A DNA stretch of 64,000 nt, from contig JBAQNJ010000001.1 in the NCBI GenBank assembly GCA_049303675.1, positions 747,569 to 811,568 of the forward strand. The letters run 5' to 3'. Both the position numbers and the translations under genes were made by a program. Under the pieces are notes generated by a model. The model saw nothing but the letters and a program-made list of their open reading frames with translations. It did not search any database and was not told the DNA's origin. Positions within the stretch are counted from its first letter, which is position 1; each line of letters begins with the position of its first letter. Source of the DNA: Microgenomates group bacterium. GTDB taxonomy: Bacteria; Patescibacteriota; Microgenomatia; UBA12405. Shown here piece after piece: positions 1-64,000 of the stretch.

Positions 1-38
1 CCACCAATCCTTTTGGTGGTCTGATAACTGTAGTTAAA

Positions 39-389
39 CTATCTCTTGCTTGCATGCTCTATTCCTTTTTTTATAGCTAATCTTGAAACCAGCTTCCCCA
101 TCTGCCGCTGCAATCTGTTGATTCGTACATGGTTTTCAAACATTACGTAAGCTAATACCACCAGAGCTAAAACATTTGCTAAGTCAAATAATCTTACAAA
201 AAACATTTCTCTGACAAACGGTTCGATGTACTTTGGAAAAAAAGTAATAAACAATAACCCGACCCAAACGACTATCCACAAGAAGGCTCCTCTGACTCCC
301 ATCTCACCTTTACGCCAATATAAATAAACGTTATATAACATAAAAAAAGAAAACACAAAAACTATTAGCTGCACGCCCAATATACTCAT
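39..389 (-). CDS. small 4-TM membrane protein, DUF2304-like (GT2-associated)
   Basis: 116 aa, hydrophobic; abuts a Dpm1-like GT2 as DUF2304 proteins typically do. Confidence 0.4.
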   Translation of the reverse strand: MSILGVQLIVFVFSFFMLYNVYLYWRKGEMGVRGAFLWIVVWVGLLFITFFPKYIEPFVREMFFVRLFDLANVLALVVLAYVMFENHVRINRLQRQMGKLVSRLAIKKGIEHASKR

Positions 390-390
390 T

Positions 391-1062
391 TTATTTTCTA
401 AAATACCAATACGGGATGTATGTCAGAATTTTTAATGCATCAAACAAAGTCACCCCTTTATATTTATCTATATAGATTGTATCAATTTCAATTTCACAAA
501 ACTCTATCTTATTTCTAGCCACCTTAGTCGCAATCTCCGTTTCCACCCCGTATCTATCCGATTGCCACTTTAATTTATTATATATATTTTTGTTAAACCC
601 CAAGTATCCACATAAAAATTCTTTTCTCTTTAAGCCAAATAGCATATTCAATACCTTTTTAGCAAAAATATTACCATATTTTCTTATCATAGGCATCTTA
701 TCATCAAGATCTCTGTAACCAAACACTGCAGGGATGCTTGCCAACGACTTCTCAAAAAGAGGTAAATGCTGTGGATTATGTTGACCATCAGCATCTATAA
801 AAATTATAGCTGTCGCTCCCATTTTCCAAGCTAATGTTACCCCAGTCCTCATTGCTGCCCCCTTACCTAAATTGATGATGTGTCGAACTAGACGAACTCT
901 TTTATTGTGTTTAAATGCCTGTTTTAGCTTATCATAAGCAATTTTTCTCGACCCATCATCAACCACGATAACCGATGACCTAGACGCCTTGAGAATTTCG
1001 TTAATCGTTTTCACCGCCAGCTCACCTTCGTTAAACTCAGGTACAATAATCACTATTTTCAT
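391..1062 (-). CDS. glycosyltransferase family 2, polyprenol-phosphate sugar synthase (Dpm1/GtrB-like)
   Basis: N-terminal IVIIVPEFNE...VVDDGS and DxD-type FIDADGQH motifs typical of GT2. Confidence 0.8.
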   Translation of the reverse strand: MKIVIIVPEFNEGELAVKTINEILKASRSSVIVVDDGSRKIAYDKLKQAFKHNKRVRLVRHIINLGKGAAMRTGVTLAWKMGATAIIFIDADGQHNPQHLPLFEKSLASIPAVFGYRDLDDKMPMIRKYGNIFAKKVLNMLFGLKRKEFLCGYLGFNKNIYNKLKWQSDRYGVETEIATKVARNKIEFCEIEIDTIYIDKYKGVTLFDALKILTYIPYWYFRK

Positions 1063-1841
1063 AGAAACAAATCCTTATAGTTACACTTTTTAAAGATCCT
1101 CAGATTTCCCCCGATAGTTGCATCAACAATCAATCGTCCTGTATCTTCGTAGGCCTTCTTTGCAAGATTATAAGCAAATTCAGAAGTATCCAGATCCGGT
1201 AAATTCCATTTAAAACCCCTAAAATAATCTTTTGAAAAATGATTTGGATCATCACCTATAGTTAGTATTTTTTCATTATTATTTCCAGTAGTTTTGAACT
1301 TATGATCAACTCCGACTAGGATCACTTCATCAAAACCCATATAATAGGCAAGCTGTAAACACACAAACGTCACAGTACCACCAGGCCACACTCCCAATTC
1401 TGGATTACTTGAAAATTTTGCCTGATAAAATTGATTTAGGAAAAATGTCTCCCCGCTGTCCTTCAGCCTATCAAAAATTTTACTAGCTCTCGATGATATA
1501 AATTTAACACACTTCTGTCCTGCAATTTCCTCGGCACATTGCGACAGAACCAAATCATTTACCGACACCAAAAATGTTGGCTTAAAATATCTTATTAAAT
1601 ATATTCTATTGGAGCCAAAACAGTACTCTCCGGACAGCTTTGATAAATCAGTCTTATTCAAACTCGGTCCATTTCCTATGATAAAACATCTTTTTCCCTT
1701 ATACTTATTATGATACTTTTTTACCGAGTTACATTTCCTGTTACCATTAATCAACAACACTCCATCAACTAATCCAAACAACCAATTCACAAATAAATAC
1801 TTCTGATTTGCTTCTATCAGTTTATTTTTTAGCCAAGTCAT
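1059..1841 (-). CDS. Cst-II/GT42-like or MAF/DUF115-family glycosyl (nonulosonate?) transferase
   Basis: CFIIGNGPSL...N..Y motif and GGTVTF..LQLAYYMGF.EVILVGVD block resemble Campylobacter Cst-II / DUF115. Confidence 0.45.
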   Translation of the reverse strand: MTWLKNKLIEANQKYLFVNWLFGLVDGVLLINGNRKCNSVKKYHNKYKGKRCFIIGNGPSLNKTDLSKLSGEYCFGSNRIYLIRYFKPTFLVSVNDLVLSQCAEEIAGQKCVKFISSRASKIFDRLKDSGETFFLNQFYQAKFSSNPELGVWPGGTVTFVCLQLAYYMGFDEVILVGVDHKFKTTGNNNEKILTIGDDPNHFSKDYFRGFKWNLPDLDTSEFAYNLAKKAYEDTGRLIVDATIGGNLRIFKKCNYKDLFL

Positions 1842-1911
1842 AATTTATTAGTTTTAACCAAAGACACATTAACAAATATATATTATTATGTTTATATTTT
1901 AACCAATAGAA

Positions 1912-2781
1912 TTGAATATGCTACCAATCAATCGATACTTAGCCCCCATTGTAACCAGATACTTATCAAAAATAGGTCTCGGTAAGTACGTTTTTCCCTA
2001 TGTATCTGAAATAACTTTATTATCTAAAAATGCCAACTTCAACATCAATCATCCAGTCGGCAAATACCGATTAGAACGTTTTGGAGGTGAAAAGGATTAT
2101 TTGCTTCACTTCTTAATCAATCTAACACCCGAAAGTTGTGTTTTGGATGTCGGCGCCTCACTTGGATTATATTCGATATTTTCAGCCAAGATTGCTCATC
2201 AGGTAATTTCAATTGAGCCAGATATTTCCATATACTCTGAATTATCGGCCAACTTTAAGCTAAATAGCTTGCACAACTATATACTTGTCAATCAGGCTCT
2301 AGGCAATGAAAATACTTCGCTTAAGATTTACACCAACGGTGCAAATGCGAATTCCCCTTCATTTACCGACCTTGCTAATGGACTTAGCCGATCTGTATCA
2401 GTACCAGTTATAAAAGGTGACAAACTACTTACTCAACTCGCAAAAACAAGCATTCATAGATACCCAGACATTTACAAAATTGATGTAGAAGGATACGAAA
2501 TGCATGTATTACAAGGGTTGGCAAAAACTCTCAATAGTCCAAACCGCCCGACTCATATTTTTCTAGAAATACATCCAAAGTTTTTAAAAGCCTTCAAAGT
2601 CGACAAAAAGGAGATATACACCTTTTTAACAGATCGCGGCTATCAAATTAATTTTCAGAAAATTAGAGACAACGAAGAACTCTGCCACTTTACTTATTAC
2701 CAGAACATCAACAACCCACCAAGCAACCTATTTAGCACTCCCAAAAGGCCACCAAAGGTTGACACCAGTAAAACTTTATGA
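1912..2781 (+). CDS. FkbM-family SAM methyltransferase
   Basis: VLDVGASLGLYS and KIDVEGYE motifs; C-terminal 28 aa are low complexity and antisense to the next gene. Confidence 0.7.
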   Translation: MNMLPINRYLAPIVTRYLSKIGLGKYVFPYVSEITLLSKNANFNINHPVGKYRLERFGGEKDYLLHFLINLTPESCVLDVGASLGLYSIFSAKIAHQVISIEPDISIYSELSANFKLNSLHNYILVNQALGNENTSLKIYTNGANANSPSFTDLANGLSRSVSVPVIKGDKLLTQLAKTSIHRYPDIYKIDVEGYEMHVLQGLAKTLNSPNRPTHIFLEIHPKFLKAFKVDKKEIYTFLTDRGYQINFQKIRDNEELCHFTYYQNINNPPSNLFSTPKRPPKVDTSKTL

Positions 2782-3611
2782 ACCGGATAACCGAGAGGTA
2801 CCAAAAAAAATAAATATAAATTCTCTCGTGCCCCAAATCCAGCCACCGAAATAGGCAGCATTAAAGCTAAAGTAATCACTGGCATAAAAATAAATATTTC
2901 ATACACACTAATTCCTACATCAAAAATTTGACTATAAAACCATGCTGGCACAATCCACATTGCTACTACCAGCAAAGAAATAAAAAAACTTTTAATTATT
3001 TGGATTCTATTGATATCTTTTATTATTTTTAATACTTTATTTACTTTAGACAGCCATGCATACTTGCCCAGATATTTTTCCAAATCAAAATAATAAAAAG
3101 CGATCCAACTAACAAACATGACCAACGTCAAACCTTCGAATAATCTTAACAAAAGTCCTGGAAAAGCATATCCTTGATTTAACCCTACCAACAACGAGGC
3201 AAACCCAATCAAAACAAAAGAAGACAACCCAACTATTTTATCTACTACTACCGACAACAGTAGTTTTGTTTTGGAAAGATGTGAATATTTTTTTAAAAGT
3301 GGTAACCACTTTATAGTATCTCCTGCCAAAGATGTGGGGAAAAATAAGCTGTAATAATTTCCGAGATAAGTTGCTCTTGTAAAATTCCAATAGTCACTCC
3401 AGCTAGATTTATCTAATACTAGCCAGCACCACCTCACACTACTTAACCCAGCAATTACAAAAAAATATACCACCATAAACAACACAAACCACCATGGTAC
3501 CTCAGCCAATTCTCCCAAAAGACTCAAAATATCGACCTTTCTAAATGCAAAATACAACAACAACAGTGATAGTGTATTTACAACCAACTTTTTTACAATA
3601 TGTTGCTTCAT
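2697..3611 (-). CDS. flippase-like membrane protein (UPF0104 / LPG-synthase TM-like), paralog A
   Basis: multi-TM; FRKVDI..LGE...VPWWFV start and WNFTRATYLGN.YSLFFP shared with the paralog at 10518..11450. Confidence 0.6.
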   Translation of the reverse strand: MKQHIVKKLVVNTLSLLLLYFAFRKVDILSLLGELAEVPWWFVLFMVVYFFVIAGLSSVRWCWLVLDKSSWSDYWNFTRATYLGNYYSLFFPTSLAGDTIKWLPLLKKYSHLSKTKLLLSVVVDKIVGLSSFVLIGFASLLVGLNQGYAFPGLLLRLFEGLTLVMFVSWIAFYYFDLEKYLGKYAWLSKVNKVLKIIKDINRIQIIKSFFISLLVVAMWIVPAWFYSQIFDVGISVYEIFIFMPVITLALMLPISVAGFGARENLYLFFLVPLGYPVHKVLLVSTFGGLLGVLNRLLGGLLMFW

Positions 3612-3614
3612 CTA

Positions 3615-5159
3615 TTAATTACTTGGTATCTTAATCTCCAATCTATATATTTTACACAATCCCATGCACCCATCGGCTACTTGAGCCAAAGCAAAGTGTT
3701 TTTCGATGGTGGCATAGTCGGCATCCCAATCACTCCGATGATTAGCCAAATAATAATTTGAGATATAGACTGTCTTTCCCTCCACTATCAATCTTTCATA
3801 TAGTTTTATCAAGCTACCATCCCCTTGGTAATACTGTTCAATCAGCCCTTTACCCACTCCACTAAACTCCTGAGTCTCCGATACTGGCAATAAGGCATAG
3901 TTATGATTACTAAAATAATTGACATAAAACGCCGGTAATAGTGTCGCCAAGTAGACATCTTTATCTTTTACCTTAAAATATTGGTTAAAACTAATTACGG
4001 CACCATAATTCCACGGCACTTCATTGTCGACTCGCATATTATTCATTATTTGTCGTCGCAGAGTCGTCACTTTTCTTTCATAAAATCCGTTTATCGTCAG
4101 CCTTGACCCCAAAAAAATCAATAGCACCAACAATACCCCTACTCCAGCCAGCTTTCCCAATTTGGCAAAAATTGTCCCAGCCAACAAAATCACCAGTGGC
4201 ACAAGTGTCGAAACATATCTCCCCTCGGGATAACTTTTCATTGCATGAAATACTGTTACCGCTGCAATTATACCCACTAGATACAATGTATTTTGTCGGT
4301 ATTTTTTGTCCACCAATCCCACTACCGTCCCTATCACCCCCATCACTCCCCACCACCAGTCAAGCAGGGGATTGGTATACCACAAATAGCTACTTCCCCG
4401 TCCCATTAGCTGCCAAATGTAAACTAACAAATTTTTTCCCAAATTTATGGGGTTCATATCCCCGTTACCCCCACTCCAAATTGGCAAATGGCTAAATAGA
4501 TACCAGCCACCCAACATACCGGCAAGCCCACCCCACCTGATTGCCACTATCCATAATTTCTTATCATTTTGTTTGAATAATTTGGACACCGTTCCCAGTC
4601 CCAGTATCGCGATTACCGGCAGTGCCGACATTTTGGTCAATAGTAGCAATATTGCCACCACTATACTCAACCGCAAATTTGACAAGCTTATTTTATCCAT
4701 CAACACTAAAGCCGTAGCTAACGTCAAGGGAATCAATAAGTTTTCTGCCATCAATAAAGTTGGCAAGTTATAAAAATAAAAATTACTCACCCAGACTATA
4801 CCCAAACCCCAGCTTAACCACCGGTTTCCAAACAACTTCTCCGCTAATTTTTGAAATAAAAATATAGTTAGCAAACATAAAGCAATATTTAGCCAATAAT
4901 ATGATCGAACATCATTGGTCAGCCAAAAAACTGGCGCCAATAATATGCCATACAACGGCGGTACTACTGAATTGATGGTGTACCCCTCAATTGACATCTC
5001 AAATCCCTTGCCCTGCACCCAGTTCCACGCCGGTACCGAATAATATAATGTATCCGGATACGGCTCCAAATTGCCAATCAAATTATTTTGCTTATACGGA
5101 TTCTTCCCTGCCAAAGACAGATATATCAAACACAAGCTAATTACCACCACTATTTTTTG
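3615..5159 (-). CDS. GT-C superfamily membrane glycosyltransferase-like protein
   Basis: ~11 TM helices, periplasmic-loop PDTLYY motif, soluble C-terminal domain; ORF track start 5219 overlaps yfhO, in-frame Met at 5159 preferred. Confidence 0.5.
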   Translation of the reverse strand, partial: QKIVVVISLCLIYLSLAGKNPYKQNNLIGNLEPYPDTLYYSVPAWNWVQGKGFEMSIEGYTINSVVPPLYGILLAPVFWLTNDVRSYYWLNIALCLLTIFLFQKLAEKLFGNRWLSWGLGIVWVSNFYFYNLPTLLMAENLLIPLTLATALVLMDKISLSNLRLSIVVAILLLLTKMSALPVIAILGLGTVSKLFKQNDKKLWIVAIRWGGLAGMLGGWYLFSHLPIWSGGNGDMNPINLGKNLLVYIWQLMGRGSSYLWYTNPLLDWWWGVMGVIGTVVGLVDKKYRQNTLYLVGIIAAVTVFHAMKSYPEGRYVSTLVPLVILLAGTIFAKLGKLAGVGVLLVLLIFLGSRLTINGFYERKVTTLRRQIMNNMRVDNEVPWNYGAVISFNQYFKVKDKDVYLATLLPAFYVNYFSNHNYALLPVSETQEFSGVGKGLIEQYYQGDGSLIKLYERLIVEGKTVYISNYYLANHRSDWDADYATIEKHFALAQVADGCMGLCKIYRLEIKIPSN

Positions 5160-7348
5160 CATAATCTTAGACACATCATAACACCGACCCATGTCATCCA
5201 TGAGCCTAAACTCAGCCATTTCCCGATTAAAAAACTCTTCGGTTCATATTTCATCAAAACTTTTCCCTCTCCCTTAGTTACTACAACTTTTCTAAAAACA
5301 TCGTCAGCTTTCTCCAGTCTTTGTTCCACACCATTTACCCACACCCGCCATCCTTTGTCCCACCTATCTCTGATAATTAGTTCTGAATCTCTAATTGCCT
5401 CATAACTTAGCCCAACTTGATTACTCTGATAATTTATGTCGCTTACTGTACCATCATCCACGCTAAACCTATCCAGCCAATACTTATTTTTCAACACCGC
5501 CACCGTTTCCGTTTCCATTACCCTTACCCAATCATCAGTTTTAATTTTATAGCTCAAAACATTTCCACCAATACTTCCGTTTTTGTCCCTTTTCAACGCC
5601 AGCAAATATTTAACATTGTATTTTCCCAGTTCTGCGGCATCATACTTTGACAACTCAGCATAGCGACTAAACTTATTCTTATCCCCATTCAGATCCAAAT
5701 TATACTTTTGGGTATAATCAGCTGGTGCCACCGGATCATATCCCCCCGAACTCATCAGCCCGTACATTGTCCATGTATTGGGCGACAACAGAGGTCCCTC
5801 CTCCTTTTCAACTCTAAAAATATCTTTATCTCTGTTCAAAAAGTTCGTAATCTCAGTCTGAGGAAACACATATTTCTCTTCACTAATTGGTAAATATTTA
5901 CTGGTAAATCTACCACTATCAACCCCAACTATAATTAATAGTACTAGCCACCACCACTTCTTCTCGGAAAAAAATATAGTTGATATACTCAATATACCTA
6001 TCAATAAAAGTGGCCAGACCATATTTCTCCAAACAATTGTTAAACTAGTAGTTTCCCTCACCAAATAAATTGTGCCCAGCCATATTCCGACAACCATCAA
6101 CCCCCAAGCAATAAATACTTTTAGTTTATGACCAATTTTTTGTAACCCAAATCTATCCACCATATTGGCTATTAGAATTGACCCACCCAAGCACCAAAAA
6201 TATGAATTTCTCCCCGCTGAAGCTGTACTCAGGCCAGGAATGTTCAGGCCATACACCCACCTCGACAGGGGATTATCGATATAAAATACTAGTGAAACTA
6301 AAACTATCTTTACCCAAAGTTTCATTTCCACACTCAGGTTTTTATACACGAAAATAGACCAAATAATTGCCATAAACATCACTACTCCTCCATAAATCAG
6401 TGTTTCATGATAATTTGAGTAGCCCCAATAGTTTCCTGTCGCCGGATTTCCAAAATAGTCAGGAAAAATTGTCGTGACCAATTGTGTCAATGGTACGAGG
6501 CCATAATTAATACCCTTCATAGTATTTTCCAAATTGCGAATCGAATTAGAGTACATTTCCGCGGCCGGCAGCCAGACAATACTCGACATAGCTATACCCA
6601 GCACGCCCATTATCGTCAATCTCAGCACATCTCTACCTCTCACCAACTTGCGAAATACCATATATGTTACTGCAATTATTCCGGCATATATCAACATCTG
6701 AAAGTTTCCACTACTCACCAACATAAATATTACTGGCCCCAGCCACCACAGTATCTTTGCTTCCTGATTTTGATAATATTTCTCCAAAATTACGACTAAT
6801 ATTGGTATCCACACCATCGAATTTGTCGCCGTAGCAAATTCCAACCATGAAATACTATAAGCGCAATAGCCATAGGCAATCCCGGCTACCACACTCGCTT
6901 TCATCGACATTTTGTAAGACCTCGTCAATAGATACATCGAAATAGACGACATCACGACCCCTAATACTAAATAACAATTCCACGCGGTGTTTAGCGGCAA
7001 AAACATAAATAAGATATTTAATGGATAATATGCCGCCGATTGCATGTTTGCCGCCAATGGATAGCCAGAATAAGAATAGATGTTCCACAACGGCCACTGC
7101 CAACTTCTATAAGAATCAGCTACCAATTTTTTCCACACAAACAACTGAGAATATGAGTCAGACAACAGTGGGTTTTTATACGGTACAGCCACATCGTACC
7201 CCCATTTATTTTCTCGCCACGGATAATACACACCCACCAACACATCAGCTGGCAACAATACTCTGTGTCCTCTCAAAAAATAACCAAAAAATACTCCTCC
7301 AAATAAAATTAAAACAATTATTGGCCATAATTTACTCCACACTCTCAT
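5150..7348 (-). CDS. yfhO: YfhO-family membrane protein (GT-C glycosyltransferase of lipid-linked sugars)
   Basis: 732 aa, N-terminal YYPW...P..NP..SD...Q...W and many TMs typical of YfhO. Confidence 0.65.
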   Translation of the reverse strand: MRVWSKLWPIIVLILFGGVFFGYFLRGHRVLLPADVLVGVYYPWRENKWGYDVAVPYKNPLLSDSYSQLFVWKKLVADSYRSWQWPLWNIYSYSGYPLAANMQSAAYYPLNILFMFLPLNTAWNCYLVLGVVMSSISMYLLTRSYKMSMKASVVAGIAYGYCAYSISWLEFATATNSMVWIPILVVILEKYYQNQEAKILWWLGPVIFMLVSSGNFQMLIYAGIIAVTYMVFRKLVRGRDVLRLTIMGVLGIAMSSIVWLPAAEMYSNSIRNLENTMKGINYGLVPLTQLVTTIFPDYFGNPATGNYWGYSNYHETLIYGGVVMFMAIIWSIFVYKNLSVEMKLWVKIVLVSLVFYIDNPLSRWVYGLNIPGLSTASAGRNSYFWCLGGSILIANMVDRFGLQKIGHKLKVFIAWGLMVVGIWLGTIYLVRETTSLTIVWRNMVWPLLLIGILSISTIFFSEKKWWWLVLLIIVGVDSGRFTSKYLPISEEKYVFPQTEITNFLNRDKDIFRVEKEEGPLLSPNTWTMYGLMSSGGYDPVAPADYTQKYNLDLNGDKNKFSRYAELSKYDAAELGKYNVKYLLALKRDKNGSIGGNVLSYKIKTDDWVRVMETETVAVLKNKYWLDRFSVDDGTVSDINYQSNQVGLSYEAIRDSELIIRDRWDKGWRVWVNGVEQRLEKADDVFRKVVVTKGEGKVLMKYEPKSFLIGKWLSLGSWMTWVGVMMCLRLCKK

Positions 7349-8918
7349 ATATCAAAAATTGAACTTCATTATTGGTATTCCGAATTATACCTATTTCCTT
7401 CAAGCTATTGGCAATCAGGCCAGCCTCGGGGTTTATCGCCGATACTATATATATAGTATCTGGTGTATAGATTTCCAGATTCCAATCTACATACTTGAAT
7501 TCATATTTACCTATCTTCGTGCCATTAATATCAATACGTTTTTGCATCTCTTGGGGTGTAAACGCCCCATAGTATCCAAAATATAGGTGAGGCACGCCCA
7601 CAAATTCGCCCACCCTCCCAAATCTATTTTCCACTACCACTCGTGAATACTTATCAATATTTGGCCTGATAAATTCCCAAGCTTGCTTGTACCCATATTG
7701 AAAATTATCGCCAGCATCAAGTGGATAATGAACATAATATGCCCTTGTAAATATAAAAAAATTAAAAGTAATAAACAACGCCAATACCATCCCGACCTTA
7801 TAACTTTTTTCATAAATTATTTTGGCTCCTCCAGCTATTATTAGAGTTGTCGGTATTATAAAAGCCAAGTTGCGGACCGAGGCCACTTCGCCCGTCAAAG
7901 AGGGGATCACTGGACACAACAACCACCATGACAAAACATTATTAGCCCACTGTCCAAATATTTTATTTATATTCAACAATCCCACTACCAAAAGTGGCAA
8001 AGTAAATAGCAGATACCAGCCATTAATTAGCGGCCCTCGGCTATTAAACAAATTTCCCCCTGAAGAGAAATTAGTGTCTAGTGAAAAGTGGGATATATAG
8101 CTATATACCGGTGTCATCACCAAATTAATAGATTTTTTTAGTTGGCTATCCTGACTATTTTTCAAATAATCCTTAAACTGCCCCGAGCTAAACCACAATT
8201 GGGAACTGGCCCGATTATTCGGATCCATTACTTGCACCTTCATAAAATCGATATAAATCGGCGCTGCCAACAATATAATCAACGACAACATTGGCCACCA
8301 TTTGTTTAATTTTATTTTTTCCCAACTCAGCCATATCCAGACAATTGCCAACATGGGTACGAGTCCCCACTCCGTGTGATATCCCCAAATTGACAAACCC
8401 AAAAAAACTCCCGCCCATACCAAATAAATATTTTTCCTAGATTTAATGAACACTATCATAGCCCAAACACCCACCAACATAATCGTCATCGCCAAGTTTG
8501 ATTCAAAGGCGATTCTGCTGGCAAATATAGCTCGGGGATTAATAGCCAGCAACAATCCCGCCATCAATCCAAAATTAATACTTATTAATTCCTTTCCTAT
8601 CATTACTATAAATACAATCGCACCGACTCCAGCAATAGCCGACAATAGACGCACTCCATATTCAGTATTACCCAATAGTTTACTTAGCGGCATATTCAGA
8701 TATGCATAAAGTGGCGCCTTATATGTTTGATGCGACTGAAATGATAATGGCCAGCTTTTTCCGTGCTCATCTAGTCCAATTGCCCGCATAGAATAGCTAT
8801 CGTAAGCAATTGATATCTCATCATTACCCAGACTCGGTGGGTTCTTCTCCAAATTAATTACTCTCAAATATCCTCCTAACATGACTATCAATAATAATAT
8901 CCACCCCTGTTTTGTCAC
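7332..8918 (-). CDS. GT39/GT83-like (PMT/ArnT family) GT-C glycosyltransferase
   Basis: first periplasmic loop GNDEISIAYDSYS (DE motif), 528 aa polytopic membrane protein. Confidence 0.65.
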   Translation of the reverse strand: MTKQGWILLLIVMLGGYLRVINLEKNPPSLGNDEISIAYDSYSMRAIGLDEHGKSWPLSFQSHQTYKAPLYAYLNMPLSKLLGNTEYGVRLLSAIAGVGAIVFIVMIGKELISINFGLMAGLLLAINPRAIFASRIAFESNLAMTIMLVGVWAMIVFIKSRKNIYLVWAGVFLGLSIWGYHTEWGLVPMLAIVWIWLSWEKIKLNKWWPMLSLIILLAAPIYIDFMKVQVMDPNNRASSQLWFSSGQFKDYLKNSQDSQLKKSINLVMTPVYSYISHFSLDTNFSSGGNLFNSRGPLINGWYLLFTLPLLVVGLLNINKIFGQWANNVLSWWLLCPVIPSLTGEVASVRNLAFIIPTTLIIAGGAKIIYEKSYKVGMVLALFITFNFFIFTRAYYVHYPLDAGDNFQYGYKQAWEFIRPNIDKYSRVVVENRFGRVGEFVGVPHLYFGYYGAFTPQEMQKRIDINGTKIGKYEFKYVDWNLEIYTPDTIYIVSAINPEAGLIANSLKEIGIIRNTNNEVQFLIYESVE

Positions 8919-9577
8919 TTTATTATTAAATCAATTAAAAATATTAATATTAAAAACCCACCGTATTTCTTTAAATTAAAATTTTTATATCCATCGACCA
9001 TTGTCAATATGACGGCCGGTAACGCCAATATTACTGCTGTTTTGGTGTCAATTAATATTCCTAGACCTGATGAAATAGTGACCGTTAACAACCACCACCA
9101 ATAATTTTTATATGTCTGGAGTAACCCAAGATACAACAATACAGTGCCGCCAATACCTAGCACCCTTGTCCAAAATATAGGCGACAAAATTTTCAGAGTC
9201 GAATCAATCCATAAAAACACGGTCAACCATGGTTGATAAAAGATCATCCGTAGACGATAAAACATCGCCACATCATCATAACGATATTTGTCTATTAACT
9301 CTAAATAACTCGGGTGAGTTAAATTTATCTTTTCCCAATCAAAACTAAAACCTCCCTGACTAAATCCAAATAAATGATTAATAGATAAATTTAAAAAAAA
9401 TAAAATAAATAAGAATATCCAACTAAATTTTATATTTTTGTTATATCCCCACCATAACCCAATTGCCAATATATAAACCCACCAATCTATATTTAGTCCC
9501 AATCCATTCTTCCAATTCAAGACAATTATCCACAAAAACACACCGCCAATTATTTTTGCTTTTGTTCCCATTGCCAA
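8915..9577 (-). CDS. hypothetical polytopic membrane protein
   Basis: ORF, Trp-rich TM segments, no recognised motif. Confidence 0.35.
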   Translation of the reverse strand: MAMGTKAKIIGGVFLWIIVLNWKNGLGLNIDWWVYILAIGLWWGYNKNIKFSWIFLFILFFLNLSINHLFGFSQGGFSFDWEKINLTHPSYLELIDKYRYDDVAMFYRLRMIFYQPWLTVFLWIDSTLKILSPIFWTRVLGIGGTVLLYLGLLQTYKNYWWWLLTVTISSGLGILIDTKTAVILALPAVILTMVDGYKNFNLKKYGGFLILIFLIDLIIK

Positions 9578-10518
9578 GCAGTTTGCAATATAACCTTTAT
9601 GTCCTTATATTCCGGCTCCCAATTCCACTCGGTTTTGATCTTAGTAGTGTCGGCCAACAAAATTGCTGGGTCACCCGCCCGTCGTGGACCATAATTAATC
9701 TCAAAATCAACACCAGTCACCTCTCTGGCTGCATTGGCTATTTCCTTATTCGAATAACCACTACCACTACCCAAATTAAAAATTTTACTCTCACCACTAT
9801 TTAAAAGATGCTTCAGGCCCATCAAGTGAGCTTTCGCCAAATCTTCCACATGGATATAGTCTCGGACACAAGTCCCATCCTTCGTCTCAAAATCTGTGCC
9901 AAATAATTTGAATTCTGGTAATTCGCCTTTGGCATATTTCAAAATCCGCGGAATTAGATGTGATTCTGGAGTATGTCCCTCCCCAATCTCTCCATCCCTG
10001 TCAGCACCACAAGCATTAAAATAGCGAAAGCACACACTTTTTAGACCATATGCCTTATCGTAGTCAGCAAAAATCATTTCCAGCATTAATTTTGTCTTAC
10101 CGTAAGGATTGATTGGTAGTAGTGGACTGTCCTCGACGATAGGCACTTTCTGGGGATTTCCATATACCGCTGCTGTCGAAGAAAAGACGATTTTATTCAC
10201 CTCAAATTTTTTCATTACTCCCAGCAAATTCAAACTATTTACTACATTATTTTGATAATATTTTTGTGGGTCAACCACCGATTCACCTACTTCAATAAAA
10301 CTGGCAAAATCCAAAACTGCCTCCATATTATATTTAGTAAAAACATTTTCAATCTCATGTATATTTGCCAAATCTCCCTCAACTAATTCACCCCATTTTA
10401 CTGATTCACGATGACCGGTAGACAGGTTGTCAAAAACTACTGTCTGGTAGCCCATCTCACTCAACAATTTATTGACATGCGATCCAATATATCCCGCCCC
10501 ACCGACAATTAATATCAT
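9550..10518 (-). CDS. galE: UDP-glucose 4-epimerase
   Basis: GGAGYIGSH Rossmann, YxxxK (YGKTK), full-length GalE similarity. Confidence 0.9.
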   Translation of the reverse strand: MILIVGGAGYIGSHVNKLLSEMGYQTVVFDNLSTGHRESVKWGELVEGDLANIHEIENVFTKYNMEAVLDFASFIEVGESVVDPQKYYQNNVVNSLNLLGVMKKFEVNKIVFSSTAAVYGNPQKVPIVEDSPLLPINPYGKTKLMLEMIFADYDKAYGLKSVCFRYFNACGADRDGEIGEGHTPESHLIPRILKYAKGELPEFKLFGTDFETKDGTCVRDYIHVEDLAKAHLMGLKHLLNSGESKIFNLGSGSGYSNKEIANAAREVTGVDFEINYGPRRAGDPAILLADTTKIKTEWNWEPEYKDIKVILQTAWQWEQKQK

Positions 10519-11450
10519 TATTTTATTAAGATTAACAAACCACCGATCAAACTATTGATAATACCTATCAACCCTCCAAAAGTAGATACCAATAAGATTT
10601 TTTCAGGGCTATGGCCAAGAGGTGCTAGGAAAAATAAAAACAAACTCTCTCTGGCGCCAAACCCTGCAATCGATATCGGCAGCACTAGAGTCAGGGCAAT
10701 CACTGGCACAAAAATAAATATTTGTAATAGGCTAATCCCCGCCCCAAAAATAAGACTATAAAACCAAAAGGGCATCATCCAAAATGGTTCGCCGATAAGT
10801 GATAACAAAAAACAATTCCTAATTCTCCTTCTATTCCCCTTATATAGTATTTCCATCACTTCCACCAATTTGTGCAAAAATTTGAATCGACTGAAATATT
10901 TATTATAAAATCCCTCAAAATCAAAATAAAATACTACCAAAAAAAAGATTATCACTCCTCCAAACAATCCTCCAAACAACCAAAGTAGCATATCGGGGAA
11001 TACATACCCCAAAGCCTTCCCTGACAGCAAGGCCGCAAATCCAATGACCACAAAAGCCGATAGCCCCACCACCCGATCAATGATTACCGATGCTGCCAGT
11101 TTTGTCTTCGACAATTCCGGATAAGTTTTTAAAAGTGGCAACCATTTAATCATGTCCCCAGCAACCGCCGAGGGGAAAAAGAGACTATAAAAACCACCCA
11201 AATAAGTTGCCCTAGTAAAATTCCAATAATCTTTCATGGTAGTTTCCTCCAAAACTAGCCAACTCCACCGCACCCCTCCCATTATCGATGTCAAAATTAC
11301 ATAAAACACCATAGCCACTACAAACCACCATGGCACTGCCGATATTTCCCCCAATATTTTTATTATATCCACCTTTCTAAAGGCTAAAAATATCAACACC
11401 ACCGAAAACAATAGCCTAGTCCATTTCGAGGAAATTAATCTATTAAACAT
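10518..11450 (-). CDS. flippase-like membrane protein (UPF0104), paralog B
   Basis: shares start architecture and WNFTRATYLGGFYSLFFPSAVAGD block with 2697..3611. Confidence 0.6.
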   Translation of the reverse strand: MFNRLISSKWTRLLFSVVLIFLAFRKVDIIKILGEISAVPWWFVVAMVFYVILTSIMGGVRWSWLVLEETTMKDYWNFTRATYLGGFYSLFFPSAVAGDMIKWLPLLKTYPELSKTKLAASVIIDRVVGLSAFVVIGFAALLSGKALGYVFPDMLLWLFGGLFGGVIIFFLVVFYFDFEGFYNKYFSRFKFLHKLVEVMEILYKGNRRRIRNCFLLSLIGEPFWMMPFWFYSLIFGAGISLLQIFIFVPVIALTLVLPISIAGFGARESLFLFFLAPLGHSPEKILLVSTFGGLIGIINSLIGGLLILIK

Positions 11451-11473
11451 ATTCGTAATCTATACTATACCAA

Positions 11474-12580
11474 ATGGCCCATATCTTGCTAGTTACTCAC
11501 ACTTACCCACCGGCCATCGATGGCGGCTCACAAGTGATCTATAAAATTGGTCAATATCTAAAATCTCAAGGACATCAAATAATGGTGTTGTCTAGTAACG
11601 CCACCTCGACCGATGATTTCACCCATTCATACAAACCAGTAAACAGTTATTTACCAGTATATACGGCATTCCATCGTCCACTAAAATTATTTTCTAAAGT
11701 TCTTAGCAAAGGTCCTATTTTCAAATTTATTCCTTTTATCAAGTTTCTCGTTTCCTGTATCCAATTTCATCCTGACTATATTATCTCCGGCCCTCTGCCC
11801 ACTACTTCAGTTTTATATGCCAGTTTTATCAAAAAAATAACTGGTGCCCGCCTGATTATCAACGCTTCTTTCCACCACACTGATCCAGAATTTAGCCAAC
11901 CACTACTTATCAAAGCACTCAATTCCTCTGATTTTATTTGGACCCTCACCAATTTTGAGACTAATTATTTTCATCAGCATTTTAATATTCCTCAATCAAA
12001 ACTAATTAATCTTGGCAATGGCGTTGATAAAGGATTTATAAAGACAAAAATAAAAAATAAAAAATCAAATAAAATTATATTTATTGGGTCTATGGCTGCC
12101 CACAAAGGAATTTTTACTCTTATTGACGCTTTTTCTGAGATCTGCCATCTGAGATCTGACTACTCGTTGACTCTCGCTGGTCAAAAAACTCTCTATTCAC
12201 CAATTATCGAAAACAAAATCAATTCACTTCCAGAATCAATCAAGTCACGTATAAAAATAATCTACAATTTTAAGTCTGAAGAACTGACTAAACTGATAGA
12301 CCGATCAACTGTCCTTGTTTCTCCCTCGACTCAAGAGAGTTTTGGACTAGTCCTGCTCGAAGCTATGGCCCGAGGCGTACCGGTAATTGGTGCCGACATT
12401 CCTGCTTCTATTGAACTAATCACCAAATCCCAAGCTGGTCTAATTTTTCAACAAAACAATGCTTTTGACTTAGCCCAAAAAATATCCCAAATTAGATCCA
12501 ACCAAAATGGTATAACTTTTGCATTAAATCACACATGGGATAAAATAGGGGAGTCGTTATGGCAAAAAATATCTTCGTAA
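11474..12580 (+). CDS. glycosyltransferase family 4 (GT-B)
   Basis: C-terminal E..G.VLLEAMA.G.PVI motif. Confidence 0.8.
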   Translation: MAHILLVTHTYPPAIDGGSQVIYKIGQYLKSQGHQIMVLSSNATSTDDFTHSYKPVNSYLPVYTAFHRPLKLFSKVLSKGPIFKFIPFIKFLVSCIQFHPDYIISGPLPTTSVLYASFIKKITGARLIINASFHHTDPEFSQPLLIKALNSSDFIWTLTNFETNYFHQHFNIPQSKLINLGNGVDKGFIKTKIKNKKSNKIIFIGSMAAHKGIFTLIDAFSEICHLRSDYSLTLAGQKTLYSPIIENKINSLPESIKSRIKIIYNFKSEELTKLIDRSTVLVSPSTQESFGLVLLEAMARGVPVIGADIPASIELITKSQAGLIFQQNNAFDLAQKISQIRSNQNGITFALNHTWDKIGESLWQKISS

Positions 12581-13014
12581 TCATCATTGTCATTTCTTGT
12601 CTGCTCCTCTATAAACTTTTCACGAAATCAACTATCACCAACAATGTAAACATAAAAATCAAAAACGAAAATTACACACTTGAAGTCGCTAAATCTTTAT
12701 CTCAAAAAGCCGCTGGACTAATGAATAGAAGTTCACTTTGTCCCCATTGTGGCATGATTTTTGTCAGTAGTTATCCCAGTCCCCAAATCTTCTGGATGAA
12801 AAACACCCTTATCCCCCTCGATATAATTTTCCTAGACTCTCAGGGTAAAATTATCAATATCGAAGCCGCCCCAGCCCAAGCCAAAACCGCCGATGGCAAT
12901 TATCAATATTTCTCCAGTTCCTCACCCGCCCAATATGTCATTGAATTAAACCTAGGAGATAGTCAAAAGTTAAACCTAACCACCGGTGATCAAATCCCCT
13001 TACCCCAATTTTAG
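12559..13014 (+). CDS. DUF192-family protein (COG1430)
   Basis: signal/TM then GLM..CP..GMIF...PLDIIFLD..GKI pattern. Confidence 0.5.
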   Translation: MAKNIFVIIIVISCLLLYKLFTKSTITNNVNIKIKNENYTLEVAKSLSQKAAGLMNRSSLCPHCGMIFVSSYPSPQIFWMKNTLIPLDIIFLDSQGKIINIEAAPAQAKTADGNYQYFSSSSPAQYVIELNLGDSQKLNLTTGDQIPLPQF

Positions 13015-13822
13015 TATCATCATCCCGCATCACAACGGTCGAGAATTTCTCACTACCTGTCTCAAGTCTGTCAACACTGCTATCAAATTAGTTCCCTATT
13101 CTAAATTCGAAATAATCATTATCGACAACGCTTCTACCGATAATAGTTTGCAAAATATTAAAACAAAAATAATTCATAACCAAAAAAATTTTGGGTTCGC
13201 CAAAGCAGTTAATCAGGGTATATTAGCCGCCAAATATAATTATGTTTGTCTTCTCAACAATGATCTTTTGTTGGACAAAAACTGGTTTAAATATATTGTC
13301 AAAAATATATTAGAGTCTCCGAAGTTCACCACTTTTTGCGGCACAGTTTTGAGTAAAGACGGTTCCAAAATAGAATCTCAGGGCTTGCGCTATTTTATGT
13401 CTGGCCGCTGCGAAAACATCAATAACGGCAAACCTTTTGACTGTTCGCTGATCACTGACCACTCATCACTAGTTTGGGGCAGTTCTGCTGCTGCTGTCAT
13501 CTATAAAAAAGCCGATATTGTTAAAGTTGGCCTATTTGACGAATCATTTTTTGCCTATATCGAAGATGTTGACTTATCCTATCGTCTCAACAAAAATAAA
13601 TACAAAGCCTTACTTATTCCATCAGCCATTTGCTATCACCTCGGTGGCGGTACCTCCAGCAAAATGGGTACTTTACGCCAATACTATACTCTCCGCAATT
13701 GGCTAAAACTAATTGTTAAAAATTATTCAATTTTTGAAATAATCAGGCATTTTCCCAGTATATTAATCGAGCGCCTCCGCAATTTGTCCTATTTATTAAA
13801 ATCCTTGCTAAAATTTAATTGA
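12986..13822 (+). CDS. glycosyltransferase family 2
   Basis: FSIIIPHHN...IIIIDNASTD...LLNNDLLLD. Confidence 0.75.
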   Translation: MIKSPYPNFSIIIPHHNGREFLTTCLKSVNTAIKLVPYSKFEIIIIDNASTDNSLQNIKTKIIHNQKNFGFAKAVNQGILAAKYNYVCLLNNDLLLDKNWFKYIVKNILESPKFTTFCGTVLSKDGSKIESQGLRYFMSGRCENINNGKPFDCSLITDHSSLVWGSSAAAVIYKKADIVKVGLFDESFFAYIEDVDLSYRLNKNKYKALLIPSAICYHLGGGTSSKMGTLRQYYTLRNWLKLIVKNYSIFEIIRHFPSILIERLRNLSYLLKSLLKFN

Positions 13823-14041
13823 ATGCTTAGCTCCACTCCTGATATGTACACTCCTGAAGCAGAAAAACTGTATGATTTATATTTTGATGTTGCAGCCCAA
13901 AAATGGATTGCTCATCCCAAGCCAAAATACTCACCTCACAACCGAATTACTCCCCCAATTGTTAATTATCACGGCAAAGAGCTTAGAATTATTCTAGGCG
14001 ACCCCAAAGGTCCAATTATTCAGGAAATAAAAACCAGATGA
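13823..14041 (+). CDS. hypothetical small protein
   Basis: 72-aa ORF exactly filling the gap between two GT genes. Confidence 0.25.
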   Translation: MLSSTPDMYTPEAEKLYDLYFDVAAQKWIAHPKPKYSPHNRITPPIVNYHGKELRIILGDPKGPIIQEIKTR

Positions 14042-15186
14042 TTATCGGCATCGACGTCTCTTCTGTTCCCTATGGCACCGGTGTTAGTAACTACACTACC
14101 AATTTAGTCCGCTCTCTCGTTACCTTAGACAAAACCAATCAATACAAGTTGTTTTTTTCATCGCTTCGTCAGCCATTGCCATTAGAAATAAGCGAATTAT
14201 CAAAATATTCCCACGTCAAAATTTATCACTTTCGTATTCCTCCTACAATTCTCACTTGGCTCTGGAACGATTTGCATCTACTACCTATTGAGTTGTTTAT
14301 CGGCAACTGTGATGTTTTTCACACTTGGGATTGGACTCAACCCCCGACAAAAAGTGCCAAAACTATTACTACTATTCACGACTTTGTCCCGTTTTTATTT
14401 CCCAGTACCCAACACCCTAAAACAATCTCTACTTTCAAAAAAAAATTATCTCTCGCCGTTGCCGAATGCTCTCACTTTATCTGTGTTTCTCACAATACCC
14501 AAACAGATTTAAATCAACTTTTTCCTCAAATACCCAACTCAAAAGTTTCGGTTATATATGAAGCTGCCGACAAAAAGTATGATCAGTTTGTAAAATTATC
14601 TCCACTCCAAAAGCAAATTAAAATCAAAAAAATTCACCACCTCTATGGATTATCAAATTTTATATTGACCCAAGGTACCCGAGAACCACGTAAAAATTTG
14701 GACCGTCTCATTAAAGCGTTTATCATTTTCAAGAAAAACAATCCCCAATCAAAAGTCGAACTAGCTATATCCGGAAAATATGGCTGGGGTAATGATGTTC
14801 AGCCGCCCGCCGATAATTCAGTCAAAATATTGGGTTTTATCCCCGAAAAAGATATCGTCGCTCTCCATGCTAGTGCCCTTTGTCTGGTAATGCCCTCACT
14901 CTACGAAGGATTTGGACTACCACTTATTAAATCAATGAAAGTCGGTACCCCCGTCATCACCAGCAATTTATCATCTCTGGCAGAAATTGCCGGCAATGCT
15001 GCTTTGCTTGTCAATCCTACTAGCACTAGTGAATTATCAGCCGCAATTGAAAAAATAGTTACTTCCCCCAGTTTTCGTCGAACTCTGGCAAATCGTGGCT
15101 ACCAGCAAGCCTCCAAATTTTCTTGGACTACTGCCGCCAAGCAGACCTTAGCAGTTTACAATAAGGTATATGAAAATCGGGATTGA
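14038..15186 (+). CDS. glycosyltransferase family 4
   Basis: VMPSLYEGFGLPLIKSM..G.PVITS motif. Confidence 0.8.
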   Translation: MIIGIDVSSVPYGTGVSNYTTNLVRSLVTLDKTNQYKLFFSSLRQPLPLEISELSKYSHVKIYHFRIPPTILTWLWNDLHLLPIELFIGNCDVFHTWDWTQPPTKSAKTITTIHDFVPFLFPSTQHPKTISTFKKKLSLAVAECSHFICVSHNTQTDLNQLFPQIPNSKVSVIYEAADKKYDQFVKLSPLQKQIKIKKIHHLYGLSNFILTQGTREPRKNLDRLIKAFIIFKKNNPQSKVELAISGKYGWGNDVQPPADNSVKILGFIPEKDIVALHASALCLVMPSLYEGFGLPLIKSMKVGTPVITSNLSSLAEIAGNAALLVNPTSTSELSAAIEKIVTSPSFRRTLANRGYQQASKFSWTTAAKQTLAVYNKVYENRD

Positions 15187-16231
15187 TGGCAACGAGGCCA
15201 ATATTGAAAATCGGGTTGGAGTCGGCCAATATGCCTACAACATCATTTCGCAACTTCACCAACACGATACCACCAACCATTATTATATTTATCTCAAAAG
15301 CCAGCCCCTAACTGACCTCCCTCCAGAAAATGACCACTGGCATTATATTATTTGTGGTCCCAGCCAGCTCTGGACTCGCTTTGCTCTGCCCCTGAAACTA
15401 TTTACCCAACAAATAAAATTAGATTATTTTTTTAGTCCCAGCCATTATTCACCTCTATTTTCACCCTGTCCCACCATTCCTACAATTCATGATCTAGGCT
15501 ATTTGGACTCCCTAGACCAATTTAACAAAAAAGACATCTACCAACTAGTCAACTGGACTCGACAGTCTATTCAAAAAGCCCATCATATTATAGCCGTTTC
15601 CGAATTTACCAAAAATGAAATCCATCGAATCTACCATATACCCCTAACAAAAATTTCTGTCATCCCCAACGGAGTAGGGGATATTCCCCAATTTTCGACA
15701 CTTGCTCAGAAAAAAGTATTAAAAAAATTCAATATCAACTCACCCTATTTTCTGACCCTTGGTACCCTCAAACCCAATAAAAACATCCCTTTCTTATTAT
15801 CTGCCTTTTCCCAGACTAACGAGAAATTACTAGTTATTGCTGGCAAAAAAGGCTGGCTATTCAACGATATTTTTACTATTGTCAAAAAATTAAAACTCCA
15901 AAAGCGGGTTATCTTCACCGACTATATTACCGAAAATGAAAAGTGGATATTACTCAAAAACGCTACTGCCACTGTTCTGCCTAGTACCTACGAAGGTTTT
16001 GGTATCCCTGCCATCGAAAGTCTCTACTCCGGTACCTCAGTCATCGCCAGTGATATTCCTGCTTATCGGGAAACACTCAGTCATGATGTCACCTATATTG
16101 ATCCCCAAAATCAGACAGATCTAATAGCTGCTCTCAACCAAACCAAATCAAAAAGGTTAGTTGTTGTAGAAAAAAAGTATACCTGGACCAATTCAGCCAA
16201 ATTATTAATTACCCTCTTTTCTAAGATATAA
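15170..16231 (+). CDS. glycosyltransferase family 4
   Basis: [24 protein letters not shown] motif. Confidence 0.8.
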
Positions 16232-16238
16232 TCAACCT

Positions 16239-16832
16239 ATGAACGAATATGTCGGTCAACCAATCACTCTCAAGAATATTGTTCCCAAATTTTCAAACAG
16301 ACTTATGACTATTTTTCTCGAGTTTTGGCTATATTTTTTAAAATTAGTCGGTCTTATTCCCTTTCACTCAGTTCGTAAATTTTTCTACATTTTGTCTGGT
16401 ATTGACATGCCCCTAGATTCCGCCATTCATATGGGAGCCAATTTTTTTAAGCCATCAGGCATCAAAATTGGTCATGATTCCATTGTTGGTTCCAATGCAT
16501 TTTTAGATGGTCGCGCTCCGCTCAACATTGGGAATCATTCTAGTCTGGCTAGCGAGGTCATGATCTACAACGATGAACACGATATCCATTCTCCCAATTT
16601 CAAAAATTCTTATGGACCAGTCTCTATCGGTGATTATGTCTTTATTGGCCCCAGATCCATTATCTTACCCAATGTCAAAATAGGCAACGGCGCTATCATT
16701 GCCGCTGGTGCAGTTGTTACCAAAGACGTCCCTCCATTTGAAGTTTGGGGAGGTGTCCCCGCTCAGAAAATTTCTAACCGTCAATTAAAAAATCCCCATT
16801 ATACCCTAGGGCGGGTAATGCTCTTCCAATAA
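16239..16832 (+). CDS. hexapeptide-repeat (LbH) sugar O-acetyltransferase
   Basis: repeated [LIV]G..... hexapeptides, WcaF/maltose-acetyltransferase-like C-terminus. Confidence 0.75.
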
Positions 16833-16833
16833 A

Positions 16834-17376
16834 ATGAAAAAAATAATTTTCTCTATTATCTTTACCCTAAACATATTTTTTGTTTTTTATCTCATCACCC
16901 CACTTCCCCAAATTCCTGATTTAGCCAATTCCCAAAAATCAGATTTGCCCGGTGACACCACTCAACAAAAAAATATCTCCGGTTATTTTACCAATCTATC
17001 TCGGACCGAAGTTATCACCTTTTACAAGGCCAATCTCAACGGACCATTCCGAATTCAATTAAACCATCCTCCCGAAAAATCCAAACAAATTATCGGTGAC
17101 ACCACCCAAAGTTATTATTTAGAAGAATTTGTTTTTCCTTTTAAGGGTTCTGTCTTTATCAATGGTTTTGACTGGCAAAAAGATGTCTTTACTCGCCCCG
17201 AAAAAAGAATTGCCAACAAACTTTATTATCATGACGTTGAATATCAATCCAAAATAACTGTCAAATCCTTCCCTACCAGCCTACTTCAGAGGATAATCTT
17301 CTTTGTCCTTGGCGAAACGATTCTATTTTTAATATATTTTTCCTATCGTAAATTTGTCATCATGCGTCATGAATAA
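16834..17376 (+). CDS. hypothetical membrane-anchored protein
   Basis: N- and C-terminal TM helices, no recognised domain. Confidence 0.35.
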   Translation: MKKIIFSIIFTLNIFFVFYLITPLPQIPDLANSQKSDLPGDTTQQKNISGYFTNLSRTEVITFYKANLNGPFRIQLNHPPEKSKQIIGDTTQSYYLEEFVFPFKGSVFINGFDWQKDVFTRPEKRIANKLYYHDVEYQSKITVKSFPTSLLQRIIFFVLGETILFLIYFSYRKFVIMRHE

Positions 17377-18262
17377 TCCTCTCCTATCAATTATCATCGT
17401 CAACTGGAACACCGCCGATATTACCGTCAATTGCCTCAAATCAATTCTCACCGACAAGGGTCTCTTAGATATCCCTTTTGAGATAATTCTCGTCGACAAT
17501 GCCTCCACTGACGACAGTGTCAAAAAAGTTAAACAACTCCAGATAAAAAATCTAAAATTAATTCTCAATACCGAAAACTTGGGTTTTGGTAAAGCCAATA
17601 ATCAAGGTATAAATATCGCCCGCGGAAACTATCTGTTACTTCTCAACACCGATACCATCATCCTTCATAGTGCCATTAGCCAATCACTAAATTGGCTCAG
17701 TAGCCATCCCGAAGCCTACGGGTGCACCGCTCAACTATTAAATAAAGACAAATCAATTCAACCCAGCGGTGGTTATTTCCCCAATATTTTCAATCTGACC
17801 ACTTTATTACTCCATCTCGACGATCTCCCTTTTGTCAATCAATTCGTTCATCCTTTTCATCCTCATTCACCCGATTTTTATACTCATGATAACTATTTCC
17901 AAAAAGACCATTCCCAAGATTGGGTCACCGGTGCTTTCATGCTAATTCGCGCCGAAATTATCAAAAAAGTAAGTGGTTTTAACGAAAAATTTTTCATGTA
18001 TGGTGAGGAAGTTGAAATGTGTTATCGGATTCATCTCCAGTACCCTCGTCTCCAACTATGGTACCTTGTTGGTCCCCAAATAATTCACTTAGGGGGTGCC
18101 TCAGCTACCAACCCCTCTCAAGTATTTACTCGGGAATATCTCGGGATTCAAACTTTTTTTCAAATGTATCGACCTGTTTATCAACAAAAAATTATTAACC
18201 TATTAATTTTTATCAATAGTATTTTACAAAAAATCTTAAAATTTATTAGATCTCATGTTTAA
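17354..18262 (+). CDS. glycosyltransferase family 2
   Basis: LSIIIVNWN...ILVDNASTDDS...LLLNTD. Confidence 0.75.
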   Translation: MSSCVMNNPLLSIIIVNWNTADITVNCLKSILTDKGLLDIPFEIILVDNASTDDSVKKVKQLQIKNLKLILNTENLGFGKANNQGINIARGNYLLLLNTDTIILHSAISQSLNWLSSHPEAYGCTAQLLNKDKSIQPSGGYFPNIFNLTTLLLHLDDLPFVNQFVHPFHPHSPDFYTHDNYFQKDHSQDWVTGAFMLIRAEIIKKVSGFNEKFFMYGEEVEMCYRIHLQYPRLQLWYLVGPQIIHLGGASATNPSQVFTREYLGIQTFFQMYRPVYQQKIINLLIFINSILQKILKFIRSHV

Positions 18263-19631
18263 AAAGTTGTCATTTCTTCGACCCATCTTAGCTATTCTCA
18301 TCATCTTTATTCCTCTCTATCCCAAATTCCCCCTTGCCTCGGTTACTGGTACCTATGTCGCCATTCGACTGGATGACATTGTAGTTGCCCTATCTATTTT
18401 AGTCTGGATAATTTATCAACTAAAATCCAAATTTCCTATCTTTAAAGAGCCAGTTACTTTCCTAGTATCAGCCTATTTCTTGGCGATAACTATTAGTTTG
18501 TTAAATGCCATATTAATTTATCAAACCGATCCCTCAAACATTCTTATTTTAAATTTTCTCCGCCGTTTTGAATATATTTCCCTGTTTTTTATCACCACTT
18601 CCACACTCAGTAGTGTCAAAAACTATCGTCCTTATTATATTTTTCTCTCCCTGACCACTATTGGTGTCCTCATTTATGGTTATGGCCAAAAATATCTTCA
18701 ATTCCCTATTGTCTCCACTATGAATTCTGAGTTTAGTAAGGGTCAACTACTCCAAATGGATAATTGGAGCCGAATTAGCTCGACATTCGCCGGACATTAT
18801 GACCTCGCCGCCTTTTTAAGTATTGTCCTAGTAATTATCGGGGGAGTAATTATTGTCCAAAAAAACATTTACCTAAAACTTACCAATATTATTATCTGGT
18901 TGTTTTGTTTCCATCTTTTGACCCTGACTGCTTCACGAGTCTCCATCTTCGCCTTCTATGGCGGTATGATCCTCGCTACAGTCCTCCTCAAAAAATATTG
19001 GTGGATTATCCCCGTCACCTTCTTTTTTGCCCTAAGTATTTTTAACAGTAAGGATCTCAATCAACGCCTCCTAGCGACTATTCCCGCTCTAAAAAAACAA
19101 CTCTTTCCCACCGCTATTCCCACCAAAGTCCCCGTAGTCGTTTTACCCACATCGTCGCCAGTTGTCATCGCCAAAACCACCCCCATTGTTATCAGGGTTA
19201 CTCCTATCCCCACCGTTATTCGTCACGGACCAATCGACGAATACATTCCCATTGATGCCGATGTTGGTGTCGCTCGTTCTGGCGAAATTAGATTCAACGC
19301 TGAGTGGCCTCGGGCAATCACTGCCTTCCGTAAAAATATATTATTTGGTACCGGACTCGGCTCCATCACTCTCGCCACTGACAATGATTACCTTCGATCC
19401 TTAGGGGAAACAGGCGCCATCGGTTTTATTTCCTTTATGGCCATATTTATATATTTTGCCTACATGACTTATCAAAAACAGTCAGCCACCAACTTAGTCT
19501 TTCTGGCCTCGATGGTGACTTTTTTAATCAACGCTACCCTCATTGACGTTTTCGAAGCCTCAAAAACTGCTTATTTATTTTGGATAATGATGGGTTTTTA
19601 TTATCATTCCCTCAAAAATTCAAAACTATGA
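18255..19631 (+). CDS. O-antigen ligase / Wzy_C-family polymerase-like membrane protein
   Basis: polytopic; [17 protein letters not shown] matches the Wzy_C T.SR...........G motif; Pro/Val/Thr-rich periplasmic insert. Confidence 0.55.
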
Positions 19632-20362
19632 ATAAAGTCTCACTTATAACTGGGTCTACTTCTGGAATCGGTCTAGCTATTGCCCAAGAACTTCATGCGC
19701 TTGGCCACATTGTTATTCTAAACAGTAACGCAGATATTGATGTTGATTTTATAAAAAATAATTTCAGCAACTCTGATAACATTTCTTTTTTTAAAGCTGA
19801 TATTTCCAATAAAAGTGACCTAGAAAAATTAAAAGATTTCATTAAAGCAAAATACTCTCGTCTGGATTCCCTAGTCACCAATGCTGGTATTATGCCTACC
19901 CCTTGCGGGATTAATGATATTACTGATGAAAATATAGATAACACAATAAATGTAAACCTTAAGGGAACTTTTTGGACTTTGAAAATTTTAGGTAACTTAA
20001 TTAAGGACACTTCAGACAACGGTTCAATAGTTTGCATCTCATCAGTCGATGGATTAATTGGAGAACCTTATGGTGTTATTTACTCAGCCACCAAAGCTGG
20101 AATAATTTCTCTAGCGAAATCGTTTACTCGATATTTTAAGAATTCAAACATTAGAGTAAACGTTGTCACCCCCGGCCTTATAGATACCCCATTATCAAAT
20201 AGTACCGGTGAAAAACCTAGTGACACCACCGACCTGTCAATCATTCAGAGAATTGGTAGACCTAGTGAAGTATCAAGTTTAGTTACTTTTTTGCTATCTG
20301 ATAAAGCTTCATATATTACCGGCCAAGTAATTTCAGTCGATGGGGGATTCACATTAAAATAA
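19628..20362 (+). CDS. SDR-family oxidoreductase (FabG-like)
   Basis: [12 protein letters not shown] Rossmann, NAG, YSATKAG catalytic motif; ATG at 19628 overlaps upstream stop (ATGA). Confidence 0.8.
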
Positions 20363-20363
20363 A

Positions 20364-21836
20364 ATGACTAACAGTTGGCCAAGACATTTTTTTGTTATTT
20401 TGATCTTAATGCTTGGATTAGGATTACGACTCATAAATTTTCAACAGCCAATTGCTGATTGGCATTCCTTTAGACAAGTCGACACCGTCTCGGTCACTCG
20501 CTATTTTACCCAGCATGGTTTTGACTTTTTCCATCCCCACTATTATGACATTTCCTCCACCCAATCGGGCCTCGAAAATCCACAGGGGTATCGCATGGTC
20601 GAAGCTCCTATCTACAATACCATTACTCTCTTTGTCCACTATCTCACTCACCAAAGTGTCGAGAATTCATCCCGTCTAGTCTCCATCTTATTATCACTTG
20701 GTAGTGGATTCTTAATATACTTATTTGTCTACAAGACTACTGGGCAATTTTTACCCTCGTTATTTTCTCTGGCTATTTTTATGTTTTTACCTTTTAACAT
20801 TTATTACTCTCGGACAACTTTACCCGAACCTACAGCTGTTTTCTTTATGATGCTCTCACTCTATTTATTCTCTGACTATCTATATATCTCGGCCATATCA
20901 TTGGCCTTAGCCATACTCATTAAGCCGTTCACCGCCATCATTATATTTCCTACACTTGTTACTTTGATTTTTATTCATAAATCATACTTCATAAATCATA
21001 AATCAATTACAAAGTTGGCCACTTTTGCTTTTGTCGCTCTTTTGCCTTTCATCCTCTGGCGTTGGTGGATCTCTCAATTTCCAGAAGGAATACCCGTCAG
21101 CAATTGGCTTCTCAACAATGGTATTACCACCACCTTTCCTACCTGGTGGCACGGCTACAACCTCTCCTTTCTCAACCAAATGATTGCCCTTCGTCCTCAC
21201 TGGTGGTATTGGCTGTTTCAAGACAGACTGGCCAGTCTAATTCTAGGTATCTATGGAATTATTCCCTTATTTTTGGGTTTAGCTTATGTCCGAAAATTCA
21301 GTCAACAAATTTCTCTAAGCCTTGTTGCTGGTATTTTGCTATTTTTCATAATAGTCGCTCAGGGAAATATCCAACATGATTATTATCAAGTATTAATTAT
21401 TCCTTCAATCTCTATTCTAGTTGGGCTTGGTTATTATTACATTTACCTTCTACTTTTCCCCAACTATTTTCTAAAAATATTTATCATACTTTCACTGTTT
21501 TTCCTTTCCATATTTTTTTCATTTGATCGCATCAAAGAATACTACAAAATAAATAATCCTCAGATCGTCAGTCTTGGTCAAGTTATTAAAGAAAAATTAC
21601 CCAATAATAGTTTATTAATTGCTCCCTACAATGGCGACACCACTCTTTTATATTATACCGGTCTCTCGGGTTGGCCCACTGAAATTTATGATTTTGAAAA
21701 AAAAGTGTCCGAGCACCCCACTCAACCGATTTATTTACTATCACTCAACTATGACCAATATACCAACACTCTAATTTCCCAATATCCTACTATAATAAAA
21801 GAAAATAATTATATTATTCTCAAAATTTCCCCATGA
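20364..21836 (+). CDS. GT-C superfamily (PMT_2/ArnT-like) membrane glycosyltransferase
   Basis: 490 aa polytopic, first-loop DWHSFRQVDT motif. Confidence 0.5.
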   Translation: MTNSWPRHFFVILILMLGLGLRLINFQQPIADWHSFRQVDTVSVTRYFTQHGFDFFHPHYYDISSTQSGLENPQGYRMVEAPIYNTITLFVHYLTHQSVENSSRLVSILLSLGSGFLIYLFVYKTTGQFLPSLFSLAIFMFLPFNIYYSRTTLPEPTAVFFMMLSLYLFSDYLYISAISLALAILIKPFTAIIIFPTLVTLIFIHKSYFINHKSITKLATFAFVALLPFILWRWWISQFPEGIPVSNWLLNNGITTTFPTWWHGYNLSFLNQMIALRPHWWYWLFQDRLASLILGIYGIIPLFLGLAYVRKFSQQISLSLVAGILLFFIIVAQGNIQHDYYQVLIIPSISILVGLGYYYIYLLLFPNYFLKIFIILSLFFLSIFFSFDRIKEYYKINNPQIVSLGQVIKEKLPNNSLLIAPYNGDTTLLYYTGLSGWPTEIYDFEKKVSEHPTQPIYLLSLNYDQYTNTLISQYPTIIKENNYIILKISP

Positions 21837-23047
21837 CCGCAGCCAAAAGAAATATTCTCATGATTACCCCTTATATTCCCCGACTCAATCAGTCTGGTGG
21901 TCAGAACAGCTCATTCTATTCAATCAAATATCTATCCCCCCACAACGACATTACCCTAATTAGTTATAGCCGCGACGAAGAAGGGCTTGAGGAGATCGAG
22001 CAATATTGCAAAAAAGTTATTGTTGTCAAAAGAGGCACCACTTGGAATTTACGCAATATACTCCTAGCTGGTTTTAGCTCATATCCGTTTTTGGTCATTA
22101 ACTATATTTCCAAAGATCTCTCCCAGACTATAAAAAATGAGCTAGATTCCAACAAGTTTGACCTCATCCACTGTGACAGCTTTTACCCCATACCCAACAT
22201 CCCTAAAACTGATGTACCCATATTACTTGTCGATTTAACCATCGAATATCTTGTCTATCAACACTATGTCGAAAGTCTCAAGGGCTGGAAAAAAATTATT
22301 GCCCCGCTTTTATGGATCGATGTCCTCAAGCTAAAATATTGGGAAGTCCACTATTGGAAAACAATTCACACTGTTATCGCTTTCGCTTGGGAAGACCAAA
22401 AGTTAATTCGGAACACTACCGGTCGAGACGATATTGGTTTATTTCAAAATGGTGTTGACAAGACATTTTATCAATCAGCCGCCAAGGTTCCCAAAAGTAA
22501 ATATCCCTCCATTCTTTTTGGATTTTCCAATATGAAATGGATGCAAAATAGAGAATCAGTCGATCTCATTCTCGAGAAAGTCTGGCCCAAAATATCAGCC
22601 GAAGTCCCCGAATGTAAGTTGTATATTATCGGTAGATACGCCAAAGATTTCTATGGACACTTGTCTTCAAAAAACATTATTGTGGCCGAGGCAGATATTG
22701 ATGGCCACAAATTAGATCGGTTTTATTATTTATATCACTGTTGGCTTCTGGTCGCTCCTATGGGCAGTGGCGGGGGTACCCGCAATAAATTTCTCGAAGC
22801 CCTAGCTTGTGGCATGCCGATTGTCACTACACCAGAGGGAATGGGAGGGATAAAAATAGACAACAATGTCCACTCAGTCATTTGTCCACTTGATAAAATC
22901 GCTTCTGAATCAATCAAACTTATAAAAAATACTTCCAATATTAAAAAAATGGGGATTGCCGCCCGCCAGTTAATTCGCCAAAAATTCACCTATGAAAAAA
23001 GTGTTGAAGATCTCAACAACATCTATGCCAAAATTACCCAAAAATAA
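21833..23047 (+). CDS. glycosyltransferase family 4
   Basis: GT-B architecture, C-terminal LVAPMGSGGGTRNKFLEALACGMPIV. Confidence 0.7.
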   Translation: MTAAKRNILMITPYIPRLNQSGGQNSSFYSIKYLSPHNDITLISYSRDEEGLEEIEQYCKKVIVVKRGTTWNLRNILLAGFSSYPFLVINYISKDLSQTIKNELDSNKFDLIHCDSFYPIPNIPKTDVPILLVDLTIEYLVYQHYVESLKGWKKIIAPLLWIDVLKLKYWEVHYWKTIHTVIAFAWEDQKLIRNTTGRDDIGLFQNGVDKTFYQSAAKVPKSKYPSILFGFSNMKWMQNRESVDLILEKVWPKISAEVPECKLYIIGRYAKDFYGHLSSKNIIVAEADIDGHKLDRFYYLYHCWLLVAPMGSGGGTRNKFLEALACGMPIVTTPEGMGGIKIDNNVHSVICPLDKIASESIKLIKNTSNIKKMGIAARQLIRQKFTYEKSVEDLNNIYAKITQK

Positions 23048-23939
23048 GAATCCCATTCTTTCCGTCATTATTCTCGACTACAATGCCCTTACCTATCTTC
23101 ATCAGCTCTTTCAGTCTATTTGCCGTTCGGTATTGACTCATAAAATTGAGGTTATTCTGGTCGACAATGACAGTCAAGACAACTCCCTAAATATTATCCA
23201 AGACTCAAACTACCATCATCCTCAAATTGAGTTTAAGTATCTCCAAAACGGTGGCAATATCGGGTTTGCTGCCGGCAACAATCGGGCAGTTAATATCTCA
23301 AATTCTTATTCAAAATATATTCTATTCCTCAATCCAGATACCACAGTTGAACCAAACACACTCCAAGGCATGATTGATTATTTAGAAATACATCCGAAGG
23401 TAGATACTGCTACTTGTCATGTTACCCTCGCTCTAACCGGCAAACTACAACCAGAATGTCATCGTGACTTCCCCACTCCCCTCAACGCCTTTTTACACTT
23501 CTCCGGTATCTCTAGCCGCTTATATTTTATGCAATATTTGGATTATACTCAGGTCCAAAAAATCAATGCCTGCGTCGGAGCTTTTTACCTGTTGAGACGT
23601 GAGGTGGGGGAGAGTGTCGGTTGGTGGAACGAAAAATACTTTATGTATGGAGAAGATCTAGATTTTTGCTACAAGGTCAAACAAAAAGGTTATAGTCTCT
23701 ACTTCATTCCATTTTTCAAGATAAATCACTATCAAGGCATTTCCTCAGGGATAAAAAAGGCCAAGTCAGCGGCCAGTCGGGAAACCAAAATTCGTTCTGC
23801 CCGCGCCACTACCAATGCCATGCGAATTTTTTATCGGGAAAATTTGATTAATAATTATCCCAAAATACTCCAGTCCCTAATATACCTTGGCATCAATTTA
23901 CTAGAATATTATCGTGTTTTCAAAGCCAAATTCTTATGA
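22992..23939 (+). CDS. glycosyltransferase family 2
   Basis: LSVIILDYN...ILVDNDSQDNS...FLNPD; alternative in-frame ATG at 23025. Confidence 0.7.
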   Translation: MKKVLKISTTSMPKLPKNKNPILSVIILDYNALTYLHQLFQSICRSVLTHKIEVILVDNDSQDNSLNIIQDSNYHHPQIEFKYLQNGGNIGFAAGNNRAVNISNSYSKYILFLNPDTTVEPNTLQGMIDYLEIHPKVDTATCHVTLALTGKLQPECHRDFPTPLNAFLHFSGISSRLYFMQYLDYTQVQKINACVGAFYLLRREVGESVGWWNEKYFMYGEDLDFCYKVKQKGYSLYFIPFFKINHYQGISSGIKKAKSAASRETKIRSARATTNAMRIFYRENLINNYPKILQSLIYLGINLLEYYRVFKAKFL

Positions 23940-25048
23940 GCCTAGTCCACATTGTTATTGATGCTCGTCTCTATGGCCCGCGTCACACTGGTCTAGGACG
24001 TTACACCAAAAACTTATTAATTGCCTTATCCCAACTCTCCACTTTTGCCAAATATCGTTTTACCCTAATCATTTACCCCGAATTAAAATCGGAAATTAAA
24101 AAAGATCTTGGTACCAAATTTGAACTATATTCCACCAAAATAAGACACTACAGTCTCGCCAACCAACTGATATTACCCTTTATTTTATGGTCTCTTCATC
24201 CCCACTTAGTCCACTTTACCTATCTTGATAAACCAATTTTATACCTGGGAAAATCAGTAGTCACCGTCCATGATTTAATTAAACATTTTAGTCGTGGACC
24301 CTCAACTACTACCCACACCTCATGGTTATATTGGCCAAAGTATTGGGGTTATTTATTGATGAGCTGGTTTATCATTCGCTTCAACCATATTATAGTCCCC
24401 AGCATTTATTGGAGAAATTTTATAATAGATAAATACAAAATAAATCCTAAAAAAATAGTCACTACTTACGAGGCCGTCGACAATAATTTTAGAATTATTC
24501 ATAAATCATATATCGTAAATCCTAAATCATATCTTCTCTACACCGGCAACCTCTATCCTCATAAAAACATTATCGTTTTATTTCAAGCACTTCAACAGTT
24601 ACCGCATCTAAAATTAAAAATCATTTGTTCCCGAGATATATTTCAAGCCAGAGTTTCTCAATTAGCCCGTAAATTAAATATATCTTCCCAAATAGAATTC
24701 TTGGGCTATCTCAAAGACAACCAATTCTCCAAAATCTATTCACAGGCCATTGCTCTGGTCCACCCATCTATACTCGAAGGATTCTCTCTTACCGGCCTCG
24801 AAGCCATGTCACTTGATTGCCCAGTTATTGCCGCCAACAGCAGCTGTTTGCCAGAAATATACGGTCAATCTGTTTTATATTTTGATCCCCATGACCCCCA
24901 AGAGCTTGTTCGTCAAATTATTAAGTTACAAAATAGCCGTCGCCTCCGCCACAAACTTATCAATCTCGGCCACCTCCAGATTAAAAAATATTCATGGACC
25001 AACACCGCCGTACAAACACTCAACTTTTATGAACAAACCCTTGGCTAA
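23936..25048 (+). CDS. glycosyltransferase family 4
   Basis: VHPSILEGFSLTGLEAMSLDCPVIAAN. Confidence 0.75.
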   Translation: MSLVHIVIDARLYGPRHTGLGRYTKNLLIALSQLSTFAKYRFTLIIYPELKSEIKKDLGTKFELYSTKIRHYSLANQLILPFILWSLHPHLVHFTYLDKPILYLGKSVVTVHDLIKHFSRGPSTTTHTSWLYWPKYWGYLLMSWFIIRFNHIIVPSIYWRNFIIDKYKINPKKIVTTYEAVDNNFRIIHKSYIVNPKSYLLYTGNLYPHKNIIVLFQALQQLPHLKLKIICSRDIFQARVSQLARKLNISSQIEFLGYLKDNQFSKIYSQAIALVHPSILEGFSLTGLEAMSLDCPVIAANSSCLPEIYGQSVLYFDPHDPQELVRQIIKLQNSRRLRHKLINLGHLQIKKYSWTNTAVQTLNFYEQTLG

Positions 25049-26129
25049 TGCTAAAATCGCTATTTTTTATGACTGGCTTAACAACTGGGGGGGTGCTGAA
25101 CGTGTATTAATAAATTTACTCCAGCTCTATCCTCACGCCGAATTATTTACCCTCGTTCATGATCCTGCCAAAACGCAGTGGCTTCCTAAAAATATAATTG
25201 TTCACCCCTCTTTTCTCAACAATTTTCCCAACTCAAAATCAAATCCAATTTATTACACCCCGCTTTACAATTTAGCCATCGAACAATTCAATTTTTCCCA
25301 ATTTGATATTCTAATATCCACCACCTCCACAATTGGCCATGGTCTTCTTGCCCCCCCCAAAACTTTATATATTTGCTATTTTCACAATCTCAATCGTCAT
25401 GTTTATCTCGACCCACCACCGATATTACTTCCCATCCTAAATATTTACAAAAAAATTGATCAACTATTAATCCACCGACCAGATTATTTTTTCTGTAATT
25501 CAAAAACGGTATACAACCGCCTCCAGACCATCTACAAAATTTCACCAAAGATAATTTACCCCGGAGTTGATACTCAAAAGTTTGTTCCAACTAACAATCC
25601 CACACTTGATTATTATTTGGTTGTCGGCCGCCAAGTTCCCCACAAAAGAATTGATATTGTTATCAAATATTTTATGGCTCACCACACCAAAAAACTCATC
25701 ATTGCTGGGCAGGGGAGAGATCATCAAAAACTGGTAAAGTTGGGTCACCACTCGCCCAACGTCATCTTCATACCCAATCCGTCTGATACAGACCTGATAA
25801 AGCTTTACCAAAATTGTCTCGCTCTGATTTGTCCCCAACTCGAAGACTTTGGTATTACCCCGCTCGAAGCCCAAGCTTGCGGTCGACCGGTAATTGGATA
25901 CCGTAAAGGTGGCAATCAAGAAACAATTATTAGTGGAAAAACAGGTATTTTATTTAATCAACAGACTACTCAGTCTCTCCAGCTTGCCATTGCCAAATTA
26001 TCCCGGTTAAAAATCTCCCCTCGAGCCTGTCGCCAAAATTCACTAAAATTTTCAGACCAAAATTTCATGCTAAACTTTAACCAACACTTAACCAAATTAT
26101 GGCAACAACACCAAACCACTACATTTTAA
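25029..26129 (+). CDS. glycosyltransferase family 4
   Basis: E.FGITPLEAQACGRPVIGY motif; ORF track start 24750 lies inside the upstream gene, in-frame ATG at 25029 (MNKPLANAKIAIFYDW) adopted. Confidence 0.7.
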   Translation: MNKPLANAKIAIFYDWLNNWGGAERVLINLLQLYPHAELFTLVHDPAKTQWLPKNIIVHPSFLNNFPNSKSNPIYYTPLYNLAIEQFNFSQFDILISTTSTIGHGLLAPPKTLYICYFHNLNRHVYLDPPPILLPILNIYKKIDQLLIHRPDYFFCNSKTVYNRLQTIYKISPKIIYPGVDTQKFVPTNNPTLDYYLVVGRQVPHKRIDIVIKYFMAHHTKKLIIAGQGRDHQKLVKLGHHSPNVIFIPNPSDTDLIKLYQNCLALICPQLEDFGITPLEAQACGRPVIGYRKGGNQETIISGKTGILFNQQTTQSLQLAIAKLSRLKISPRACRQNSLKFSDQNFMLNFNQHLTKLWQQHQTTTF

Positions 26130-27178
26130 TTATGTGTGGTGGTAGTGGCCCCCGACTTTGGCCATTGTCACGGTCTTCCCATCCCAAACAGTTTCTCAAA
26201 TTGTTTGGCCAAAAATCACTTCTCCAAAACACGTTTGATCGATTCTCCCGAATAGTTCCTTCTCAAAATATCTTTATAGTCACTCAGCAAAAATATTTTG
26301 GCCAAATCAAAAAAGATCTAGGTTCAGCAATTCTGACAAAAAACATCCTCTGTGAACCAGACAAAAAAAACACCGCCATGGCCATACTCTTCGGAGTCCA
26401 ACATATTGCCAAAATTAACCCGGAGGCAATTATCACTTCTACCCCCGCAGATCACTTTGTCTCCCTAAAAAGATATTTCCGAAAATCGATTCGCCTCGCC
26501 GTCCAATCCGCCGCTACCACCAACAAAATAGTTCTCATCGGCATCCATCCCACCTATCCCAACCCCGGATTCGGTTACATTCTGGCCCAGTCCAGTGGCC
26601 CAATCAGACAGGTTACTCAATTTGTTGAAAAACCATCAGTTGTTGATGCCCAGCTGCTTATCCACAAAGATGCCCTCTGGAACTCGGGAATATACACCTT
26701 TTCTATTTCTTCGCTTCTTGACGAATTCACTACCCACGAGCCGATATATTCCCGACTCTACCATCAATTATCACTTAGTCACCAGCCCAAAAATATTATA
26801 AATATTTACAAAAAATCCCCCAGTCTACCTTTAGATAAAGCTATTTCCGAGAAGTCCCAAAACCTAGTTACCTTAAAAGCCAAATTTGTTTGGAGTGATA
26901 TTGGGGAATGGTTCGCTATTTGGCAACACCTTACTCAAACTGAAAATGGCATCAAAAAAATTTCCCCAGCCAGCAACTATCTCTCGATTAATTCAAAAAA
27001 TTGTCTAGTTAATGGTCCCAGAGACAAATTAATCGGGCTAGTGGGACTCAACAACCTCGCCATAATTGATTCACCCGATGGCCTATTGGTTTGTAATTTA
27101 CAAGACACCTATTCAGTGAGAGAATTGGTCAAGGAAATTGTCTCCACCCCCAAGTTAAAAAATTTTTTTTTGAGCTAA
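26099..27178 (+). CDS. manC: mannose-1-phosphate guanylyltransferase (GDP-mannose pyrophosphorylase)
   Basis: ILIMCGGSGPRLWPLSR..PKQF nucleotidyltransferase signature. Confidence 0.8.
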   Translation: MATTPNHYILIMCGGSGPRLWPLSRSSHPKQFLKLFGQKSLLQNTFDRFSRIVPSQNIFIVTQQKYFGQIKKDLGSAILTKNILCEPDKKNTAMAILFGVQHIAKINPEAIITSTPADHFVSLKRYFRKSIRLAVQSAATTNKIVLIGIHPTYPNPGFGYILAQSSGPIRQVTQFVEKPSVVDAQLLIHKDALWNSGIYTFSISSLLDEFTTHEPIYSRLYHQLSLSHQPKNIINIYKKSPSLPLDKAISEKSQNLVTLKAKFVWSDIGEWFAIWQHLTQTENGIKKISPASNYLSINSKNCLVNGPRDKLIGLVGLNNLAIIDSPDGLLVCNLQDTYSVRELVKEIVSTPKLKNFFLS

Positions 27179-27864
27179 TGACCGCCAACAATCCCCAAAA
27201 GCCATTTTACCAAACCCGTGTTTTTATATTCAATGTTGTCAAAAGAACCATCGACATTTCTTTTTCTTTGGTAGCCATCTTCTTGTTATCACCTCTATTA
27301 TTGGTCATATCGATTATCATCAAACTTACCTCTGAAGGCCCCGTATTTTTACGCCAACGTCGAGTCGGCAACAATGGCGAATTTGTTATGTACAAATTTA
27401 GATCAATGTACAACGGCACCAAATATAAAAATGACATGGACGCATTTCTGAGGGACAACTATCCAGAGTTATGGAAACAATACATCAGAGATGATTGGAA
27501 ACTGCCCATAAAAATAGATCCACGGATCACCCCTATCGGTCGATTTATCCGAGTCACCTCAATTGATGAGATGGCCCAATTTATCAATGTCCTCAAAGGC
27601 GAAATGAGTTTAGTCGGTCCTCGAGCCTATCGCAAGGAGGAATTAGAACAATATGAAAAAAAATATCCCCAGACACAGGAAAACATCAAAATCATCCGCA
27701 CTGCCAAGCCGGGGATTACTGGACTTTGGCAAACATCAGGCCGAAATGATATGAATTTTGAACAAAGAGCTGCCCTCGACGCCAATTATATTAAAAACAG
27801 ATCCCTTCGCCAAGAGCTGACGATTATACTCAAAACACCTTTCTCCATGCTCTCGCGCTGGTAA
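27178..27864 (+). CDS. polyprenyl-phosphate sugar phosphotransferase (Bac_transf, PglC/WbaP C-domain type) - priming enzyme
   Basis: KR.IDI..S..A...LSPL, GPVF..Q.RVG.NG..F..YKFRSM, MSLVGPRA, KPGITGLWQ motifs. Confidence 0.8.
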   Translation: MTANNPQKPFYQTRVFIFNVVKRTIDISFSLVAIFLLSPLLLVISIIIKLTSEGPVFLRQRRVGNNGEFVMYKFRSMYNGTKYKNDMDAFLRDNYPELWKQYIRDDWKLPIKIDPRITPIGRFIRVTSIDEMAQFINVLKGEMSLVGPRAYRKEELEQYEKKYPQTQENIKIIRTAKPGITGLWQTSGRNDMNFEQRAALDANYIKNRSLRQELTIILKTPFSMLSRW

Positions 27865-29844
27865 ATGGTAAAGTTTTTCTATAAACTAATCTATATGATA
27901 GAAATTTCCCCACTCGACAATTCAACTCTCAGTCCATCTCTACCCCCGTCCACCTCAAAAGGTCATAAAATACTGAGGTTCACCATTTCATTCCTCTCAA
28001 TAATCTTGATCCTAATAACTGTTGTGGCTACTTTTGGCTTTTTTACCATCTATGTCCCTGGCAAAAAAGTCTATCTTCAAGCTCTCTCTCTCAAAAGCGA
28101 TTTTTCTTCACTTCAAACTGCTATCAACGACAAAGATCTCAAAGGTTCACAAGTTCAGATTGATAACTTGAAATCAAAAATCAGCCAAATCGAAAATTCT
28201 ATTGGTCAGTTTTCCTATTTTAGCAAGTTACCTTACCTCAAATATTATTATGCCGATGTCAAAAGAATACTTAGTATTGGACTTGAAGGATTAGACACCG
28301 GTACTGTCTTAATCAAAGCTGTTGAGCCCTACCAAGACTTCTTAGGATTAAAAGGTTCCACCCAAAGTGGGGCCAAAACAACCGAAGATAGGATCTCCTT
28401 TCTCACCCAGTCTATTGAAGGCTTGGTACCCCATCTCGACACTATCGACCAAAAAATAAGCAAAATAGATCAAACCCTAAAAGAAATCGACATCACCCGC
28501 TACCCCGAATCTTATCAAGGCATAGCCATTCACGAAAAGTTTAATAAACTTTCTCAAACTCTGGAAATGGTTAAAAAATATCTCGAAAATGGCCGGCCTT
28601 TGCTTACCAAAACCTCTTGGTTACTCGGCAAGGATAAACCTCGTAACTATCTGGTAATTTTTCAAAATGACGGTGAACTCCGACCAAGCGGTGGTTTCTG
28701 GACTGCCTATGCTACCATCAAAATGGACAAGGGTAAAGTTGTCCCTGGCAATGCCAGCAATATCTACGACCTCGATGACAAGCTCTCGAGCACCATTCCC
28801 GCCCCTCGGTTAATTAAGTCATATCATATCAATGTCCCTTACCTCAACTTACGAGACAGCAATTTATCACCCGATTTCCCTACCGATGCCCAAATTTTTC
28901 TGACCCAATACTACAAAGCTATGGGGAAGAAAGACCAGTTCGATGCAGTTATTGCCATAGACACCAATGTTTTGATAGACATAGTCAAAGTACTAGGCAA
29001 ACTCGATACCCGAGTTGGTACCTTCACCACCGACCCCGACAAGAGATGTGATGGTTGTCCCAAAATTATCTATGATTTGGAATGGATTTCTGGGCGGCCT
29101 CGTAATTATATCGAAAAAAACCGCAAAGACTTTCTCGCCCCACTCATGCAAGCATTGTTGTCCAATGCCATGGGATCAGAAAAAACCAAGATGCCCTTAC
29201 TCGGTCAAGCCTTTATCGACAACATATATCAAAAACACATCCTCTTTTATTTCCCGAGCGATGTCGAGCTCCAGAACTCCGCCAATCTGGTCAACATTAG
29301 TGGCAATATCAGCCCTACAAATAGTGATTATTTTCACCTCAATGATGCCAACTTTGCTTCAGCTAAAAGCAATATTTTTATTCGTCAAAAAATCAAACAT
29401 GAAGTCAGTATCGATGGCGAAAATGTTGAACATAAAATTACCGTTACTTATACCAATCCCTCAGCTGCCTCAAACTGTAATCTCGAAAAAGGTGACCTTT
29501 GTCTCAACGCCCCAAAATACCGAGACTTGTTTAGATTTTACGTCCCCACTGGCAGCCGGCTAATAAAAATGACTGGATCAGAGGTTGACCCTCTCACCTA
29601 TGATGAGTTGGGGAAAACCGTCTTTGAGGGATTCTTTGGCAACAAGTATCCTCTCTATGCCAAATCCAGCAGCAAGACCTCAGTCCAATACCAAAGTAGT
29701 GTCAAAATGACCAAAGACTACAATTTGTTGCTCCAGAAACAACCTGGCTCTCATCCGATCGATTATGAAATCTGGGTCAATGGCACCAAGAAAGAGTCAT
29801 TTGTCTGGACAGGGGACAAAAATGTTACGTTATCAAACAACTGA
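27865..29844 (+). CDS. DUF4012-domain membrane-anchored protein
   Basis: N-terminal TM, NYLVIFQNDGELRPSGGFWTAY core typical of DUF4012. Confidence 0.55.
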   Translation: MVKFFYKLIYMIEISPLDNSTLSPSLPPSTSKGHKILRFTISFLSIILILITVVATFGFFTIYVPGKKVYLQALSLKSDFSSLQTAINDKDLKGSQVQIDNLKSKISQIENSIGQFSYFSKLPYLKYYYADVKRILSIGLEGLDTGTVLIKAVEPYQDFLGLKGSTQSGAKTTEDRISFLTQSIEGLVPHLDTIDQKISKIDQTLKEIDITRYPESYQGIAIHEKFNKLSQTLEMVKKYLENGRPLLTKTSWLLGKDKPRNYLVIFQNDGELRPSGGFWTAYATIKMDKGKVVPGNASNIYDLDDKLSSTIPAPRLIKSYHINVPYLNLRDSNLSPDFPTDAQIFLTQYYKAMGKKDQFDAVIAIDTNVLIDIVKVLGKLDTRVGTFTTDPDKRCDGCPKIIYDLEWISGRPRNYIEKNRKDFLAPLMQALLSNAMGSEKTKMPLLGQAFIDNIYQKHILFYFPSDVELQNSANLVNISGNISPTNSDYFHLNDANFASAKSNIFIRQKIKHEVSIDGENVEHKITVTYTNPSAASNCNLEKGDLCLNAPKYRDLFRFYVPTGSRLIKMTGSEVDPLTYDELGKTVFEGFFGNKYPLYAKSSSKTSVQYQSSVKMTKDYNLLLQKQPGSHPIDYEIWVNGTKKESFVWTGDKNVTLSNN

Positions 29845-30382
29845 GGCAATTGTTCTAAATCATCACCGGTTCCATGAGTCAGACCAAACAGTTACTTTAC
29901 TGACACCTCGCCTAGGGAAGTTAATAACCACTGCCAAAGGTTCAAAATCAGTCCACAGTCGTCGTTTAGGTGATTTAGAATTGGGCAATATCGTCAAAGC
30001 CCAACTCTACCAAAAAGGTGACCGATATTGGTTAACTGATGTTACTGTGACCCAACACATATTATCTTCTACCAAAAATTTAACCCAACTAAACTTGGTA
30101 TTTTATTTTCTTGAAGTTATCAATAGTTTGGTAGCTGAAAATCAAATTATCGACCATATCTTTCGCATCACCAAATCCCTAATCAGTTCTATCGAAGACA
30201 ACAACTTTACCCAGCTTATCAAATCAGAAATAGAATTATTACAAAATCTCGGTTTTGGTGTCCCCGAAAACATTATTATTTCAAAAACACGAGGTGACCT
30301 AGTTCTCTGTCAAAGAGAGATAAAAATGTTTCTTGAATCAATTATCGAAAAACCGATACGTAGCAGTAAACTTTTTAGATAA
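29822..30382 (+). CDS. recO: DNA repair protein RecO
   Basis: MLRYQTTEAIVL...HESD..V.LLT...GK start typical of RecO; ATG at 29822 preferred over ORF-track start. Confidence 0.7.
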   Translation: MLRYQTTEAIVLNHHRFHESDQTVTLLTPRLGKLITTAKGSKSVHSRRLGDLELGNIVKAQLYQKGDRYWLTDVTVTQHILSSTKNLTQLNLVFYFLEVINSLVAENQIIDHIFRITKSLISSIEDNNFTQLIKSEIELLQNLGFGVPENIIISKTRGDLVLCQREIKMFLESIIEKPIRSSKLFR

Positions 30383-30400
30383 TATTTCGTATAATAGTCT

Positions 30401-31735
30401 ATGGCCCAAAATAACTCATCCGATCAAACATCCGCCATTGTCTCACTTTGCAAACGACGAGGCATCATTTTCCAAAACTCCGAAATATATGGTGGCATAC
30501 AGGGATTTTATGATTACGGTCCAATCGGTTCCCTGATGAAAAAGAATTGGAAAGACCTATGGATTCGTTCCAATGTTACTTCTCGCCCAGATGTTGTCCT
30601 GATTGACGGCTCAATTATTACTCATCCTCGAGTCTGGGAAGCATCAGGTCATGTCAAAAATTTCGGCGATGAAATGGTCGAGTGTAAGTCTTGCCACCAA
30701 CGTTTCCGACTCGACCTGATTGATAATGCCCCCAAATGTCCTGAGTGCCAGGGCGAGTTTACCGCCCCCAAAAAATTTAACATACTCTTCCATACGGAAA
30801 TAGGCGTTATCGAAGGGGAAAAAACACCTACCTATCTCCGTGGTGAGGCCTGCCAAACGATATATTTAGATTTCAAAAATATTGTCGATTCCTGTCGAGT
30901 CAAAATTCCCTTTGGAATTGCTCAAATTGGTAAAGCATTTAGAAACGAAATTACCCCCAAAAATTTTTTATATCGCACCCGTGAATTCGAACAATGGGAC
31001 GTCCAATATTTTACCCATCCCTCACAAATGGACAAGTGGTATGAATACTGGAAAGATAATCGAATGAGCTGGTACCAAAAATTTTTTAATCATCCAGACT
31101 TTCTCCGTTTTCGCCAGCACGCGTCTGATGAGCTAGCCTTCTATGCCAAAAAAGCCTTTGATATTGAATACCATGCCCCTTGGGGTTGGGCCGAAATGGA
31201 GGGCATTCATTGGCGAGCTGACTATGATTTAACCCAACATTCCCAGTTTAGTGGACAGGACTTATCTTATCGCGATCCTGTCACTAATGAAAAATATTTA
31301 CCTCATATTGTCGAGACTTCAGGTGGTGTCGACCGCTCGTTTTTCTTCATCCTCTTAGATAGCTATACCGAAGAAAAACTTGACAACGGTGATACCCGCA
31401 CAGTTCTAAAAGTTAATCCGTTAATTTCTGCCTACAAAATGGCTATTTTCCCACTAGCAGCCAACAAACCCGAATTAGTCGACAAGGCCCAAGCTCTTTT
31501 TTCAACCCTTTCCCACAAGTATTCTGTTGAATTTGACGATAGTGGAAATATTGGCAAGAAATATCGTCGTCAAGATGAGATTGGCACTCCGTGGTGTCTG
31601 GTGGTCGACTTCCAAACTCTGGAGGATAACACTGTTTCCATTCGTGATCGAGACACCATGCAACAAATAAGGATAAATGCCGATGAAGTTGACAACTGGT
31701 TATCAATACAACTAAACTACTACTATGAAAAATAA
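30401..31735 (+). CDS. glyQS: glycine--tRNA ligase, alpha2 (archaeal/eukaryote-like) type
   Basis: N-terminal RRGIIFQNSEIYGG..GFYDYGPIG, class II motifs. Confidence 0.9.
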   Translation: MAQNNSSDQTSAIVSLCKRRGIIFQNSEIYGGIQGFYDYGPIGSLMKKNWKDLWIRSNVTSRPDVVLIDGSIITHPRVWEASGHVKNFGDEMVECKSCHQRFRLDLIDNAPKCPECQGEFTAPKKFNILFHTEIGVIEGEKTPTYLRGEACQTIYLDFKNIVDSCRVKIPFGIAQIGKAFRNEITPKNFLYRTREFEQWDVQYFTHPSQMDKWYEYWKDNRMSWYQKFFNHPDFLRFRQHASDELAFYAKKAFDIEYHAPWGWAEMEGIHWRADYDLTQHSQFSGQDLSYRDPVTNEKYLPHIVETSGGVDRSFFFILLDSYTEEKLDNGDTRTVLKVNPLISAYKMAIFPLAANKPELVDKAQALFSTLSHKYSVEFDDSGNIGKKYRRQDEIGTPWCLVVDFQTLEDNTVSIRDRDTMQQIRINADEVDNWLSIQLNYYYEK

Positions 31736-32366
31736 AAAAATCTGGCTAGCGATAACCTTAATTTCCGCTTTGACACTGTCAGCTTGTGGCACCAAAACGC
31801 CCACCCCTGTAAAAAAACCTCTACCCACCGTAGTTAAAATGGTCGAGATGCCTGTTGCCACGCGACCCATTGTCAATCTCACCCCTCGTCAAGATGGACA
31901 TATGTTGTTCCTAAAATTAACCGACGTTTCCGCCAATATATCTTCTATTGAATATGAATTAATTTATACCGCCACCGATGGTTCACTAGAAATGGAGAAG
32001 GGTCTTGGTGATACCATCAAGGAAATATCCAATACTATAGAGAGAAAACTACTGCTCGGTACCGAAAGTTGCACCAACGGTTGCAAATATAAATATGACG
32101 AAGGCATAACCGGTGGCACACTCAGTCTAAAGTTGTTTACCGTAGACGGCCAAGCCTCAAGTTTTGAAACACCCTTTATTCTCAAATCAGGAGCCCAGCT
32201 TACTAAAGAAAAAATCTTCAAACTTCCTACGGCCAATTTTGAGGTTCCCATAACTTCAAAATTATCCTCAGCTGATTTCTTTGTCCTCATGAAACAATAT
32301 AAAGGTGGGTACTCTATATTTAGTAGTAACCCCAGTCCAATCGCCAAAGATTACCCTCAACCATAA
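31725..32366 (+). CDS. lipoprotein, function unknown
   Basis: signal peptide with lipobox LTLSAC. Confidence 0.5.
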   Translation: MKNKKIWLAITLISALTLSACGTKTPTPVKKPLPTVVKMVEMPVATRPIVNLTPRQDGHMLFLKLTDVSANISSIEYELIYTATDGSLEMEKGLGDTIKEISNTIERKLLLGTESCTNGCKYKYDEGITGGTLSLKLFTVDGQASSFETPFILKSGAQLTKEKIFKLPTANFEVPITSKLSSADFFVLMKQYKGGYSIFSSNPSPIAKDYPQP

Positions 32367-33247
32367 TGGAATACCACGTTCCAGTACTGCTTCACGAAGC
32401 GATCAACCTCCTTGACATAAAACACGGGCAAATATATCTCGATTGTACCCTTGGTAACGGTGGTCACACTCAAGAGATATTGAAAAGAGGTGGAATTGTC
32501 TATGGTATCGACAATGATCCCCACAATTTAGAAATAGCCATTGACCGAATTAAGACTAGTGGTCTATCTACCAATTTTCATCCCATAAAAGATAACTTTG
32601 GCAATTTACTGGAAATAATAAATAAAAACCATCTCACCAAAATTGCTGGAGTCCTCATCGACCTTGGTCTCAGCTCCAATCAACAAAAAAGCAGTCAGCG
32701 CGGCTTTTCCTTCAACGACGAATTATCCCTCGACATGCGTCTTGATCCTCAAACTCAAACCTTGACCGCTGAGGAAATAATAAATACCTATTCCTATGAC
32801 CAACTCTACGAAATCTTTACCAAACTTGCTCAAGAAACTCAGAGCAAGCCATTAATTATCAGAATAATCTCTGCTCGGCAGAAGGAGCCCATCCGCTCCG
32901 GACACAAATTATCCCAGATAGTCCGAGATTATTATCAGTCACGTCATATTCATCCCAAAACTGACCCCAGCACCAAAATATTTATGGCCCTGAGAATCTA
33001 TGTCAACTCCGAGTTTGAAAACTTAAAAAAAATACTCTTAGACTCTCTAGAATTGACCGGAACCCAAGTTGTTATTATTTCCTTCCACTCCGGCGAAGAC
33101 AGAATTGTTAAAAACTTCATTAGAGTAAATACCCAGTCTCATCTCATCGACAATCTCACCCCCAAAGCCATTACTCCGACCCTATCAGAAATACACCAAA
33201 ACAATCTCTCCCGCTCAGCAGTCCTCCGATCGTATAAAATATTGTAA
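32366..33247 (+). CDS. rsmH: 16S rRNA (cytosine1402-N4)-methyltransferase
   Basis: MEYHVPVLL.E.I..L....G.Y.D.T.G.GGH start; first gene of dcw cluster. Confidence 0.9.
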   Translation: MEYHVPVLLHEAINLLDIKHGQIYLDCTLGNGGHTQEILKRGGIVYGIDNDPHNLEIAIDRIKTSGLSTNFHPIKDNFGNLLEIINKNHLTKIAGVLIDLGLSSNQQKSSQRGFSFNDELSLDMRLDPQTQTLTAEEIINTYSYDQLYEIFTKLAQETQSKPLIIRIISARQKEPIRSGHKLSQIVRDYYQSRHIHPKTDPSTKIFMALRIYVNSEFENLKKILLDSLELTGTQVVIISFHSGEDRIVKNFIRVNTQSHLIDNLTPKAITPTLSEIHQNNLSRSAVLRSYKIL

Positions 33248-33501
33248 TGACCAACATCGTCTTAGTTCTCTTGGCCTCAGCTACCTTTTTAGTCCAGATA
33301 GCCTATTCTATTTATTACTCAATTAAAGTAGTTGACCTCAGTAGCCTAGTCAATTCTACTCAACAACAGATAAACACAGATCAAATTACTCTCCAAAGAG
33401 AAAAAACACTGTATTTAAGCAGAAATTCCCTCCCTTTTATAATTGACCAAATAAAAGCCAAACACTACCTTCCTTTATCCCATAAAATTGACATCAAATG
33501 A
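33247..33501 (+). CDS. ftsL: FtsL-like small membrane division protein
   Basis: 84 aa, N-terminal TM, sits between rsmH and ftsI. Confidence 0.4.
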   Translation: MTNIVLVLLASATFLVQIAYSIYYSIKVVDLSSLVNSTQQQINTDQITLQREKTLYLSRNSLPFIIDQIKAKHYLPLSHKIDIK

Positions 33502-35099
33502 TAAATTCTGTCAACCGATCAAAAACAGTCCTACTTACCATTGGGTTATGTTATTTTTTGGTGACAGCAAAATTCTTTTATACCCAAATAGTTCGCTATA
33601 CCTCCCAGAGCAATTTTCTTACCTCCCAAAGTTATAAAACTACCACCGTCAAACCCGAAAGCGGCAGCATCCTCAGTTCCGACGGATCAACTTTATTAAC
33701 ATTTCAAACAGTCTACAAGGTCAGTCTCTATAAACCAGATCTTACCACCCAGCTAGAGCTATTGCCTCAAGTCCTCACCACTATCAACCCAGATATCAAC
33801 CCTGCCGACTTAGATAAAATAGATAAATTTATCACCAACATCAAACTAAAGTGGATAAACCTCTCCAGCATTTTTACTCAAGAACAAATAAACAACCTCC
33901 ATGATCCCGGTATTGTCAGTGAAAAATACAATCAACCAGTTTATCCCGAAGATAGTATTGGTAAGCTTTTCCTAAACGAGCACTCCTTACAATCACACTA
34001 CAAAAGAGAGCTATTTGGCAAGGTAGGCTTTTCTTGGGAAAGCAAAGATGCTGTTGGCCAGACAGTTTTATCTCATCCCAGTTGGATAATTGACCCAATC
34101 AACGGCCAAAATATTTCCACCCAAGTCAATCGACAGATTCAGTATCTAGTCGAAGACACTTTATCACAAGGCATTCACAACTTTTCCGCTGACTCAGGAG
34201 AAATATTAATTCTAAACCCTCAAAGTGGTGGCATCATTGCCATGAGTGCCTTAACTGCGTCAGCCAGTAGCGAGAGTTCCAACAGTGCCACCTATTTCAA
34301 CAATCCTATTATCTCCAATCTCTTTGAGCCAGGATCTATCATCAAACCCTTAATTATGGCAGCTGCCCTAGATTCTGGTTCAATTGATTCCAATTATATT
34401 TGTCAAAAATGCGACCGCCCCATACAAATAGGTGGATATTCCATCAGTAATTGGGACAGTTCATTTCACCCTCAAACAGATCTCCGAGACATCATCAAAA
34501 ATTCCGACAATATTGGCATGAGCTATATTATGGAAAGCATGGGTTACGACAGGTTTATAAAATACTTTAACCTGCTTGGTTTTGACAAAAAGACCAATAT
34601 CGATCTGCCCAACGAAACTAGGCCTATTGTCAAAACTTATTGGCCAGAAATAGACCTCGCCACTGCTTCGTTTGGCCAAGGATTTGCCGTCACTCAAATC
34701 CAAATGCTCACTGCCTTCAATACACTAGCCAATCAGGGTCAAAGAGTAAGTCCCCATTTTAACAACAACTACCCGCTGCAAACCGTAAAAATATACCAAC
34801 CTGAGACAGTTGAGGCAGTCAACCATATTCTCCAGTATTCTGTCGAAAATGGCGCGGTAGCTAAATTCAAACCAGCTAATCTGGAAGTCTGTGGAAAAAG
34901 TGGTACTTCACAGGTTGCCGTAAAAGGCGGCTACTCTGATACTTCCACAATTGCCTCCTATATCGGCTTTAGTCCCTGTCAAAACCCCCTTTTTACCATG
35001 ATTGTCACTATCCACAACCCTCGAACCTCACCTTGGGGCTCCAGTACTGCTGCTCCGATATGGTATGAATTAGCTTCGAAAATACCTTCTCTGCTATAA
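33498..35099 (+). CDS. ftsI: penicillin-binding protein (transpeptidase), FtsI/PBP2-like
   Basis: SxxK (SIIK), SDN, KSGT motifs in the correct order. Confidence 0.85.
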   Translation: MINSVNRSKTVLLTIGLCYFLVTAKFFYTQIVRYTSQSNFLTSQSYKTTTVKPESGSILSSDGSTLLTFQTVYKVSLYKPDLTTQLELLPQVLTTINPDINPADLDKIDKFITNIKLKWINLSSIFTQEQINNLHDPGIVSEKYNQPVYPEDSIGKLFLNEHSLQSHYKRELFGKVGFSWESKDAVGQTVLSHPSWIIDPINGQNISTQVNRQIQYLVEDTLSQGIHNFSADSGEILILNPQSGGIIAMSALTASASSESSNSATYFNNPIISNLFEPGSIIKPLIMAAALDSGSIDSNYICQKCDRPIQIGGYSISNWDSSFHPQTDLRDIIKNSDNIGMSYIMESMGYDRFIKYFNLLGFDKKTNIDLPNETRPIVKTYWPEIDLATASFGQGFAVTQIQMLTAFNTLANQGQRVSPHFNNNYPLQTVKIYQPETVEAVNHILQYSVENGAVAKFKPANLEVCGKSGTSQVAVKGGYSDTSTIASYIGFSPCQNPLFTMIVTIHNPRTSPWGSSTAAPIWYELASKIPSLL

Positions 35100-35110
35100 T
35101 TACATGCGAA

Positions 35111-36376
35111 ATGATATCCAAAACCCCTAAAATATTTTTCCAAAAAATTAAAAATATATTTTGGCATCTGCCCAAAAGTTTTTTTTATAACATTTATTTT
35201 GGTCAACCCTCAAAAAAACTTATCTTGATTGGTGTCACCGGCACCGATGGCAAGACCACCACCGTTAACTTAATTCATCAGACTCTACTTCAATGCGGAA
35301 TCAAGGCCGGTGCTATTTCCACCCTCGGCGCCAAGATCGGCGACAGAAATATCAGTGTAGGCTTACACACTACTTCTCCTGATCCTAAAAAGGTTAATCA
35401 GATATTTCAAGCCATGATCGAAGAGGGGATAACTCATGTTGTTGTCGAAGTTACCGCTCACGCCTTAGACCAATTTAGATTTTTTGGCTGCTACTTTCAG
35501 GTATCTGTTCTCACCAACACTTCCCACGAACATCTTGATGACTTTTATGACTTGAATCGCTATATCGCTACAAAGGCCAAGCTTTTTTCTCAATCAAACA
35601 TAACAATTCTCAACAAAGATGATCCTTCATATAATTCCATCTCTAAGTTATCTTTACAAAATGTAAAGACCTATGGCACCCACCCCAAAAATGATTATTT
35701 AGCCACCAATATCAAGCTAACCAAATCAAAACTAATCTTTAAAATAAACAATCTCCCAGTTAGTACCAATAGTAATTATTTATATCAGGTTCACAACATT
35801 TTGGCGACATTTGGAGTTATTGATTCTCTTGGACTACCGATTGCCGCTCTGATCGAGATTATCAAGGACTTTCCCGCCATGAAGGGTCGCCGTGAAAATA
35901 TCCCCAATGATTATAAAATTAATTGCCTAGTTGATTTCGCTCACACCCCAGCCGCACTCAAGTCAACTCTAGAGACAATCAAGCAAATCACTTCTGGAAA
36001 ATGCATCGTTATTTTTGGCGCCACTGGCGGTCGTGATCCCAGCAAACGCCCCCTAATGGGACAAGTAGTCTCCGAAACAGCCGATATCGCTATTATCACC
36101 GCCGATGATACCCGCAACGAAAAAGTTGAGGATATAAACCGACAAATAATTAGTGGTATTGGCCAACCCAAAAATAAAAAATTTATCTATTACGATATCC
36201 CCAATCGGCAAGATGCCTTCAACCTAGCTGTCAAACTCGCCGCCAAAGGAGATACCATTATCGCCTGTGGTAAAGGCCATGAAACCACTATCCTTCACGG
36301 ACACACCGAATACCCATGGTCAGAAGCCGAAGCGTTTAGGACTGCCCTCCGTTATCGATTTGCCAACAATGCCTAA
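35111..36376 (+). CDS. murE: UDP-N-acetylmuramoyl-tripeptide ligase MurE (short form)
   Basis: GVTGTDGKTTT P-loop, Mur ligase middle and C domains. Confidence 0.75.
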   Translation: MISKTPKIFFQKIKNIFWHLPKSFFYNIYFGQPSKKLILIGVTGTDGKTTTVNLIHQTLLQCGIKAGAISTLGAKIGDRNISVGLHTTSPDPKKVNQIFQAMIEEGITHVVVEVTAHALDQFRFFGCYFQVSVLTNTSHEHLDDFYDLNRYIATKAKLFSQSNITILNKDDPSYNSISKLSLQNVKTYGTHPKNDYLATNIKLTKSKLIFKINNLPVSTNSNYLYQVHNILATFGVIDSLGLPIAALIEIIKDFPAMKGRRENIPNDYKINCLVDFAHTPAALKSTLETIKQITSGKCIVIFGATGGRDPSKRPLMGQVVSETADIAIITADDTRNEKVEDINRQIISGIGQPKNKKFIYYDIPNRQDAFNLAVKLAAKGDTIIACGKGHETTILHGHTEYPWSEAEAFRTALRYRFANNA

Positions 36377-36956
36377 ATTTAATCTTAGTACTAGCGACTC
36401 TATTGAAAAAAACTACGAGAGGGGATTGTTGCCTCAACGTAATAATAAAGATAAATTTTACTTTGATTCCAGCAGTCGCAGTAATCTGGCCGACTTTTCG
36501 CTATCCTCAGAAAACAAAAGAATTATAAACAAAACTGAAAATTTTGCCTATAAATCACTACCACTATCATCATTAAACTTTGACCTTTTTCTTCAAAAAC
36601 AATTATATAAGTGGATAAAAGAATTAGACTGGTCGTTTCCCATTAGTTCAGTAAAAATTATATTCAATAACCATATATTCAACCATGTTGATATATGGTA
36701 TGACAAAGATATTCCCATCGCTTACCTTATATCGTATATCGACAAAAATATTACACACGCAGCTTATTTATTTTACGATTCAAAATATTCTCACGGAAAT
36801 TTACCAATTAGAATTGTATTACAGTTTGTAATAGATTCCCAAAAACAGGATAAAAAATATTGTTATCTAGGACGTTTCTCTAAAGAAATAGGTTTTTATA
36901 AACGCAACATGCCCAATTTTGAATATTTTAAGGACAACCAATGGCTAAAATATTAA
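36369..36956 (+). CDS. Ate1/Bpt C-terminal-domain (ATE_C, GNAT-fold) aminoacyl-tRNA--protein transferase-like protein
   Basis: AAYLFYDSKYSHGNL and YCYLGRFSKEIGFYKRNMPNFEYF match the ATE_C hallmark blocks; ATG at 36369 adopted (ORF-track start overlaps murE). Confidence 0.45.
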   Translation: MPKFNLSTSDSIEKNYERGLLPQRNNKDKFYFDSSSRSNLADFSLSSENKRIINKTENFAYKSLPLSSLNFDLFLQKQLYKWIKELDWSFPISSVKIIFNNHIFNHVDIWYDKDIPIAYLISYIDKNITHAAYLFYDSKYSHGNLPIRIVLQFVIDSQKQDKKYCYLGRFSKEIGFYKRNMPNFEYFKDNQWLKY

Positions 36957-38194
36957 ACATCCACATACTTGGACTCGCCGGTGTCATGACCGCTCCTTTG
37001 GCCCAAGCATTAATTAAATTAGGCCACAAGGTTACTGGTAGTGATCAGCAAAACATTTACCCTCCCATCAGTAATCTGATTTCCAACATACCTTTAAACC
37101 AGCCACTCGGAGCAATTGATTTAGTCATTGTCGGTTCATCATATAAATCATTCAAAATATGCCAAGAGCAGTTTATAGAAATTAAGAAAAAAAATATTCC
37201 ATATATCAGCGCTACTCAATATTTGGCTCAAAATTTAATTAAAAAGGAATCAATATTAGTTGCCGGTTCATACGGCAAAACTACTACTACTGCGCTACTC
37301 GCATGGCTCATGCCATCTGCAAATTATTTTTTTGGGGGAACAGCTATTGATAATTTTCCCTCAATTAACTTGTCAGATTCACAGTGGTCTATAGTCGAAG
37401 CTGATGAATCCATCAATGGCCTAGATCAACAGGCGAAATTTCTTTATTATCCAGTTAAGTATTTGATTCTCACCAGTGCCCAGTGGGAACATAAAGAATC
37501 CTATAAATCCGTTGAAGATAATTTTCAAGCCTACAAAAAACTTATTCAAAATATACCCCCAGACGGACTCCTAATATACAATCCAACTGATGCTGATATC
37601 CAAAAGCTTTTACCCTATTGCAAGGCTAAAACAATTCATTATGAAAAAAAAGTATTTGATACCAAATTAATTGGTCAACATAATCAACAAAATATTTCTG
37701 CTGTTTTTACTTTATCTAAATATCTGAACATTCCATTTGATATTTCCCGATTTTCCGGCATCAGACGACGATTAGAAATTATTTCCGATAAAGATGATAT
37801 TTTAATAATCGATGATTTTGCCCAATCCGCCGACAGAGTCAAGTCTGCCCTAGAAGCCGTCAAATTTTCCTATCCCCACCGTCGGATTGTTATTTATTTT
37901 GAGCCTCACGCCACCTTTCTCCGAAATCAACAGAGCCTCCAACCATTCAAATTCATCACCGATTTCTGTGATGAATTTATCTTAGGGAAAATTATTTTTT
38001 CCCCAGATATCAAACCTCGTGTCACCGCCAAAGATTGGCAAAATATTATTGGCAGCCAGATGAAATACTTACCTCTATATGATGATGTTTTACATTATCT
38101 AAAACAAAGTTTGCACCCTCGGGATATCCTCATCCATTTTAGTTCTGGTGGACTAGATGGACTCAACACTCTCAAAAAAGTTTATAATAATTAA
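36941..38194 (+). CDS. murC: Mur ligase, MurC/Mpl-like
   Basis: HILGLAGVMTAPLAQALIKLGHKVTGSD N-domain typical of MurC/Mpl, GSYGKTTTT P-loop. Confidence 0.65.
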   Translation: MAKILNIHILGLAGVMTAPLAQALIKLGHKVTGSDQQNIYPPISNLISNIPLNQPLGAIDLVIVGSSYKSFKICQEQFIEIKKKNIPYISATQYLAQNLIKKESILVAGSYGKTTTTALLAWLMPSANYFFGGTAIDNFPSINLSDSQWSIVEADESINGLDQQAKFLYYPVKYLILTSAQWEHKESYKSVEDNFQAYKKLIQNIPPDGLLIYNPTDADIQKLLPYCKAKTIHYEKKVFDTKLIGQHNQQNISAVFTLSKYLNIPFDISRFSGIRRRLEIISDKDDILIIDDFAQSADRVKSALEAVKFSYPHRRIVIYFEPHATFLRNQQSLQPFKFITDFCDEFILGKIIFSPDIKPRVTAKDWQNIIGSQMKYLPLYDDVLHYLKQSLHPRDILIHFSSGGLDGLNTLKKVYNN

Positions 38195-38197
38195 CAC

Positions 38198-39232
38198 ATG
38201 ATTCATTTATACCTTGGCCTACTCTTATTTTCATTTCTGACCAATAGTATTTTGGTTGTTCCCTTTATTAATTTACTCTATCGACTAAAATTCCAACGCC
38301 AATCCCAAAACACACTCGATTTTCAAAACAAACACACCACTATATTTGACAAATTTCACAGTCAAAAATCGGGGACTCCAGTTGGCGGGGGATTACTCAT
38401 AATTAGCACGGTCTCAGTTTTATTCCTCCTCTTATTCCCTATACTTCGATTTTCCAATATTTACATCTCCAGCAATTATAAAATTTCCCAAGAAATTACT
38501 ATCATCTTTTTTACTTTTATCAGCTTTGCCGTCCTCGGGTTATATGACGATGTTCTCAAATTCTTCAATTTTAGTAAGTCCGGATTTTTTGGACTGAGAA
38601 TGATGCACAAATTAACTCTTCAGATATTATTATCGTTATTTATTTCACTCTACTTATATATCAACTTGGGGATCAATTTTGTTTATGTCCCCTTTGTCGG
38701 GGCCGTGAGTTTGTCCTGGCTGGCAGTGCCACTCTATACCTTAATTATTGCCACTTTTGCCAACTTCTTTAACATTAGTGATGGCTTAGATGGATTATCC
38801 TGCGGCCTATTGATGATCGCTCTCTTTGCCTTTTGGTTCTTATCCAATACTTCGCTCGACACTCCTATTTCCCTATTTCTCGCCTTGTGGATAGGCGCCT
38901 TAATTGCTTTTCTCTACTTTAATGTCTACCCCGCCAGAATTTGGCTGGGCGATGTTGGCTCACTATCGTTTGGGGCCACCTTTGCCCTAATTGCCATTAT
39001 CTTAGGCAAACTCGTCCCTCTAATAATAGTTGGCTCACCTTTTATTGTCGAAGGATTGAGTAGTGCCCTCCAAATATTTAGTAAAACTTATTTTCACAAA
39101 AAGATATTCCCAGCAGCACCCATCCATCTAACTCTCCAAAAAAAGGGCTGGGAAGAGCCCAAAATAGTTTTCCGAGCCTGGCTGGCAGGGATTATATTAG
39201 CAATTTTTGGCCTATGGTTGGGACTAAGCTAA
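38198..39232 (+). CDS. mraY: phospho-N-acetylmuramoyl-pentapeptide transferase
   Basis: DD..K, NFFNISDGLDGL, polytopic. Confidence 0.9.
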   Translation: MIHLYLGLLLFSFLTNSILVVPFINLLYRLKFQRQSQNTLDFQNKHTTIFDKFHSQKSGTPVGGGLLIISTVSVLFLLLFPILRFSNIYISSNYKISQEITIIFFTFISFAVLGLYDDVLKFFNFSKSGFFGLRMMHKLTLQILLSLFISLYLYINLGINFVYVPFVGAVSLSWLAVPLYTLIIATFANFFNISDGLDGLSCGLLMIALFAFWFLSNTSLDTPISLFLALWIGALIAFLYFNVYPARIWLGDVGSLSFGATFALIAIILGKLVPLIIVGSPFIVEGLSSALQIFSKTYFHKKIFPAAPIHLTLQKKGWEEPKIVFRAWLAGIILAIFGLWLGLS

Positions 39233-39744
39233 ACGACGAGATCACCAAGTATTTGGGCATACCCTATTTTACCAACAAGGGTAAATATCAAAACTCAGGT
39301 GAAAATGTTTTTGTGGGCAAGGGCAGCGCCCGAGAGATTGCTCTAGCCACGATTGATCTCGCCAATCAACAAAATATCAAGTTACTTAATCTCAGCGCCT
39401 CACAAATCCACAATTTTCAGCAGAAAAATCACTTGGGTATCGACTGTTCCGGATTGGTATGCCATCTCTTAGATCTGAATGTAAATGTCCGTCGAACATC
39501 AGCCGATATGCTCACTTCTCCTCCCTTGGCTCAACCTGTAAACCAGCCCCAAACAGGGGATTTGATTCGCCAAAAAGATGGCGGCCACGTATTATTAGTT
39601 TTATCTATCAATAAAAATATCATTACCTATATACATTCATCCCGAGCAACTCATGGAGTTGTGGTGGAGTCAAAAAACATCACTTTAATTCCCCATCAGG
39701 GAATATGGAGAATTACTTCTCCTCAACTAGCTCACGATAAGTAA
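39214..39744 (+). CDS. NlpC/P60 (C40) family cell-wall peptidase
   Basis: catalytic Cys in IDCSGLVCHLL, His in GGHVLLVL, third polar residue downstream. Confidence 0.55.
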   Translation: MVGTKLNDEITKYLGIPYFTNKGKYQNSGENVFVGKGSAREIALATIDLANQQNIKLLNLSASQIHNFQQKNHLGIDCSGLVCHLLDLNVNVRRTSADMLTSPPLAQPVNQPQTGDLIRQKDGGHVLLVLSINKNIITYIHSSRATHGVVVESKNITLIPHQGIWRITSPQLAHDK

Positions 39745-39880
39745 TTGGAGAAAGTGATTGGATCTCAACTTCTGTTCCACATTCACCGCATTCCAGAATA
39801 TCACCCACCACCATTCCCTCAATTGGGACAATTTCCGCATTACAATCGGGACACATTATCTTGACATTCGCATCATCCAT
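39713..39880 (-). CDS. LysW-like CxxC...CxxC zinc-ribbon protein (55 aa), not in ORF track
   Basis: manual translation MDDANVKIMCPDCNAEIVPIEGMVVGDILECGECGTEVEIQSLSPITYRELVEEK; fits LysW/amino-group carrier ribbon pattern CP.C...I......G.I.EC..CG.E.E. Confidence 0.35.
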   Translation of the reverse strand: MDDANVKIMCPDCNAEIVPIEGMVVGDILECGECGTEVEIQSLSPITYRELVEEK

Positions 39881-39912
39881 AAATTTTAGTTAAAATATAA
39901 TTACTCTATTAT

Positions 39913-40665
39913 ATGACACCTCTAGAACAATTTGGCCTAGTATTTCTTAAACGTGAAGATAAAAATATAACCGGCTCAGCCAAAGACCGTGCTATTGATC
40001 TTCAGACAAACCAAAAAATGACTCACGCCGTCATTTCCTCAACCGGCAATGCGGCTATTTCCGCCCAATATTTTTGTCACTTAAAAAATATCCAGCTGAC
40101 TACTTTTATTTCACCTAAAACTAGCCTCCAAAAGATAAAACTCATTGATAATCCGATTGTTACCGATAAACCAATATCAGAATCTTTCAAATTTTCCAAA
40201 AAAAATCACTCTTATTTATTACGCCAATCAACTGACCCCATTGCTTTACTGGGCTATCAAAAGATCGGCCAAGAAATTATTGTTCAATGTCCCCTAATAA
40301 CTAGCCTATTTATTGCTGTAGGTAGTGGCACCACTTTATTGGGCATCTCTCAGGCCCTACCAAAATCAGTCAAAATATTTGCAGTTCAACCAGCATCACA
40401 CTGCCCAATAGCTTCTCATTTTGACAAAGATTTCCAACCAGAGTCGATGACTATTACCGACGCCCTCAACACCAAATTATTACCCCTAAAACAAAAGGTT
40501 ATTGATGCTTGTTTTTCGGGAGTTGTTGTCCAAAACAAAGACATTCTCCCCACAATTGATACTTCAGCCGAAGGCAACCTCGCTTATGCTGGTTACCTCA
40601 AAGCCAAAACTAGGCACCAACTCGGTAACTATCCCGTTATAGTTTTGACCGGTACCCAGCGATGA
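39913..40665 (+). CDS. truncated PLP-dependent enzyme, Trp-synthase-beta (PALP) superfamily, threonine-synthase-like
   Basis: K.EDKN.TGSAKDRA (PLP lysine), SSTGNAA, GSGTTLLG glycine loop, VIVLTGTQ C-terminus; only 250 aa. Confidence 0.55.
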   Translation: MTPLEQFGLVFLKREDKNITGSAKDRAIDLQTNQKMTHAVISSTGNAAISAQYFCHLKNIQLTTFISPKTSLQKIKLIDNPIVTDKPISESFKFSKKNHSYLLRQSTDPIALLGYQKIGQEIIVQCPLITSLFIAVGSGTTLLGISQALPKSVKIFAVQPASHCPIASHFDKDFQPESMTITDALNTKLLPLKQKVIDACFSGVVVQNKDILPTIDTSAEGNLAYAGYLKAKTRHQLGNYPVIVLTGTQR

Positions 40666-41768
40666 CCCCACTTGAAAACCACCTCAACTCACTTCCTTAT
40701 ATTTTCTACTTCTTAGTAGTTGATCCATATCTCGACATCAGTTTGCCCGATCTTTCCAATTTTATATCCATCTCACCTCAAAAACTTGGCATTACTCTTG
40801 ACCAAAAAAATTCCGGTCGACTCTTATCCCATCCCCTATGTTTGGATTTCATTAAGAAAAACACCCCCTCAGGATTCGTTCCGGCTATTATTCCCTTCAA
40901 ACCTTCTCCCAAAATTGATTTGATTTGTACCCAAAATAATTGGGTCAAAATAAGCAATCCCAGTTCAACCAACCGCTACTTTGAAGATAAAATAATATTC
41001 GCCGATCTCTTAGATAAACAGGGCATTTCTCACCTTCCTCATCTTATCAGTACTTTTAACCACCAAAACTATCACCAAATTCAACAAAAATTTGGCCAAC
41101 ATCTGGTAATTCAAACCCATTTTGGTTGGGCTGGAAATAGCTCCTACCTTAGCCATGATTTTAACGATATCAATAGCAAAATAGTTGACGGCACTCCCAT
41201 AAAAGCCTCGCCTTTTTTTCAGGGGATTTCCCTAATTAATAACTGTTGCCTAATTGACAATCAACTTATTCAAAGTCCTCCTGGGCTACAGTTCACCGGC
41301 CACCCGCTCTTAACTGACAACCCTCTGGCTACAGTCGGGCGACAATGGCCCTCGCATACTCCTGCCAATATCAACCAACAGCTTTTTGACATCACTACTA
41401 ATTTTTCAAAAATATTATCTAGTCATAAATATAAAGGTTTTTTTGGACTCGATTTTTTTGTCAGCCAGGACAAAGTTTATCTCCTCGAGTGTAATCCCCG
41501 CCTTACCGCCTCATTTGCCTTTTATACTCAAATTGAGCAAAAAAATCAGCTAGATCCATTATTTTATTACCACCTACTTTCCTTTTTGCCTCAAAATTTC
41601 TATTACCCCTCGTTCGATCGTTTTAACAACAACCTAGTTGGCGCCCAGTTGACTAAAAAAAATTCGCAGGGAGCTACCGTCGAGAAATTCGAAGACCTAG
41701 TCGATATCTGCCCAACGGGTGACCCCCATACCATCTCCCCAGAGTATGTTGAAAAACTAACCAAATGA
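40662..41768 (+). CDS. ATP-grasp family ligase (non-Ddl type)
   Basis: GFFGLDFFVSQDKVYLLECNPRLTAS C-terminal ATP-grasp signature. Confidence 0.55.
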   Translation: MTPLENHLNSLPYIFYFLVVDPYLDISLPDLSNFISISPQKLGITLDQKNSGRLLSHPLCLDFIKKNTPSGFVPAIIPFKPSPKIDLICTQNNWVKISNPSSTNRYFEDKIIFADLLDKQGISHLPHLISTFNHQNYHQIQQKFGQHLVIQTHFGWAGNSSYLSHDFNDINSKIVDGTPIKASPFFQGISLINNCCLIDNQLIQSPPGLQFTGHPLLTDNPLATVGRQWPSHTPANINQQLFDITTNFSKILSSHKYKGFFGLDFFVSQDKVYLLECNPRLTASFAFYTQIEQKNQLDPLFYYHLLSFLPQNFYYPSFDRFNNNLVGAQLTKKNSQGATVEKFEDLVDICPTGDPHTISPEYVEKLTK

Positions 41769-42853
41769 AATCTCGCCGCTTTATCCTCATTATTTTCTCC
41801 CTATTGTTAATTGGTTTAGTATTTATCTCTATTTCTTCGATCACCGAAGCCAGTCATACATTGGGCGATAAGTTCTTTTTTATAAAAAAACAACTAGTTT
41901 GGTCTGGCATAGGTATATTTTCCTTCATTTTTGCCTCAAAAATACCCCTAAGCCTGATTAAGAAATACTCGCCTCATTTTTATATATTTACTGTGATCTT
42001 GCTCCTTTTGACCCTCATTCCTCAGTTTAGCAATAGTGCTCTTGGCGCTCGTCGCTGGCTCGACCTCGGCGGTATTGGTATACAACCCTCGGAAATATTC
42101 AAATTATCATCAATAATTTTTTTTGCCCATATCTTTTCATTTGAGAAATACCGGCAAATCAAATATATCTTTTATTACTTATTGTTACCCCTCTGTTTAA
42201 TTATGCTTGAGCCAAATATGAGTACCACTGTTCTCGCCGGTGCCATAGTTATCACTATTTTTTATGTCAGTGGCGGCAGTCTCTCCACAATTATTACCCT
42301 CTGTGCTCTAGCTATTATTTCCAGTGTAATTTTGATCGCCGTTTCCCCCTACCGCAAAGCCAGATTAGACTCAACTTCCTATCATTCCAACCAAATGGCG
42401 CTCACTATTACTTCAGGTCATTTATTAGGCAAGGGATTCGCCAATTCCGACCAAAAGTATCGTTATCTACCCAAAATTTCTACTGACTCCATTTTGGCGG
42501 TAATTGGCGAAGAAACTGGCTTTATTGGTATAAGTCTCATCATCTTTCTCTTTTACACCCTTATATCAAACATTTTTCTACTCGGTTTATCCCAGTCTCC
42601 CACCAGTTTTAATTATTTATTGTGTTTAGGAATTGGTAGTTGGTTGGCTTACCAAAGCCTCATAAACATGGCCGCCGTGGCTTCCTTAATCCCCTTGACT
42701 GGGGTTACTCTACCACTAATTTCCTACGGCGGCTCATCTCTCACTACCTGCCTGCTTGGACTCGGATTAATTAATAACTTGATATACTCTTCTAAGAATG
42801 AAACATCAAAAAACCATCATTATCACCGGCACACATCACACTCCCGCCATTGA
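41765..42853 (+). CDS. ftsW: SEDS-family peptidoglycan glycosyltransferase FtsW
   Basis: polytopic, LPLISYGGSSL C-terminal motif, dcw position. Confidence 0.8.
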   Translation: MKSRRFILIIFSLLLIGLVFISISSITEASHTLGDKFFFIKKQLVWSGIGIFSFIFASKIPLSLIKKYSPHFYIFTVILLLLTLIPQFSNSALGARRWLDLGGIGIQPSEIFKLSSIIFFAHIFSFEKYRQIKYIFYYLLLPLCLIMLEPNMSTTVLAGAIVITIFYVSGGSLSTIITLCALAIISSVILIAVSPYRKARLDSTSYHSNQMALTITSGHLLGKGFANSDQKYRYLPKISTDSILAVIGEETGFIGISLIIFLFYTLISNIFLLGLSQSPTSFNYLLCLGIGSWLAYQSLINMAAVASLIPLTGVTLPLISYGGSSLTTCLLGLGLINNLIYSSKNETSKNHHYHRHTSHSRH

Positions 42854-43838
42854 ACTAATTAATCAACTGAAAAAAGACAGTCACACTGATTGGAAAATAA
42901 TTTACATTGCCCACCAATACAAAACTGAGTCCCACATTTCTCATACCCTTATTCCCAAATACAAACTTGATTTTTATAATTTAGAATGTGGCAAATTTGA
43001 CAGACGCAACCTTAGCCGCAGCATTTTGGGTGTTCCCATTACAATTCAAGCCATATTTAGAGCTTACCAGGTACTCAGGAAAAACAAACCAAATATAATA
43101 GTCTCTTTTGGCGGCTATGTCTCTGTACCTGTAATCATTGCCGGATATTTGCTCCATATTCCCTCAATCACCCACGAACAAACACTCACTATGAGTCTAT
43201 CCACCAAGATCAATAGCCATTTTGCCACTCGTGTGGCTGTCTCTTTTCCTCACAAAAACGCCGTTCTCACTGGCAATTTAATGCGTCAAGAGATATTTTT
43301 CAGAAATTCAGACCATTTCCAGCATTCAACTCTCCCTTTTATCTACATAACTGGTGGCAACCAGGGTTCGCTTTTCTTAAATAAACTCACCTACCGACTG
43401 GTCCCTCGAATAGCCAACTACTATTCTGTAATACATCAAACTGGCCAGAATATCGATCCTCAACTCCAGCAACAGTTATTAAATAAATACCCCAACTACC
43501 ATCCCTTAGAATACATTGACAGTGAGGATATTGGTTGGGTTCTCAATAATTCCAGTTATATTATCAGCCGTTCCGGTGCCAATATCTGCCAAGAAATCGA
43601 TCTTCTCGACAAAAGGTCCATTCTCATTCCCTTACCATTTACCCAACAAGATGAGCAACAAAAAAACGCCCAGTGGCTCAAGTCAATGCATCCTCAAACT
43701 ACCACCATTATCAATCAACCAGAGGCTACTGTTACCCACATAATTAGTCATCTTCAACACACCGATTACCAATCTCAACCTAAAAGTATACCTTTAGTTC
43801 ATCCACTCGTTAAATTAATCAATGAAGTTGCTCGCTAA
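42798..43838 (+). CDS. murG: undecaprenyldiphospho-muramoylpentapeptide beta-N-acetylglucosaminyltransferase
   Basis: degenerate N-terminal G-loop (ITGTHHTPAIE), GGNQGS donor-site motif, GT28 architecture. Confidence 0.75.
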   Translation: MKHQKTIIITGTHHTPAIELINQLKKDSHTDWKIIYIAHQYKTESHISHTLIPKYKLDFYNLECGKFDRRNLSRSILGVPITIQAIFRAYQVLRKNKPNIIVSFGGYVSVPVIIAGYLLHIPSITHEQTLTMSLSTKINSHFATRVAVSFPHKNAVLTGNLMRQEIFFRNSDHFQHSTLPFIYITGGNQGSLFLNKLTYRLVPRIANYYSVIHQTGQNIDPQLQQQLLNKYPNYHPLEYIDSEDIGWVLNNSSYIISRSGANICQEIDLLDKRSILIPLPFTQQDEQQKNAQWLKSMHPQTTTIINQPEATVTHIISHLQHTDYQSQPKSIPLVHPLVKLINEVAR

Positions 43839-44199
43839 ATTTATAACCTTTTTACCCCTTGTTGTCCTTATCATTGAACTAGTGATGTTCACCAGCTTTA
43901 ACCAAGATATCCAGTTATCACCTCAATCAAACCAGAATCAATATCTATTCAAACTCACCACTGCACTTCAACTATCTAAGATATCCTTTTTCCAACTCCA
44001 ACTATTTGATTATCGCCGTGAGGCAGAGTTTGTAGTTACCAACCAGTCTAAAAATAGTTTCAAAGTAATTATCTCCACTCAAAAAGATCCCTTAGTCGAA
44101 GTTGCTGCCTTACAAAAACTCATAAAAATCGCTAATATTGATGGTAGGCAAATAAGTTTTGTCAACCTCAGTTCAAAAAGACCATATGCAACATTCTAA
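43822..44199 (+). CDS. small membrane protein, possible minimal FtsQ/DivIB analogue
   Basis: 125 aa with N-terminal TM in the ftsQ position upstream of ftsA; no POTRA recognisable. Confidence 0.3.
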   Translation: MKLLAKFITFLPLVVLIIELVMFTSFNQDIQLSPQSNQNQYLFKLTTALQLSKISFFQLQLFDYRREAEFVVTNQSKNSFKVIISTQKDPLVEVAALQKLIKIANIDGRQISFVNLSSKRPYATF

Positions 44200-45436
44200 A
44201 ATTATTTGTGGAATAGATATTGGTACCGCCAAAGTAACCACTATTGTCGGCCAGTTCTTCGAAGTCGAGGATCGGTTCAATGTTATCGCCGTAGCCTCAA
44301 ATCCTTCAGCCGGTTTCCGCAAAGGCCAAATAATCAATCTCGATCAAGCTACAGAGACTATTACCCAAAGCATTGAATCCGCCGAAAGAATGGCTGGATT
44401 TCAGCTAAAAAGTGCCCATGTTTCTATTACTGCCTCCCACATTGAATCTATCAACTCCCAAGGAGTCGTTGCCGTCAGTACTCCCAACGGCGAAATCTCC
44501 CAAAACGACGTCACTCGTGTTATCGAAGCCGCCCAAGCAGTCACCCTCCCCGCCGGCAAGGAGCTAATCCACACTATTCCCCGTCGCTATACTGTCGATG
44601 GCCAAGAAGGGGTTATTGATCCGATCGGCATGAACGGAGTCAGACTTGAACTCGAGTCACACCTAATTTTAGCTTCTAGCCCTAGTCTAAAAAATTTATA
44701 CAAATGTCTTGAAGAAGTCGGCATCAATGTCGATTCACTCGTCTATTCCGGCCTTGCCACCGCCAAGGCAGCTCTGACCGACACCGAAAAAGAATTAGGA
44801 GTAGCTTTAATTGATATCGGCGGCAGTGTCACCTCATTGACCATATTCACCGAGGGTTCACCAGTTTACTCAGCCGTTATCCCAGTTGGCGCCAACAATG
44901 TCACCAACGATTTGGCCATTGGTCTGCGACTTTCAATCGAAGACGCCGATAAAATTAAACTAAAAATCGCCAAAATAGTTGAAGCCAAAAAATATGATGA
45001 CGATGTTGATTTAACCGCTTTTGGAATACTCTCCGAGGAAAAACACAAAATTTCCCTCCAAACAGCCGTTAGTGGAATCATCAAGCCTAGATTAGAAGAA
45101 CTATTTACCCTAATTTACGACCAAATCGAAAGTAGTGGTTTTGCCAGTCTTATCCCCGCCGGAGTAGTCATCACAGGCGGAGGGGCTCAAACCATAAACG
45201 CCAAAGAAATTTGTAGCAAAGTCATTCCTCTTCCACTTCGCATCGCCTCACCCCCAAAATTAGGCGGTATTGTTGATGATATCCTCAATCCTAGCTATAC
45301 TAGCTCCATTGGTTTGTTGCTCTACGGCCTCGAACAAACAAACACTCGTTCCAATAACTCCAATAAAAAAAACAAAAATAACTCATTCAATTTGTTTAGT
45401 CGTCTCAAAAATCTTCTCGAGCCACTCCTACCCTAA
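44186..45436 (+). CDS. ftsA: cell division protein FtsA
   Basis: ICGIDIGT actin-fold phosphate-1 motif, GGG phosphate-2; ATG at 44186 (ORF-track start 44159 is TTG). Confidence 0.85.
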   Translation: MQHSKIICGIDIGTAKVTTIVGQFFEVEDRFNVIAVASNPSAGFRKGQIINLDQATETITQSIESAERMAGFQLKSAHVSITASHIESINSQGVVAVSTPNGEISQNDVTRVIEAAQAVTLPAGKELIHTIPRRYTVDGQEGVIDPIGMNGVRLELESHLILASSPSLKNLYKCLEEVGINVDSLVYSGLATAKAALTDTEKELGVALIDIGGSVTSLTIFTEGSPVYSAVIPVGANNVTNDLAIGLRLSIEDADKIKLKIAKIVEAKKYDDDVDLTAFGILSEEKHKISLQTAVSGIIKPRLEELFTLIYDQIESSGFASLIPAGVVITGGGAQTINAKEICSKVIPLPLRIASPPKLGGIVDDILNPSYTSSIGLLLYGLEQTNTRSNNSNKKNKNNSFNLFSRLKNLLEPLLP

Positions 45437-45498
45437 ATTTCTTTTTGATTTCTCTTGTTATAATGTTCTAGTATTCATTAATCCGTAATTAATTTCAA

Positions 45499-46620
45499 AT
45501 GGCTCTAATCAAAAATTTGGCAGGACAATTCGCTCGTATCAAAGTAATCGGCGTCGGTGGTGGTGGTAACAATGCCATCAATTCCATGATTAGTGAAGAT
45601 AATATCAAAGGTGTCGATTTTATTGCAATTAATACTGATTCCCAAGCCCTCCTAAACTCACTAGCTCCCATCAAAATCCAGATCGGTGAAAAGTTAACCA
45701 AAGGTCTTGGCGCTGGTGGCAATCCCCAAATGGGCGCCGAAGCAGCCAAAGAATCACACGATCGGATCAAAGATGCCCTCGAAGGCACTGATATGGTCTT
45801 CATTACCGGCGGCATGGGTGGAGGTACCTGCACTGGCGCTGCTCCCATCATCGCTGATATTGCCAAAAACGAAATTGGTGCTCTAACTATTGGCGTAGTC
45901 ACCAAACCGTTTTTATTTGAGGGCACTCGTCGCATGACCAATGCCGATGAGGGAGTGTCTCAGCTAAAACAAAATGTCGACACCTTGATTGTCATCCCCA
46001 ACCAAAAAGTTATGGAGGTAGTCAACGACAAGGCCACTCTTCTCGAAGCTTTCAAAATTGCCGATTCAGTCCTCAACAAGGGGACCAAGGCTATCTCCGA
46101 TTTAATCACTACCCCAGGACTTATAAACTTAGATTTTGCTGATATTAAGACAGTCATGAGTAATGCCGGCTCTGCTCTCATGGGAGTAGGGGAGGCAGAA
46201 GGTACCGATCGGGCCAAAAATGCCGTAACTGCAGCCATCGATTCACCTCTGGTTGAAGTCAGTATTGATGGTGCTCGAGGTGTTTTGATCAACATTACCG
46301 GAGGGCCAGATCTCACTATGGCCGAAATCGAAGATGCCGCCAAAACCATTACCGCCCTTTGCGCCCCTGATGCCAATATTATTTTTGGTGCCACGATTGA
46401 CAAAGAATTAACCGGCAAAATAAAAGTCAGTGTCATTGCCACCGGATTCGATAGCAGTCGACCACGCCAATTCTATACTCCCCAAAAACCCAAAACTTCC
46501 ACCTCCACTACCATTCCCTCAAACAAAGTTGAAGAGTTACTCAAAGACGAAAAAATTCCCGAAGGAGTCGATCTCGTCGACGAGTTCGACATCCCCTCAT
46601 TTATGAGAAAAAATAAATAA
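45499..46620 (+). CDS. ftsZ: cell division GTPase FtsZ
   Basis: GVGGGGNNA and GGGTGTGAAP tubulin signatures. Confidence 0.95.
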
Positions 46621-46637
46621 TTGTTGTATAATCAGCC

Positions 46638-46871
46638 ATGAACCAATTTACAAGTGCAGAACTTGAACTTCGACACCAACAAAGAATGGATGTTCTCGCC
46701 AGAAAACTAGTAACATCCACAAGACAGTCTCTAGATTTACTCGCTCTAGGTGCTATTGAACCCAAAGCAGCCGCATTCGCTATAGTACCAGCTTTAGCAT
46801 CAGCTACCTCAACTCTAGAAATGTGTGTAGAAGTATTTGCCTACAATAAAATTCGAACAATTATTACCTAG
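46638..46871 (+). CDS. hypothetical small Ala-rich protein
   Basis: 77-aa ORF between ftsZ and a terminator; no homology recognised. Confidence 0.25.
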   Translation: MNQFTSAELELRHQQRMDVLARKLVTSTRQSLDLLALGAIEPKAAAFAIVPALASATSTLEMCVEVFAYNKIRTIIT

Positions 46872-46904
46872 CCGGACGTTTGCACTCGCAGACTCTGGCT
46901 ATCC

Positions 46905-46929
46905 AAATCCTTCGCAAGAAGGATTTTTT
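46905..46929 (+). terminator. rho-independent terminator
   Basis: AAATCCTTC-GCAA-GAAGGATTT hairpin followed by TTTTTG. Confidence 0.55.
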
Positions 46930-46980
46930 GTTTATAATTACTAAGTTTATTAAATTTTTAAATTATTAAATTTTCTCAAT

Positions 46981-49734
46981 ATGTTCTTTCCCGAACTCCC
47001 AAACCAACCAAATTTTCCCGAATTAGAAACTGCCGTTCTGGAATGGTGGTATAGCCACGATATTGTCAATCAATATCTCCACAAAAACGACAATTCCACC
47101 AAAACCTTTTCTTTTATCGATGGCCCAATTACTGCCAACGGTAGTATGGGGGTCCACCATGCCCGCGGTCGCACTCTCAAAGACGCCTTCCAAAGATTCA
47201 AAAATGCCCAAGGATTCGCCCAAAGATTTCAAAACGGTTTCGACTGTCAGGGACTCTGGGTCGAAGTCGAGGTCGAAAAAGAAAATGGCTTCAATTCCAA
47301 AAAGGACATTACCAATTTTGGCCTCGACAAATTCACCCAATCCTGTCTCGCCCGTGTTGATAAATTTAGTCATCTCCAAACCGATCAATCCAAGAGACTA
47401 GGGATGTTTATGGATTGGGACAACTCCTATTACACCAATTCCGAAAATAATAATCTATATATTTGGCACTTTCTCAAAACAGTCCACCAAAAAGGCTGGC
47501 TCACCAAAAAAAAGAGTGCCACTACCTGGTGCCCTCGCTGTGAAACTGGATTATCCCAACACGAAGAGGCTGATGGCTACAAAGACATCACCGACACCTC
47601 TGTTTATTTAAAGTTTAAATTAAAAGACAAAACAAACGAATATGTCCTCGCCTGGACTACCACTCCATGGACACTCTCGGCCAATGTCCTCCTCGCCATC
47701 AATACTAAATTTGAATATGTCAGAGCCAAACATGAAAATGAATTTTTGTATTTGGCCAAGCTTTCGGCTGATAAGTTAGGTCTTGCTGATTACGAACCAG
47801 TTGATGCCAATATTCTCTTAAATCAAGAATATGAGTCTCTCTACGATATTCCTGCCCAAAAAAATATTCATCATTATGTCACCAACTGGGAGATGGTCGA
47901 TCCAATTGAGGGCACCGGCGTCGTCCACATTGCCCCAGGCTGTGGTCAAGAAGATTTTGAATTAGGCAAAAAACTCGGTAGCGAAATGATCGCCCCACTC
48001 GATGAGACAGGCCACTTTTTAGATGGTTATGGCGAATTATCAGGCAAATACGCCCATCATGTTGCCAACCAGGTCTTTGATTATTTAACATCTACCGGAT
48101 CATTGTTCAAAACAGAATCCATCAACCACCGTTATCCTCATTGTTGGCGCTGTGGCACCAAGTGTTTATTTAGACTCGAAGATAGTTGGTATATCAGCTC
48201 TGACGAAATTCGTCCCCAAATGAAAGAGGCTGCCGCCAAAGTTAATTGGCATCCCAAATATGTTGGTCGCCGGATGCAAAACTGGCTTGATTCTATGGAA
48301 GATTGGATGATTAGTCGTAAACGTTTTTATGGACTGGCCCTGCCATTTTACGAATGTAGTTGTGGTGAGTTGACCGTTGTCGGTAGCAAAGAAGAATTAA
48401 AATCATTAGCTATCTCCCCTGAGCTTGTCGATGAATTACCCTCACTTCACCGCCCGTGGATAGATAGTATTAAAATCAAATGTCCCCAGTGCAATCATGA
48501 AGTTAATCGGATACCCGATGTTGGTGACTGTTGGCTGGATGCTGGCGTTGTTCCTTTCTCCACTCTCAAATATATTGAAGACAAAAAATACTGGCAAAAA
48601 TGGTTCCCTGCCGATTTAGTCCTCGAAATGATCGAACAGGTCCGTCTTTGGTTTTATTCCATGCTCTTTTTCAGTGTTACTTTTGAGCAAACTTTTCCCT
48701 ACAAAAATGTCGTCGCCCATGCCGAAGTCCGTGATGAAAAAGGTGAGCGGATGAGCAAAACTAAAAAAAATGGTATTCCCTATGATGAAGCAGTGGCCAA
48801 AATGGGCGCCGATGCCATGCGTTGGCTCTATTGTCAGCAAAAACCCCACACCAATGTCAATTTTGGCTACAATATTGCCGACAAGGTCAAACGTGAACAT
48901 TTTTTAATAATTTGGAACTCATATCGCTTCTTCACTCAGCATGCCAACATGGAAAATTGGTCACCAGACAATACTGAAATTACTACACAAAACATATTGG
49001 ATAAATGGCTGTTATCACGACTCAATTCAACCATCAAGTCAGTTACTGTATCCGTCGAAAAATTCCATACTTCAAAAGTCACCCAAGCTGTCGAAGAATT
49101 TGTCAACGATCTATCTACCTGGTATATTCGTCGCAGTCGTGACCGCAAAGATAATTTTGCCATTTTACATCATTGTTTTGATCAACTTGCTAGGGTAACA
49201 GCACCATTTACACCCTATCTTTCGGAATTAATTTATCAAAATTTACTAGGTTGTACTATTGGCCAATCATCAACTTCGATTCATTTACAACCGTGGCCAG
49301 AATCTGATTCTGAATTAATCAATACAGATTTAGAAACACAAATGTCTGTCGTTAGACGCGCCTGTCAAGACATTCACGCCCTACGTCAAAAAGCAGCGTT
49401 AAAAGTTCGTCAACCATTAGCCAGTGCCACTATTACCGACCAGTTGGATCAAAACTTATTAGACATCATCCAAGAAGAGACCAATGTCAAAAAAGTGGTA
49501 ATCGGAACAGAGTTGACACTCGATACCCAATTAACTCCCGACCTAATCGCTGAAGGTGAATACCGCGATTTTGTCCGGTCAATTCAGGTACTGCGCAAAG
49601 AGCTGGGCCTAAAAGTTGATGATAAAATCAAAATCTTTGCTCCCTCATGGCCCAGAGTTTTTGAATCTGAAATATTGACCAAAACTCTAGGAACTTCGAT
49701 AGAAATCAGCGACACACTCCATGTCGAAAAATAA
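46981..49734 (+). CDS. ileS: isoleucine--tRNA ligase
   Basis: WCPRCETGLSQHE, GFDCQGLWVE, MSK(T) motif; HIGH motif degenerate (GVHH). Confidence 0.8.
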   Translation: MFFPELPNQPNFPELETAVLEWWYSHDIVNQYLHKNDNSTKTFSFIDGPITANGSMGVHHARGRTLKDAFQRFKNAQGFAQRFQNGFDCQGLWVEVEVEKENGFNSKKDITNFGLDKFTQSCLARVDKFSHLQTDQSKRLGMFMDWDNSYYTNSENNNLYIWHFLKTVHQKGWLTKKKSATTWCPRCETGLSQHEEADGYKDITDTSVYLKFKLKDKTNEYVLAWTTTPWTLSANVLLAINTKFEYVRAKHENEFLYLAKLSADKLGLADYEPVDANILLNQEYESLYDIPAQKNIHHYVTNWEMVDPIEGTGVVHIAPGCGQEDFELGKKLGSEMIAPLDETGHFLDGYGELSGKYAHHVANQVFDYLTSTGSLFKTESINHRYPHCWRCGTKCLFRLEDSWYISSDEIRPQMKEAAAKVNWHPKYVGRRMQNWLDSMEDWMISRKRFYGLALPFYECSCGELTVVGSKEELKSLAISPELVDELPSLHRPWIDSIKIKCPQCNHEVNRIPDVGDCWLDAGVVPFSTLKYIEDKKYWQKWFPADLVLEMIEQVRLWFYSMLFFSVTFEQTFPYKNVVAHAEVRDEKGERMSKTKKNGIPYDEAVAKMGADAMRWLYCQQKPHTNVNFGYNIADKVKREHFLIIWNSYRFFTQHANMENWSPDNTEITTQNILDKWLLSRLNSTIKSVTVSVEKFHTSKVTQAVEEFVNDLSTWYIRRSRDRKDNFAILHHCFDQLARVTAPFTPYLSELIYQNLLGCTIGQSSTSIHLQPWPESDSELINTDLETQMSVVRRACQDIHALRQKAALKVRQPLASATITDQLDQNLLDIIQEETNVKKVVIGTELTLDTQLTPDLIAEGEYRDFVRSIQVLRKELGLKVDDKIKIFAPSWPRVFESEILTKTLGTSIEISDTLHVEK

Positions 49735-50716
49735 TTGGTTGCCATTGTTTATCAGTTTAGGAATTCTCTTTTCCCTAAACATGCTCATGATTAGCTCCCT
49801 AGCGCCAACTCTGGTTGGTAAACAGTTGTTTTCTTGGGCTATTGGCCTATGTCTTTTTTTTATCGGCCGTCAAATAAACCCTCGCCAAATTGCCTCATCC
49901 AAAACAGTTGTTTTTATTATTTCCTGCCTACTATTATTGTTACCTATCCTTTTAAACAATATTACTCGTGGCTCGCGACGCTGGATAGAACTTGGCTTCG
50001 TCTCCATCCAGCCCTCAGAATTTGTCAAACCATGGCTGATGTTATTTTTAGTTAATACCAAATTTCCCTTGCTGATATTATTGCCCTTTGCTATTACCCT
50101 TGCCCAGCCAGATTTGGGTAGTGGACTAACAATTTTACTGCTCACTGCCCCTCTAATTTTATACAACAGTCGGTTTTTCAAACAAGTAGTGATACTTGGT
50201 CTAATTGCCATTACTCTCTCACCCTTAGTTTGGACTTATGCCTTTCATGATTATCAAAAAGAGAGAATTACCCACTTTCTCAGTCCCAATTCCGATCCTT
50301 TGGGCAAGGGCTACAATGTCATCCAATCCAAAATAGCCATTGGCTCGGGTGGCATTTGGGGCAAAGGGTATAAAAAGGGGACGCAGGGGCAACTATTATT
50401 TTTACCCGAAAAACACACTGATTTCATGTTTGCTTCCACCGCCGAAGAGCTCGGATTAATTGGCATCATTTTTATTCTTGGCTCCTATATCTTACTTATC
50501 AAAACTCTCATTACTCGAGGTTACAGTCTCCAATCCAATCCTCAGCTAAAATTATTTACACTAGGTATAGTTTTTCAAATTTGGTTTACTGTCTTTATCA
50601 ACATTGGTATGAATTTAGGTATTTTACCAGTCACCGGCATCCCCCTACCATTTATTTCCGTTGGCGGCTCCTCCCTCATGGCCCTAATGTTTTCACTAGG
50701 GATTATCTATTCCTAA
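49721..50716 (+). CDS. rodA: SEDS-family protein, RodA-like
   Basis: polytopic, LPVTGIPLPFISVGGSSL. Confidence 0.75.
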   Translation: MSKNNWLPLFISLGILFSLNMLMISSLAPTLVGKQLFSWAIGLCLFFIGRQINPRQIASSKTVVFIISCLLLLLPILLNNITRGSRRWIELGFVSIQPSEFVKPWLMLFLVNTKFPLLILLPFAITLAQPDLGSGLTILLLTAPLILYNSRFFKQVVILGLIAITLSPLVWTYAFHDYQKERITHFLSPNSDPLGKGYNVIQSKIAIGSGGIWGKGYKKGTQGQLLFLPEKHTDFMFASTAEELGLIGIIFILGSYILLIKTLITRGYSLQSNPQLKLFTLGIVFQIWFTVFINIGMNLGILPVTGIPLPFISVGGSSLMALMFSLGIIYS

Positions 50717-51062
50717 CTAGTCGAACTGGATTAACAGCCACCCTTAATCCTTTTTTTGTTTCATATACTATTGATGTATACCTATACATACTATAAATAC
50801 CATCTCCAAAATTTGCCACATCAAAACTTGTCTCAATTGAATCTAACTTAGCAACTCTCGGATTCAATTTAACATCCACACCATCACTCCCCTTGTCTTC
50901 AACACTCTCTATGCCCCAACTCTTCAAAATTTTTTGGGCTGCAACCTCTGCTTTGCTTGCGCTTTTTAATGGTAGTCTTCCTAATGGCCTACCTTCTTTT
51001 ATAGATATTCTAGTATTTTCTATTGCTACTATTGTTTCGTTCATACCCATAATATAACCCAC
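50703..51062 (-). CDS. hypothetical protein
   Basis: ORF only. Confidence 0.3.
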   Translation of the reverse strand: MGYIMGMNETIVAIENTRISIKEGRPLGRLPLKSASKAEVAAQKILKSWGIESVEDKGSDGVDVKLNPRVAKLDSIETSFDVANFGDGIYSMYRYTSIVYETKKGLRVAVNPVRLVRNR

Positions 51063-51107
51063 AATAAGTGAATGTAAATAAATAATCCTATGCTATAATC
51101 AAAAAGT

Positions 51108-51422
51108 ATGAAATACGCCGTAATTGCCATTAGTGGCACTCAATATCTGGTCAAAGAAGACCAAGTTATCACCGTCGATAACCAAAATCTCGAAAAAGAT
51201 AAAAAAAATAAAATCGAAGAAGTCCTCTTGACCGTCAATGACGATCAAGTCAAGGTCGGTACTCCTTTCGTCACTGGTGCTACCGTCGAATATCAGGTCG
51301 CCGAAAACTACAAAGGTGAAAAAGTTGACGTCTTCAAATTCAAATCAAAATCTCGTTATCGCCGCTCCATGGGCTTCCGTCCCCAGCTGACCGATATTAA
51401 AATTACCAAGATCAACCTATAG
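51108..51422 (+). CDS. rplU: 50S ribosomal protein L21
   Basis: MKYAVIAISGTQYLVKEDQVI. Confidence 0.9.
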   Translation: MKYAVIAISGTQYLVKEDQVITVDNQNLEKDKKNKIEEVLLTVNDDQVKVGTPFVTGATVEYQVAENYKGEKVDVFKFKSKSRYRRSMGFRPQLTDIKITKINL

Positions 51423-51462
51423 CTTTATAACTTTCAACTTTATAAACTTTACAAACTAATCT

Positions 51463-51714
51463 ATGGCACATACCAAATCACAAGGAAAAACCAATCAAAA
51501 ATCCAATCGTCCTGGGCAAAGACGGGGAGTCAAAAAATTTGGTGATCAAAAAGTCACTGTTGGCCAGATCATTGTCCGTCAAGTTGGTTCCTCTTTTCAT
51601 GGATCCGATGGTACCAAAACCGGCAAAGACTATACTATCTACGCCATGCGTCCGGGTATTGTCAAATTTTTCTCTCGCTTAGGCAAAAAATTCATCTCCG
51701 TCGTCAAAGGCTAA
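51463..51714 (+). CDS. rpmA: 50S ribosomal protein L27
   Basis: MAHTKSQGKT...G.KKFGDQ.V..GQIIVRQ.G..FH.G. Confidence 0.9.
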   Translation: MAHTKSQGKTNQKSNRPGQRRGVKKFGDQKVTVGQIIVRQVGSSFHGSDGTKTGKDYTIYAMRPGIVKFFSRLGKKFISVVKG

Positions 51715-51726
51715 GGTTTTCTAAAA

Positions 51727-52011
51727 TTACTTTATTACTAAAGTTTTTAAGATATCCCCCACATCCTTCAATGTCACCGGAACTCTGACCTCAATACCTT
51801 CGGAAACAAATATTTGTCCTTTTCTTTCTGGATCATCCACATAGCCAAAGGAAACTTCCAAGGTCCTAAGTCTAAAGGATCCTGCATCATCATGCCTATC
51901 AATTAGACCCTCGGTTAAAACTCCACGGATAGGATTTTTACCATCACCCATTTCTACCTCTCTACCGGCGGGAACATTTTCCACCAACATTTTTCTATAT
52001 AACTTAATCAT
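51727..52011 (-). CDS. hypothetical protein
   Basis: ORF only. Confidence 0.3.
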   Translation of the reverse strand: MIKLYRKMLVENVPAGREVEMGDGKNPIRGVLTEGLIDRHDDAGSFRLRTLEVSFGYVDDPERKGQIFVSEGIEVRVPVTLKDVGDILKTLVIK

Positions 52012-52073
52012 GTCCTATGTTACCAATAAAAATACTCGTTGTCAAAAATTTCGTCTCTACGTTAATAGATTTA

Positions 52074-52406
52074 TCAAGCTAAAAGGGCATCTCCCAATCT
52101 TACTCTCTTAGAATCATCACCAAACATTCTTCTATCACCGATATTTTTCTCACTAGGCAAATGACCATATAACACTACAATAGGCGTATGGGGACTTAAT
52201 GATAATTTTCTTCCGTTATCTTCGCGAATAATTACAAAACCATTACCCTTTATTTGTTCAACTAGAACTTCTTCCGAATTCACACCTCTCGGCAAAATAA
52301 AAGCTGCTCCAACCTGACTTCCATAAGTTGCCATATCATGACAATGCATTAAATCAGCAACAGTAGAATTAGGTTTTGTCCTTTCGGCCAACCTCACTTT
52401 TGTCAT
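52074..52406 (-). CDS. hypothetical protein
   Basis: ORF only. Confidence 0.3.
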   Translation of the reverse strand: MTKVRLAERTKPNSTVADLMHCHDMATYGSQVGAAFILPRGVNSEEVLVEQIKGNGFVIIREDNGRKLSLSPHTPIVVLYGHLPSEKNIGDRRMFGDDSKRVRLGDALLA

Positions 52407-52544
52407 TGTAACTCAGTATACACCTCAATTACCGATTACTCTATTAATTATTTGCTTATAAATAATGTATTTTAATCAATGTAATTATCTTGATATAGAA
52501 TGTTATCTTTTTTCACAACTGTTTTCATAGTATTCTAATTTACT

Positions 52545-53399
52545 ATGAAAGATGTGTCACAAATACCTACTAATCAATTAGAACCCAACCCTCTCCAGCC
52601 TCGGGGCATCATCAATAATGAATCTGTTTCTGAGTTAGTTGAATCAATTCGTGAACACGGCATCCTCGAGCCACTCATCATTGCCCAAACACCCGCCGGT
52701 TATCAGATAATCGCCGGTGAACGTCGCTGGCGGGCAGCTAGGATACTCAAATTACCCTATGTCCCTGCTATTATCAAAAAGACCAGTCCTCAACAAATGT
52801 TAGAGATGGCTATCGTTGAAAATGTCCAACGCAAAGACCTCAACCCGATTGAAAAAGCCAAATCATTTTTGCGTCTCAAGGAGGAATTTAATTTAGACCA
52901 CACTGGTATTGCCCGAAAAATTAGCAAAAGTGTCCCCTATGTTATCAATGTCCTCAAGTTACTCACTCTACCTGATGCTCTCAAAGATGGTTTACTCTCC
53001 GGTCTAATCTCCGAGGGTCATGCTCGGGCCTTATCCAGCATTGGTGATGTCAGGTTGATTATCGAGGCCTACAAAATAGTTCTCAAGGAAAAAGCCTCTG
53101 TCCGTCGAGCCGAAGAGATAGCCAGAAGAATGCGCCAAAAAATCGAGGAGGGGATTGTCCCTATCACCAAAGAAAATATACCCCAGTTCCTCAAATCTCG
53201 GCTAGACAATATTTCCACCGATCTGGAAACTAAATTTCCTGATCAGACCACCAAAGTTAAAATTACTCAAACAAATATCTTGACTCGAGTTACTTTTCAA
53301 TTTCGTGGGCCAATTGAAAAACGGTTTGAAAACTTACGCAGCCTCTATAAAGAAGTCTGTCACCAGGAGCTAGCCAAAGAAACCCCAACTAATACCTAA
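52545..53399 (+). CDS. parB: chromosome partitioning protein ParB/Spo0J
   Basis: ParB box GERRWRAA, HTH region. Confidence 0.85.
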   Translation: MKDVSQIPTNQLEPNPLQPRGIINNESVSELVESIREHGILEPLIIAQTPAGYQIIAGERRWRAARILKLPYVPAIIKKTSPQQMLEMAIVENVQRKDLNPIEKAKSFLRLKEEFNLDHTGIARKISKSVPYVINVLKLLTLPDALKDGLLSGLISEGHARALSSIGDVRLIIEAYKIVLKEKASVRRAEEIARRMRQKIEEGIVPITKENIPQFLKSRLDNISTDLETKFPDQTTKVKITQTNILTRVTFQFRGPIEKRFENLRSLYKEVCHQELAKETPTNT

Positions 53400-53979
53400 C
53401 TTTAGGGACTAATCCCACACTCGACACTGGCCAATAAACAAAAAAAGCTTTACCAACAATCAATTTTTTTTCAATTGGGCCAAATTCACGACCATCTCGT
53501 GAATGAGAACGGTTATCCCCAAAACAGAGATACTTTCCCTCCGGCACAGTTTTTTCCACGCCTTCCTCATTAAATGACCCCGCATCAGACACAAAATCTG
53601 AGGGCAAAAAACTTTGATTTAGTTTTTCACCATTCAAATATACTTGACCGTTTTTAACCATGACCCTGTCCCCAGGGATGCCAATAATTCTTTTTATATA
53701 TTCACATTCATCAGCGGCGCAAGGTTCACTCGGTGGCGCTTTGAATACCACCACATCACCCCGTACCGGTTCGCCCATCTGATAACTCAGCTTGTCAGTC
53801 AAGAGATATTCACCATCTACAAAGTTGGGCAACATTGAGTTACCTTTTACTTGATTTGGTTGGGCTACGAACAAATACAATAATACAAAAACAGACAGCG
53901 CCAAAACAATTGATTGGACAAATTCTAGTATAAAATTCCCAATCGAGAACCCCTTTTCCGATTTATAATTAATTTTCAT
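53389..53979 (-). CDS. lepB: signal peptidase I
   Basis: GNSMLP (catalytic Ser), GDNR.HS.D box. Confidence 0.85.
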   Translation of the reverse strand: MKINYKSEKGFSIGNFILEFVQSIVLALSVFVLLYLFVAQPNQVKGNSMLPNFVDGEYLLTDKLSYQMGEPVRGDVVVFKAPPSEPCAADECEYIKRIIGIPGDRVMVKNGQVYLNGEKLNQSFLPSDFVSDAGSFNEEGVEKTVPEGKYLCFGDNRSHSRDGREFGPIEKKLIVGKAFFVYWPVSSVGLVPKVRY

Positions 53980-54116
53980 ATTTCTCAGTTTAACATCATG
54001 AATGTGGCCTTGCCACCCATAGCTTTAGCGAAGGGTGGCTGCTAGTGGGATCGGACCCCTGTCCGCCTGTGGCGGGACTGACCTTTCCAACCTGCCTGCC
54101 GGCAGGCAGGTGTGAA

Positions 54117-54193
54117 TGGTGGTCGTTGTAGGACTCGGACCTACGACCTCATCGATGTGAACGATGCGCTCTAACCAACTGAGCTAAACGACC
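54117..54193 (-). tRNA. tRNA-Val (anticodon CAC), CCA encoded
   Basis: manual fold: 7-bp acceptor, D-arm, anticodon loop TTCACAT; T-loop TCCGAGT (C55). Confidence 0.85.
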
Positions 54194-54227
54194 GTGAGCC
54201 AAGCAGCCATACATTCGAGATTATACA

Positions 54228-56669
54228 CTAATCAAGTAACAACTTGGCTACCACCATCTGCGCCGAGGCACTGCGAATATCATTTATTTTCCAATACATT
54301 TTGGCCCGTTTCAACATCTCCTCAGACTTTTCCCAATTCAACGCCTCGATTAAACTTAATTTACTATTTGATTTGTGATTTTCAAAACGATGCCAGTCAA
54401 TTTCAAAGTGATGTCTCATATCCAATATTTTTGGGTAATTGTCAATAATTCTACTACTAATTGTCGTTTCCCTATTTTTATTTCTAAACTGAATTATCTT
54501 TTTTAGAGCCTCAATATATTCCCGATGATTTAGTTTATCTGCCGCATTTTTTAGATCCTTGTCATTCTTATATATTGCCCTCAATTTGGATAAATCTCGT
54601 CTTATTGTCTCCAAGAAAGAGAGAGTTATAGTTTTATCCTTCTTAGCCTCACCCTCTACATAATCCCAACTCTCACTGTTTCCCATTATTCCAGAAGCTA
54701 GATGATAAGTGCCATTTTCAGTGCCGACAATAGAGCTAACACAATTATTACTATAATTATTCATTATCAGAAATCCACTCTCATCACTTCTTACTTCAGT
54801 CAGGTTGGGACACTTAACTTTTAAATAGGCCGGAGAGCCAATAAAAAATATTTTCTGGCCCACTAGTTCTTCACTTATATGAGCCGCGGTCTGAGATAGA
54901 CCAATCACCCTCATAATATCGCCCAAACCACTGTCAATTAGATTCCCGTGGAGTGATCCCAGAACAGTATTACCGTCACCCTCAAAACCTTGTTTTGACT
55001 CCAATACCGTCCCATCACCGTTGTTTTGAGTATAGCTCACCAGACTTCCGTCAGGCCATCTATTCAACATTTTGTCTAGCATACTTCTATTTTTCAAGTT
55101 GACCCATGCCGGAGTATCAAACCCCGACCCTATCAGGCTTTGGTATTGGGGAAATATATCTGCCACATCGTTATCTTTACTCTGCAGATAATTATTTAGA
55201 TACGATAAATTCTCAAAATGTAATACACTTCCATTCTTTTTTGCAAAGTCGTAGATAGGTATCAGATTTCCCAACATCGGTATGAAATTGTGGACTACCT
55301 CCACTTTTGTCGGATACTTGTCCTTTTGCAATTGTAACAATATATTTAGGGCAGTAGTCGCTAGATTGTCCTCACCAGCCACCTTACCGCTATTCCACAG
55401 AGAATATGGATCCATCGACCCGTATTGCGGACTCCCAGCACCAATTACTTGCCAGACCCTTGGATCTCCAACATGGTCTTGCAACCAAACCCGAGCTACC
55501 ACTCCACCCAAACTATGACCCACTATAACTACTTTATCATTATTACCTGTTTTACCGTCAAAATAATTATCAAACTTATCCACAATTTCCGCTATTGGCC
55601 GCCGCCAGTCATAGTTCCACACAAAATAATCAACGTCTTTTTGATAGCCGTTCAAAATCAGGGAGTTGATCAGTGAATCATAATTATGAACAAATGGAGT
55701 CATCCGCCAGCTATCATCCGACACGACACGGTTGTATACCAATGCTTCAGAATTCCAACTCGCCCCAGTCCCCGGAATTATTATTACCTTTTTTCGTGGC
55801 AATGGAGTCGGAGTATTTGTGGGGGTAGGGGTACTAGTTGGAGTCGGTGTACTAGTTGGCGTTGGCGTACTTGTCGGCAATGGAGTATTTGTCGGAATCG
55901 GAGTCTCAGTTGGGACGGGTGTATTTGTTGGGGTAGGGGTGAAAGTGGGAGAGGGGGTGACAACTAGCGGACAAAGATTAGTGGAAATACTTACATTATC
56001 AAAATTTGCAACCGTATCGTTAAAATAGTCACCACCCCATGCTTGTAAACCAATATACCCTTCAGTTAGCACTGGATAAAAGACAACACCAGAATCTGTA
56101 TAATCAATAACAGGCCAAGTACCGTAAAAAACCCTTATTCGACTTCCCGACATAGTGATTCTAACCCGAACAGTCGTACCATGTATCAATTGGTATAGAT
56201 TTGAATATGCAGATGGAAATGCATCATACAGCAGATGAAATCTTCCATCTACAAATTTATACAAAACTATATCATTTGCTGGATCTTGCGGCCATAGTGG
56301 TTCCGGATATCTAAAACCTACCATATAGTATGAATTCATATCATCCGAAACTCTAAAGATAATCTGTTGGTCAACTCCGTTTACTCCAGTAATATCTGCG
56401 GCTAATTCGAAGTCACTTAATTTACCAATAATCGGATATATTGATCTCAACTCTTGCCTTGATACTCTACTTGATAATATTCCGTCATTGATAGTCCAAT
56501 TTAACGAACAATCACTACTACATGTCCAACTTGTCGACAAACTACCGATATCTACGAAATGATCAGAAAAACACTCCTCTGCAAACACAACAGTTGTAGA
56601 CCGCAATGATAAAATACCTAGACAAACAAAACAAAAAGAAAGAAATAAACGAACAATGTTTTTTTCCAC
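54228..56669 (-). CDS. secreted multidomain protein: N-terminal beta-sandwich/lectin-like domain, Pro-Thr linker, alpha/beta-hydrolase (lipase/esterase, PGAP1/DUF676-like) domain, C-terminal helical domain
   Basis: signal peptide; TPTPTSTPTPT linker (res 237-291); GHSLGG nucleophile elbow at Ser386. Confidence 0.6.
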   Translation of the reverse strand: MEKNIVRLFLSFCFVCLGILSLRSTTVVFAEECFSDHFVDIGSLSTSWTCSSDCSLNWTINDGILSSRVSRQELRSIYPIIGKLSDFELAADITGVNGVDQQIIFRVSDDMNSYYMVGFRYPEPLWPQDPANDIVLYKFVDGRFHLLYDAFPSAYSNLYQLIHGTTVRVRITMSGSRIRVFYGTWPVIDYTDSGVVFYPVLTEGYIGLQAWGGDYFNDTVANFDNVSISTNLCPLVVTPSPTFTPTPTNTPVPTETPIPTNTPLPTSTPTPTSTPTPTSTPTPTNTPTPLPRKKVIIIPGTGASWNSEALVYNRVVSDDSWRMTPFVHNYDSLINSLILNGYQKDVDYFVWNYDWRRPIAEIVDKFDNYFDGKTGNNDKVVIVGHSLGGVVARVWLQDHVGDPRVWQVIGAGSPQYGSMDPYSLWNSGKVAGEDNLATTALNILLQLQKDKYPTKVEVVHNFIPMLGNLIPIYDFAKKNGSVLHFENLSYLNNYLQSKDNDVADIFPQYQSLIGSGFDTPAWVNLKNRSMLDKMLNRWPDGSLVSYTQNNGDGTVLESKQGFEGDGNTVLGSLHGNLIDSGLGDIMRVIGLSQTAAHISEELVGQKIFFIGSPAYLKVKCPNLTEVRSDESGFLIMNNYSNNCVSSIVGTENGTYHLASGIMGNSESWDYVEGEAKKDKTITLSFLETIRRDLSKLRAIYKNDKDLKNAADKLNHREYIEALKKIIQFRNKNRETTISSRIIDNYPKILDMRHHFEIDWHRFENHKSNSKLSLIEALNWEKSEEMLKRAKMYWKINDIRSASAQMVVAKLLLD
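55797..55961. repeat. imperfect ~18-nt tandem repeats encoding the Pro-Thr linker
   Basis: GGNGTACTNGTNGGNGTN-type units; produce spurious antisense GVGVLVGVGV ORFs. Confidence 0.6.
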
Positions 56670-56693
56670 TTACCATAAAGATAGTCAAACAAG

Positions 56694-57569
56694 ATGAAAG
56701 TGTCAACAACTAAATTCACAGTAATTACTGTGAACTACAACTCAGAAAAATATTTGTTTAAACTCATTAGATCGCTTTCATATATTAAAAATCTAATCGA
56801 TTGCATAATAGTTGTCGACAACAATTCCATGTTACAAAGAAATCTAAATAGACTGAAGAATCATAGTAATTTAAAATTAATTTTAAATAATAAAAACTTA
56901 GGATTCAGCAAAGCTGTTAACCAAGCCATACATGTTGCTAAGTCAGAATATATTTTATTATTGAATCCAGACTGCTTTTTAACAGACAACTCAATTGTCA
57001 ATATTTTTAACAGAATAAAACAAAGAAACAATATCGGTGCAATTGGAGGCAAAATAATTGATCCAAATACAAATTTGAGAAGCTACACTGCTAACAGCAA
57101 ACCAAGTTTTTTAACAGGTATTTTTGAATTTACGAACCTCAAGAAGGTATTTCCCAAAAACATATTTTCGAAAAACTTCTGGATAGAAAACAGTCATATA
57201 AGTCAAAGTCCAATCGCTGTGAACTCTATATGTGGTGCATTCATGTTATTTCGTAGAAAAATCAACAATAAGTTGAATTTGTTCGACGAAGACTATTTTC
57301 TGTATCTTGAAGATATACAGTTTGGCCAAAATATAAATAACGCAGGTAAACTTGTTATGTTTGACCCATCAAGCAAAATATCTCACTATGGGGGAAAAAG
57401 TAACGATAGTAAATATGGAACTGTACTCAAGCACTGGTATAAATCCAGAAAGATATTTTTCAGCAAGAACCTAAAGAGACCATATTCTGACTTACTATAT
57501 ATAATATTCAGTATTGAAGAAATTTTGTTAAAAATATACCATAAAGCAACAAGTACCCCCAATGAATAA
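56694..57569 (+). CDS. glycosyltransferase family 2
   Basis: FTVITVNYNS...IIVVDNNS...LLLNPD. Confidence 0.75.
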   Translation: MKVSTTKFTVITVNYNSEKYLFKLIRSLSYIKNLIDCIIVVDNNSMLQRNLNRLKNHSNLKLILNNKNLGFSKAVNQAIHVAKSEYILLLNPDCFLTDNSIVNIFNRIKQRNNIGAIGGKIIDPNTNLRSYTANSKPSFLTGIFEFTNLKKVFPKNIFSKNFWIENSHISQSPIAVNSICGAFMLFRRKINNKLNLFDEDYFLYLEDIQFGQNINNAGKLVMFDPSSKISHYGGKSNDSKYGTVLKHWYKSRKIFFSKNLKRPYSDLLYIIFSIEEILLKIYHKATSTPNE

Positions 57570-58326
57570 TCTCTCCCTCATCCTCATCACCAAAAACGAA
57601 TCGGAAAATGTAAAGAAGTGGGGGAGTTGGATTGGAAAACTAAAAAATCTAAATGAACTAATTGTCGTCGACGACAATTCCACCGACAACACTCTCAAAA
57701 TAGTCAAAAAGCTGGCCACCAAAAAGCTAAAGGTCAAAACTTTTGTTCGCCACCTCGACAACGACTTCTCCTCCCAGCGCCAATTTGCGGTCGGCAAATG
57801 TACCAACAATCTCATCCTTTGGCTCGATGCTGACGAGTATCCATCAATTGAATTAATCGAATACATCAATCATATCGACACTAGTCAATATATTAATTTC
57901 GCCTTCAAAAGAGCTGACATCTTTTTAGGGAGTACTCTCCATCATGGCGAAAATGCCCATCAATACTTTCTCCGACTATTCGACAAGCAACACGGCTACT
58001 TCTCCGGTCTAGTCCACGAGCTCTGGGTCAGCTCTCGTCCAACACTTCTCGTCAACCACGAAATCAATCACTTCTCCCACAAAACTCTCAAAACTTTTTT
58101 CGAAAAAATCAACTTCTATTCTGAAATTAGATCAAGAGAGTTGTACAAAAATAAAGTAAAATCCAGTATTTGGCAAATAATCTTTTACCCTTTTGGTAAA
58201 TTTATTAGCGATTATATTTTTAAACTCGGATTTTTGGATTCCACCGCTGGCATTATTATGGCTCTGGGCATGAGCTTTCATTCATTTTTAGTTCGCGCCA
58301 AATTATGGTGTTTATACAATCCCTAG
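57562..58326 (+). CDS. glycosyltransferase family 2
   Basis: LSLILITKNE...LIVVDDNSTDNT...LWLDADE. Confidence 0.7.
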   Translation: MNNLSLILITKNESENVKKWGSWIGKLKNLNELIVVDDNSTDNTLKIVKKLATKKLKVKTFVRHLDNDFSSQRQFAVGKCTNNLILWLDADEYPSIELIEYINHIDTSQYINFAFKRADIFLGSTLHHGENAHQYFLRLFDKQHGYFSGLVHELWVSSRPTLLVNHEINHFSHKTLKTFFEKINFYSEIRSRELYKNKVKSSIWQIIFYPFGKFISDYIFKLGFLDSTAGIIMALGMSFHSFLVRAKLWCLYNP

Positions 58327-59363
58327 TCTTAGTCGGTCTTTCCCTTGCCTTCTTTTTTGGCCAACTCTGGCGCCTAAATATCGGTTCACTCTCCTTTCCC
58401 GTAATTGACATATTTCTACTTAGTTTTGCCCTGACCAATTTATATTTCCATCACACTCCCAAAAATAAATATTTATTCTATTTTGTCATATTCTCGTGGA
58501 TATCTCTTTTATTGAACTATCTTATCCACCCCCTCCCATGGCTGATTTCTGCCACCTATCTCCTTCGTCTGACGGGGATCCTATCTTTATTTATATTTCC
58601 CCCAATTATTCCCCAAAATATAAAAAAACTTTTTTTTACTATCATCATTGCCAATATCATCTTTGGACTAATCCAATATTTCATTTGGCCTGATTTTACC
58701 TATTTTAAGGCTATTGGCTGGGACGACCATCTCAATCGTCTCCTGAGCACCTATTTTGACCCCACCTTCACTGCCCTCATCTATCTATTGTTCTTCATCC
58801 ATCTTTTTTTTAAAAAGAAAATCACTCTAGTTTCTAGTTTCCTGTTTCTAGTTACCTTTTTAGCTCTCGCTTTCACCTATAGCCGCTCCACTTTTCTCAG
58901 TCTAATTATTTGCGGACTATTTGTCAGTCTAGTTACCAAAAAATCCATCATTTTTTTTGGTAGTCTAATATTAATTGGCTTAACCATAATTGCCCTCCCC
59001 CGACCGGCAGGAGAGGGCACCAAGCTAGAGAGGACATCCTCAATTAGCGCCAAGCTAGTAAATACTACCGAGGCTTTAAAACTCTTTTGCCGTTCCCCTC
59101 TAATTGGTTTTGGATACAATAATTTACCCAATATCCAGCAAAATTATTCTTCACACAGCAACTCCGGCTTTGATTCGAGTCTACTCACCCTATTAGTTAC
59201 TACCGGTTTGATTGGCCTAACCTTATTTTTAACCGGCTTCTGGCAGTTATTTCTAGTATCAAGTCTAGAGACAAAAACTATGTTAGTGGCCATTTTTATT
59301 CACTCACTCTTTGCCAATTCGTTACTCTACCCTTTTACCCTCATCTTTTTAATTCTTATCTAG
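58305..59363 (+). CDS. O-antigen ligase-like (Wzy_C) membrane protein
   Basis: polytopic; FTYSRSTFLSLIICGLF matches the Wzy_C motif. Confidence 0.5.
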   Translation: MVFIQSLVLVGLSLAFFFGQLWRLNIGSLSFPVIDIFLLSFALTNLYFHHTPKNKYLFYFVIFSWISLLLNYLIHPLPWLISATYLLRLTGILSLFIFPPIIPQNIKKLFFTIIIANIIFGLIQYFIWPDFTYFKAIGWDDHLNRLLSTYFDPTFTALIYLLFFIHLFFKKKITLVSSFLFLVTFLALAFTYSRSTFLSLIICGLFVSLVTKKSIIFFGSLILIGLTIIALPRPAGEGTKLERTSSISAKLVNTTEALKLFCRSPLIGFGYNNLPNIQQNYSSHSNSGFDSSLLTLLVTTGLIGLTLFLTGFWQLFLVSSLETKTMLVAIFIHSLFANSLLYPFTLIFLILI

Positions 59364-59364
59364 T

Positions 59365-60078
59365 TTATATATCGTAAGTCAACACAATTTTCTTCTTCGA
59401 TTCATTACCTGCCATATCCTTCACAATTATTTCTACATCATTCTTCCCAGGATTCAGTTGTAGCTTAATTTTAAATTTCCCGAGATCATCCACCATCGCC
59501 ATCCGTCCATTGACAATCACGCTTACTCCACTTTCCCCTTGACCGATTACATCAAAATCTGCCGAACTCACTTTTAGTGTCTCCTCCACCGGATTGAGCA
59601 TGGCAATTTCTGGAGCCTTGTTATCAAATATGATTTTAATTTCTTTAGAGGCATCGCCACTTCCACCCTTCTCGCTAATAGCCACCGCTGAAAACACACT
59701 TTCACCCTGATCTAATGGCACATCAGAAAACACAAACTCACCGTTGTCGTTGGTGTTTACTCTACCTACCGATACATCATTTTTCAATAATTCGACGACT
59801 ACATTCCGCTCAGCAATACCCCCAATGGCAATCGGGGCACTATTAGTCGCCTCATACGATACTAAAATTCTCGGAGCAGTTGGGGGCAATATCCGGTTAC
59901 CCTGATCCGTGTTCTTCTTCAAATTTCCTAAAACAATGGAGAATTTGATCAGTAGAGGTAATCCAAATACTAGTAATAATACAAACACCACAATCGTGGT
60001 TAATCCCAAAAAAACTGTTTTTTTGGTAATCTCATCTTCACTCTTTTTTTCAATTCTCGACCTTCTAAATTCCGCCAT
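59365..60078 (-). CDS. membrane-anchored surface protein with Ig-like/beta-sandwich repeats
   Basis: N-terminal TM anchor; repeated V.V.NG...V.D.G.F pattern. Confidence 0.35.
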   Translation of the reverse strand: MAEFRRSRIEKKSEDEITKKTVFLGLTTIVVFVLLLVFGLPLLIKFSIVLGNLKKNTDQGNRILPPTAPRILVSYEATNSAPIAIGGIAERNVVVELLKNDVSVGRVNTNDNGEFVFSDVPLDQGESVFSAVAISEKGGSGDASKEIKIIFDNKAPEIAMLNPVEETLKVSSADFDVIGQGESGVSVIVNGRMAMVDDLGKFKIKLQLNPGKNDVEIIVKDMAGNESKKKIVLTYDI

Positions 60079-60102
60079 AATTCTTATATTTTAACATTAA
60101 TG

Positions 60103-60175
60103 AGCCGAAGGGGAGAGTCGGACTCCCGACCCACGCTTTACGAAAGCGGCGCTCTACCAACTGAGCTACTTCGGC
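60103..60175 (-). tRNA. tRNA-Thr (anticodon CGT), no encoded CCA
   Basis: manual fold; anticodon loop TTCGTAA; T-arm GGGAG-TCCGACT-CTCCC. Confidence 0.85.
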
Positions 60176-60190
60176 TAAAATATATACGGG

Positions 60191-60261
60191 AGCGGGATAT
60201 GGGAATCGGACCCACTTCTCATCCTTGGGAAGGATACATTCTACCGGTGAACTAATCCCGC
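60191..60261 (-). tRNA. tRNA-Gly (anticodon CCC), no encoded CCA
   Basis: manual fold; anticodon loop TTCCCAA; T-arm GTGGG-TCCGATT-CCCAT. Confidence 0.8.
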
Positions 60262-60277
60262 AACGTACGAATTACTA

Positions 60278-60817
60278 CTATTCTAGCATCAATATCATCC
60301 CTATCTCTAGTTTGCTCGGGTCTCGTAATTTTGTCTTATTTAGTTTCCAAATCTTGGTCCAAGCATAGCCATCACCCATATTTTTTACAGCGATTTTCCA
60401 CAAGCTGTCACCTCTAACTACTTTATATTCTTTCAATTCTGCTTTCTTTTCCGTCTCTACTTTTGCCTCAAGTTTTTTAATTTCCGGCAATTTCAATTCT
60501 GATCCCACTATCAAAACACTAGGGTTCTCCAACTTATTTTCGGCTGCAATTTTTGACCATTGATAGCCATCTCCATATCTAGCTACGGCGATTTTCCACA
60601 AATTATCGCCCTTGACCACTTTATAATTTGAACTGGCTGAATTTACTACTTCAACACTTTTATCACTAGTTCCGGTCAGTTCTACAGTGCCTCTTTTTTT
60701 ATTAAAATAATTTACTACCATCCCCACTACCACCAAAACTATCACCAGTCCTAAAAACATACTCACGACTTCTTCTGATGATTTAAAAATATTTGAAAAA
60801 ACTGATTTTTGTTGCAT
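60278..60817 (-). CDS. LysM-domain (x2) membrane-anchored peptidoglycan-binding protein
   Basis: N-terminal TM; two Y.V..GD.LW.IA...GDGY.W.KI blocks. Confidence 0.75.
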   Translation of the reverse strand: MQQKSVFSNIFKSSEEVVSMFLGLVIVLVVVGMVVNYFNKKRGTVELTGTSDKSVEVVNSASSNYKVVKGDNLWKIAVARYGDGYQWSKIAAENKLENPSVLIVGSELKLPEIKKLEAKVETEKKAELKEYKVVRGDSLWKIAVKNMGDGYAWTKIWKLNKTKLRDPSKLEIGMILMLE

Positions 60818-60856
60818 GTCATAAAATAACCTCTCCCTGTCCTATAGTCAATCTCT

Positions 60857-61162
60857 CTAAACAGTTATTCTCCGTAAAATTATCTCACTAATCTCAGTTT
60901 GAACATTTTTTGTCATCATTTTATCGATATCTTTTAACAAATCATATAAGACATTACCGCAGCGACAATATATTCTCAATTTCCCCTCCACTCTACTTTT
61001 GACCAGTCCCGATTTTTTCAAAACACTCAAGTGAGACGATAGTGTTGCCTGTCCGATTTCCAAGTTTGCCAGCATTTGGTTGACAGTCATCTCTTTATCC
61101 TTTAACATAATCAGAATCGCTCTCCGATTCTTATCTGCTAGTGATTTATATATTCTGTCCAC
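60857..61162 (-). CDS. ArsR/SmtB-family transcriptional regulator
   Basis: LAD.NRR.IL..L...E..V......L.I.Q...S.HL..L...GLV winged HTH. Confidence 0.75.
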   Translation of the reverse strand: MDRIYKSLADKNRRAILIMLKDKEMTVNQMLANLEIGQATLSSHLSVLKKSGLVKSRVEGKLRIYCRCGNVLYDLLKDIDKMMTKNVQTEISEIILRRITV

Positions 61163-61205
61163 AGTTGCATTATATCGATATTTATCAATTTAATAAATAA
61201 CCGCC

Positions 61206-62279
61206 ATGAGTAAACTAAATTTTCCCGTTCAATCAAATAAAGTCGCCGGTGTCGACCAAGACTTCAATATCTCTGACCCAGGCCAAAGACAAACATATTT
61301 TCGTTTAAAAGCCGGCCCAGAAATAGAAAAAATAAAAACGTATCTAGAAAATCGTACCTTTGTCGCCATTATGTTGGGTAAGAAGGGTTCAGGCAAGGGT
61401 ACTTATTCTGGAATGCTCAAAGAAATTTTTGGCGATGATCATATTGGCCAAATTTCTGTTGGTGATATCACTAGAGCTGTATTTGAGGAAATCAAAAATC
61501 CCCAAGGTATGGCAGATCTAAAAAAATATCTCGAAAATAATTATCGAGGGTATATATCTATTGACGAAGCAATCGACATCTTTGTCAACAAAACTCAAGG
61601 TAAACTATTACCCACCGAATTTATCCTCAGTCTAGTCACTCGGGAAATTGAAAAACTTCCCCGTAAAGCGCTCATAATCGACGGGTTCCCTAGAAATGTC
61701 GACCAAGTCTCCTACTCACTCTACCTCCGCTCCATTATCAACTTTAGAGACGATCCTGATTTCATGGTATTAATAGACATTCCCGAGACAGTCATTGATG
61801 CCCGCATCAAAAATCGTTTTATCTGTCCTAAGTGTCAAACTTCTCGAAACCTGACCCTCTTACCTTCAAGTAAGATTGGATTTGATGAAACCAGTAAAGA
61901 ATATTATCTTATTTGTGACAAAGCTGGCTGCGATGGTGGCAGAATGGTCAGAAAAGAAGGTGATGAGCAGGGGATTGCCCCCATTAAAGATCGTTTAGAC
62001 CTCGACGGATCATTAATGGAAATGGCTCAAGACATCCATGGTATTCAAAAAATATTTTTACGTAACCCAATTCCTTTAGAAAAAGTCGACGAAAACTTTG
62101 ACACCTACGAAATGACTCCCGAATTTTATTATGAAAAAAGTGAATCAGGAGAGATAGCTACTAAGACCAAGCCATGGGTGGTCAAAGACGACAATGGTAT
62201 TGACTGCGTTAGCCTTATGGCTCCTGCCGTCATGGTCAGCTATCTCCGTCAATTGGCCAAGATACTACCAAACATATAG
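61206..62279 (+). CDS. adk: adenylate kinase with ~50-aa N-terminal and ~90-aa C-terminal extensions
   Basis: LGKKGSGKGT P-loop, QISVGDITRA, IIDGFPR, zinc-LID CPKC...C..C. Confidence 0.8.
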   Translation: MSKLNFPVQSNKVAGVDQDFNISDPGQRQTYFRLKAGPEIEKIKTYLENRTFVAIMLGKKGSGKGTYSGMLKEIFGDDHIGQISVGDITRAVFEEIKNPQGMADLKKYLENNYRGYISIDEAIDIFVNKTQGKLLPTEFILSLVTREIEKLPRKALIIDGFPRNVDQVSYSLYLRSIINFRDDPDFMVLIDIPETVIDARIKNRFICPKCQTSRNLTLLPSSKIGFDETSKEYYLICDKAGCDGGRMVRKEGDEQGIAPIKDRLDLDGSLMEMAQDIHGIQKIFLRNPIPLEKVDENFDTYEMTPEFYYEKSESGEIATKTKPWVVKDDNGIDCVSLMAPAVMVSYLRQLAKILPNI

Positions 62280-62285
62280 ATAGTA

Positions 62286-62314
62286 TTGACACTACTAGTA
62301 CTCTCATGTATAAT
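62286..62314 (+). promoter_or_regulatory. perfect sigma70 consensus promoter TTGACA-17nt-TATAAT
   Basis: TTGACA at 62286-62291, 17-nt spacer, TATAAT at 62309-62314; GTG start of next gene at 62323. Confidence 0.55.
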
Positions 62315-62322
62315 CCACGGTT

Positions 62323-63201
62323 GTGGATAACAACATCGGTAAAAAAATTAAACAACTACGACTCAAGTCCGGTATCACTCAAAAGGAACTTGCTGCTCAT
62401 CTTGATTGTACTGAGATAATGATAAGTAGGTACGAATTGGGTGTTTCTCAAATATCTATTTCTCAGCTAGTAAGGGTCGCCAAAGTCTTAAACTTACCCG
62501 TAACCTCATTTTTTGAAGATATTGAAAACAGTACTCACAATACTAGTAAGCCGGCTAATTTCAAAAACGCTTTTGTCTTTGATTTAGACGATACCTTAGT
62601 TGACTCACGTCAATTTTGTGGCGAAACTATGGCCCGAGTCATTACCGCCGTAGATCCAAAAATTAGTTTTGATATGGTTTGTCAGCTTCATGACAACCTG
62701 AAAGGTTTGACAATTGATGATTTATACAAACATATTGCTAGGGAAATCGGCCTAAACGCGGACATGCCAGAATTATTAAAACAAGACTACCTTATTCAAC
62801 AACAAAACATCCATCGACTACAAATATTCGAAGGTGTTGTTGAAATGCTCGAATTCTTAAAATCCAGTGGCAAGAAACTCTATATCTGTACCAATCGTAA
62901 AAAGAAGTTAATGGAGCAAGTCATTGAGGCAAACAATATCCACGGATACTTTGATGAAATTATCTCCTGTATTGATGCTGGATACAAAAAACCCAACCCT
63001 CATTGTTTGTTGGATTTAATCCACAGGTCAGGAATTGATCCAAAAGAATTTATCTATTTTGGAGATTCAGAAGTTGATTCAATATTCGCTCAAAACGCTG
63101 GTATCGATCACATTGTCTTTGATCAGTACCTAAACAACAAAAATTTATTCAAAAAATTGGTCAATATGTTTTTGGAAAAGCAGATAAACGGATTCCATTA
63201 A
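62323..63201 (+). CDS. fusion protein: N-terminal XRE-type HTH + C-terminal HAD-superfamily hydrolase
   Basis: IKQLRLKSGITQKELA HTH; FVFDLDDTLVDS (HAD motif I), CTNR (II), K...GDS.VD (III/IV); GTG start. Confidence 0.7.
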   Translation: MDNNIGKKIKQLRLKSGITQKELAAHLDCTEIMISRYELGVSQISISQLVRVAKVLNLPVTSFFEDIENSTHNTSKPANFKNAFVFDLDDTLVDSRQFCGETMARVITAVDPKISFDMVCQLHDNLKGLTIDDLYKHIAREIGLNADMPELLKQDYLIQQQNIHRLQIFEGVVEMLEFLKSSGKKLYICTNRKKKLMEQVIEANNIHGYFDEIISCIDAGYKKPNPHCLLDLIHRSGIDPKEFIYFGDSEVDSIFAQNAGIDHIVFDQYLNNKNLFKKLVNMFLEKQINGFH

Positions 63202-63282
63202 TCTAATTCCTAGATAATTACCCTCGTTTTTGATATATTATCCGTACCGCAACTCATGGGCCATCGCCCTGAGCCTTTCGTT

Positions 63283-63359
63283 GGGTCCTTGGTGCAGCGG
63301 TCTAGCACATCCGCCTGTCACGCGGAAGATCGTGGGTTCGAATCCCATAGGACCCGCCA
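63283..63359 (+). tRNA. tRNA-Asp (anticodon GTC), CCA encoded
   Basis: manual fold; anticodon loop CTGTCAC; canonical T-arm GTGGG-TTCGAAT-CCCAT. Confidence 0.9.
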
Positions 63360-63422
63360 ACATTTTATAAATATAAATACACTCCATCTTTCCATCTATT
63401 TAATGTTTTGATATAATAGGAA

Positions 63423-63782
63423 ATGGGTGTAATTAAACCATCTGAAGTAATAATAGGTGAACAACCTCGAGAAAAAATCGTTTTTCATTTTGTCGGTGGA
63501 GTGCAAGAAGCAGCAACTTTAAAAACTAAAAGAGCTGATGTCTTTTTTACTGGTGTTGACCCAACTATTGTAGAGGGTTTACAACGAACTGCAAATTTAC
63601 CAGACGGAGAGCCATTTCTTATCTTTCCAGGAAATATAGCACCAGCTGTGGCTGATAGTTTGGGTGTTACTATGGATAGTCTTTCGGTACAAGCCAACAG
63701 TGAAGGAATACTTGTAAAGGGTGGTGCAATTAGAGTAAAACTTGATGACAAAGGTATTAAACTTAATTTTATAAACAAATAG
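63423..63782 (+). CDS. hypothetical protein
   Basis: 119-aa ORF; extended -10 (TGaTATAAT) 5 nt upstream of ATG. Confidence 0.35.
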   Translation: MGVIKPSEVIIGEQPREKIVFHFVGGVQEAATLKTKRADVFFTGVDPTIVEGLQRTANLPDGEPFLIFPGNIAPAVADSLGVTMDSLSVQANSEGILVKGGAIRVKLDDKGIKLNFINK

Positions 63783-63931
63783 AAGAACTAGGCTCAAAAG
63801 TTATATTTAGTCGCAAATAAGTTCTAATCTCTTCCCACAAACTCCGCAAAAATATTTTTAAACGGTAAATACGTATATATTGCATCTTCTATTTTCATTG
63901 AAACATATTATAGGTAATGTTATAATTAACC

Positions 63932-64000
63932 ATGGCAGTCGATCAAAATTTTGGTTTCTGGGTAACAGTTCCACAAGGTAATGGTTATGATAGAAAACTA
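63932..64000 (+). CDS. partial CDS (5' end only), hypothetical
   Basis: ATG 5 nt after TGtTATAAT box; runs off window end. Confidence 0.2.
   Translation, partial: MAVDQNFGFWVTVPQGNGYDRKL

Follow-up and report, generated by a model that had tools for sequence, protein, structure and literature searches.

We identified a conserved four-gene module in Patescibacteria that stands beside murD, or in its place in the dcw cluster, and that encodes an NlpC/P60-like cysteine peptidase, a LysW-like zinc-ribbon small protein, a PALP-fold PLP enzyme and an ATP-grasp ligase. Because the module is conserved beside or in place of murD in many of these ultra-small bacteria, we tentatively propose that it serves position 2 of the stem peptide (D-glutamate, the murD step), with the PLP enzyme and the ligase as its enzymatic core. 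Peptidoglycan synthesis has cytoplasmic steps (MurA-F, Ddl and the racemases) that are considered almost universal and provide major antibiotic targets; in a large part of Patescibacteria, four extra uncharacterised genes were tied to murD or to the dcw cluster. Their present annotations read 'threonine dehydratase', 'PLP-dependent lyase/thiolase', 'ATP-grasp domain-containing protein' and 'hypothetical', names that mask a conserved, probably important system even if the mechanism proposed here is wrong. No description of the module was found in the literature searched (LysW, dcw, glutamate racemase, and Mur genes in CPR/Patescibacteria).

Genes and proteins of the module

The window, i.e. the whole stretch of 64,000 nucleotides that was analysed, carried the module and its neighbours as follows:

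35111..36376, plus strand: MurE-family ligase gene, 421 aa, without the N-terminal Mur ligase domain (TIGR01085 match)
36369..36956, plus strand: GNAT-fold gene, ATE/Bpt C-terminal-domain-like (sub-threshold Pfam ATE_C; NCBIfam arginyltransferase, 1.2e-5)
36941..38194, plus strand: divergent MurC/Mpl-like Mur ligase gene, 417 aa (NCBIfam murC/mpl scores)
38198..39232, plus strand: mraY, upstream module boundary (Pfam Glycos_transf_4, 8.8e-28; E. coli MraY phmmer, 1.6e-27)
39214..39744, plus strand: NlpC/P60-like cysteine peptidase gene, predicted cytoplasmic, 176 aa (Pfam NLPC_P60, 24.3 bits, cut-off 23)
39713..39880, minus strand: LysW-like zinc-ribbon small protein gene, 55 aa (Pfam Zn_ribbon_LysW, 33.6 bits, cut-off 27)
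39913..40665, plus strand: PALP-fold PLP enzyme gene, minimal fold-type II, 250 aa, ORF intact
40662..41768, plus strand: ATP-grasp ligase gene, 368 aa, distinct family related to NCBIfam PRK06524, ORF intact
41765..42853, plus strand: ftsW (SEDS family), downstream module boundary (Pfam FTSW_RODA_SPOVE, 2.2e-82)

An earlier reading of this DNA from its letters (the sequence-only reading) had described the PALP and ATP-grasp ORFs as a pair with a 4-nt overlap, located between mraY and ftsW in the slot normally held by murD. The coordinates agreed with this description, and the ATP-grasp gene also overlapped ftsW by 4 nt. The dcw-linked pair was real, but as an account of the unit it was incomplete, the two genes belonging to a four-gene module with the LysW-like protein and the NlpC/P60 peptidase. 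Overlooked at that stage were the MurE-like, MurC/Mpl-like, NlpC/P60-like and minus-strand LysW-like genes, the last of which fills, on the opposite strand, the apparent gap before the PALP gene. Elsewhere in the window, a transpeptidase-type FtsI was encoded, and plus-strand ORFs at 4103-4773 were rejected as spurious, the public record having a 534-aa minus-strand gene (~3615-5219) there.

The PLP enzyme belonged to the PALP superfamily (Pfam PF00291, 89.6 bits, cut-off 35), with K24 in GSAKDR as the PLP-binding lysine. The motifs GSAKDR, SS[TS]GNAA and GSGTTLLG and the LTG..R tail, already picked out in the sequence-only reading, proved invariant or nearly so across 40 orthologues. The AlphaFold model (pLDDT 94) had a confident, complete core, 241 of the 250 residues superposing on threonine deaminase at 2.0 Å, and the enzyme bore a general resemblance to PLP-dependent aspartate and serine racemases. 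No membership of threonine synthase was found among the NCBIfam models, the best of which (PRK08329) matched residues 9-148 only, with 43.7 bits (cut-off 358). Orthologues measured 248-287 aa in the window's clade and 276-367 aa in sister lineages. By these lengths the claimed shortness of the protein was genuine, but its extent, put earlier at 100-150 aa, was overstated and amounted to ~50-100 aa below the usual size. A truncated gene or pseudogene was ruled out by the clade lengths, the confident complete model and the presence of the LysW-like gene in the upstream gap.

The 368-aa protein gave only marginal matches in Pfam (ATP-grasp_3, 24.2 bits, cut-off 23.2), and was placed in the ATP-grasp superfamily by its fold and by the metal-binding E-x-N motif, part of the metal/phosphate motif E276-x-N278-P-R280. 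The nearest named family was NCBIfam PRK06524 ('biotin carboxylase'-like), of which it is not a member (79 bits, cut-off 684); larger relatives scored 77-194 bits. PDB sequence searches, with the single sequence or a profile, returned nothing or motif-level matches only. The absence of Ddl signatures, as first claimed, was borne out by the NCBIfam Ddl models (PRK01966.1-3; 20.6 bits over 47 residues, cut-off 310) and by the lack of any Pfam Ddl domain. In fold, the protein stood nearer to carboxylases and L-amino-acid ligases than to Ddl, and it resembled amino-acid and peptide ligases. A Ddl identity was ruled out by the family scores, the fold ranking and the coexistence with true Ddl described below, and a LysX/RimK-type carrier loader was unsupported by family models and structural neighbours. 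The E-x-N-P-R motif is shared with carboxylases and carbamoyl-phosphate synthetase, so the protein could be a carboxylase and not an amide ligase. A more distant homologue from Peregrinibacteria (P0318) lay outside any wall context, so a link to the wall does not hold throughout the wider PRK06524-like family.

The LysW-like protein carried two CxxC pairs, its acidic tail ended in ...VEEK, and it matched the LysW globular domain (Pfam PF21344) with 33.6 bits, compared with 43-53 bits in relatives (cut-off 27). The four cysteines were conserved among clade and outgroup sequences. A C-terminal lysine was present in all 74 distinct clade sequences and in 48 of the 49 outgroup sequences; the tail read ..EEK in 46 of these 49, and L172 and L171, two distant loci, had ..DEK or ..EEK. 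The protein thus ends in lysine and does not have the C-terminal glutamate that is the attachment residue of known LysW carriers. In most loci its gene was antisense and immediately upstream of the PALP gene, and none of lysX, lysZ, lysY, lysJ and lysK was found among the neighbouring genes in any locus. We propose this protein as the carrier or substrate protein of the module.

Among the NlpC/P60-like peptidases, 9 of 22 family members matched the NLPC_P60 model (PF00877), and the catalytic Cys78 (in GIDCSG) and His125 were invariant across the 22 orthologues. Unlike secreted wall hydrolases, the protein showed no N-terminal hydrophobic segment or visible signal peptide. A PDB profile search with the family found nothing.

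Conservation, linkage to murD and neighbouring Mur genes

The gene order NlpC/P60, LysW-like (minus strand), PALP, ATP-grasp was found in 85 loci of the window's clade and in 80 more distant Patescibacteria loci, the latter under the names Shapirobacteria, Woesebacteria, Gottesmanbacteria and CPR3. Altogether the module was present in ~160 Patescibacteria loci, mostly Microgenomates, and the retention of its dcw position across these loci in several lineages supports the role in peptidoglycan-precursor synthesis that had been suggested from the sequence. Additionally, the genes were found fused: the PALP and ATP-grasp proteins formed one 782-aa protein (P0393), and ATP-grasp-NlpC/P60 fusions (P0299, P0315, P0362 and P0376) were spread over four distinct clusters at 50 % identity, including one from Peregrinibacteria.

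Comparison of dcw gene order in relatives revealed a conserved linkage that was strongest to murD and not to ddl. A true murD (TIGR01087 equivalog, 234-258 bits, cut-off 212) lay directly upstream of the LysW-like gene in L143, L157, L160, L171 and L172, and the upstream ligase was MurD-like in 19 group-2 loci, the sole one scanned (L136) scoring 188 bits, below the cut-off, with murD as its best model. In L170-L172, murD and the module formed operon-like units outside any dcw cluster. The clusters of L167 and L168 contained MurA, MurB, MurC, MurE, MurF, Ddl, MraY and MurG, with MurD absent, and in L167 the module occupied the mraY-ftsW slot. General replacement of MurD by the module was ruled out by the MurD found directly upstream in many lineages; such a replacement is possible only in derived, ATE-like-bearing clades. 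Canonical Ddl and MurF were encoded in the module's own cluster in sister lineages (e.g. L167, L168, L101, L090 and L095; the L101 Ddl reached 344 bits against NF002528, cut-off 262), which argues that the module is not a Ddl replacement, contrary to what the sequence-only reading had offered as one option.

In the window's clade, the reported absence of ddl, murD, murF and murB from the cluster was confirmed: none was found in the 64-kb window, in the 10 kb beyond each end (a scanned span of 84 kb out of 998 kb) or in 85 related loci (1.39 Mb). Similarly, no alr was found in the window, its 10-kb flanks or the 85 related loci, a phmmer search with E. coli DdlB gave no match in the window, and the TIGR01087 model detected no murD in the window or cluster, where the Mur ligases were of the MurE and MurC/Mpl types only. 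The MurE-like ligase reached 323 bits against TIGR01085 (cut-off 257) with a match beginning at profile position 75-94, and its Pfam domains were Mur_ligase_M and Mur_ligase_C only. The MurC/Mpl-like ligase scored 177 bits with NCBIfam murC (cut-off 335) and 134 bits with mpl. MurC was canonical in MurD-bearing relatives (~450 bits for murC versus ~190 for mpl), and sub-threshold and almost equally Mpl-like in the ATE-like-bearing clusters. The longest ORF of the GNAT gene begins at 36267, and orthologues suggest a start at ~36369. Its product scored 18 bits with Pfam ATE_C (cut-off 25), a model matched by 15 of 18 orthologues (best 4e-8), and a PDB profile search with the family returned only weak GNAT matches. 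No locus combined the ATE-like gene (present in 64) with MurD (present in 22), a non-overlap that is partly an artefact of short loci.

Proposed function and rival explanations

The folds of the module proteins are compatible with the following mechanism for the proposed D-glutamate step. The ATP-grasp enzyme would use ATP to join an acidic amino acid, most likely L-glutamate, through its side-chain carboxyl to the epsilon-amine of the C-terminal lysine of the carrier. We infer this attachment site from the PLP enzyme, which would require a free alpha-amine on its substrate, so that a tethered cargo must hang from an amine of the carrier; the terminal lysine is the only conserved amine in the tail. 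With its alpha-amino and alpha-carboxyl groups free, the tethered residue could then be acted on by the PLP enzyme, most plausibly by racemisation to the D form. The NlpC/P60 peptidase, whose family classically cuts gamma-D-glutamyl amide bonds, would finally free the product for MurD. The cluster of the window's clade has no murD and carries the ATE-like GNAT and the MurC/Mpl-like ligase, so there the module may feed a MurD-independent route. On that route, the tethered D-Glu would receive L-Ala, and the dipeptide would be released and joined to UDP-MurNAc. In a fuller variant, MurD and perhaps also a free glutamate racemase would have been lost altogether, the ATE-like protein would add L-Ala from Ala-tRNA to the racemised, carrier-tethered D-Glu, the peptidase would release the L-Ala-D-Glu dipeptide, and the MurC/Mpl-like ligase would join it to UDP-MurNAc. 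We consider this full sequence of events quite unlikely.

If it does supply D-glutamate, or bypass MurD, the module would solve an essential step in a new way and bring carrier-protein chemistry into cell-wall synthesis; it would also help explain the source of D-amino acids in minimal genomes without amino-acid biosynthesis. The MurD-less variant, if true, would be a convergent carrier-protein- and tRNA-dependent form of peptidoglycan precursor synthesis. Four small recombinant proteins would suffice for a direct test of the module hypothesis. Several points speak against the D-glutamate proposal. The adjacency to murD could simply mirror the usual mraY-murD-ftsW order, and a simple glutamate racemase would be more economical than a three-enzyme route that consumes ATP. 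Moreover, known LysW carriers are loaded by ligases of the LysX/RimK type, to which this ligase does not belong, and they use a C-terminal glutamate and not lysine (PMC12998189).

Instead, what the module makes and attaches might be another D-amino acid or a side branch: the diamino acid might, for example, bear D-Asp or D-Ser, or the alpha-carboxyl of D-Glu a substituent. There, the EEK tail would imitate the terminal ...D-Glu-Lys of the stem peptide, and the small protein would be a regulator or a surrogate acceptor. The pair of aspartate racemase and D-aspartate ligase (Asl) in Enterococcus faecium is a precedent, and the likeness of the PLP enzyme to aspartate and serine racemases, that of the ligase to amino-acid and peptide ligases, the conserved dcw linkage, and the aminoacyl-tRNA-transferase-like GNAT of the window's clade, an enzyme type that builds cross-bridges, are all consistent with it. 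However, it leaves unexplained why the module travels specifically with murD, even outside dcw, and why a cytoplasmic NlpC/P60 domain is fused to the ligase, and it gives no clear role to the invariant carrier protein; we hold it to be unlikely. Alternatively, LysW-related carrier-protein chemistry would supply the position-3 diamino acid (lysine, ornithine, or a DAP analogue, e.g. lanthionine or a diamino-dicarboxylic acid derived from lysine), with the PLP enzyme performing a beta- or gamma-replacement, possibly onto the epsilon-amine of the carrier lysine. This is very unlikely, given that the kinase, reductase and aminotransferase of the LysW pathways are absent, that the ligase is not LysX-like, and that the conserved neighbour is MurD and not MurE.

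The original suggestion of a Ddl replacement would make the PLP enzyme a substitute for alanine or serine racemase and the ligase a non-canonical D-Ala-D-X ligase, at least in the window's clade. The translational coupling of the pair, the lack of ddl, murF and alr in the window, its 10-kb flanks and the 85 related loci, and an FtsI of the transpeptidase type, which needs a D-aa-D-aa donor, fit this view. Against these stand the canonical Ddl and MurF adjoining the orthologous modules of sister lineages, the ligase fold, nearer to carboxylase and L-amino-acid-ligase types and without Ddl signatures, and the carrier and peptidase, which are left without a role, making the suggestion highly improbable. 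We regard as most improbable a module with no specific wall role, whose genes of ordinary amino-acid or cofactor metabolism, or of a zinc-ribbon protein-modification system, merely hitch-hike in the dcw operon. The best NCBIfam names ('threonine synthase' and 'biotin carboxylase'), the Peregrinibacteria homologue outside any wall context and the carboxylase-type E-x-N-P-R motif point that way, but all scores lay far under the family thresholds: an assignment to ordinary amino-acid metabolism failed for threonine synthase (44 bits against 358), and no PurK or biotin-carboxylase model came near its threshold. Nor would hitch-hiking account for a position kept in ~160 loci across deeply diverging lineages, for the company of murD outside dcw, or for the fusion to a peptidase of a cell-wall-associated family, and amino-acid biosynthesis is reported to be missing from such genomes (PMC7143001).

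Comparison with known systems

Some of the known systems closest to the module modify amino acids on a carrier. The LysW carrier, with the ATP-grasp ligases LysX and ArgX, serves lysine and arginine synthesis in Thermus, Sulfolobus and Thermococcus, and outside these two biosynthetic pathways carriers of this type are so far known only from some secondary metabolism. The cargo of Thermococcus LysW hangs on its C-terminal residue, E53 (PMC12998189). The module resembles these systems in having a LysW-fold zinc-ribbon protein with an acidic C-terminal tail, encoded beside an ATP-grasp ligase gene, and in that later enzymes presumably work on the tethered amino acid before a hydrolase releases the product (PMC12998189). 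It differs from them in a carrier that ends in lysine, a ligase that is not LysX-like, and the absence of lysX, lysZ, lysY, lysJ and lysK partners.

In the pearlin system, an aminoacyl-tRNA-dependent enzyme reportedly adds the amino acid, and a protease is said to release the product so that the carrier can be reused; the ATE-like GNAT that accompanies the module in one clade may be compared with this enzyme. Pearlin pathways build amino-acid-derived products on the C-terminus of a ribosomal scaffold peptide, and to that extent they share with the module the modification of an amino acid on a small gene-encoded carrier peptide (PMC9303977). Unlike the module, pearlin pathways use other enzyme families, and their products are secondary metabolites.

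Among cell-wall enzymes, Xanthomonas MurD2/MurL would share with the module a non-canonical entry of D-Glu at position 2 without a free glutamate racemase, as proposed here. MurL reportedly epimerises glutamate already on UDP-MurNAc-L-Ala, with no carrier protein, PLP enzyme or peptidase, and no homology of the module to MurD2/MurL was detected. Like Ddl and the VanT/VanC pairs, the module would combine an ATP-grasp enzyme with one that produces a D-amino acid of the stem peptide. Unlike in those systems, the ligase scored 20.6 bits with Ddl models (cut-off 310), and sister lineages have a true Ddl alongside the module; the racemases VanT and Alr are of fold type III and not PALP enzymes. Finally, glutathionylspermidine synthetase/amidase is an ATP-grasp-like ligase fused to a CHAP/NlpC-P60-type amidase. 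The module would resemble it in pairing or fusing an ATP-dependent amide ligase with a papain-like amidase, the substrates being different, and this pairing and fusion of ligase and amidase hints at a bond that is first formed and subsequently cleaved.

The mraY-ftsW interval and its surroundings

The sequence-only reading had singled out two ORFs between mraY and ftsW, a PALP-family PLP enzyme and an ATP-grasp ligase. Both were found intact and at the described coordinates with the described 4-nt overlap; the ATP-grasp ORF and ftsW overlap likewise. The two enzymes are real, but the picture of a pair was incomplete, as a carrier-like protein and a peptidase had been overlooked. The gene of the putative carrier, a minus-strand LysW-like ORF absent from that reading, lies in the 170-nt "gap" 5' of the PALP gene. 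The plus-strand order is rsmH, a short ftsL-like ORF, ftsI, MurE-family, ATE-like, MurC/Mpl-like, mraY, NlpC/P60-like, PALP, ATP-grasp, ftsW, murG, a short ftsQ-like ORF, ftsA and ftsZ.

Features of the cluster in the window
35111-36376, plus: MurE-family ligase lacking the N-terminal domain
~36369-36956, plus: small ATE-like GNAT protein, similar to aminoacyl-tRNA-protein transferase C-terminal domains
36941-38194, plus: divergent MurC/Mpl-like ligase
39214-39744, plus: NlpC/P60-like protein
39713-39880, minus: LysW-like protein, 55 aa (Pfam Zn_ribbon_LysW above threshold)
39913-40665, plus: PALP (PLP enzyme), intact ORF, 250 aa
40662-41768, plus: ATP-grasp, intact ORF, 368 aa

The N-terminal Mur-ligase domain, which binds the UDP moiety, is missing from MurE (35111-36376) and, in related loci, also from MurF (L167 5854-7086; L166 4613-5869); the MurE/MurF profile matches begin at about position 60-95.

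Consistent with the sequence-only reading, E. coli seeds and iterated searches seeded with Patescibacteria sequences brought up no homologue of MurD, MurF, Ddl or MurB in the 64-kb window, and none lay within 10 kb past either window end. The sequence covered amounts to 84 kb of the 998-kb genome, and the remainder may hold all of murD, murF, ddl, murB, murI and alr. For a related Microgenomates genome, a published analysis terms peptidoglycan synthesis "essentially complete", with no details (PMC7143001).

Elsewhere in the window, GC skew was negative in all 2-kb bins of 1-64000 (-0.01 to -0.40), cumulative skew fell steadily, and from ~11.5 kb on the C-rich plus strand carries most genes. 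Published genomes of related UBA1400 Microgenomates show this unusual disparity between strands as well (PMC7143001). The dcw cluster is directly preceded by a large block (1-29800; also in L174) of glycosyltransferases, PMT_2/YfhO-like membrane glycosyltransferases, LPG_synthase_TM proteins and sugar-nucleotide enzymes. This block, whose coding strand changes at about 11.4 kb, probably specifies a glycopolymer of the cell envelope. Downstream (46981-51714), ftsZ is followed by a class-I aminoacyl-tRNA synthetase, by eye a putative IleRS, and a second SEDS protein (RodA-like, 49721-50716). This order is kept across the clade (L001, L003 and most related loci), with ribosomal proteins L21 and L27 next after the RodA-like gene in L001 and L003. 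An 813-aa protein (54228-56669, minus strand) had no Pfam match in the public record; it combines a GHSLGG serine-hydrolase-type motif with a long linker rich in Pro and Thr (PTPTNTPVPTETP...TPTPTSTPTPTNTPTP) and is probably a hydrolase that is secreted or displayed at the cell surface.

Properties of the four module proteins

The 250-aa PALP protein is indeed a PLP enzyme of fold type II: it scored 89.6 bits against Pfam PALP, its lysine, S-x-G-N and glycine-loop motifs were invariant across 40 orthologues, and its model (pLDDT 94) aligned with threonine deaminase over 241 of 250 residues at 2.0 A. Threonine synthase, dehydratase, SbnA and cysteine synthase were rejected as identities (all 16-44 bits vs cut-offs of 266-600), and judged by profile scores the protein is outside every characterised subfamily. 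The window protein lacks ~35 N-terminal residues and some loops. Its small size is a clade trait, lengths being 248-287 aa in the window's clade and 276-367 aa for orthologues in sister lineages.

The ATP-grasp protein (model pLDDT 93.7) carries E-x-N-P-R, a motif of carboxylases, and its sole informative sequence relative was NCBIfam PRK06524 (79 bits vs a cut-off of 684). Neither enzyme belongs to an ordinary metabolic family, in line with the sequence-only interpretation. Among 1.84 billion cluster representatives, the compact form occurred in ~18 clusters and a much larger set of relatives of 430-490 aa in 274 clusters at E < 1e-30.

The NlpC/P60-like protein has no signal sequence, and its catalytic Cys and His are invariant. 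The LysW-like protein contains two CxxC pairs and a tail ending ...RELVEEK. Its C-terminal residue was lysine in 74/74 distinct sequences of the window's clade; the tail was ..EEK in 46/49 more distant sequences while two remote lineages had ..DEK or ..EEK. In the lysine/arginine pathways of Thermus and archaea, LysW serves as the amino-group carrier protein, and LysX or ArgX attaches the substrate amino acid to its C-terminal glutamate (PMC12998189), whereas the module's protein ends in lysine. The gene was antisense to the operon in every case, its 3' end usually overlapping that of the upstream plus-strand gene (NlpC/P60 or MurD) and abutting it in L172. LysW-like and PALP genes are divergent, with a spacer of ~30 nt that is AT-rich in the window; antisense or bidirectional-promoter effects may couple carrier expression to the operon.

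LysW-like regions, all antisense
window 39713-39912
L170 8852-9061
L171 8869-9033
L172 2180-2323

Conservation of the module and its linkage to murD

When a single genome per species was scanned, the compact ATP-grasp turned up at 80 loci. Where contigs were long enough, the order was ftsI, MurE, ATE-like, MurC-like, often MurA, mraY, then NlpC/P60, LysW-like (minus strand), PALP and ATP-grasp, followed by ftsW and murG. A metagenome scan with the larger ATP-grasp relatives gave 80 further loci with the same core, from sources named Shapirobacteria, Woesebacteria, Gottesmanbacteria, CPR3 and unclassified Patescibacteria. Fusions joined PALP to ATP-grasp (P0393, 782 aa), ATP-grasp to NlpC/P60 (P0299, P0315, P0362 and P0376, one from Peregrinibacteria) and ATP-grasp to a GNAT acetyltransferase domain (P0388, 622 aa). 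From this conserved order and the fusion proteins we conclude, on genomic grounds, that the four genes act together. In the searchable literature, no published description of the module came up. On one Woesebacteria contig, a methyltransferase and a reversed MurB lie between PALP and ATP-grasp (L168 8142-8867).

The module had also been proposed to replace Ddl. In L167 (GCA_049322615.1), the order is MurE, ATE-like, MurC-like, MurB, MurA, Ddl, MurF, MraY, NlpC/P60-like, LysW-like, PALP, ATP-grasp, FtsW and MurG; L168 has the same set in slightly different order, and the Ddl of L101 is canonical (344 bits vs a cut-off of 262). Since canonical Ddl and MurF coexist with the module in these group 1 relatives (L167, L168, L101), it cannot replace them there. 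MurD is the one missing cytoplasmic Mur enzyme in group 1 clusters, and in L167 the module fills the mraY-ftsW slot, the usual murD site.

MurD, the D-glutamate-adding enzyme, was the steadiest partner of the module, being found beside it in several lineages and settings. In five loci, the gene directly upstream of the LysW-like one encodes a ligase above the murD equivalog threshold (234-258 bits vs 212). The two occur in canonical dcw order (L143, L160, L157), as small stand-alone units (L171, L172), and in 19 group 2 loci outside the dcw cluster (NlpC/P60, MurD-like ligase, LysW-like, PALP, ATP-grasp); in L136, the one group 2 locus scanned, murD was the best model at 188 bits, below the cut-off. 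This linkage and the conserved cluster position bear out the earlier placement of the genes as wall-related and in the murD slot.

No locus had both ATE-like (64 loci) and MurD (22 loci), an exclusion that is suggestive only, because many MurD loci do not extend far enough to cover the MurE-MurC region. The MurC difference is more telling: MurC is canonical in loci that pair the module with MurD (~450 bits murC vs ~190 mpl), whereas in MurD-less, ATE-like-bearing clusters, including the window, the ligase scored 177-288 bits for murC (below the cut-off) and nearly as much, 133-249 bits, for mpl. Mpl joins preformed peptide to UDP-MurNAc.

Canonical MurC genes
L157 10014-11423
L162 9272-10732
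L154 8708-10189

Candidate role in D-glutamate supply

Because PLP catalysis requires an aldimine to the substrate's free alpha-amino group, a carrier-bound substrate would be tethered through a carboxyl to a carrier amine. The terminal lysine is the sole conserved amine in the LysW-like tail and would be the attachment site. If an acidic amino acid were held by the carboxyl of its side chain, neither alpha group would be occupied, and the PLP enzyme could then racemise it, the obvious chemistry where there is no beta or gamma leaving group; a beta-replacement activity could equally be at work. Gamma-D-glutamyl amide bonds are the classical NlpC/P60 cleavage site, and after racemisation the peptidase would free the product, with release specific for the D form.

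The module very probably serves stem-peptide synthesis in some way. This reasoning and the murD linkage point to D-glutamate supply as the likeliest single function, a tentative assignment. The added ATE-like protein and Mpl-like ligase of the window's clade would also allow L-Ala-D-Glu to be assembled on the carrier and then attached whole, which we regard as improbable. Overall, the module appears to represent a new and widespread version of carrier-protein amino-acid chemistry, recruited to peptidoglycan synthesis.

Follow-up and report, generated by a model that had tools for sequence, protein, structure and literature searches.

Results

C55 in three of the four tRNA genes of the window

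The window, a 64,000-nt stretch of contig JBAQNJ010000001.1 from a Microgenomates group bacterium, contains four tRNA genes, which were called alike by ARAGORN and by the Rfam covariance model RF00005 (gathering score 29). Three lie on the minus strand: tRNA-Val(CAC) (54117–54193; 68.6 bits, CCA encoded), tRNA-Thr(CGU) (60102–60175; 62.1 bits, without an encoded CCA) and tRNA-Gly(CCC) (60189–60261; 55.2 bits), the last being located 13 nt upstream of tRNA-Thr(CGU) in the sense of the tRNAs. The fourth, tRNA-Asp(GUC) (63283–63359; 68.3 bits, CCA encoded), lies on the plus strand. The T-arms of the minus-strand genes read GUAGG-UCCGAGU-CCUAC in Val (54128–54144), GGGAG-UCCGACU-CUCCC in Thr (60111–60127) and GUGGG-UCCGAUU-CCCAU in Gly (60199–60215), with C55 at 54138, 60121 and 60209, respectively, where the plus strand carries a G. 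In the RF00005 alignments, GGUCCGAGUCC (Val), AGUCCGACUCU (Thr) and GGUCCGAUUCC (Gly) are aligned to the consensus GGUUCgAaUCC such that C falls at position 55, and the T-loop of all three contains U54-C55-C56-G57-A58 where that of tRNA-Asp(GUC) contains UUCGA. The T-arm of tRNA-Asp(GUC), GUGGG-UUCGAAU-CCCAU (63332–63348, plus strand), is canonical, and its U55 at 63338 served as an internal control. Both programs thus confirmed an earlier note on this DNA, which had reported C55 in three of the four tRNAs and a canonical tRNA-Asp. The same note had described all other arms as perfect; this did not hold for tRNA-Thr(CGU), in whose anticodon stem cmscan flagged a C27-U43 mismatch, while the remaining sequence details stood.

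A fifth tRNA gene and the genomic surroundings

We extended the sequence by 10 kb past each end of the window, giving 84 kb or about 8% of the genome. No tRNA was found in the left flank (L124). On the other side, about 7.6 kb past the end of the window and on the same contig, we found tRNA-Lys(UUU) (L122, 19293–19364, minus strand; 68.8 bits), whose T-arm, GCGAG-UCCGAUC-CUCGC, also carries C55. Four of the five tRNAs within these 84 kb therefore have C55, all four being encoded within one 18-kb stretch, and only tRNA-Asp(GUC) has U55. G18-G19, G53-C61, U54, C56 and A58 are kept in each of the four C55 tRNAs, and their anticodon loops (UUCACAU in Val, UUCGUAA in Thr, UUCCCAA in Gly and UUUUUAA in Lys) are all 7 nt long with U33 and A37. 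Since tRNA-Lys(UUU) combines U34 with C55, the link to C34 anticodons that had been drawn from the three tRNAs of the window fails. The codon AAA, which tRNA-Lys(UUU) reads, accounts for 54.8 per 1000 codons (5.5%) in the open reading frames of the window, so that, barring another copy elsewhere in the genome, translation must rely on this tRNA.

The surroundings are those of an ordinary chromosome, with a large glycosyltransferase/polysaccharide region and a dcw cluster coding for RsmH, a PBP, Mur ligases, MraY, FtsW, MurG, FtsA and FtsZ. Other neighbouring genes code for IleRS, a class II aminoacyl-tRNA synthetase, RecO, ParB and a signal peptidase. Within the dcw cluster, positions 39913–41768 code for a PLP-dependent enzyme (PALP) followed by a weakly matching ATP-grasp protein, a pair that may ligate peptides for the cell wall without the need for a tRNA. 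Positions 61206–62279 code for an ADK-like protein of 357 aa, which contains an adenylate-kinase domain and belongs to a conserved CPR family; of its 1528 homologues (E≤1e-10), nearly all measure about 350–360 aa. In one relative its gene directly follows canonical adk-map, where the ribosomal protein operon ends. Over the entire window (1–64000), the GC skew of the plus strand is strongly negative in every 4-kb bin (−0.11 to −0.35), irrespective of whether the genes are on the minus strand (1–11 kb) or on the plus strand (11–53 kb); as a consequence, plus-strand coding sequences are rich in C and frequently use codons that end in C, such as GTC and ACC.

The C55 tRNA genes are conserved in related Microgenomates

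An independent assembly of run SRR28062879, taken from Logan (L123), is 100% identical to the window over the tRNA-Thr(CGU)–tRNA-Gly(CCC) pair. We gathered the loci of relatives via homologues of the neighbouring ADK-like protein (a metagenome scan with this protein yielded three loci) and found the Gly(CCC)-Thr(CGU) tandem in orthologous loci of related Microgenomates. RNAalifold recovered the cloverleaf from the orthologues, with C55 or with U55, and revealed compensatory double changes in 11 of the 23 stem pairs of tRNA-Gly and in 8 of the 22 of tRNA-Thr, indicating that both genes are under selection for tRNA structure.

These data bear on whether the C55 state could be an artefact, that is, a sequencing or assembly error or the mark of decaying pseudogenes. 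The same change occurs in four separate genes, a second assembly is identical over two of them, the same state is present in several related metagenomes along with compensatory stem changes, and the covariance-model scores are high (55–69 bits, compared to 68 for the canonical tRNA-Asp). We consider an artefact scarcely credible, and the earlier view that these genes are not obvious pseudogenes is borne out by their scores and by their maintenance in relatives. A low model score, broken stems and a lack of conservation, any of which would be expected of a pseudogene, were all absent.

Orthologous tRNAs switch between U and C at position 55

We ordered the relatives by the identity of their ADK-like protein to the copy in the window and recorded position 55 of each tRNA present in the fetched stretch, tRNA-Val and tRNA-Lys being scored only in L126, L132 and L137. 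In the window itself (100%), Val, Thr, Gly and Lys have C55 and Asp has U55. Gly has C55 in L136 (85%), as it does in L140 (79%), where Asp has U55. At 75–76% identity, L126 and L130 have C55 in Thr and Gly, with U55 in Val of L126; L142 (76%) combines U55 in Thr and Asp with C55 in Gly, and Asp of L131 (76%) has U55. Among the loci at 72% identity, L132, L134 and L135 have C55 in Thr and Gly, and L132 also in Val, while L133 has U55 in Thr and C55 in Gly. At 70% identity, Thr and Gly have U55 in L143, L144, L137 and L138, as does Val in L137. Synteny was lost in L127 and L128 (68%), and no tRNAs were found in scans of these two loci.

The 24 distinct tRNA sequences of the clade divide evenly at position 55, with 12 C and 12 U, a split drawn from few isoacceptors that were sampled through one syntenic locus. 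G53, U54, C56, A58 and C61 are invariant in all 24; at position 57, 20 sequences have G and 4 have A. The count of 24 includes tRNA-Gly of L141, without which it becomes 12 C to 11 U overall and 6 C to 2 U for Gly. A run of N (scaffold gap) at approximately 937–946 of L141 lies right at the 3′ end of its tRNA-Gly(CCC), making its U55, differing T-arm and mismatched acceptor stem unreliable; for this reason, L141 was omitted from the comparison above. The T-arms of tRNA-Thr in L126 and L137 differ solely at position 55, and the tRNA-Thr of the window and that of L142 have identical D-loops and differ at position 55. Compensation by the D-loop is thus ruled out, as the same D-loop accompanies U55 in one tRNA and C55 in another, and no compensating change elsewhere in the tRNA was visible among the clade orthologues. 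Every Asp orthologue seen has U55 (L131, L140 and L142; three distinct sequences), suggesting that the relaxation may not extend to every tRNA. [quoted passage not shown]

At the recombinase-bearing site described here, tRNA-Thr(CGU) is absent from L136, L140 and L141. In L136, a large serine recombinase gene (282–1892; Resolvase and zinc-ribbon domains) adjoins the 3′ end of tRNA-Gly(CCC), and matching fragments of the recombinase open reading frame occupy the same place in L140 (3–506) and L141 (2–1039), which suggests that an element integrated at the tRNA-Gly(CCC) site in these three loci.

C55 tRNAs are uncommon overall yet occur in many bacterial phyla

We scanned about 185,000 species genomes for a pattern combining a common D-arm with a GUCCGA T-loop and retrieved at least 120 loci. 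Together they contain at least 143 C55 tRNAs of about two dozen anticodon classes, a list that is biased by the D-arm in the pattern: Gly(GCC) accounts for 60, Thr(GGU) and Asn(GUU) for 11 each, Met(CAU) for 8, Thr(UGU) and Gly(UCC) for 7 each, and Val(CAC) for 6, and Val(UAC) is also represented among the loci listed. The occurrence of C55 in Gly(GCC), Thr(GGU), Thr(UGU), Asn(GUU) and Val(UAC) further dissociates it from C34. The hosts include Prevotella and other Bacteroidales, Fibrobacter, Kiritimatiellia, Lentisphaeria, Planctomycetes, Gastranaerophilales, Clostridia, Bacilli, Actinomycetota (including cultured Arthrobacter and Glutamicibacter), several CPR groups and some archaea. The statement that U55 is essentially universal in bacterial elongator tRNAs, on which the earlier note relied, was therefore too strong, all the more since C55 has been published for tRNA-Gly of Lactobacillus plantarum.

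In most of the C55-bearing genomes, the neighbouring tRNAs retain U55. Unselected tRNAs in the 120 loci have C55 in 6 of about 135 cases, which is probably an overestimate of the background given that these loci were chosen for holding a C55 tRNA. At this rate, the probability of finding at least three C55 among four tRNAs would be about 3×10−4, and that of at least four among five about 2×10−5. C55 is thus rare per tRNA, yet widespread and recurrent, and its density of four in five in the 84 kb is far above background. Among the unselected tRNAs, position 55 is other than U in about 4 of 20 from named CPR loci compared to about 4 of 115 elsewhere (Fisher's test on 4/21 and 4/114, P about 0.02, both samples sharing the same ascertainment); a higher rate in CPR loci is suggestive only, as all of the loci were selected for a C55 tRNA.

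Several of the retrieved loci have features of their own. In Prevotella and other Bacteroidales, tRNA-Gly(GCC) with the T-arm GCGGG-UCCGAGU-CCCGU has kept C55 across dozens of species genomes (for example L014, L044, L048, L074, L089, L108 and L117) and is often duplicated beside tRNA-Leu(GAG) or tRNA-Leu(CAG), both with U55. Two bins labelled Bifidobacterium breve (L012) and Escherichia coli (L052) contain this Prevotella-type tRNA-Gly(GCC), in L052 with tRNA-Leu(GAG), and probably reflect bin contamination. One cluster of a Treponema sp. (L039) has C55 in Thr(UGU) (UCCAAGU), in Tyr (UCCGAGU) and in a pattern-matched Phe. Archaeal tRNA-Asn(GUU) with C55 was found in Woesearchaeota, Pacearchaeota and a Thermoplasmata MAG (L031, L080 and L088). 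G55 occurs in two CPR loci, in Thr(GGU) of L023 (Vogelbacteria; T-loop UGCAAAU) and in Gly(GCC) of L055 (Paceibacterota; T-loop UGCGAAU).

Comparison with known tRNAs lacking U55

The closest published case is that of L. plantarum, in which all tRNA-Gly species except GCC naturally carry C55, a feature called unique, and in which C55U mutants are glycylated equally well (J Biochem 2023, PMC10464925). Its tRNA-Gly(UCC) and tRNA-Gly(CCC) resemble the tRNAs studied here in having C55 in an otherwise canonical elongator tRNA, including the very isoacceptor Gly(CCC) (PMC10464925). However, C55 is confined to Gly isoacceptors in that one species, while here it is found in Val, Thr, Gly and Lys and is polymorphic among CPR orthologues. 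In sequence the present tRNAs match the L. plantarum type, and covariation and codon usage suggest that they may likewise be used in translation. The Gly(GCC) of Prevotella and other Bacteroidales likewise combines a UCCGA T-loop with G53-C61, U54 and A58, beside neighbouring tRNAs with U55. In public genomes C55 is usually limited to one isoacceptor per genome and is stable across species, whereas here it is the majority state among the readable tRNAs.

Two other systems resemble the present one in position 55 only. The non-proteinogenic tRNA-Gly NP1-3 of Staphylococcus aureus lack both U55 and G18-G19 and have a shortened anticodon loop with an extra 31-38 pair (PMC13443448); they share the lack of U55 with the tRNAs studied here, in which G18-G19 and 7-nt anticodon loops are intact. 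The staphylococcal type is further marked by weak binding to EF-Tu and by its use as a substrate of Fem-type transferases. [quoted passage not shown] Its core is remodelled and compact (G8, small D-loop), unlike that of the present tRNAs, which are standard except at position 55. In the literature searched, C55 was not systematically described for bacteria or for CPR. Searches on TruB or pseudouridine in Patescibacteria yielded mostly unrelated papers, and a preprint on tRNA introns in Patescibacteria does not mention the T-loop.

Discussion

Textbooks treat pseudouridine-55 and the contact between G18 and base 55 as invariant in tRNA. What pseudouridine-55 does is nevertheless debated, since truB deletions have mild phenotypes. 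We propose that the C55 tRNAs are ordinary, functional elongator tRNAs of Microgenomates (CPR/Patescibacteria), in a clade that constrains position 55 only to a pyrimidine. We give this reading, built on gene sequences and their comparison, a probability of roughly 0.65; its scope is the five tRNAs of one genome, elsewhere in which paralogues with the same anticodons and U55 may be encoded. The elements from which the T-loop fold and the elbow are built are retained, namely the G53-C61 closing pair, the U54-A58 reverse-Hoogsteen pair, C56 as the partner of G19, and G18-G19. Because TruB requires U at position 55, tRNAs with C55 in its place would not receive pseudouridine-55 from this enzyme and would have to work in translation without it. 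Contact of base 55 with G18, and the U-turn hydrogen bond that its N3-H donates to the phosphate of residue 58, would then be either made by another geometry of C55 or lost, at a cost presumably small enough for U-to-C and C-to-U changes to have been fixed repeatedly among orthologues. T-loop motifs in other RNAs tolerate variation at their second position, which fits such a small cost. On the other hand, pseudouridine-55, which is paired with G18 (PMC7912444, PMC7609411), has been described as the most universally conserved tRNA modification (PMC7912444), so that some cost is to be expected, and this counts against a relaxed position 55.

Why position 55 would be relaxed may be explained at the level of its modification or of the contact between the elbow and the ribosome. 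If the lineage had lost TruB or become independent of it, U and C would be nearly equivalent at position 55 for want of pseudouridine-55, an account that would underlie relaxation to a pyrimidine rather than replace it. The toggling of position 55 between U and C beside frozen T-loop positions is in agreement with this account, as are the G55 of Thr(GGU) in L023 and of Gly(GCC) in L055 and the excess of non-U55 in CPR loci (about 4/20 compared to about 4/115, P about 0.02, with shared ascertainment). However, Asp has U55 in every orthologue seen and many tRNAs of the clade still have U55, and Prevotella, Arthrobacter and Lactobacillus have C55 in tRNA sets that are standard except for that gene. 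A tblastn search with E. coli TruB (NC_000913.3) of the window and all fetched loci, covering about 8% of the genome and hence uninformative, found no TruB homologue. We hold loss or dispensability of TruB to be possible, though doubtful. Alternatively, reduction of the ribosomal L1 stalk in the class may have eased the constraint on the tRNA elbow, with which the stalk is in contact when the tRNA occupies the E site. Microgenomatia are reported to lack helix H78 of the 23S rRNA and der, and Paceibacteria to lack rplA and der (PMC12641178); in keeping with this, the CPR loci with C55 or G55 are labelled Paceibacterota, Vogel-, Adler-, Shapiro- and Amesbacteria. The correspondence is purely correlative, the stalk stacks on the G19-C56 pair and does not read base 55, and phyla whose L1 stalk is normal have C55 tRNAs as well. 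We regard this explanation as unlikely.

Two further alternatives would set the C55 tRNAs apart from ordinary elongator tRNAs or undo the change after transcription. They could form a non-translational subclass, such as aminoacyl donors for the cell wall like the staphylococcal tRNA-Gly, and both the absence of U55 from the S. aureus NP tRNA-Gly (PMC13443448) and the dcw/mur cell-wall cluster in the window speak for such a role. Yet in the staphylococcal tRNAs G18-G19 is missing too and the anticodon loop is short, while here G18-G19, the 7-nt loops and the stems are canonical, the C55 tRNAs span four amino-acid specificities including the heavily used Lys(UUU), and the window showed no transferase of the FemAB type. 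The idea of a subclass with a distinct function, raised in the earlier note, accordingly found no support, and we judge it very improbable. We give still less credence to editing of C55 to U, followed by pseudouridylation: it would account for the interchangeability of U and C at the genomic level, with nothing that supports it directly, but the 84 kb revealed no candidate deaminase, and C-to-U editing at position 55 of tRNA is not known in bacteria.

C55 being published for L. plantarum and easily found in public genomes, the present finding extends a known variant; what may be novel is that C55 is so frequent, and alternates with U in several isoacceptors, within a single Microgenomates clade. 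For annotation, a UCCGA T-loop should be taken as a legitimate, recurrent variant rather than as the sign of a pseudogene or an error. Orthologues with U55 or C55 in an otherwise frozen T-loop constitute natural matched pairs for the contribution of position 55, which could be used to study folding, modification circuits, EF-Tu binding and release from the E site. The finding would gain weight if a genome-wide census tied C55 to the loss of TruB. More tentatively, pseudouridine-55 could be optional across many elongator tRNAs of Microgenomatia, and perhaps of CPR, through loss or dispensability of TruB, a reduced L1 stalk or both, with position 55 drifting between U, C and occasionally G. If so, Microgenomatia, and perhaps CPR, would be natural "no-pseudouridine-55" experiments.
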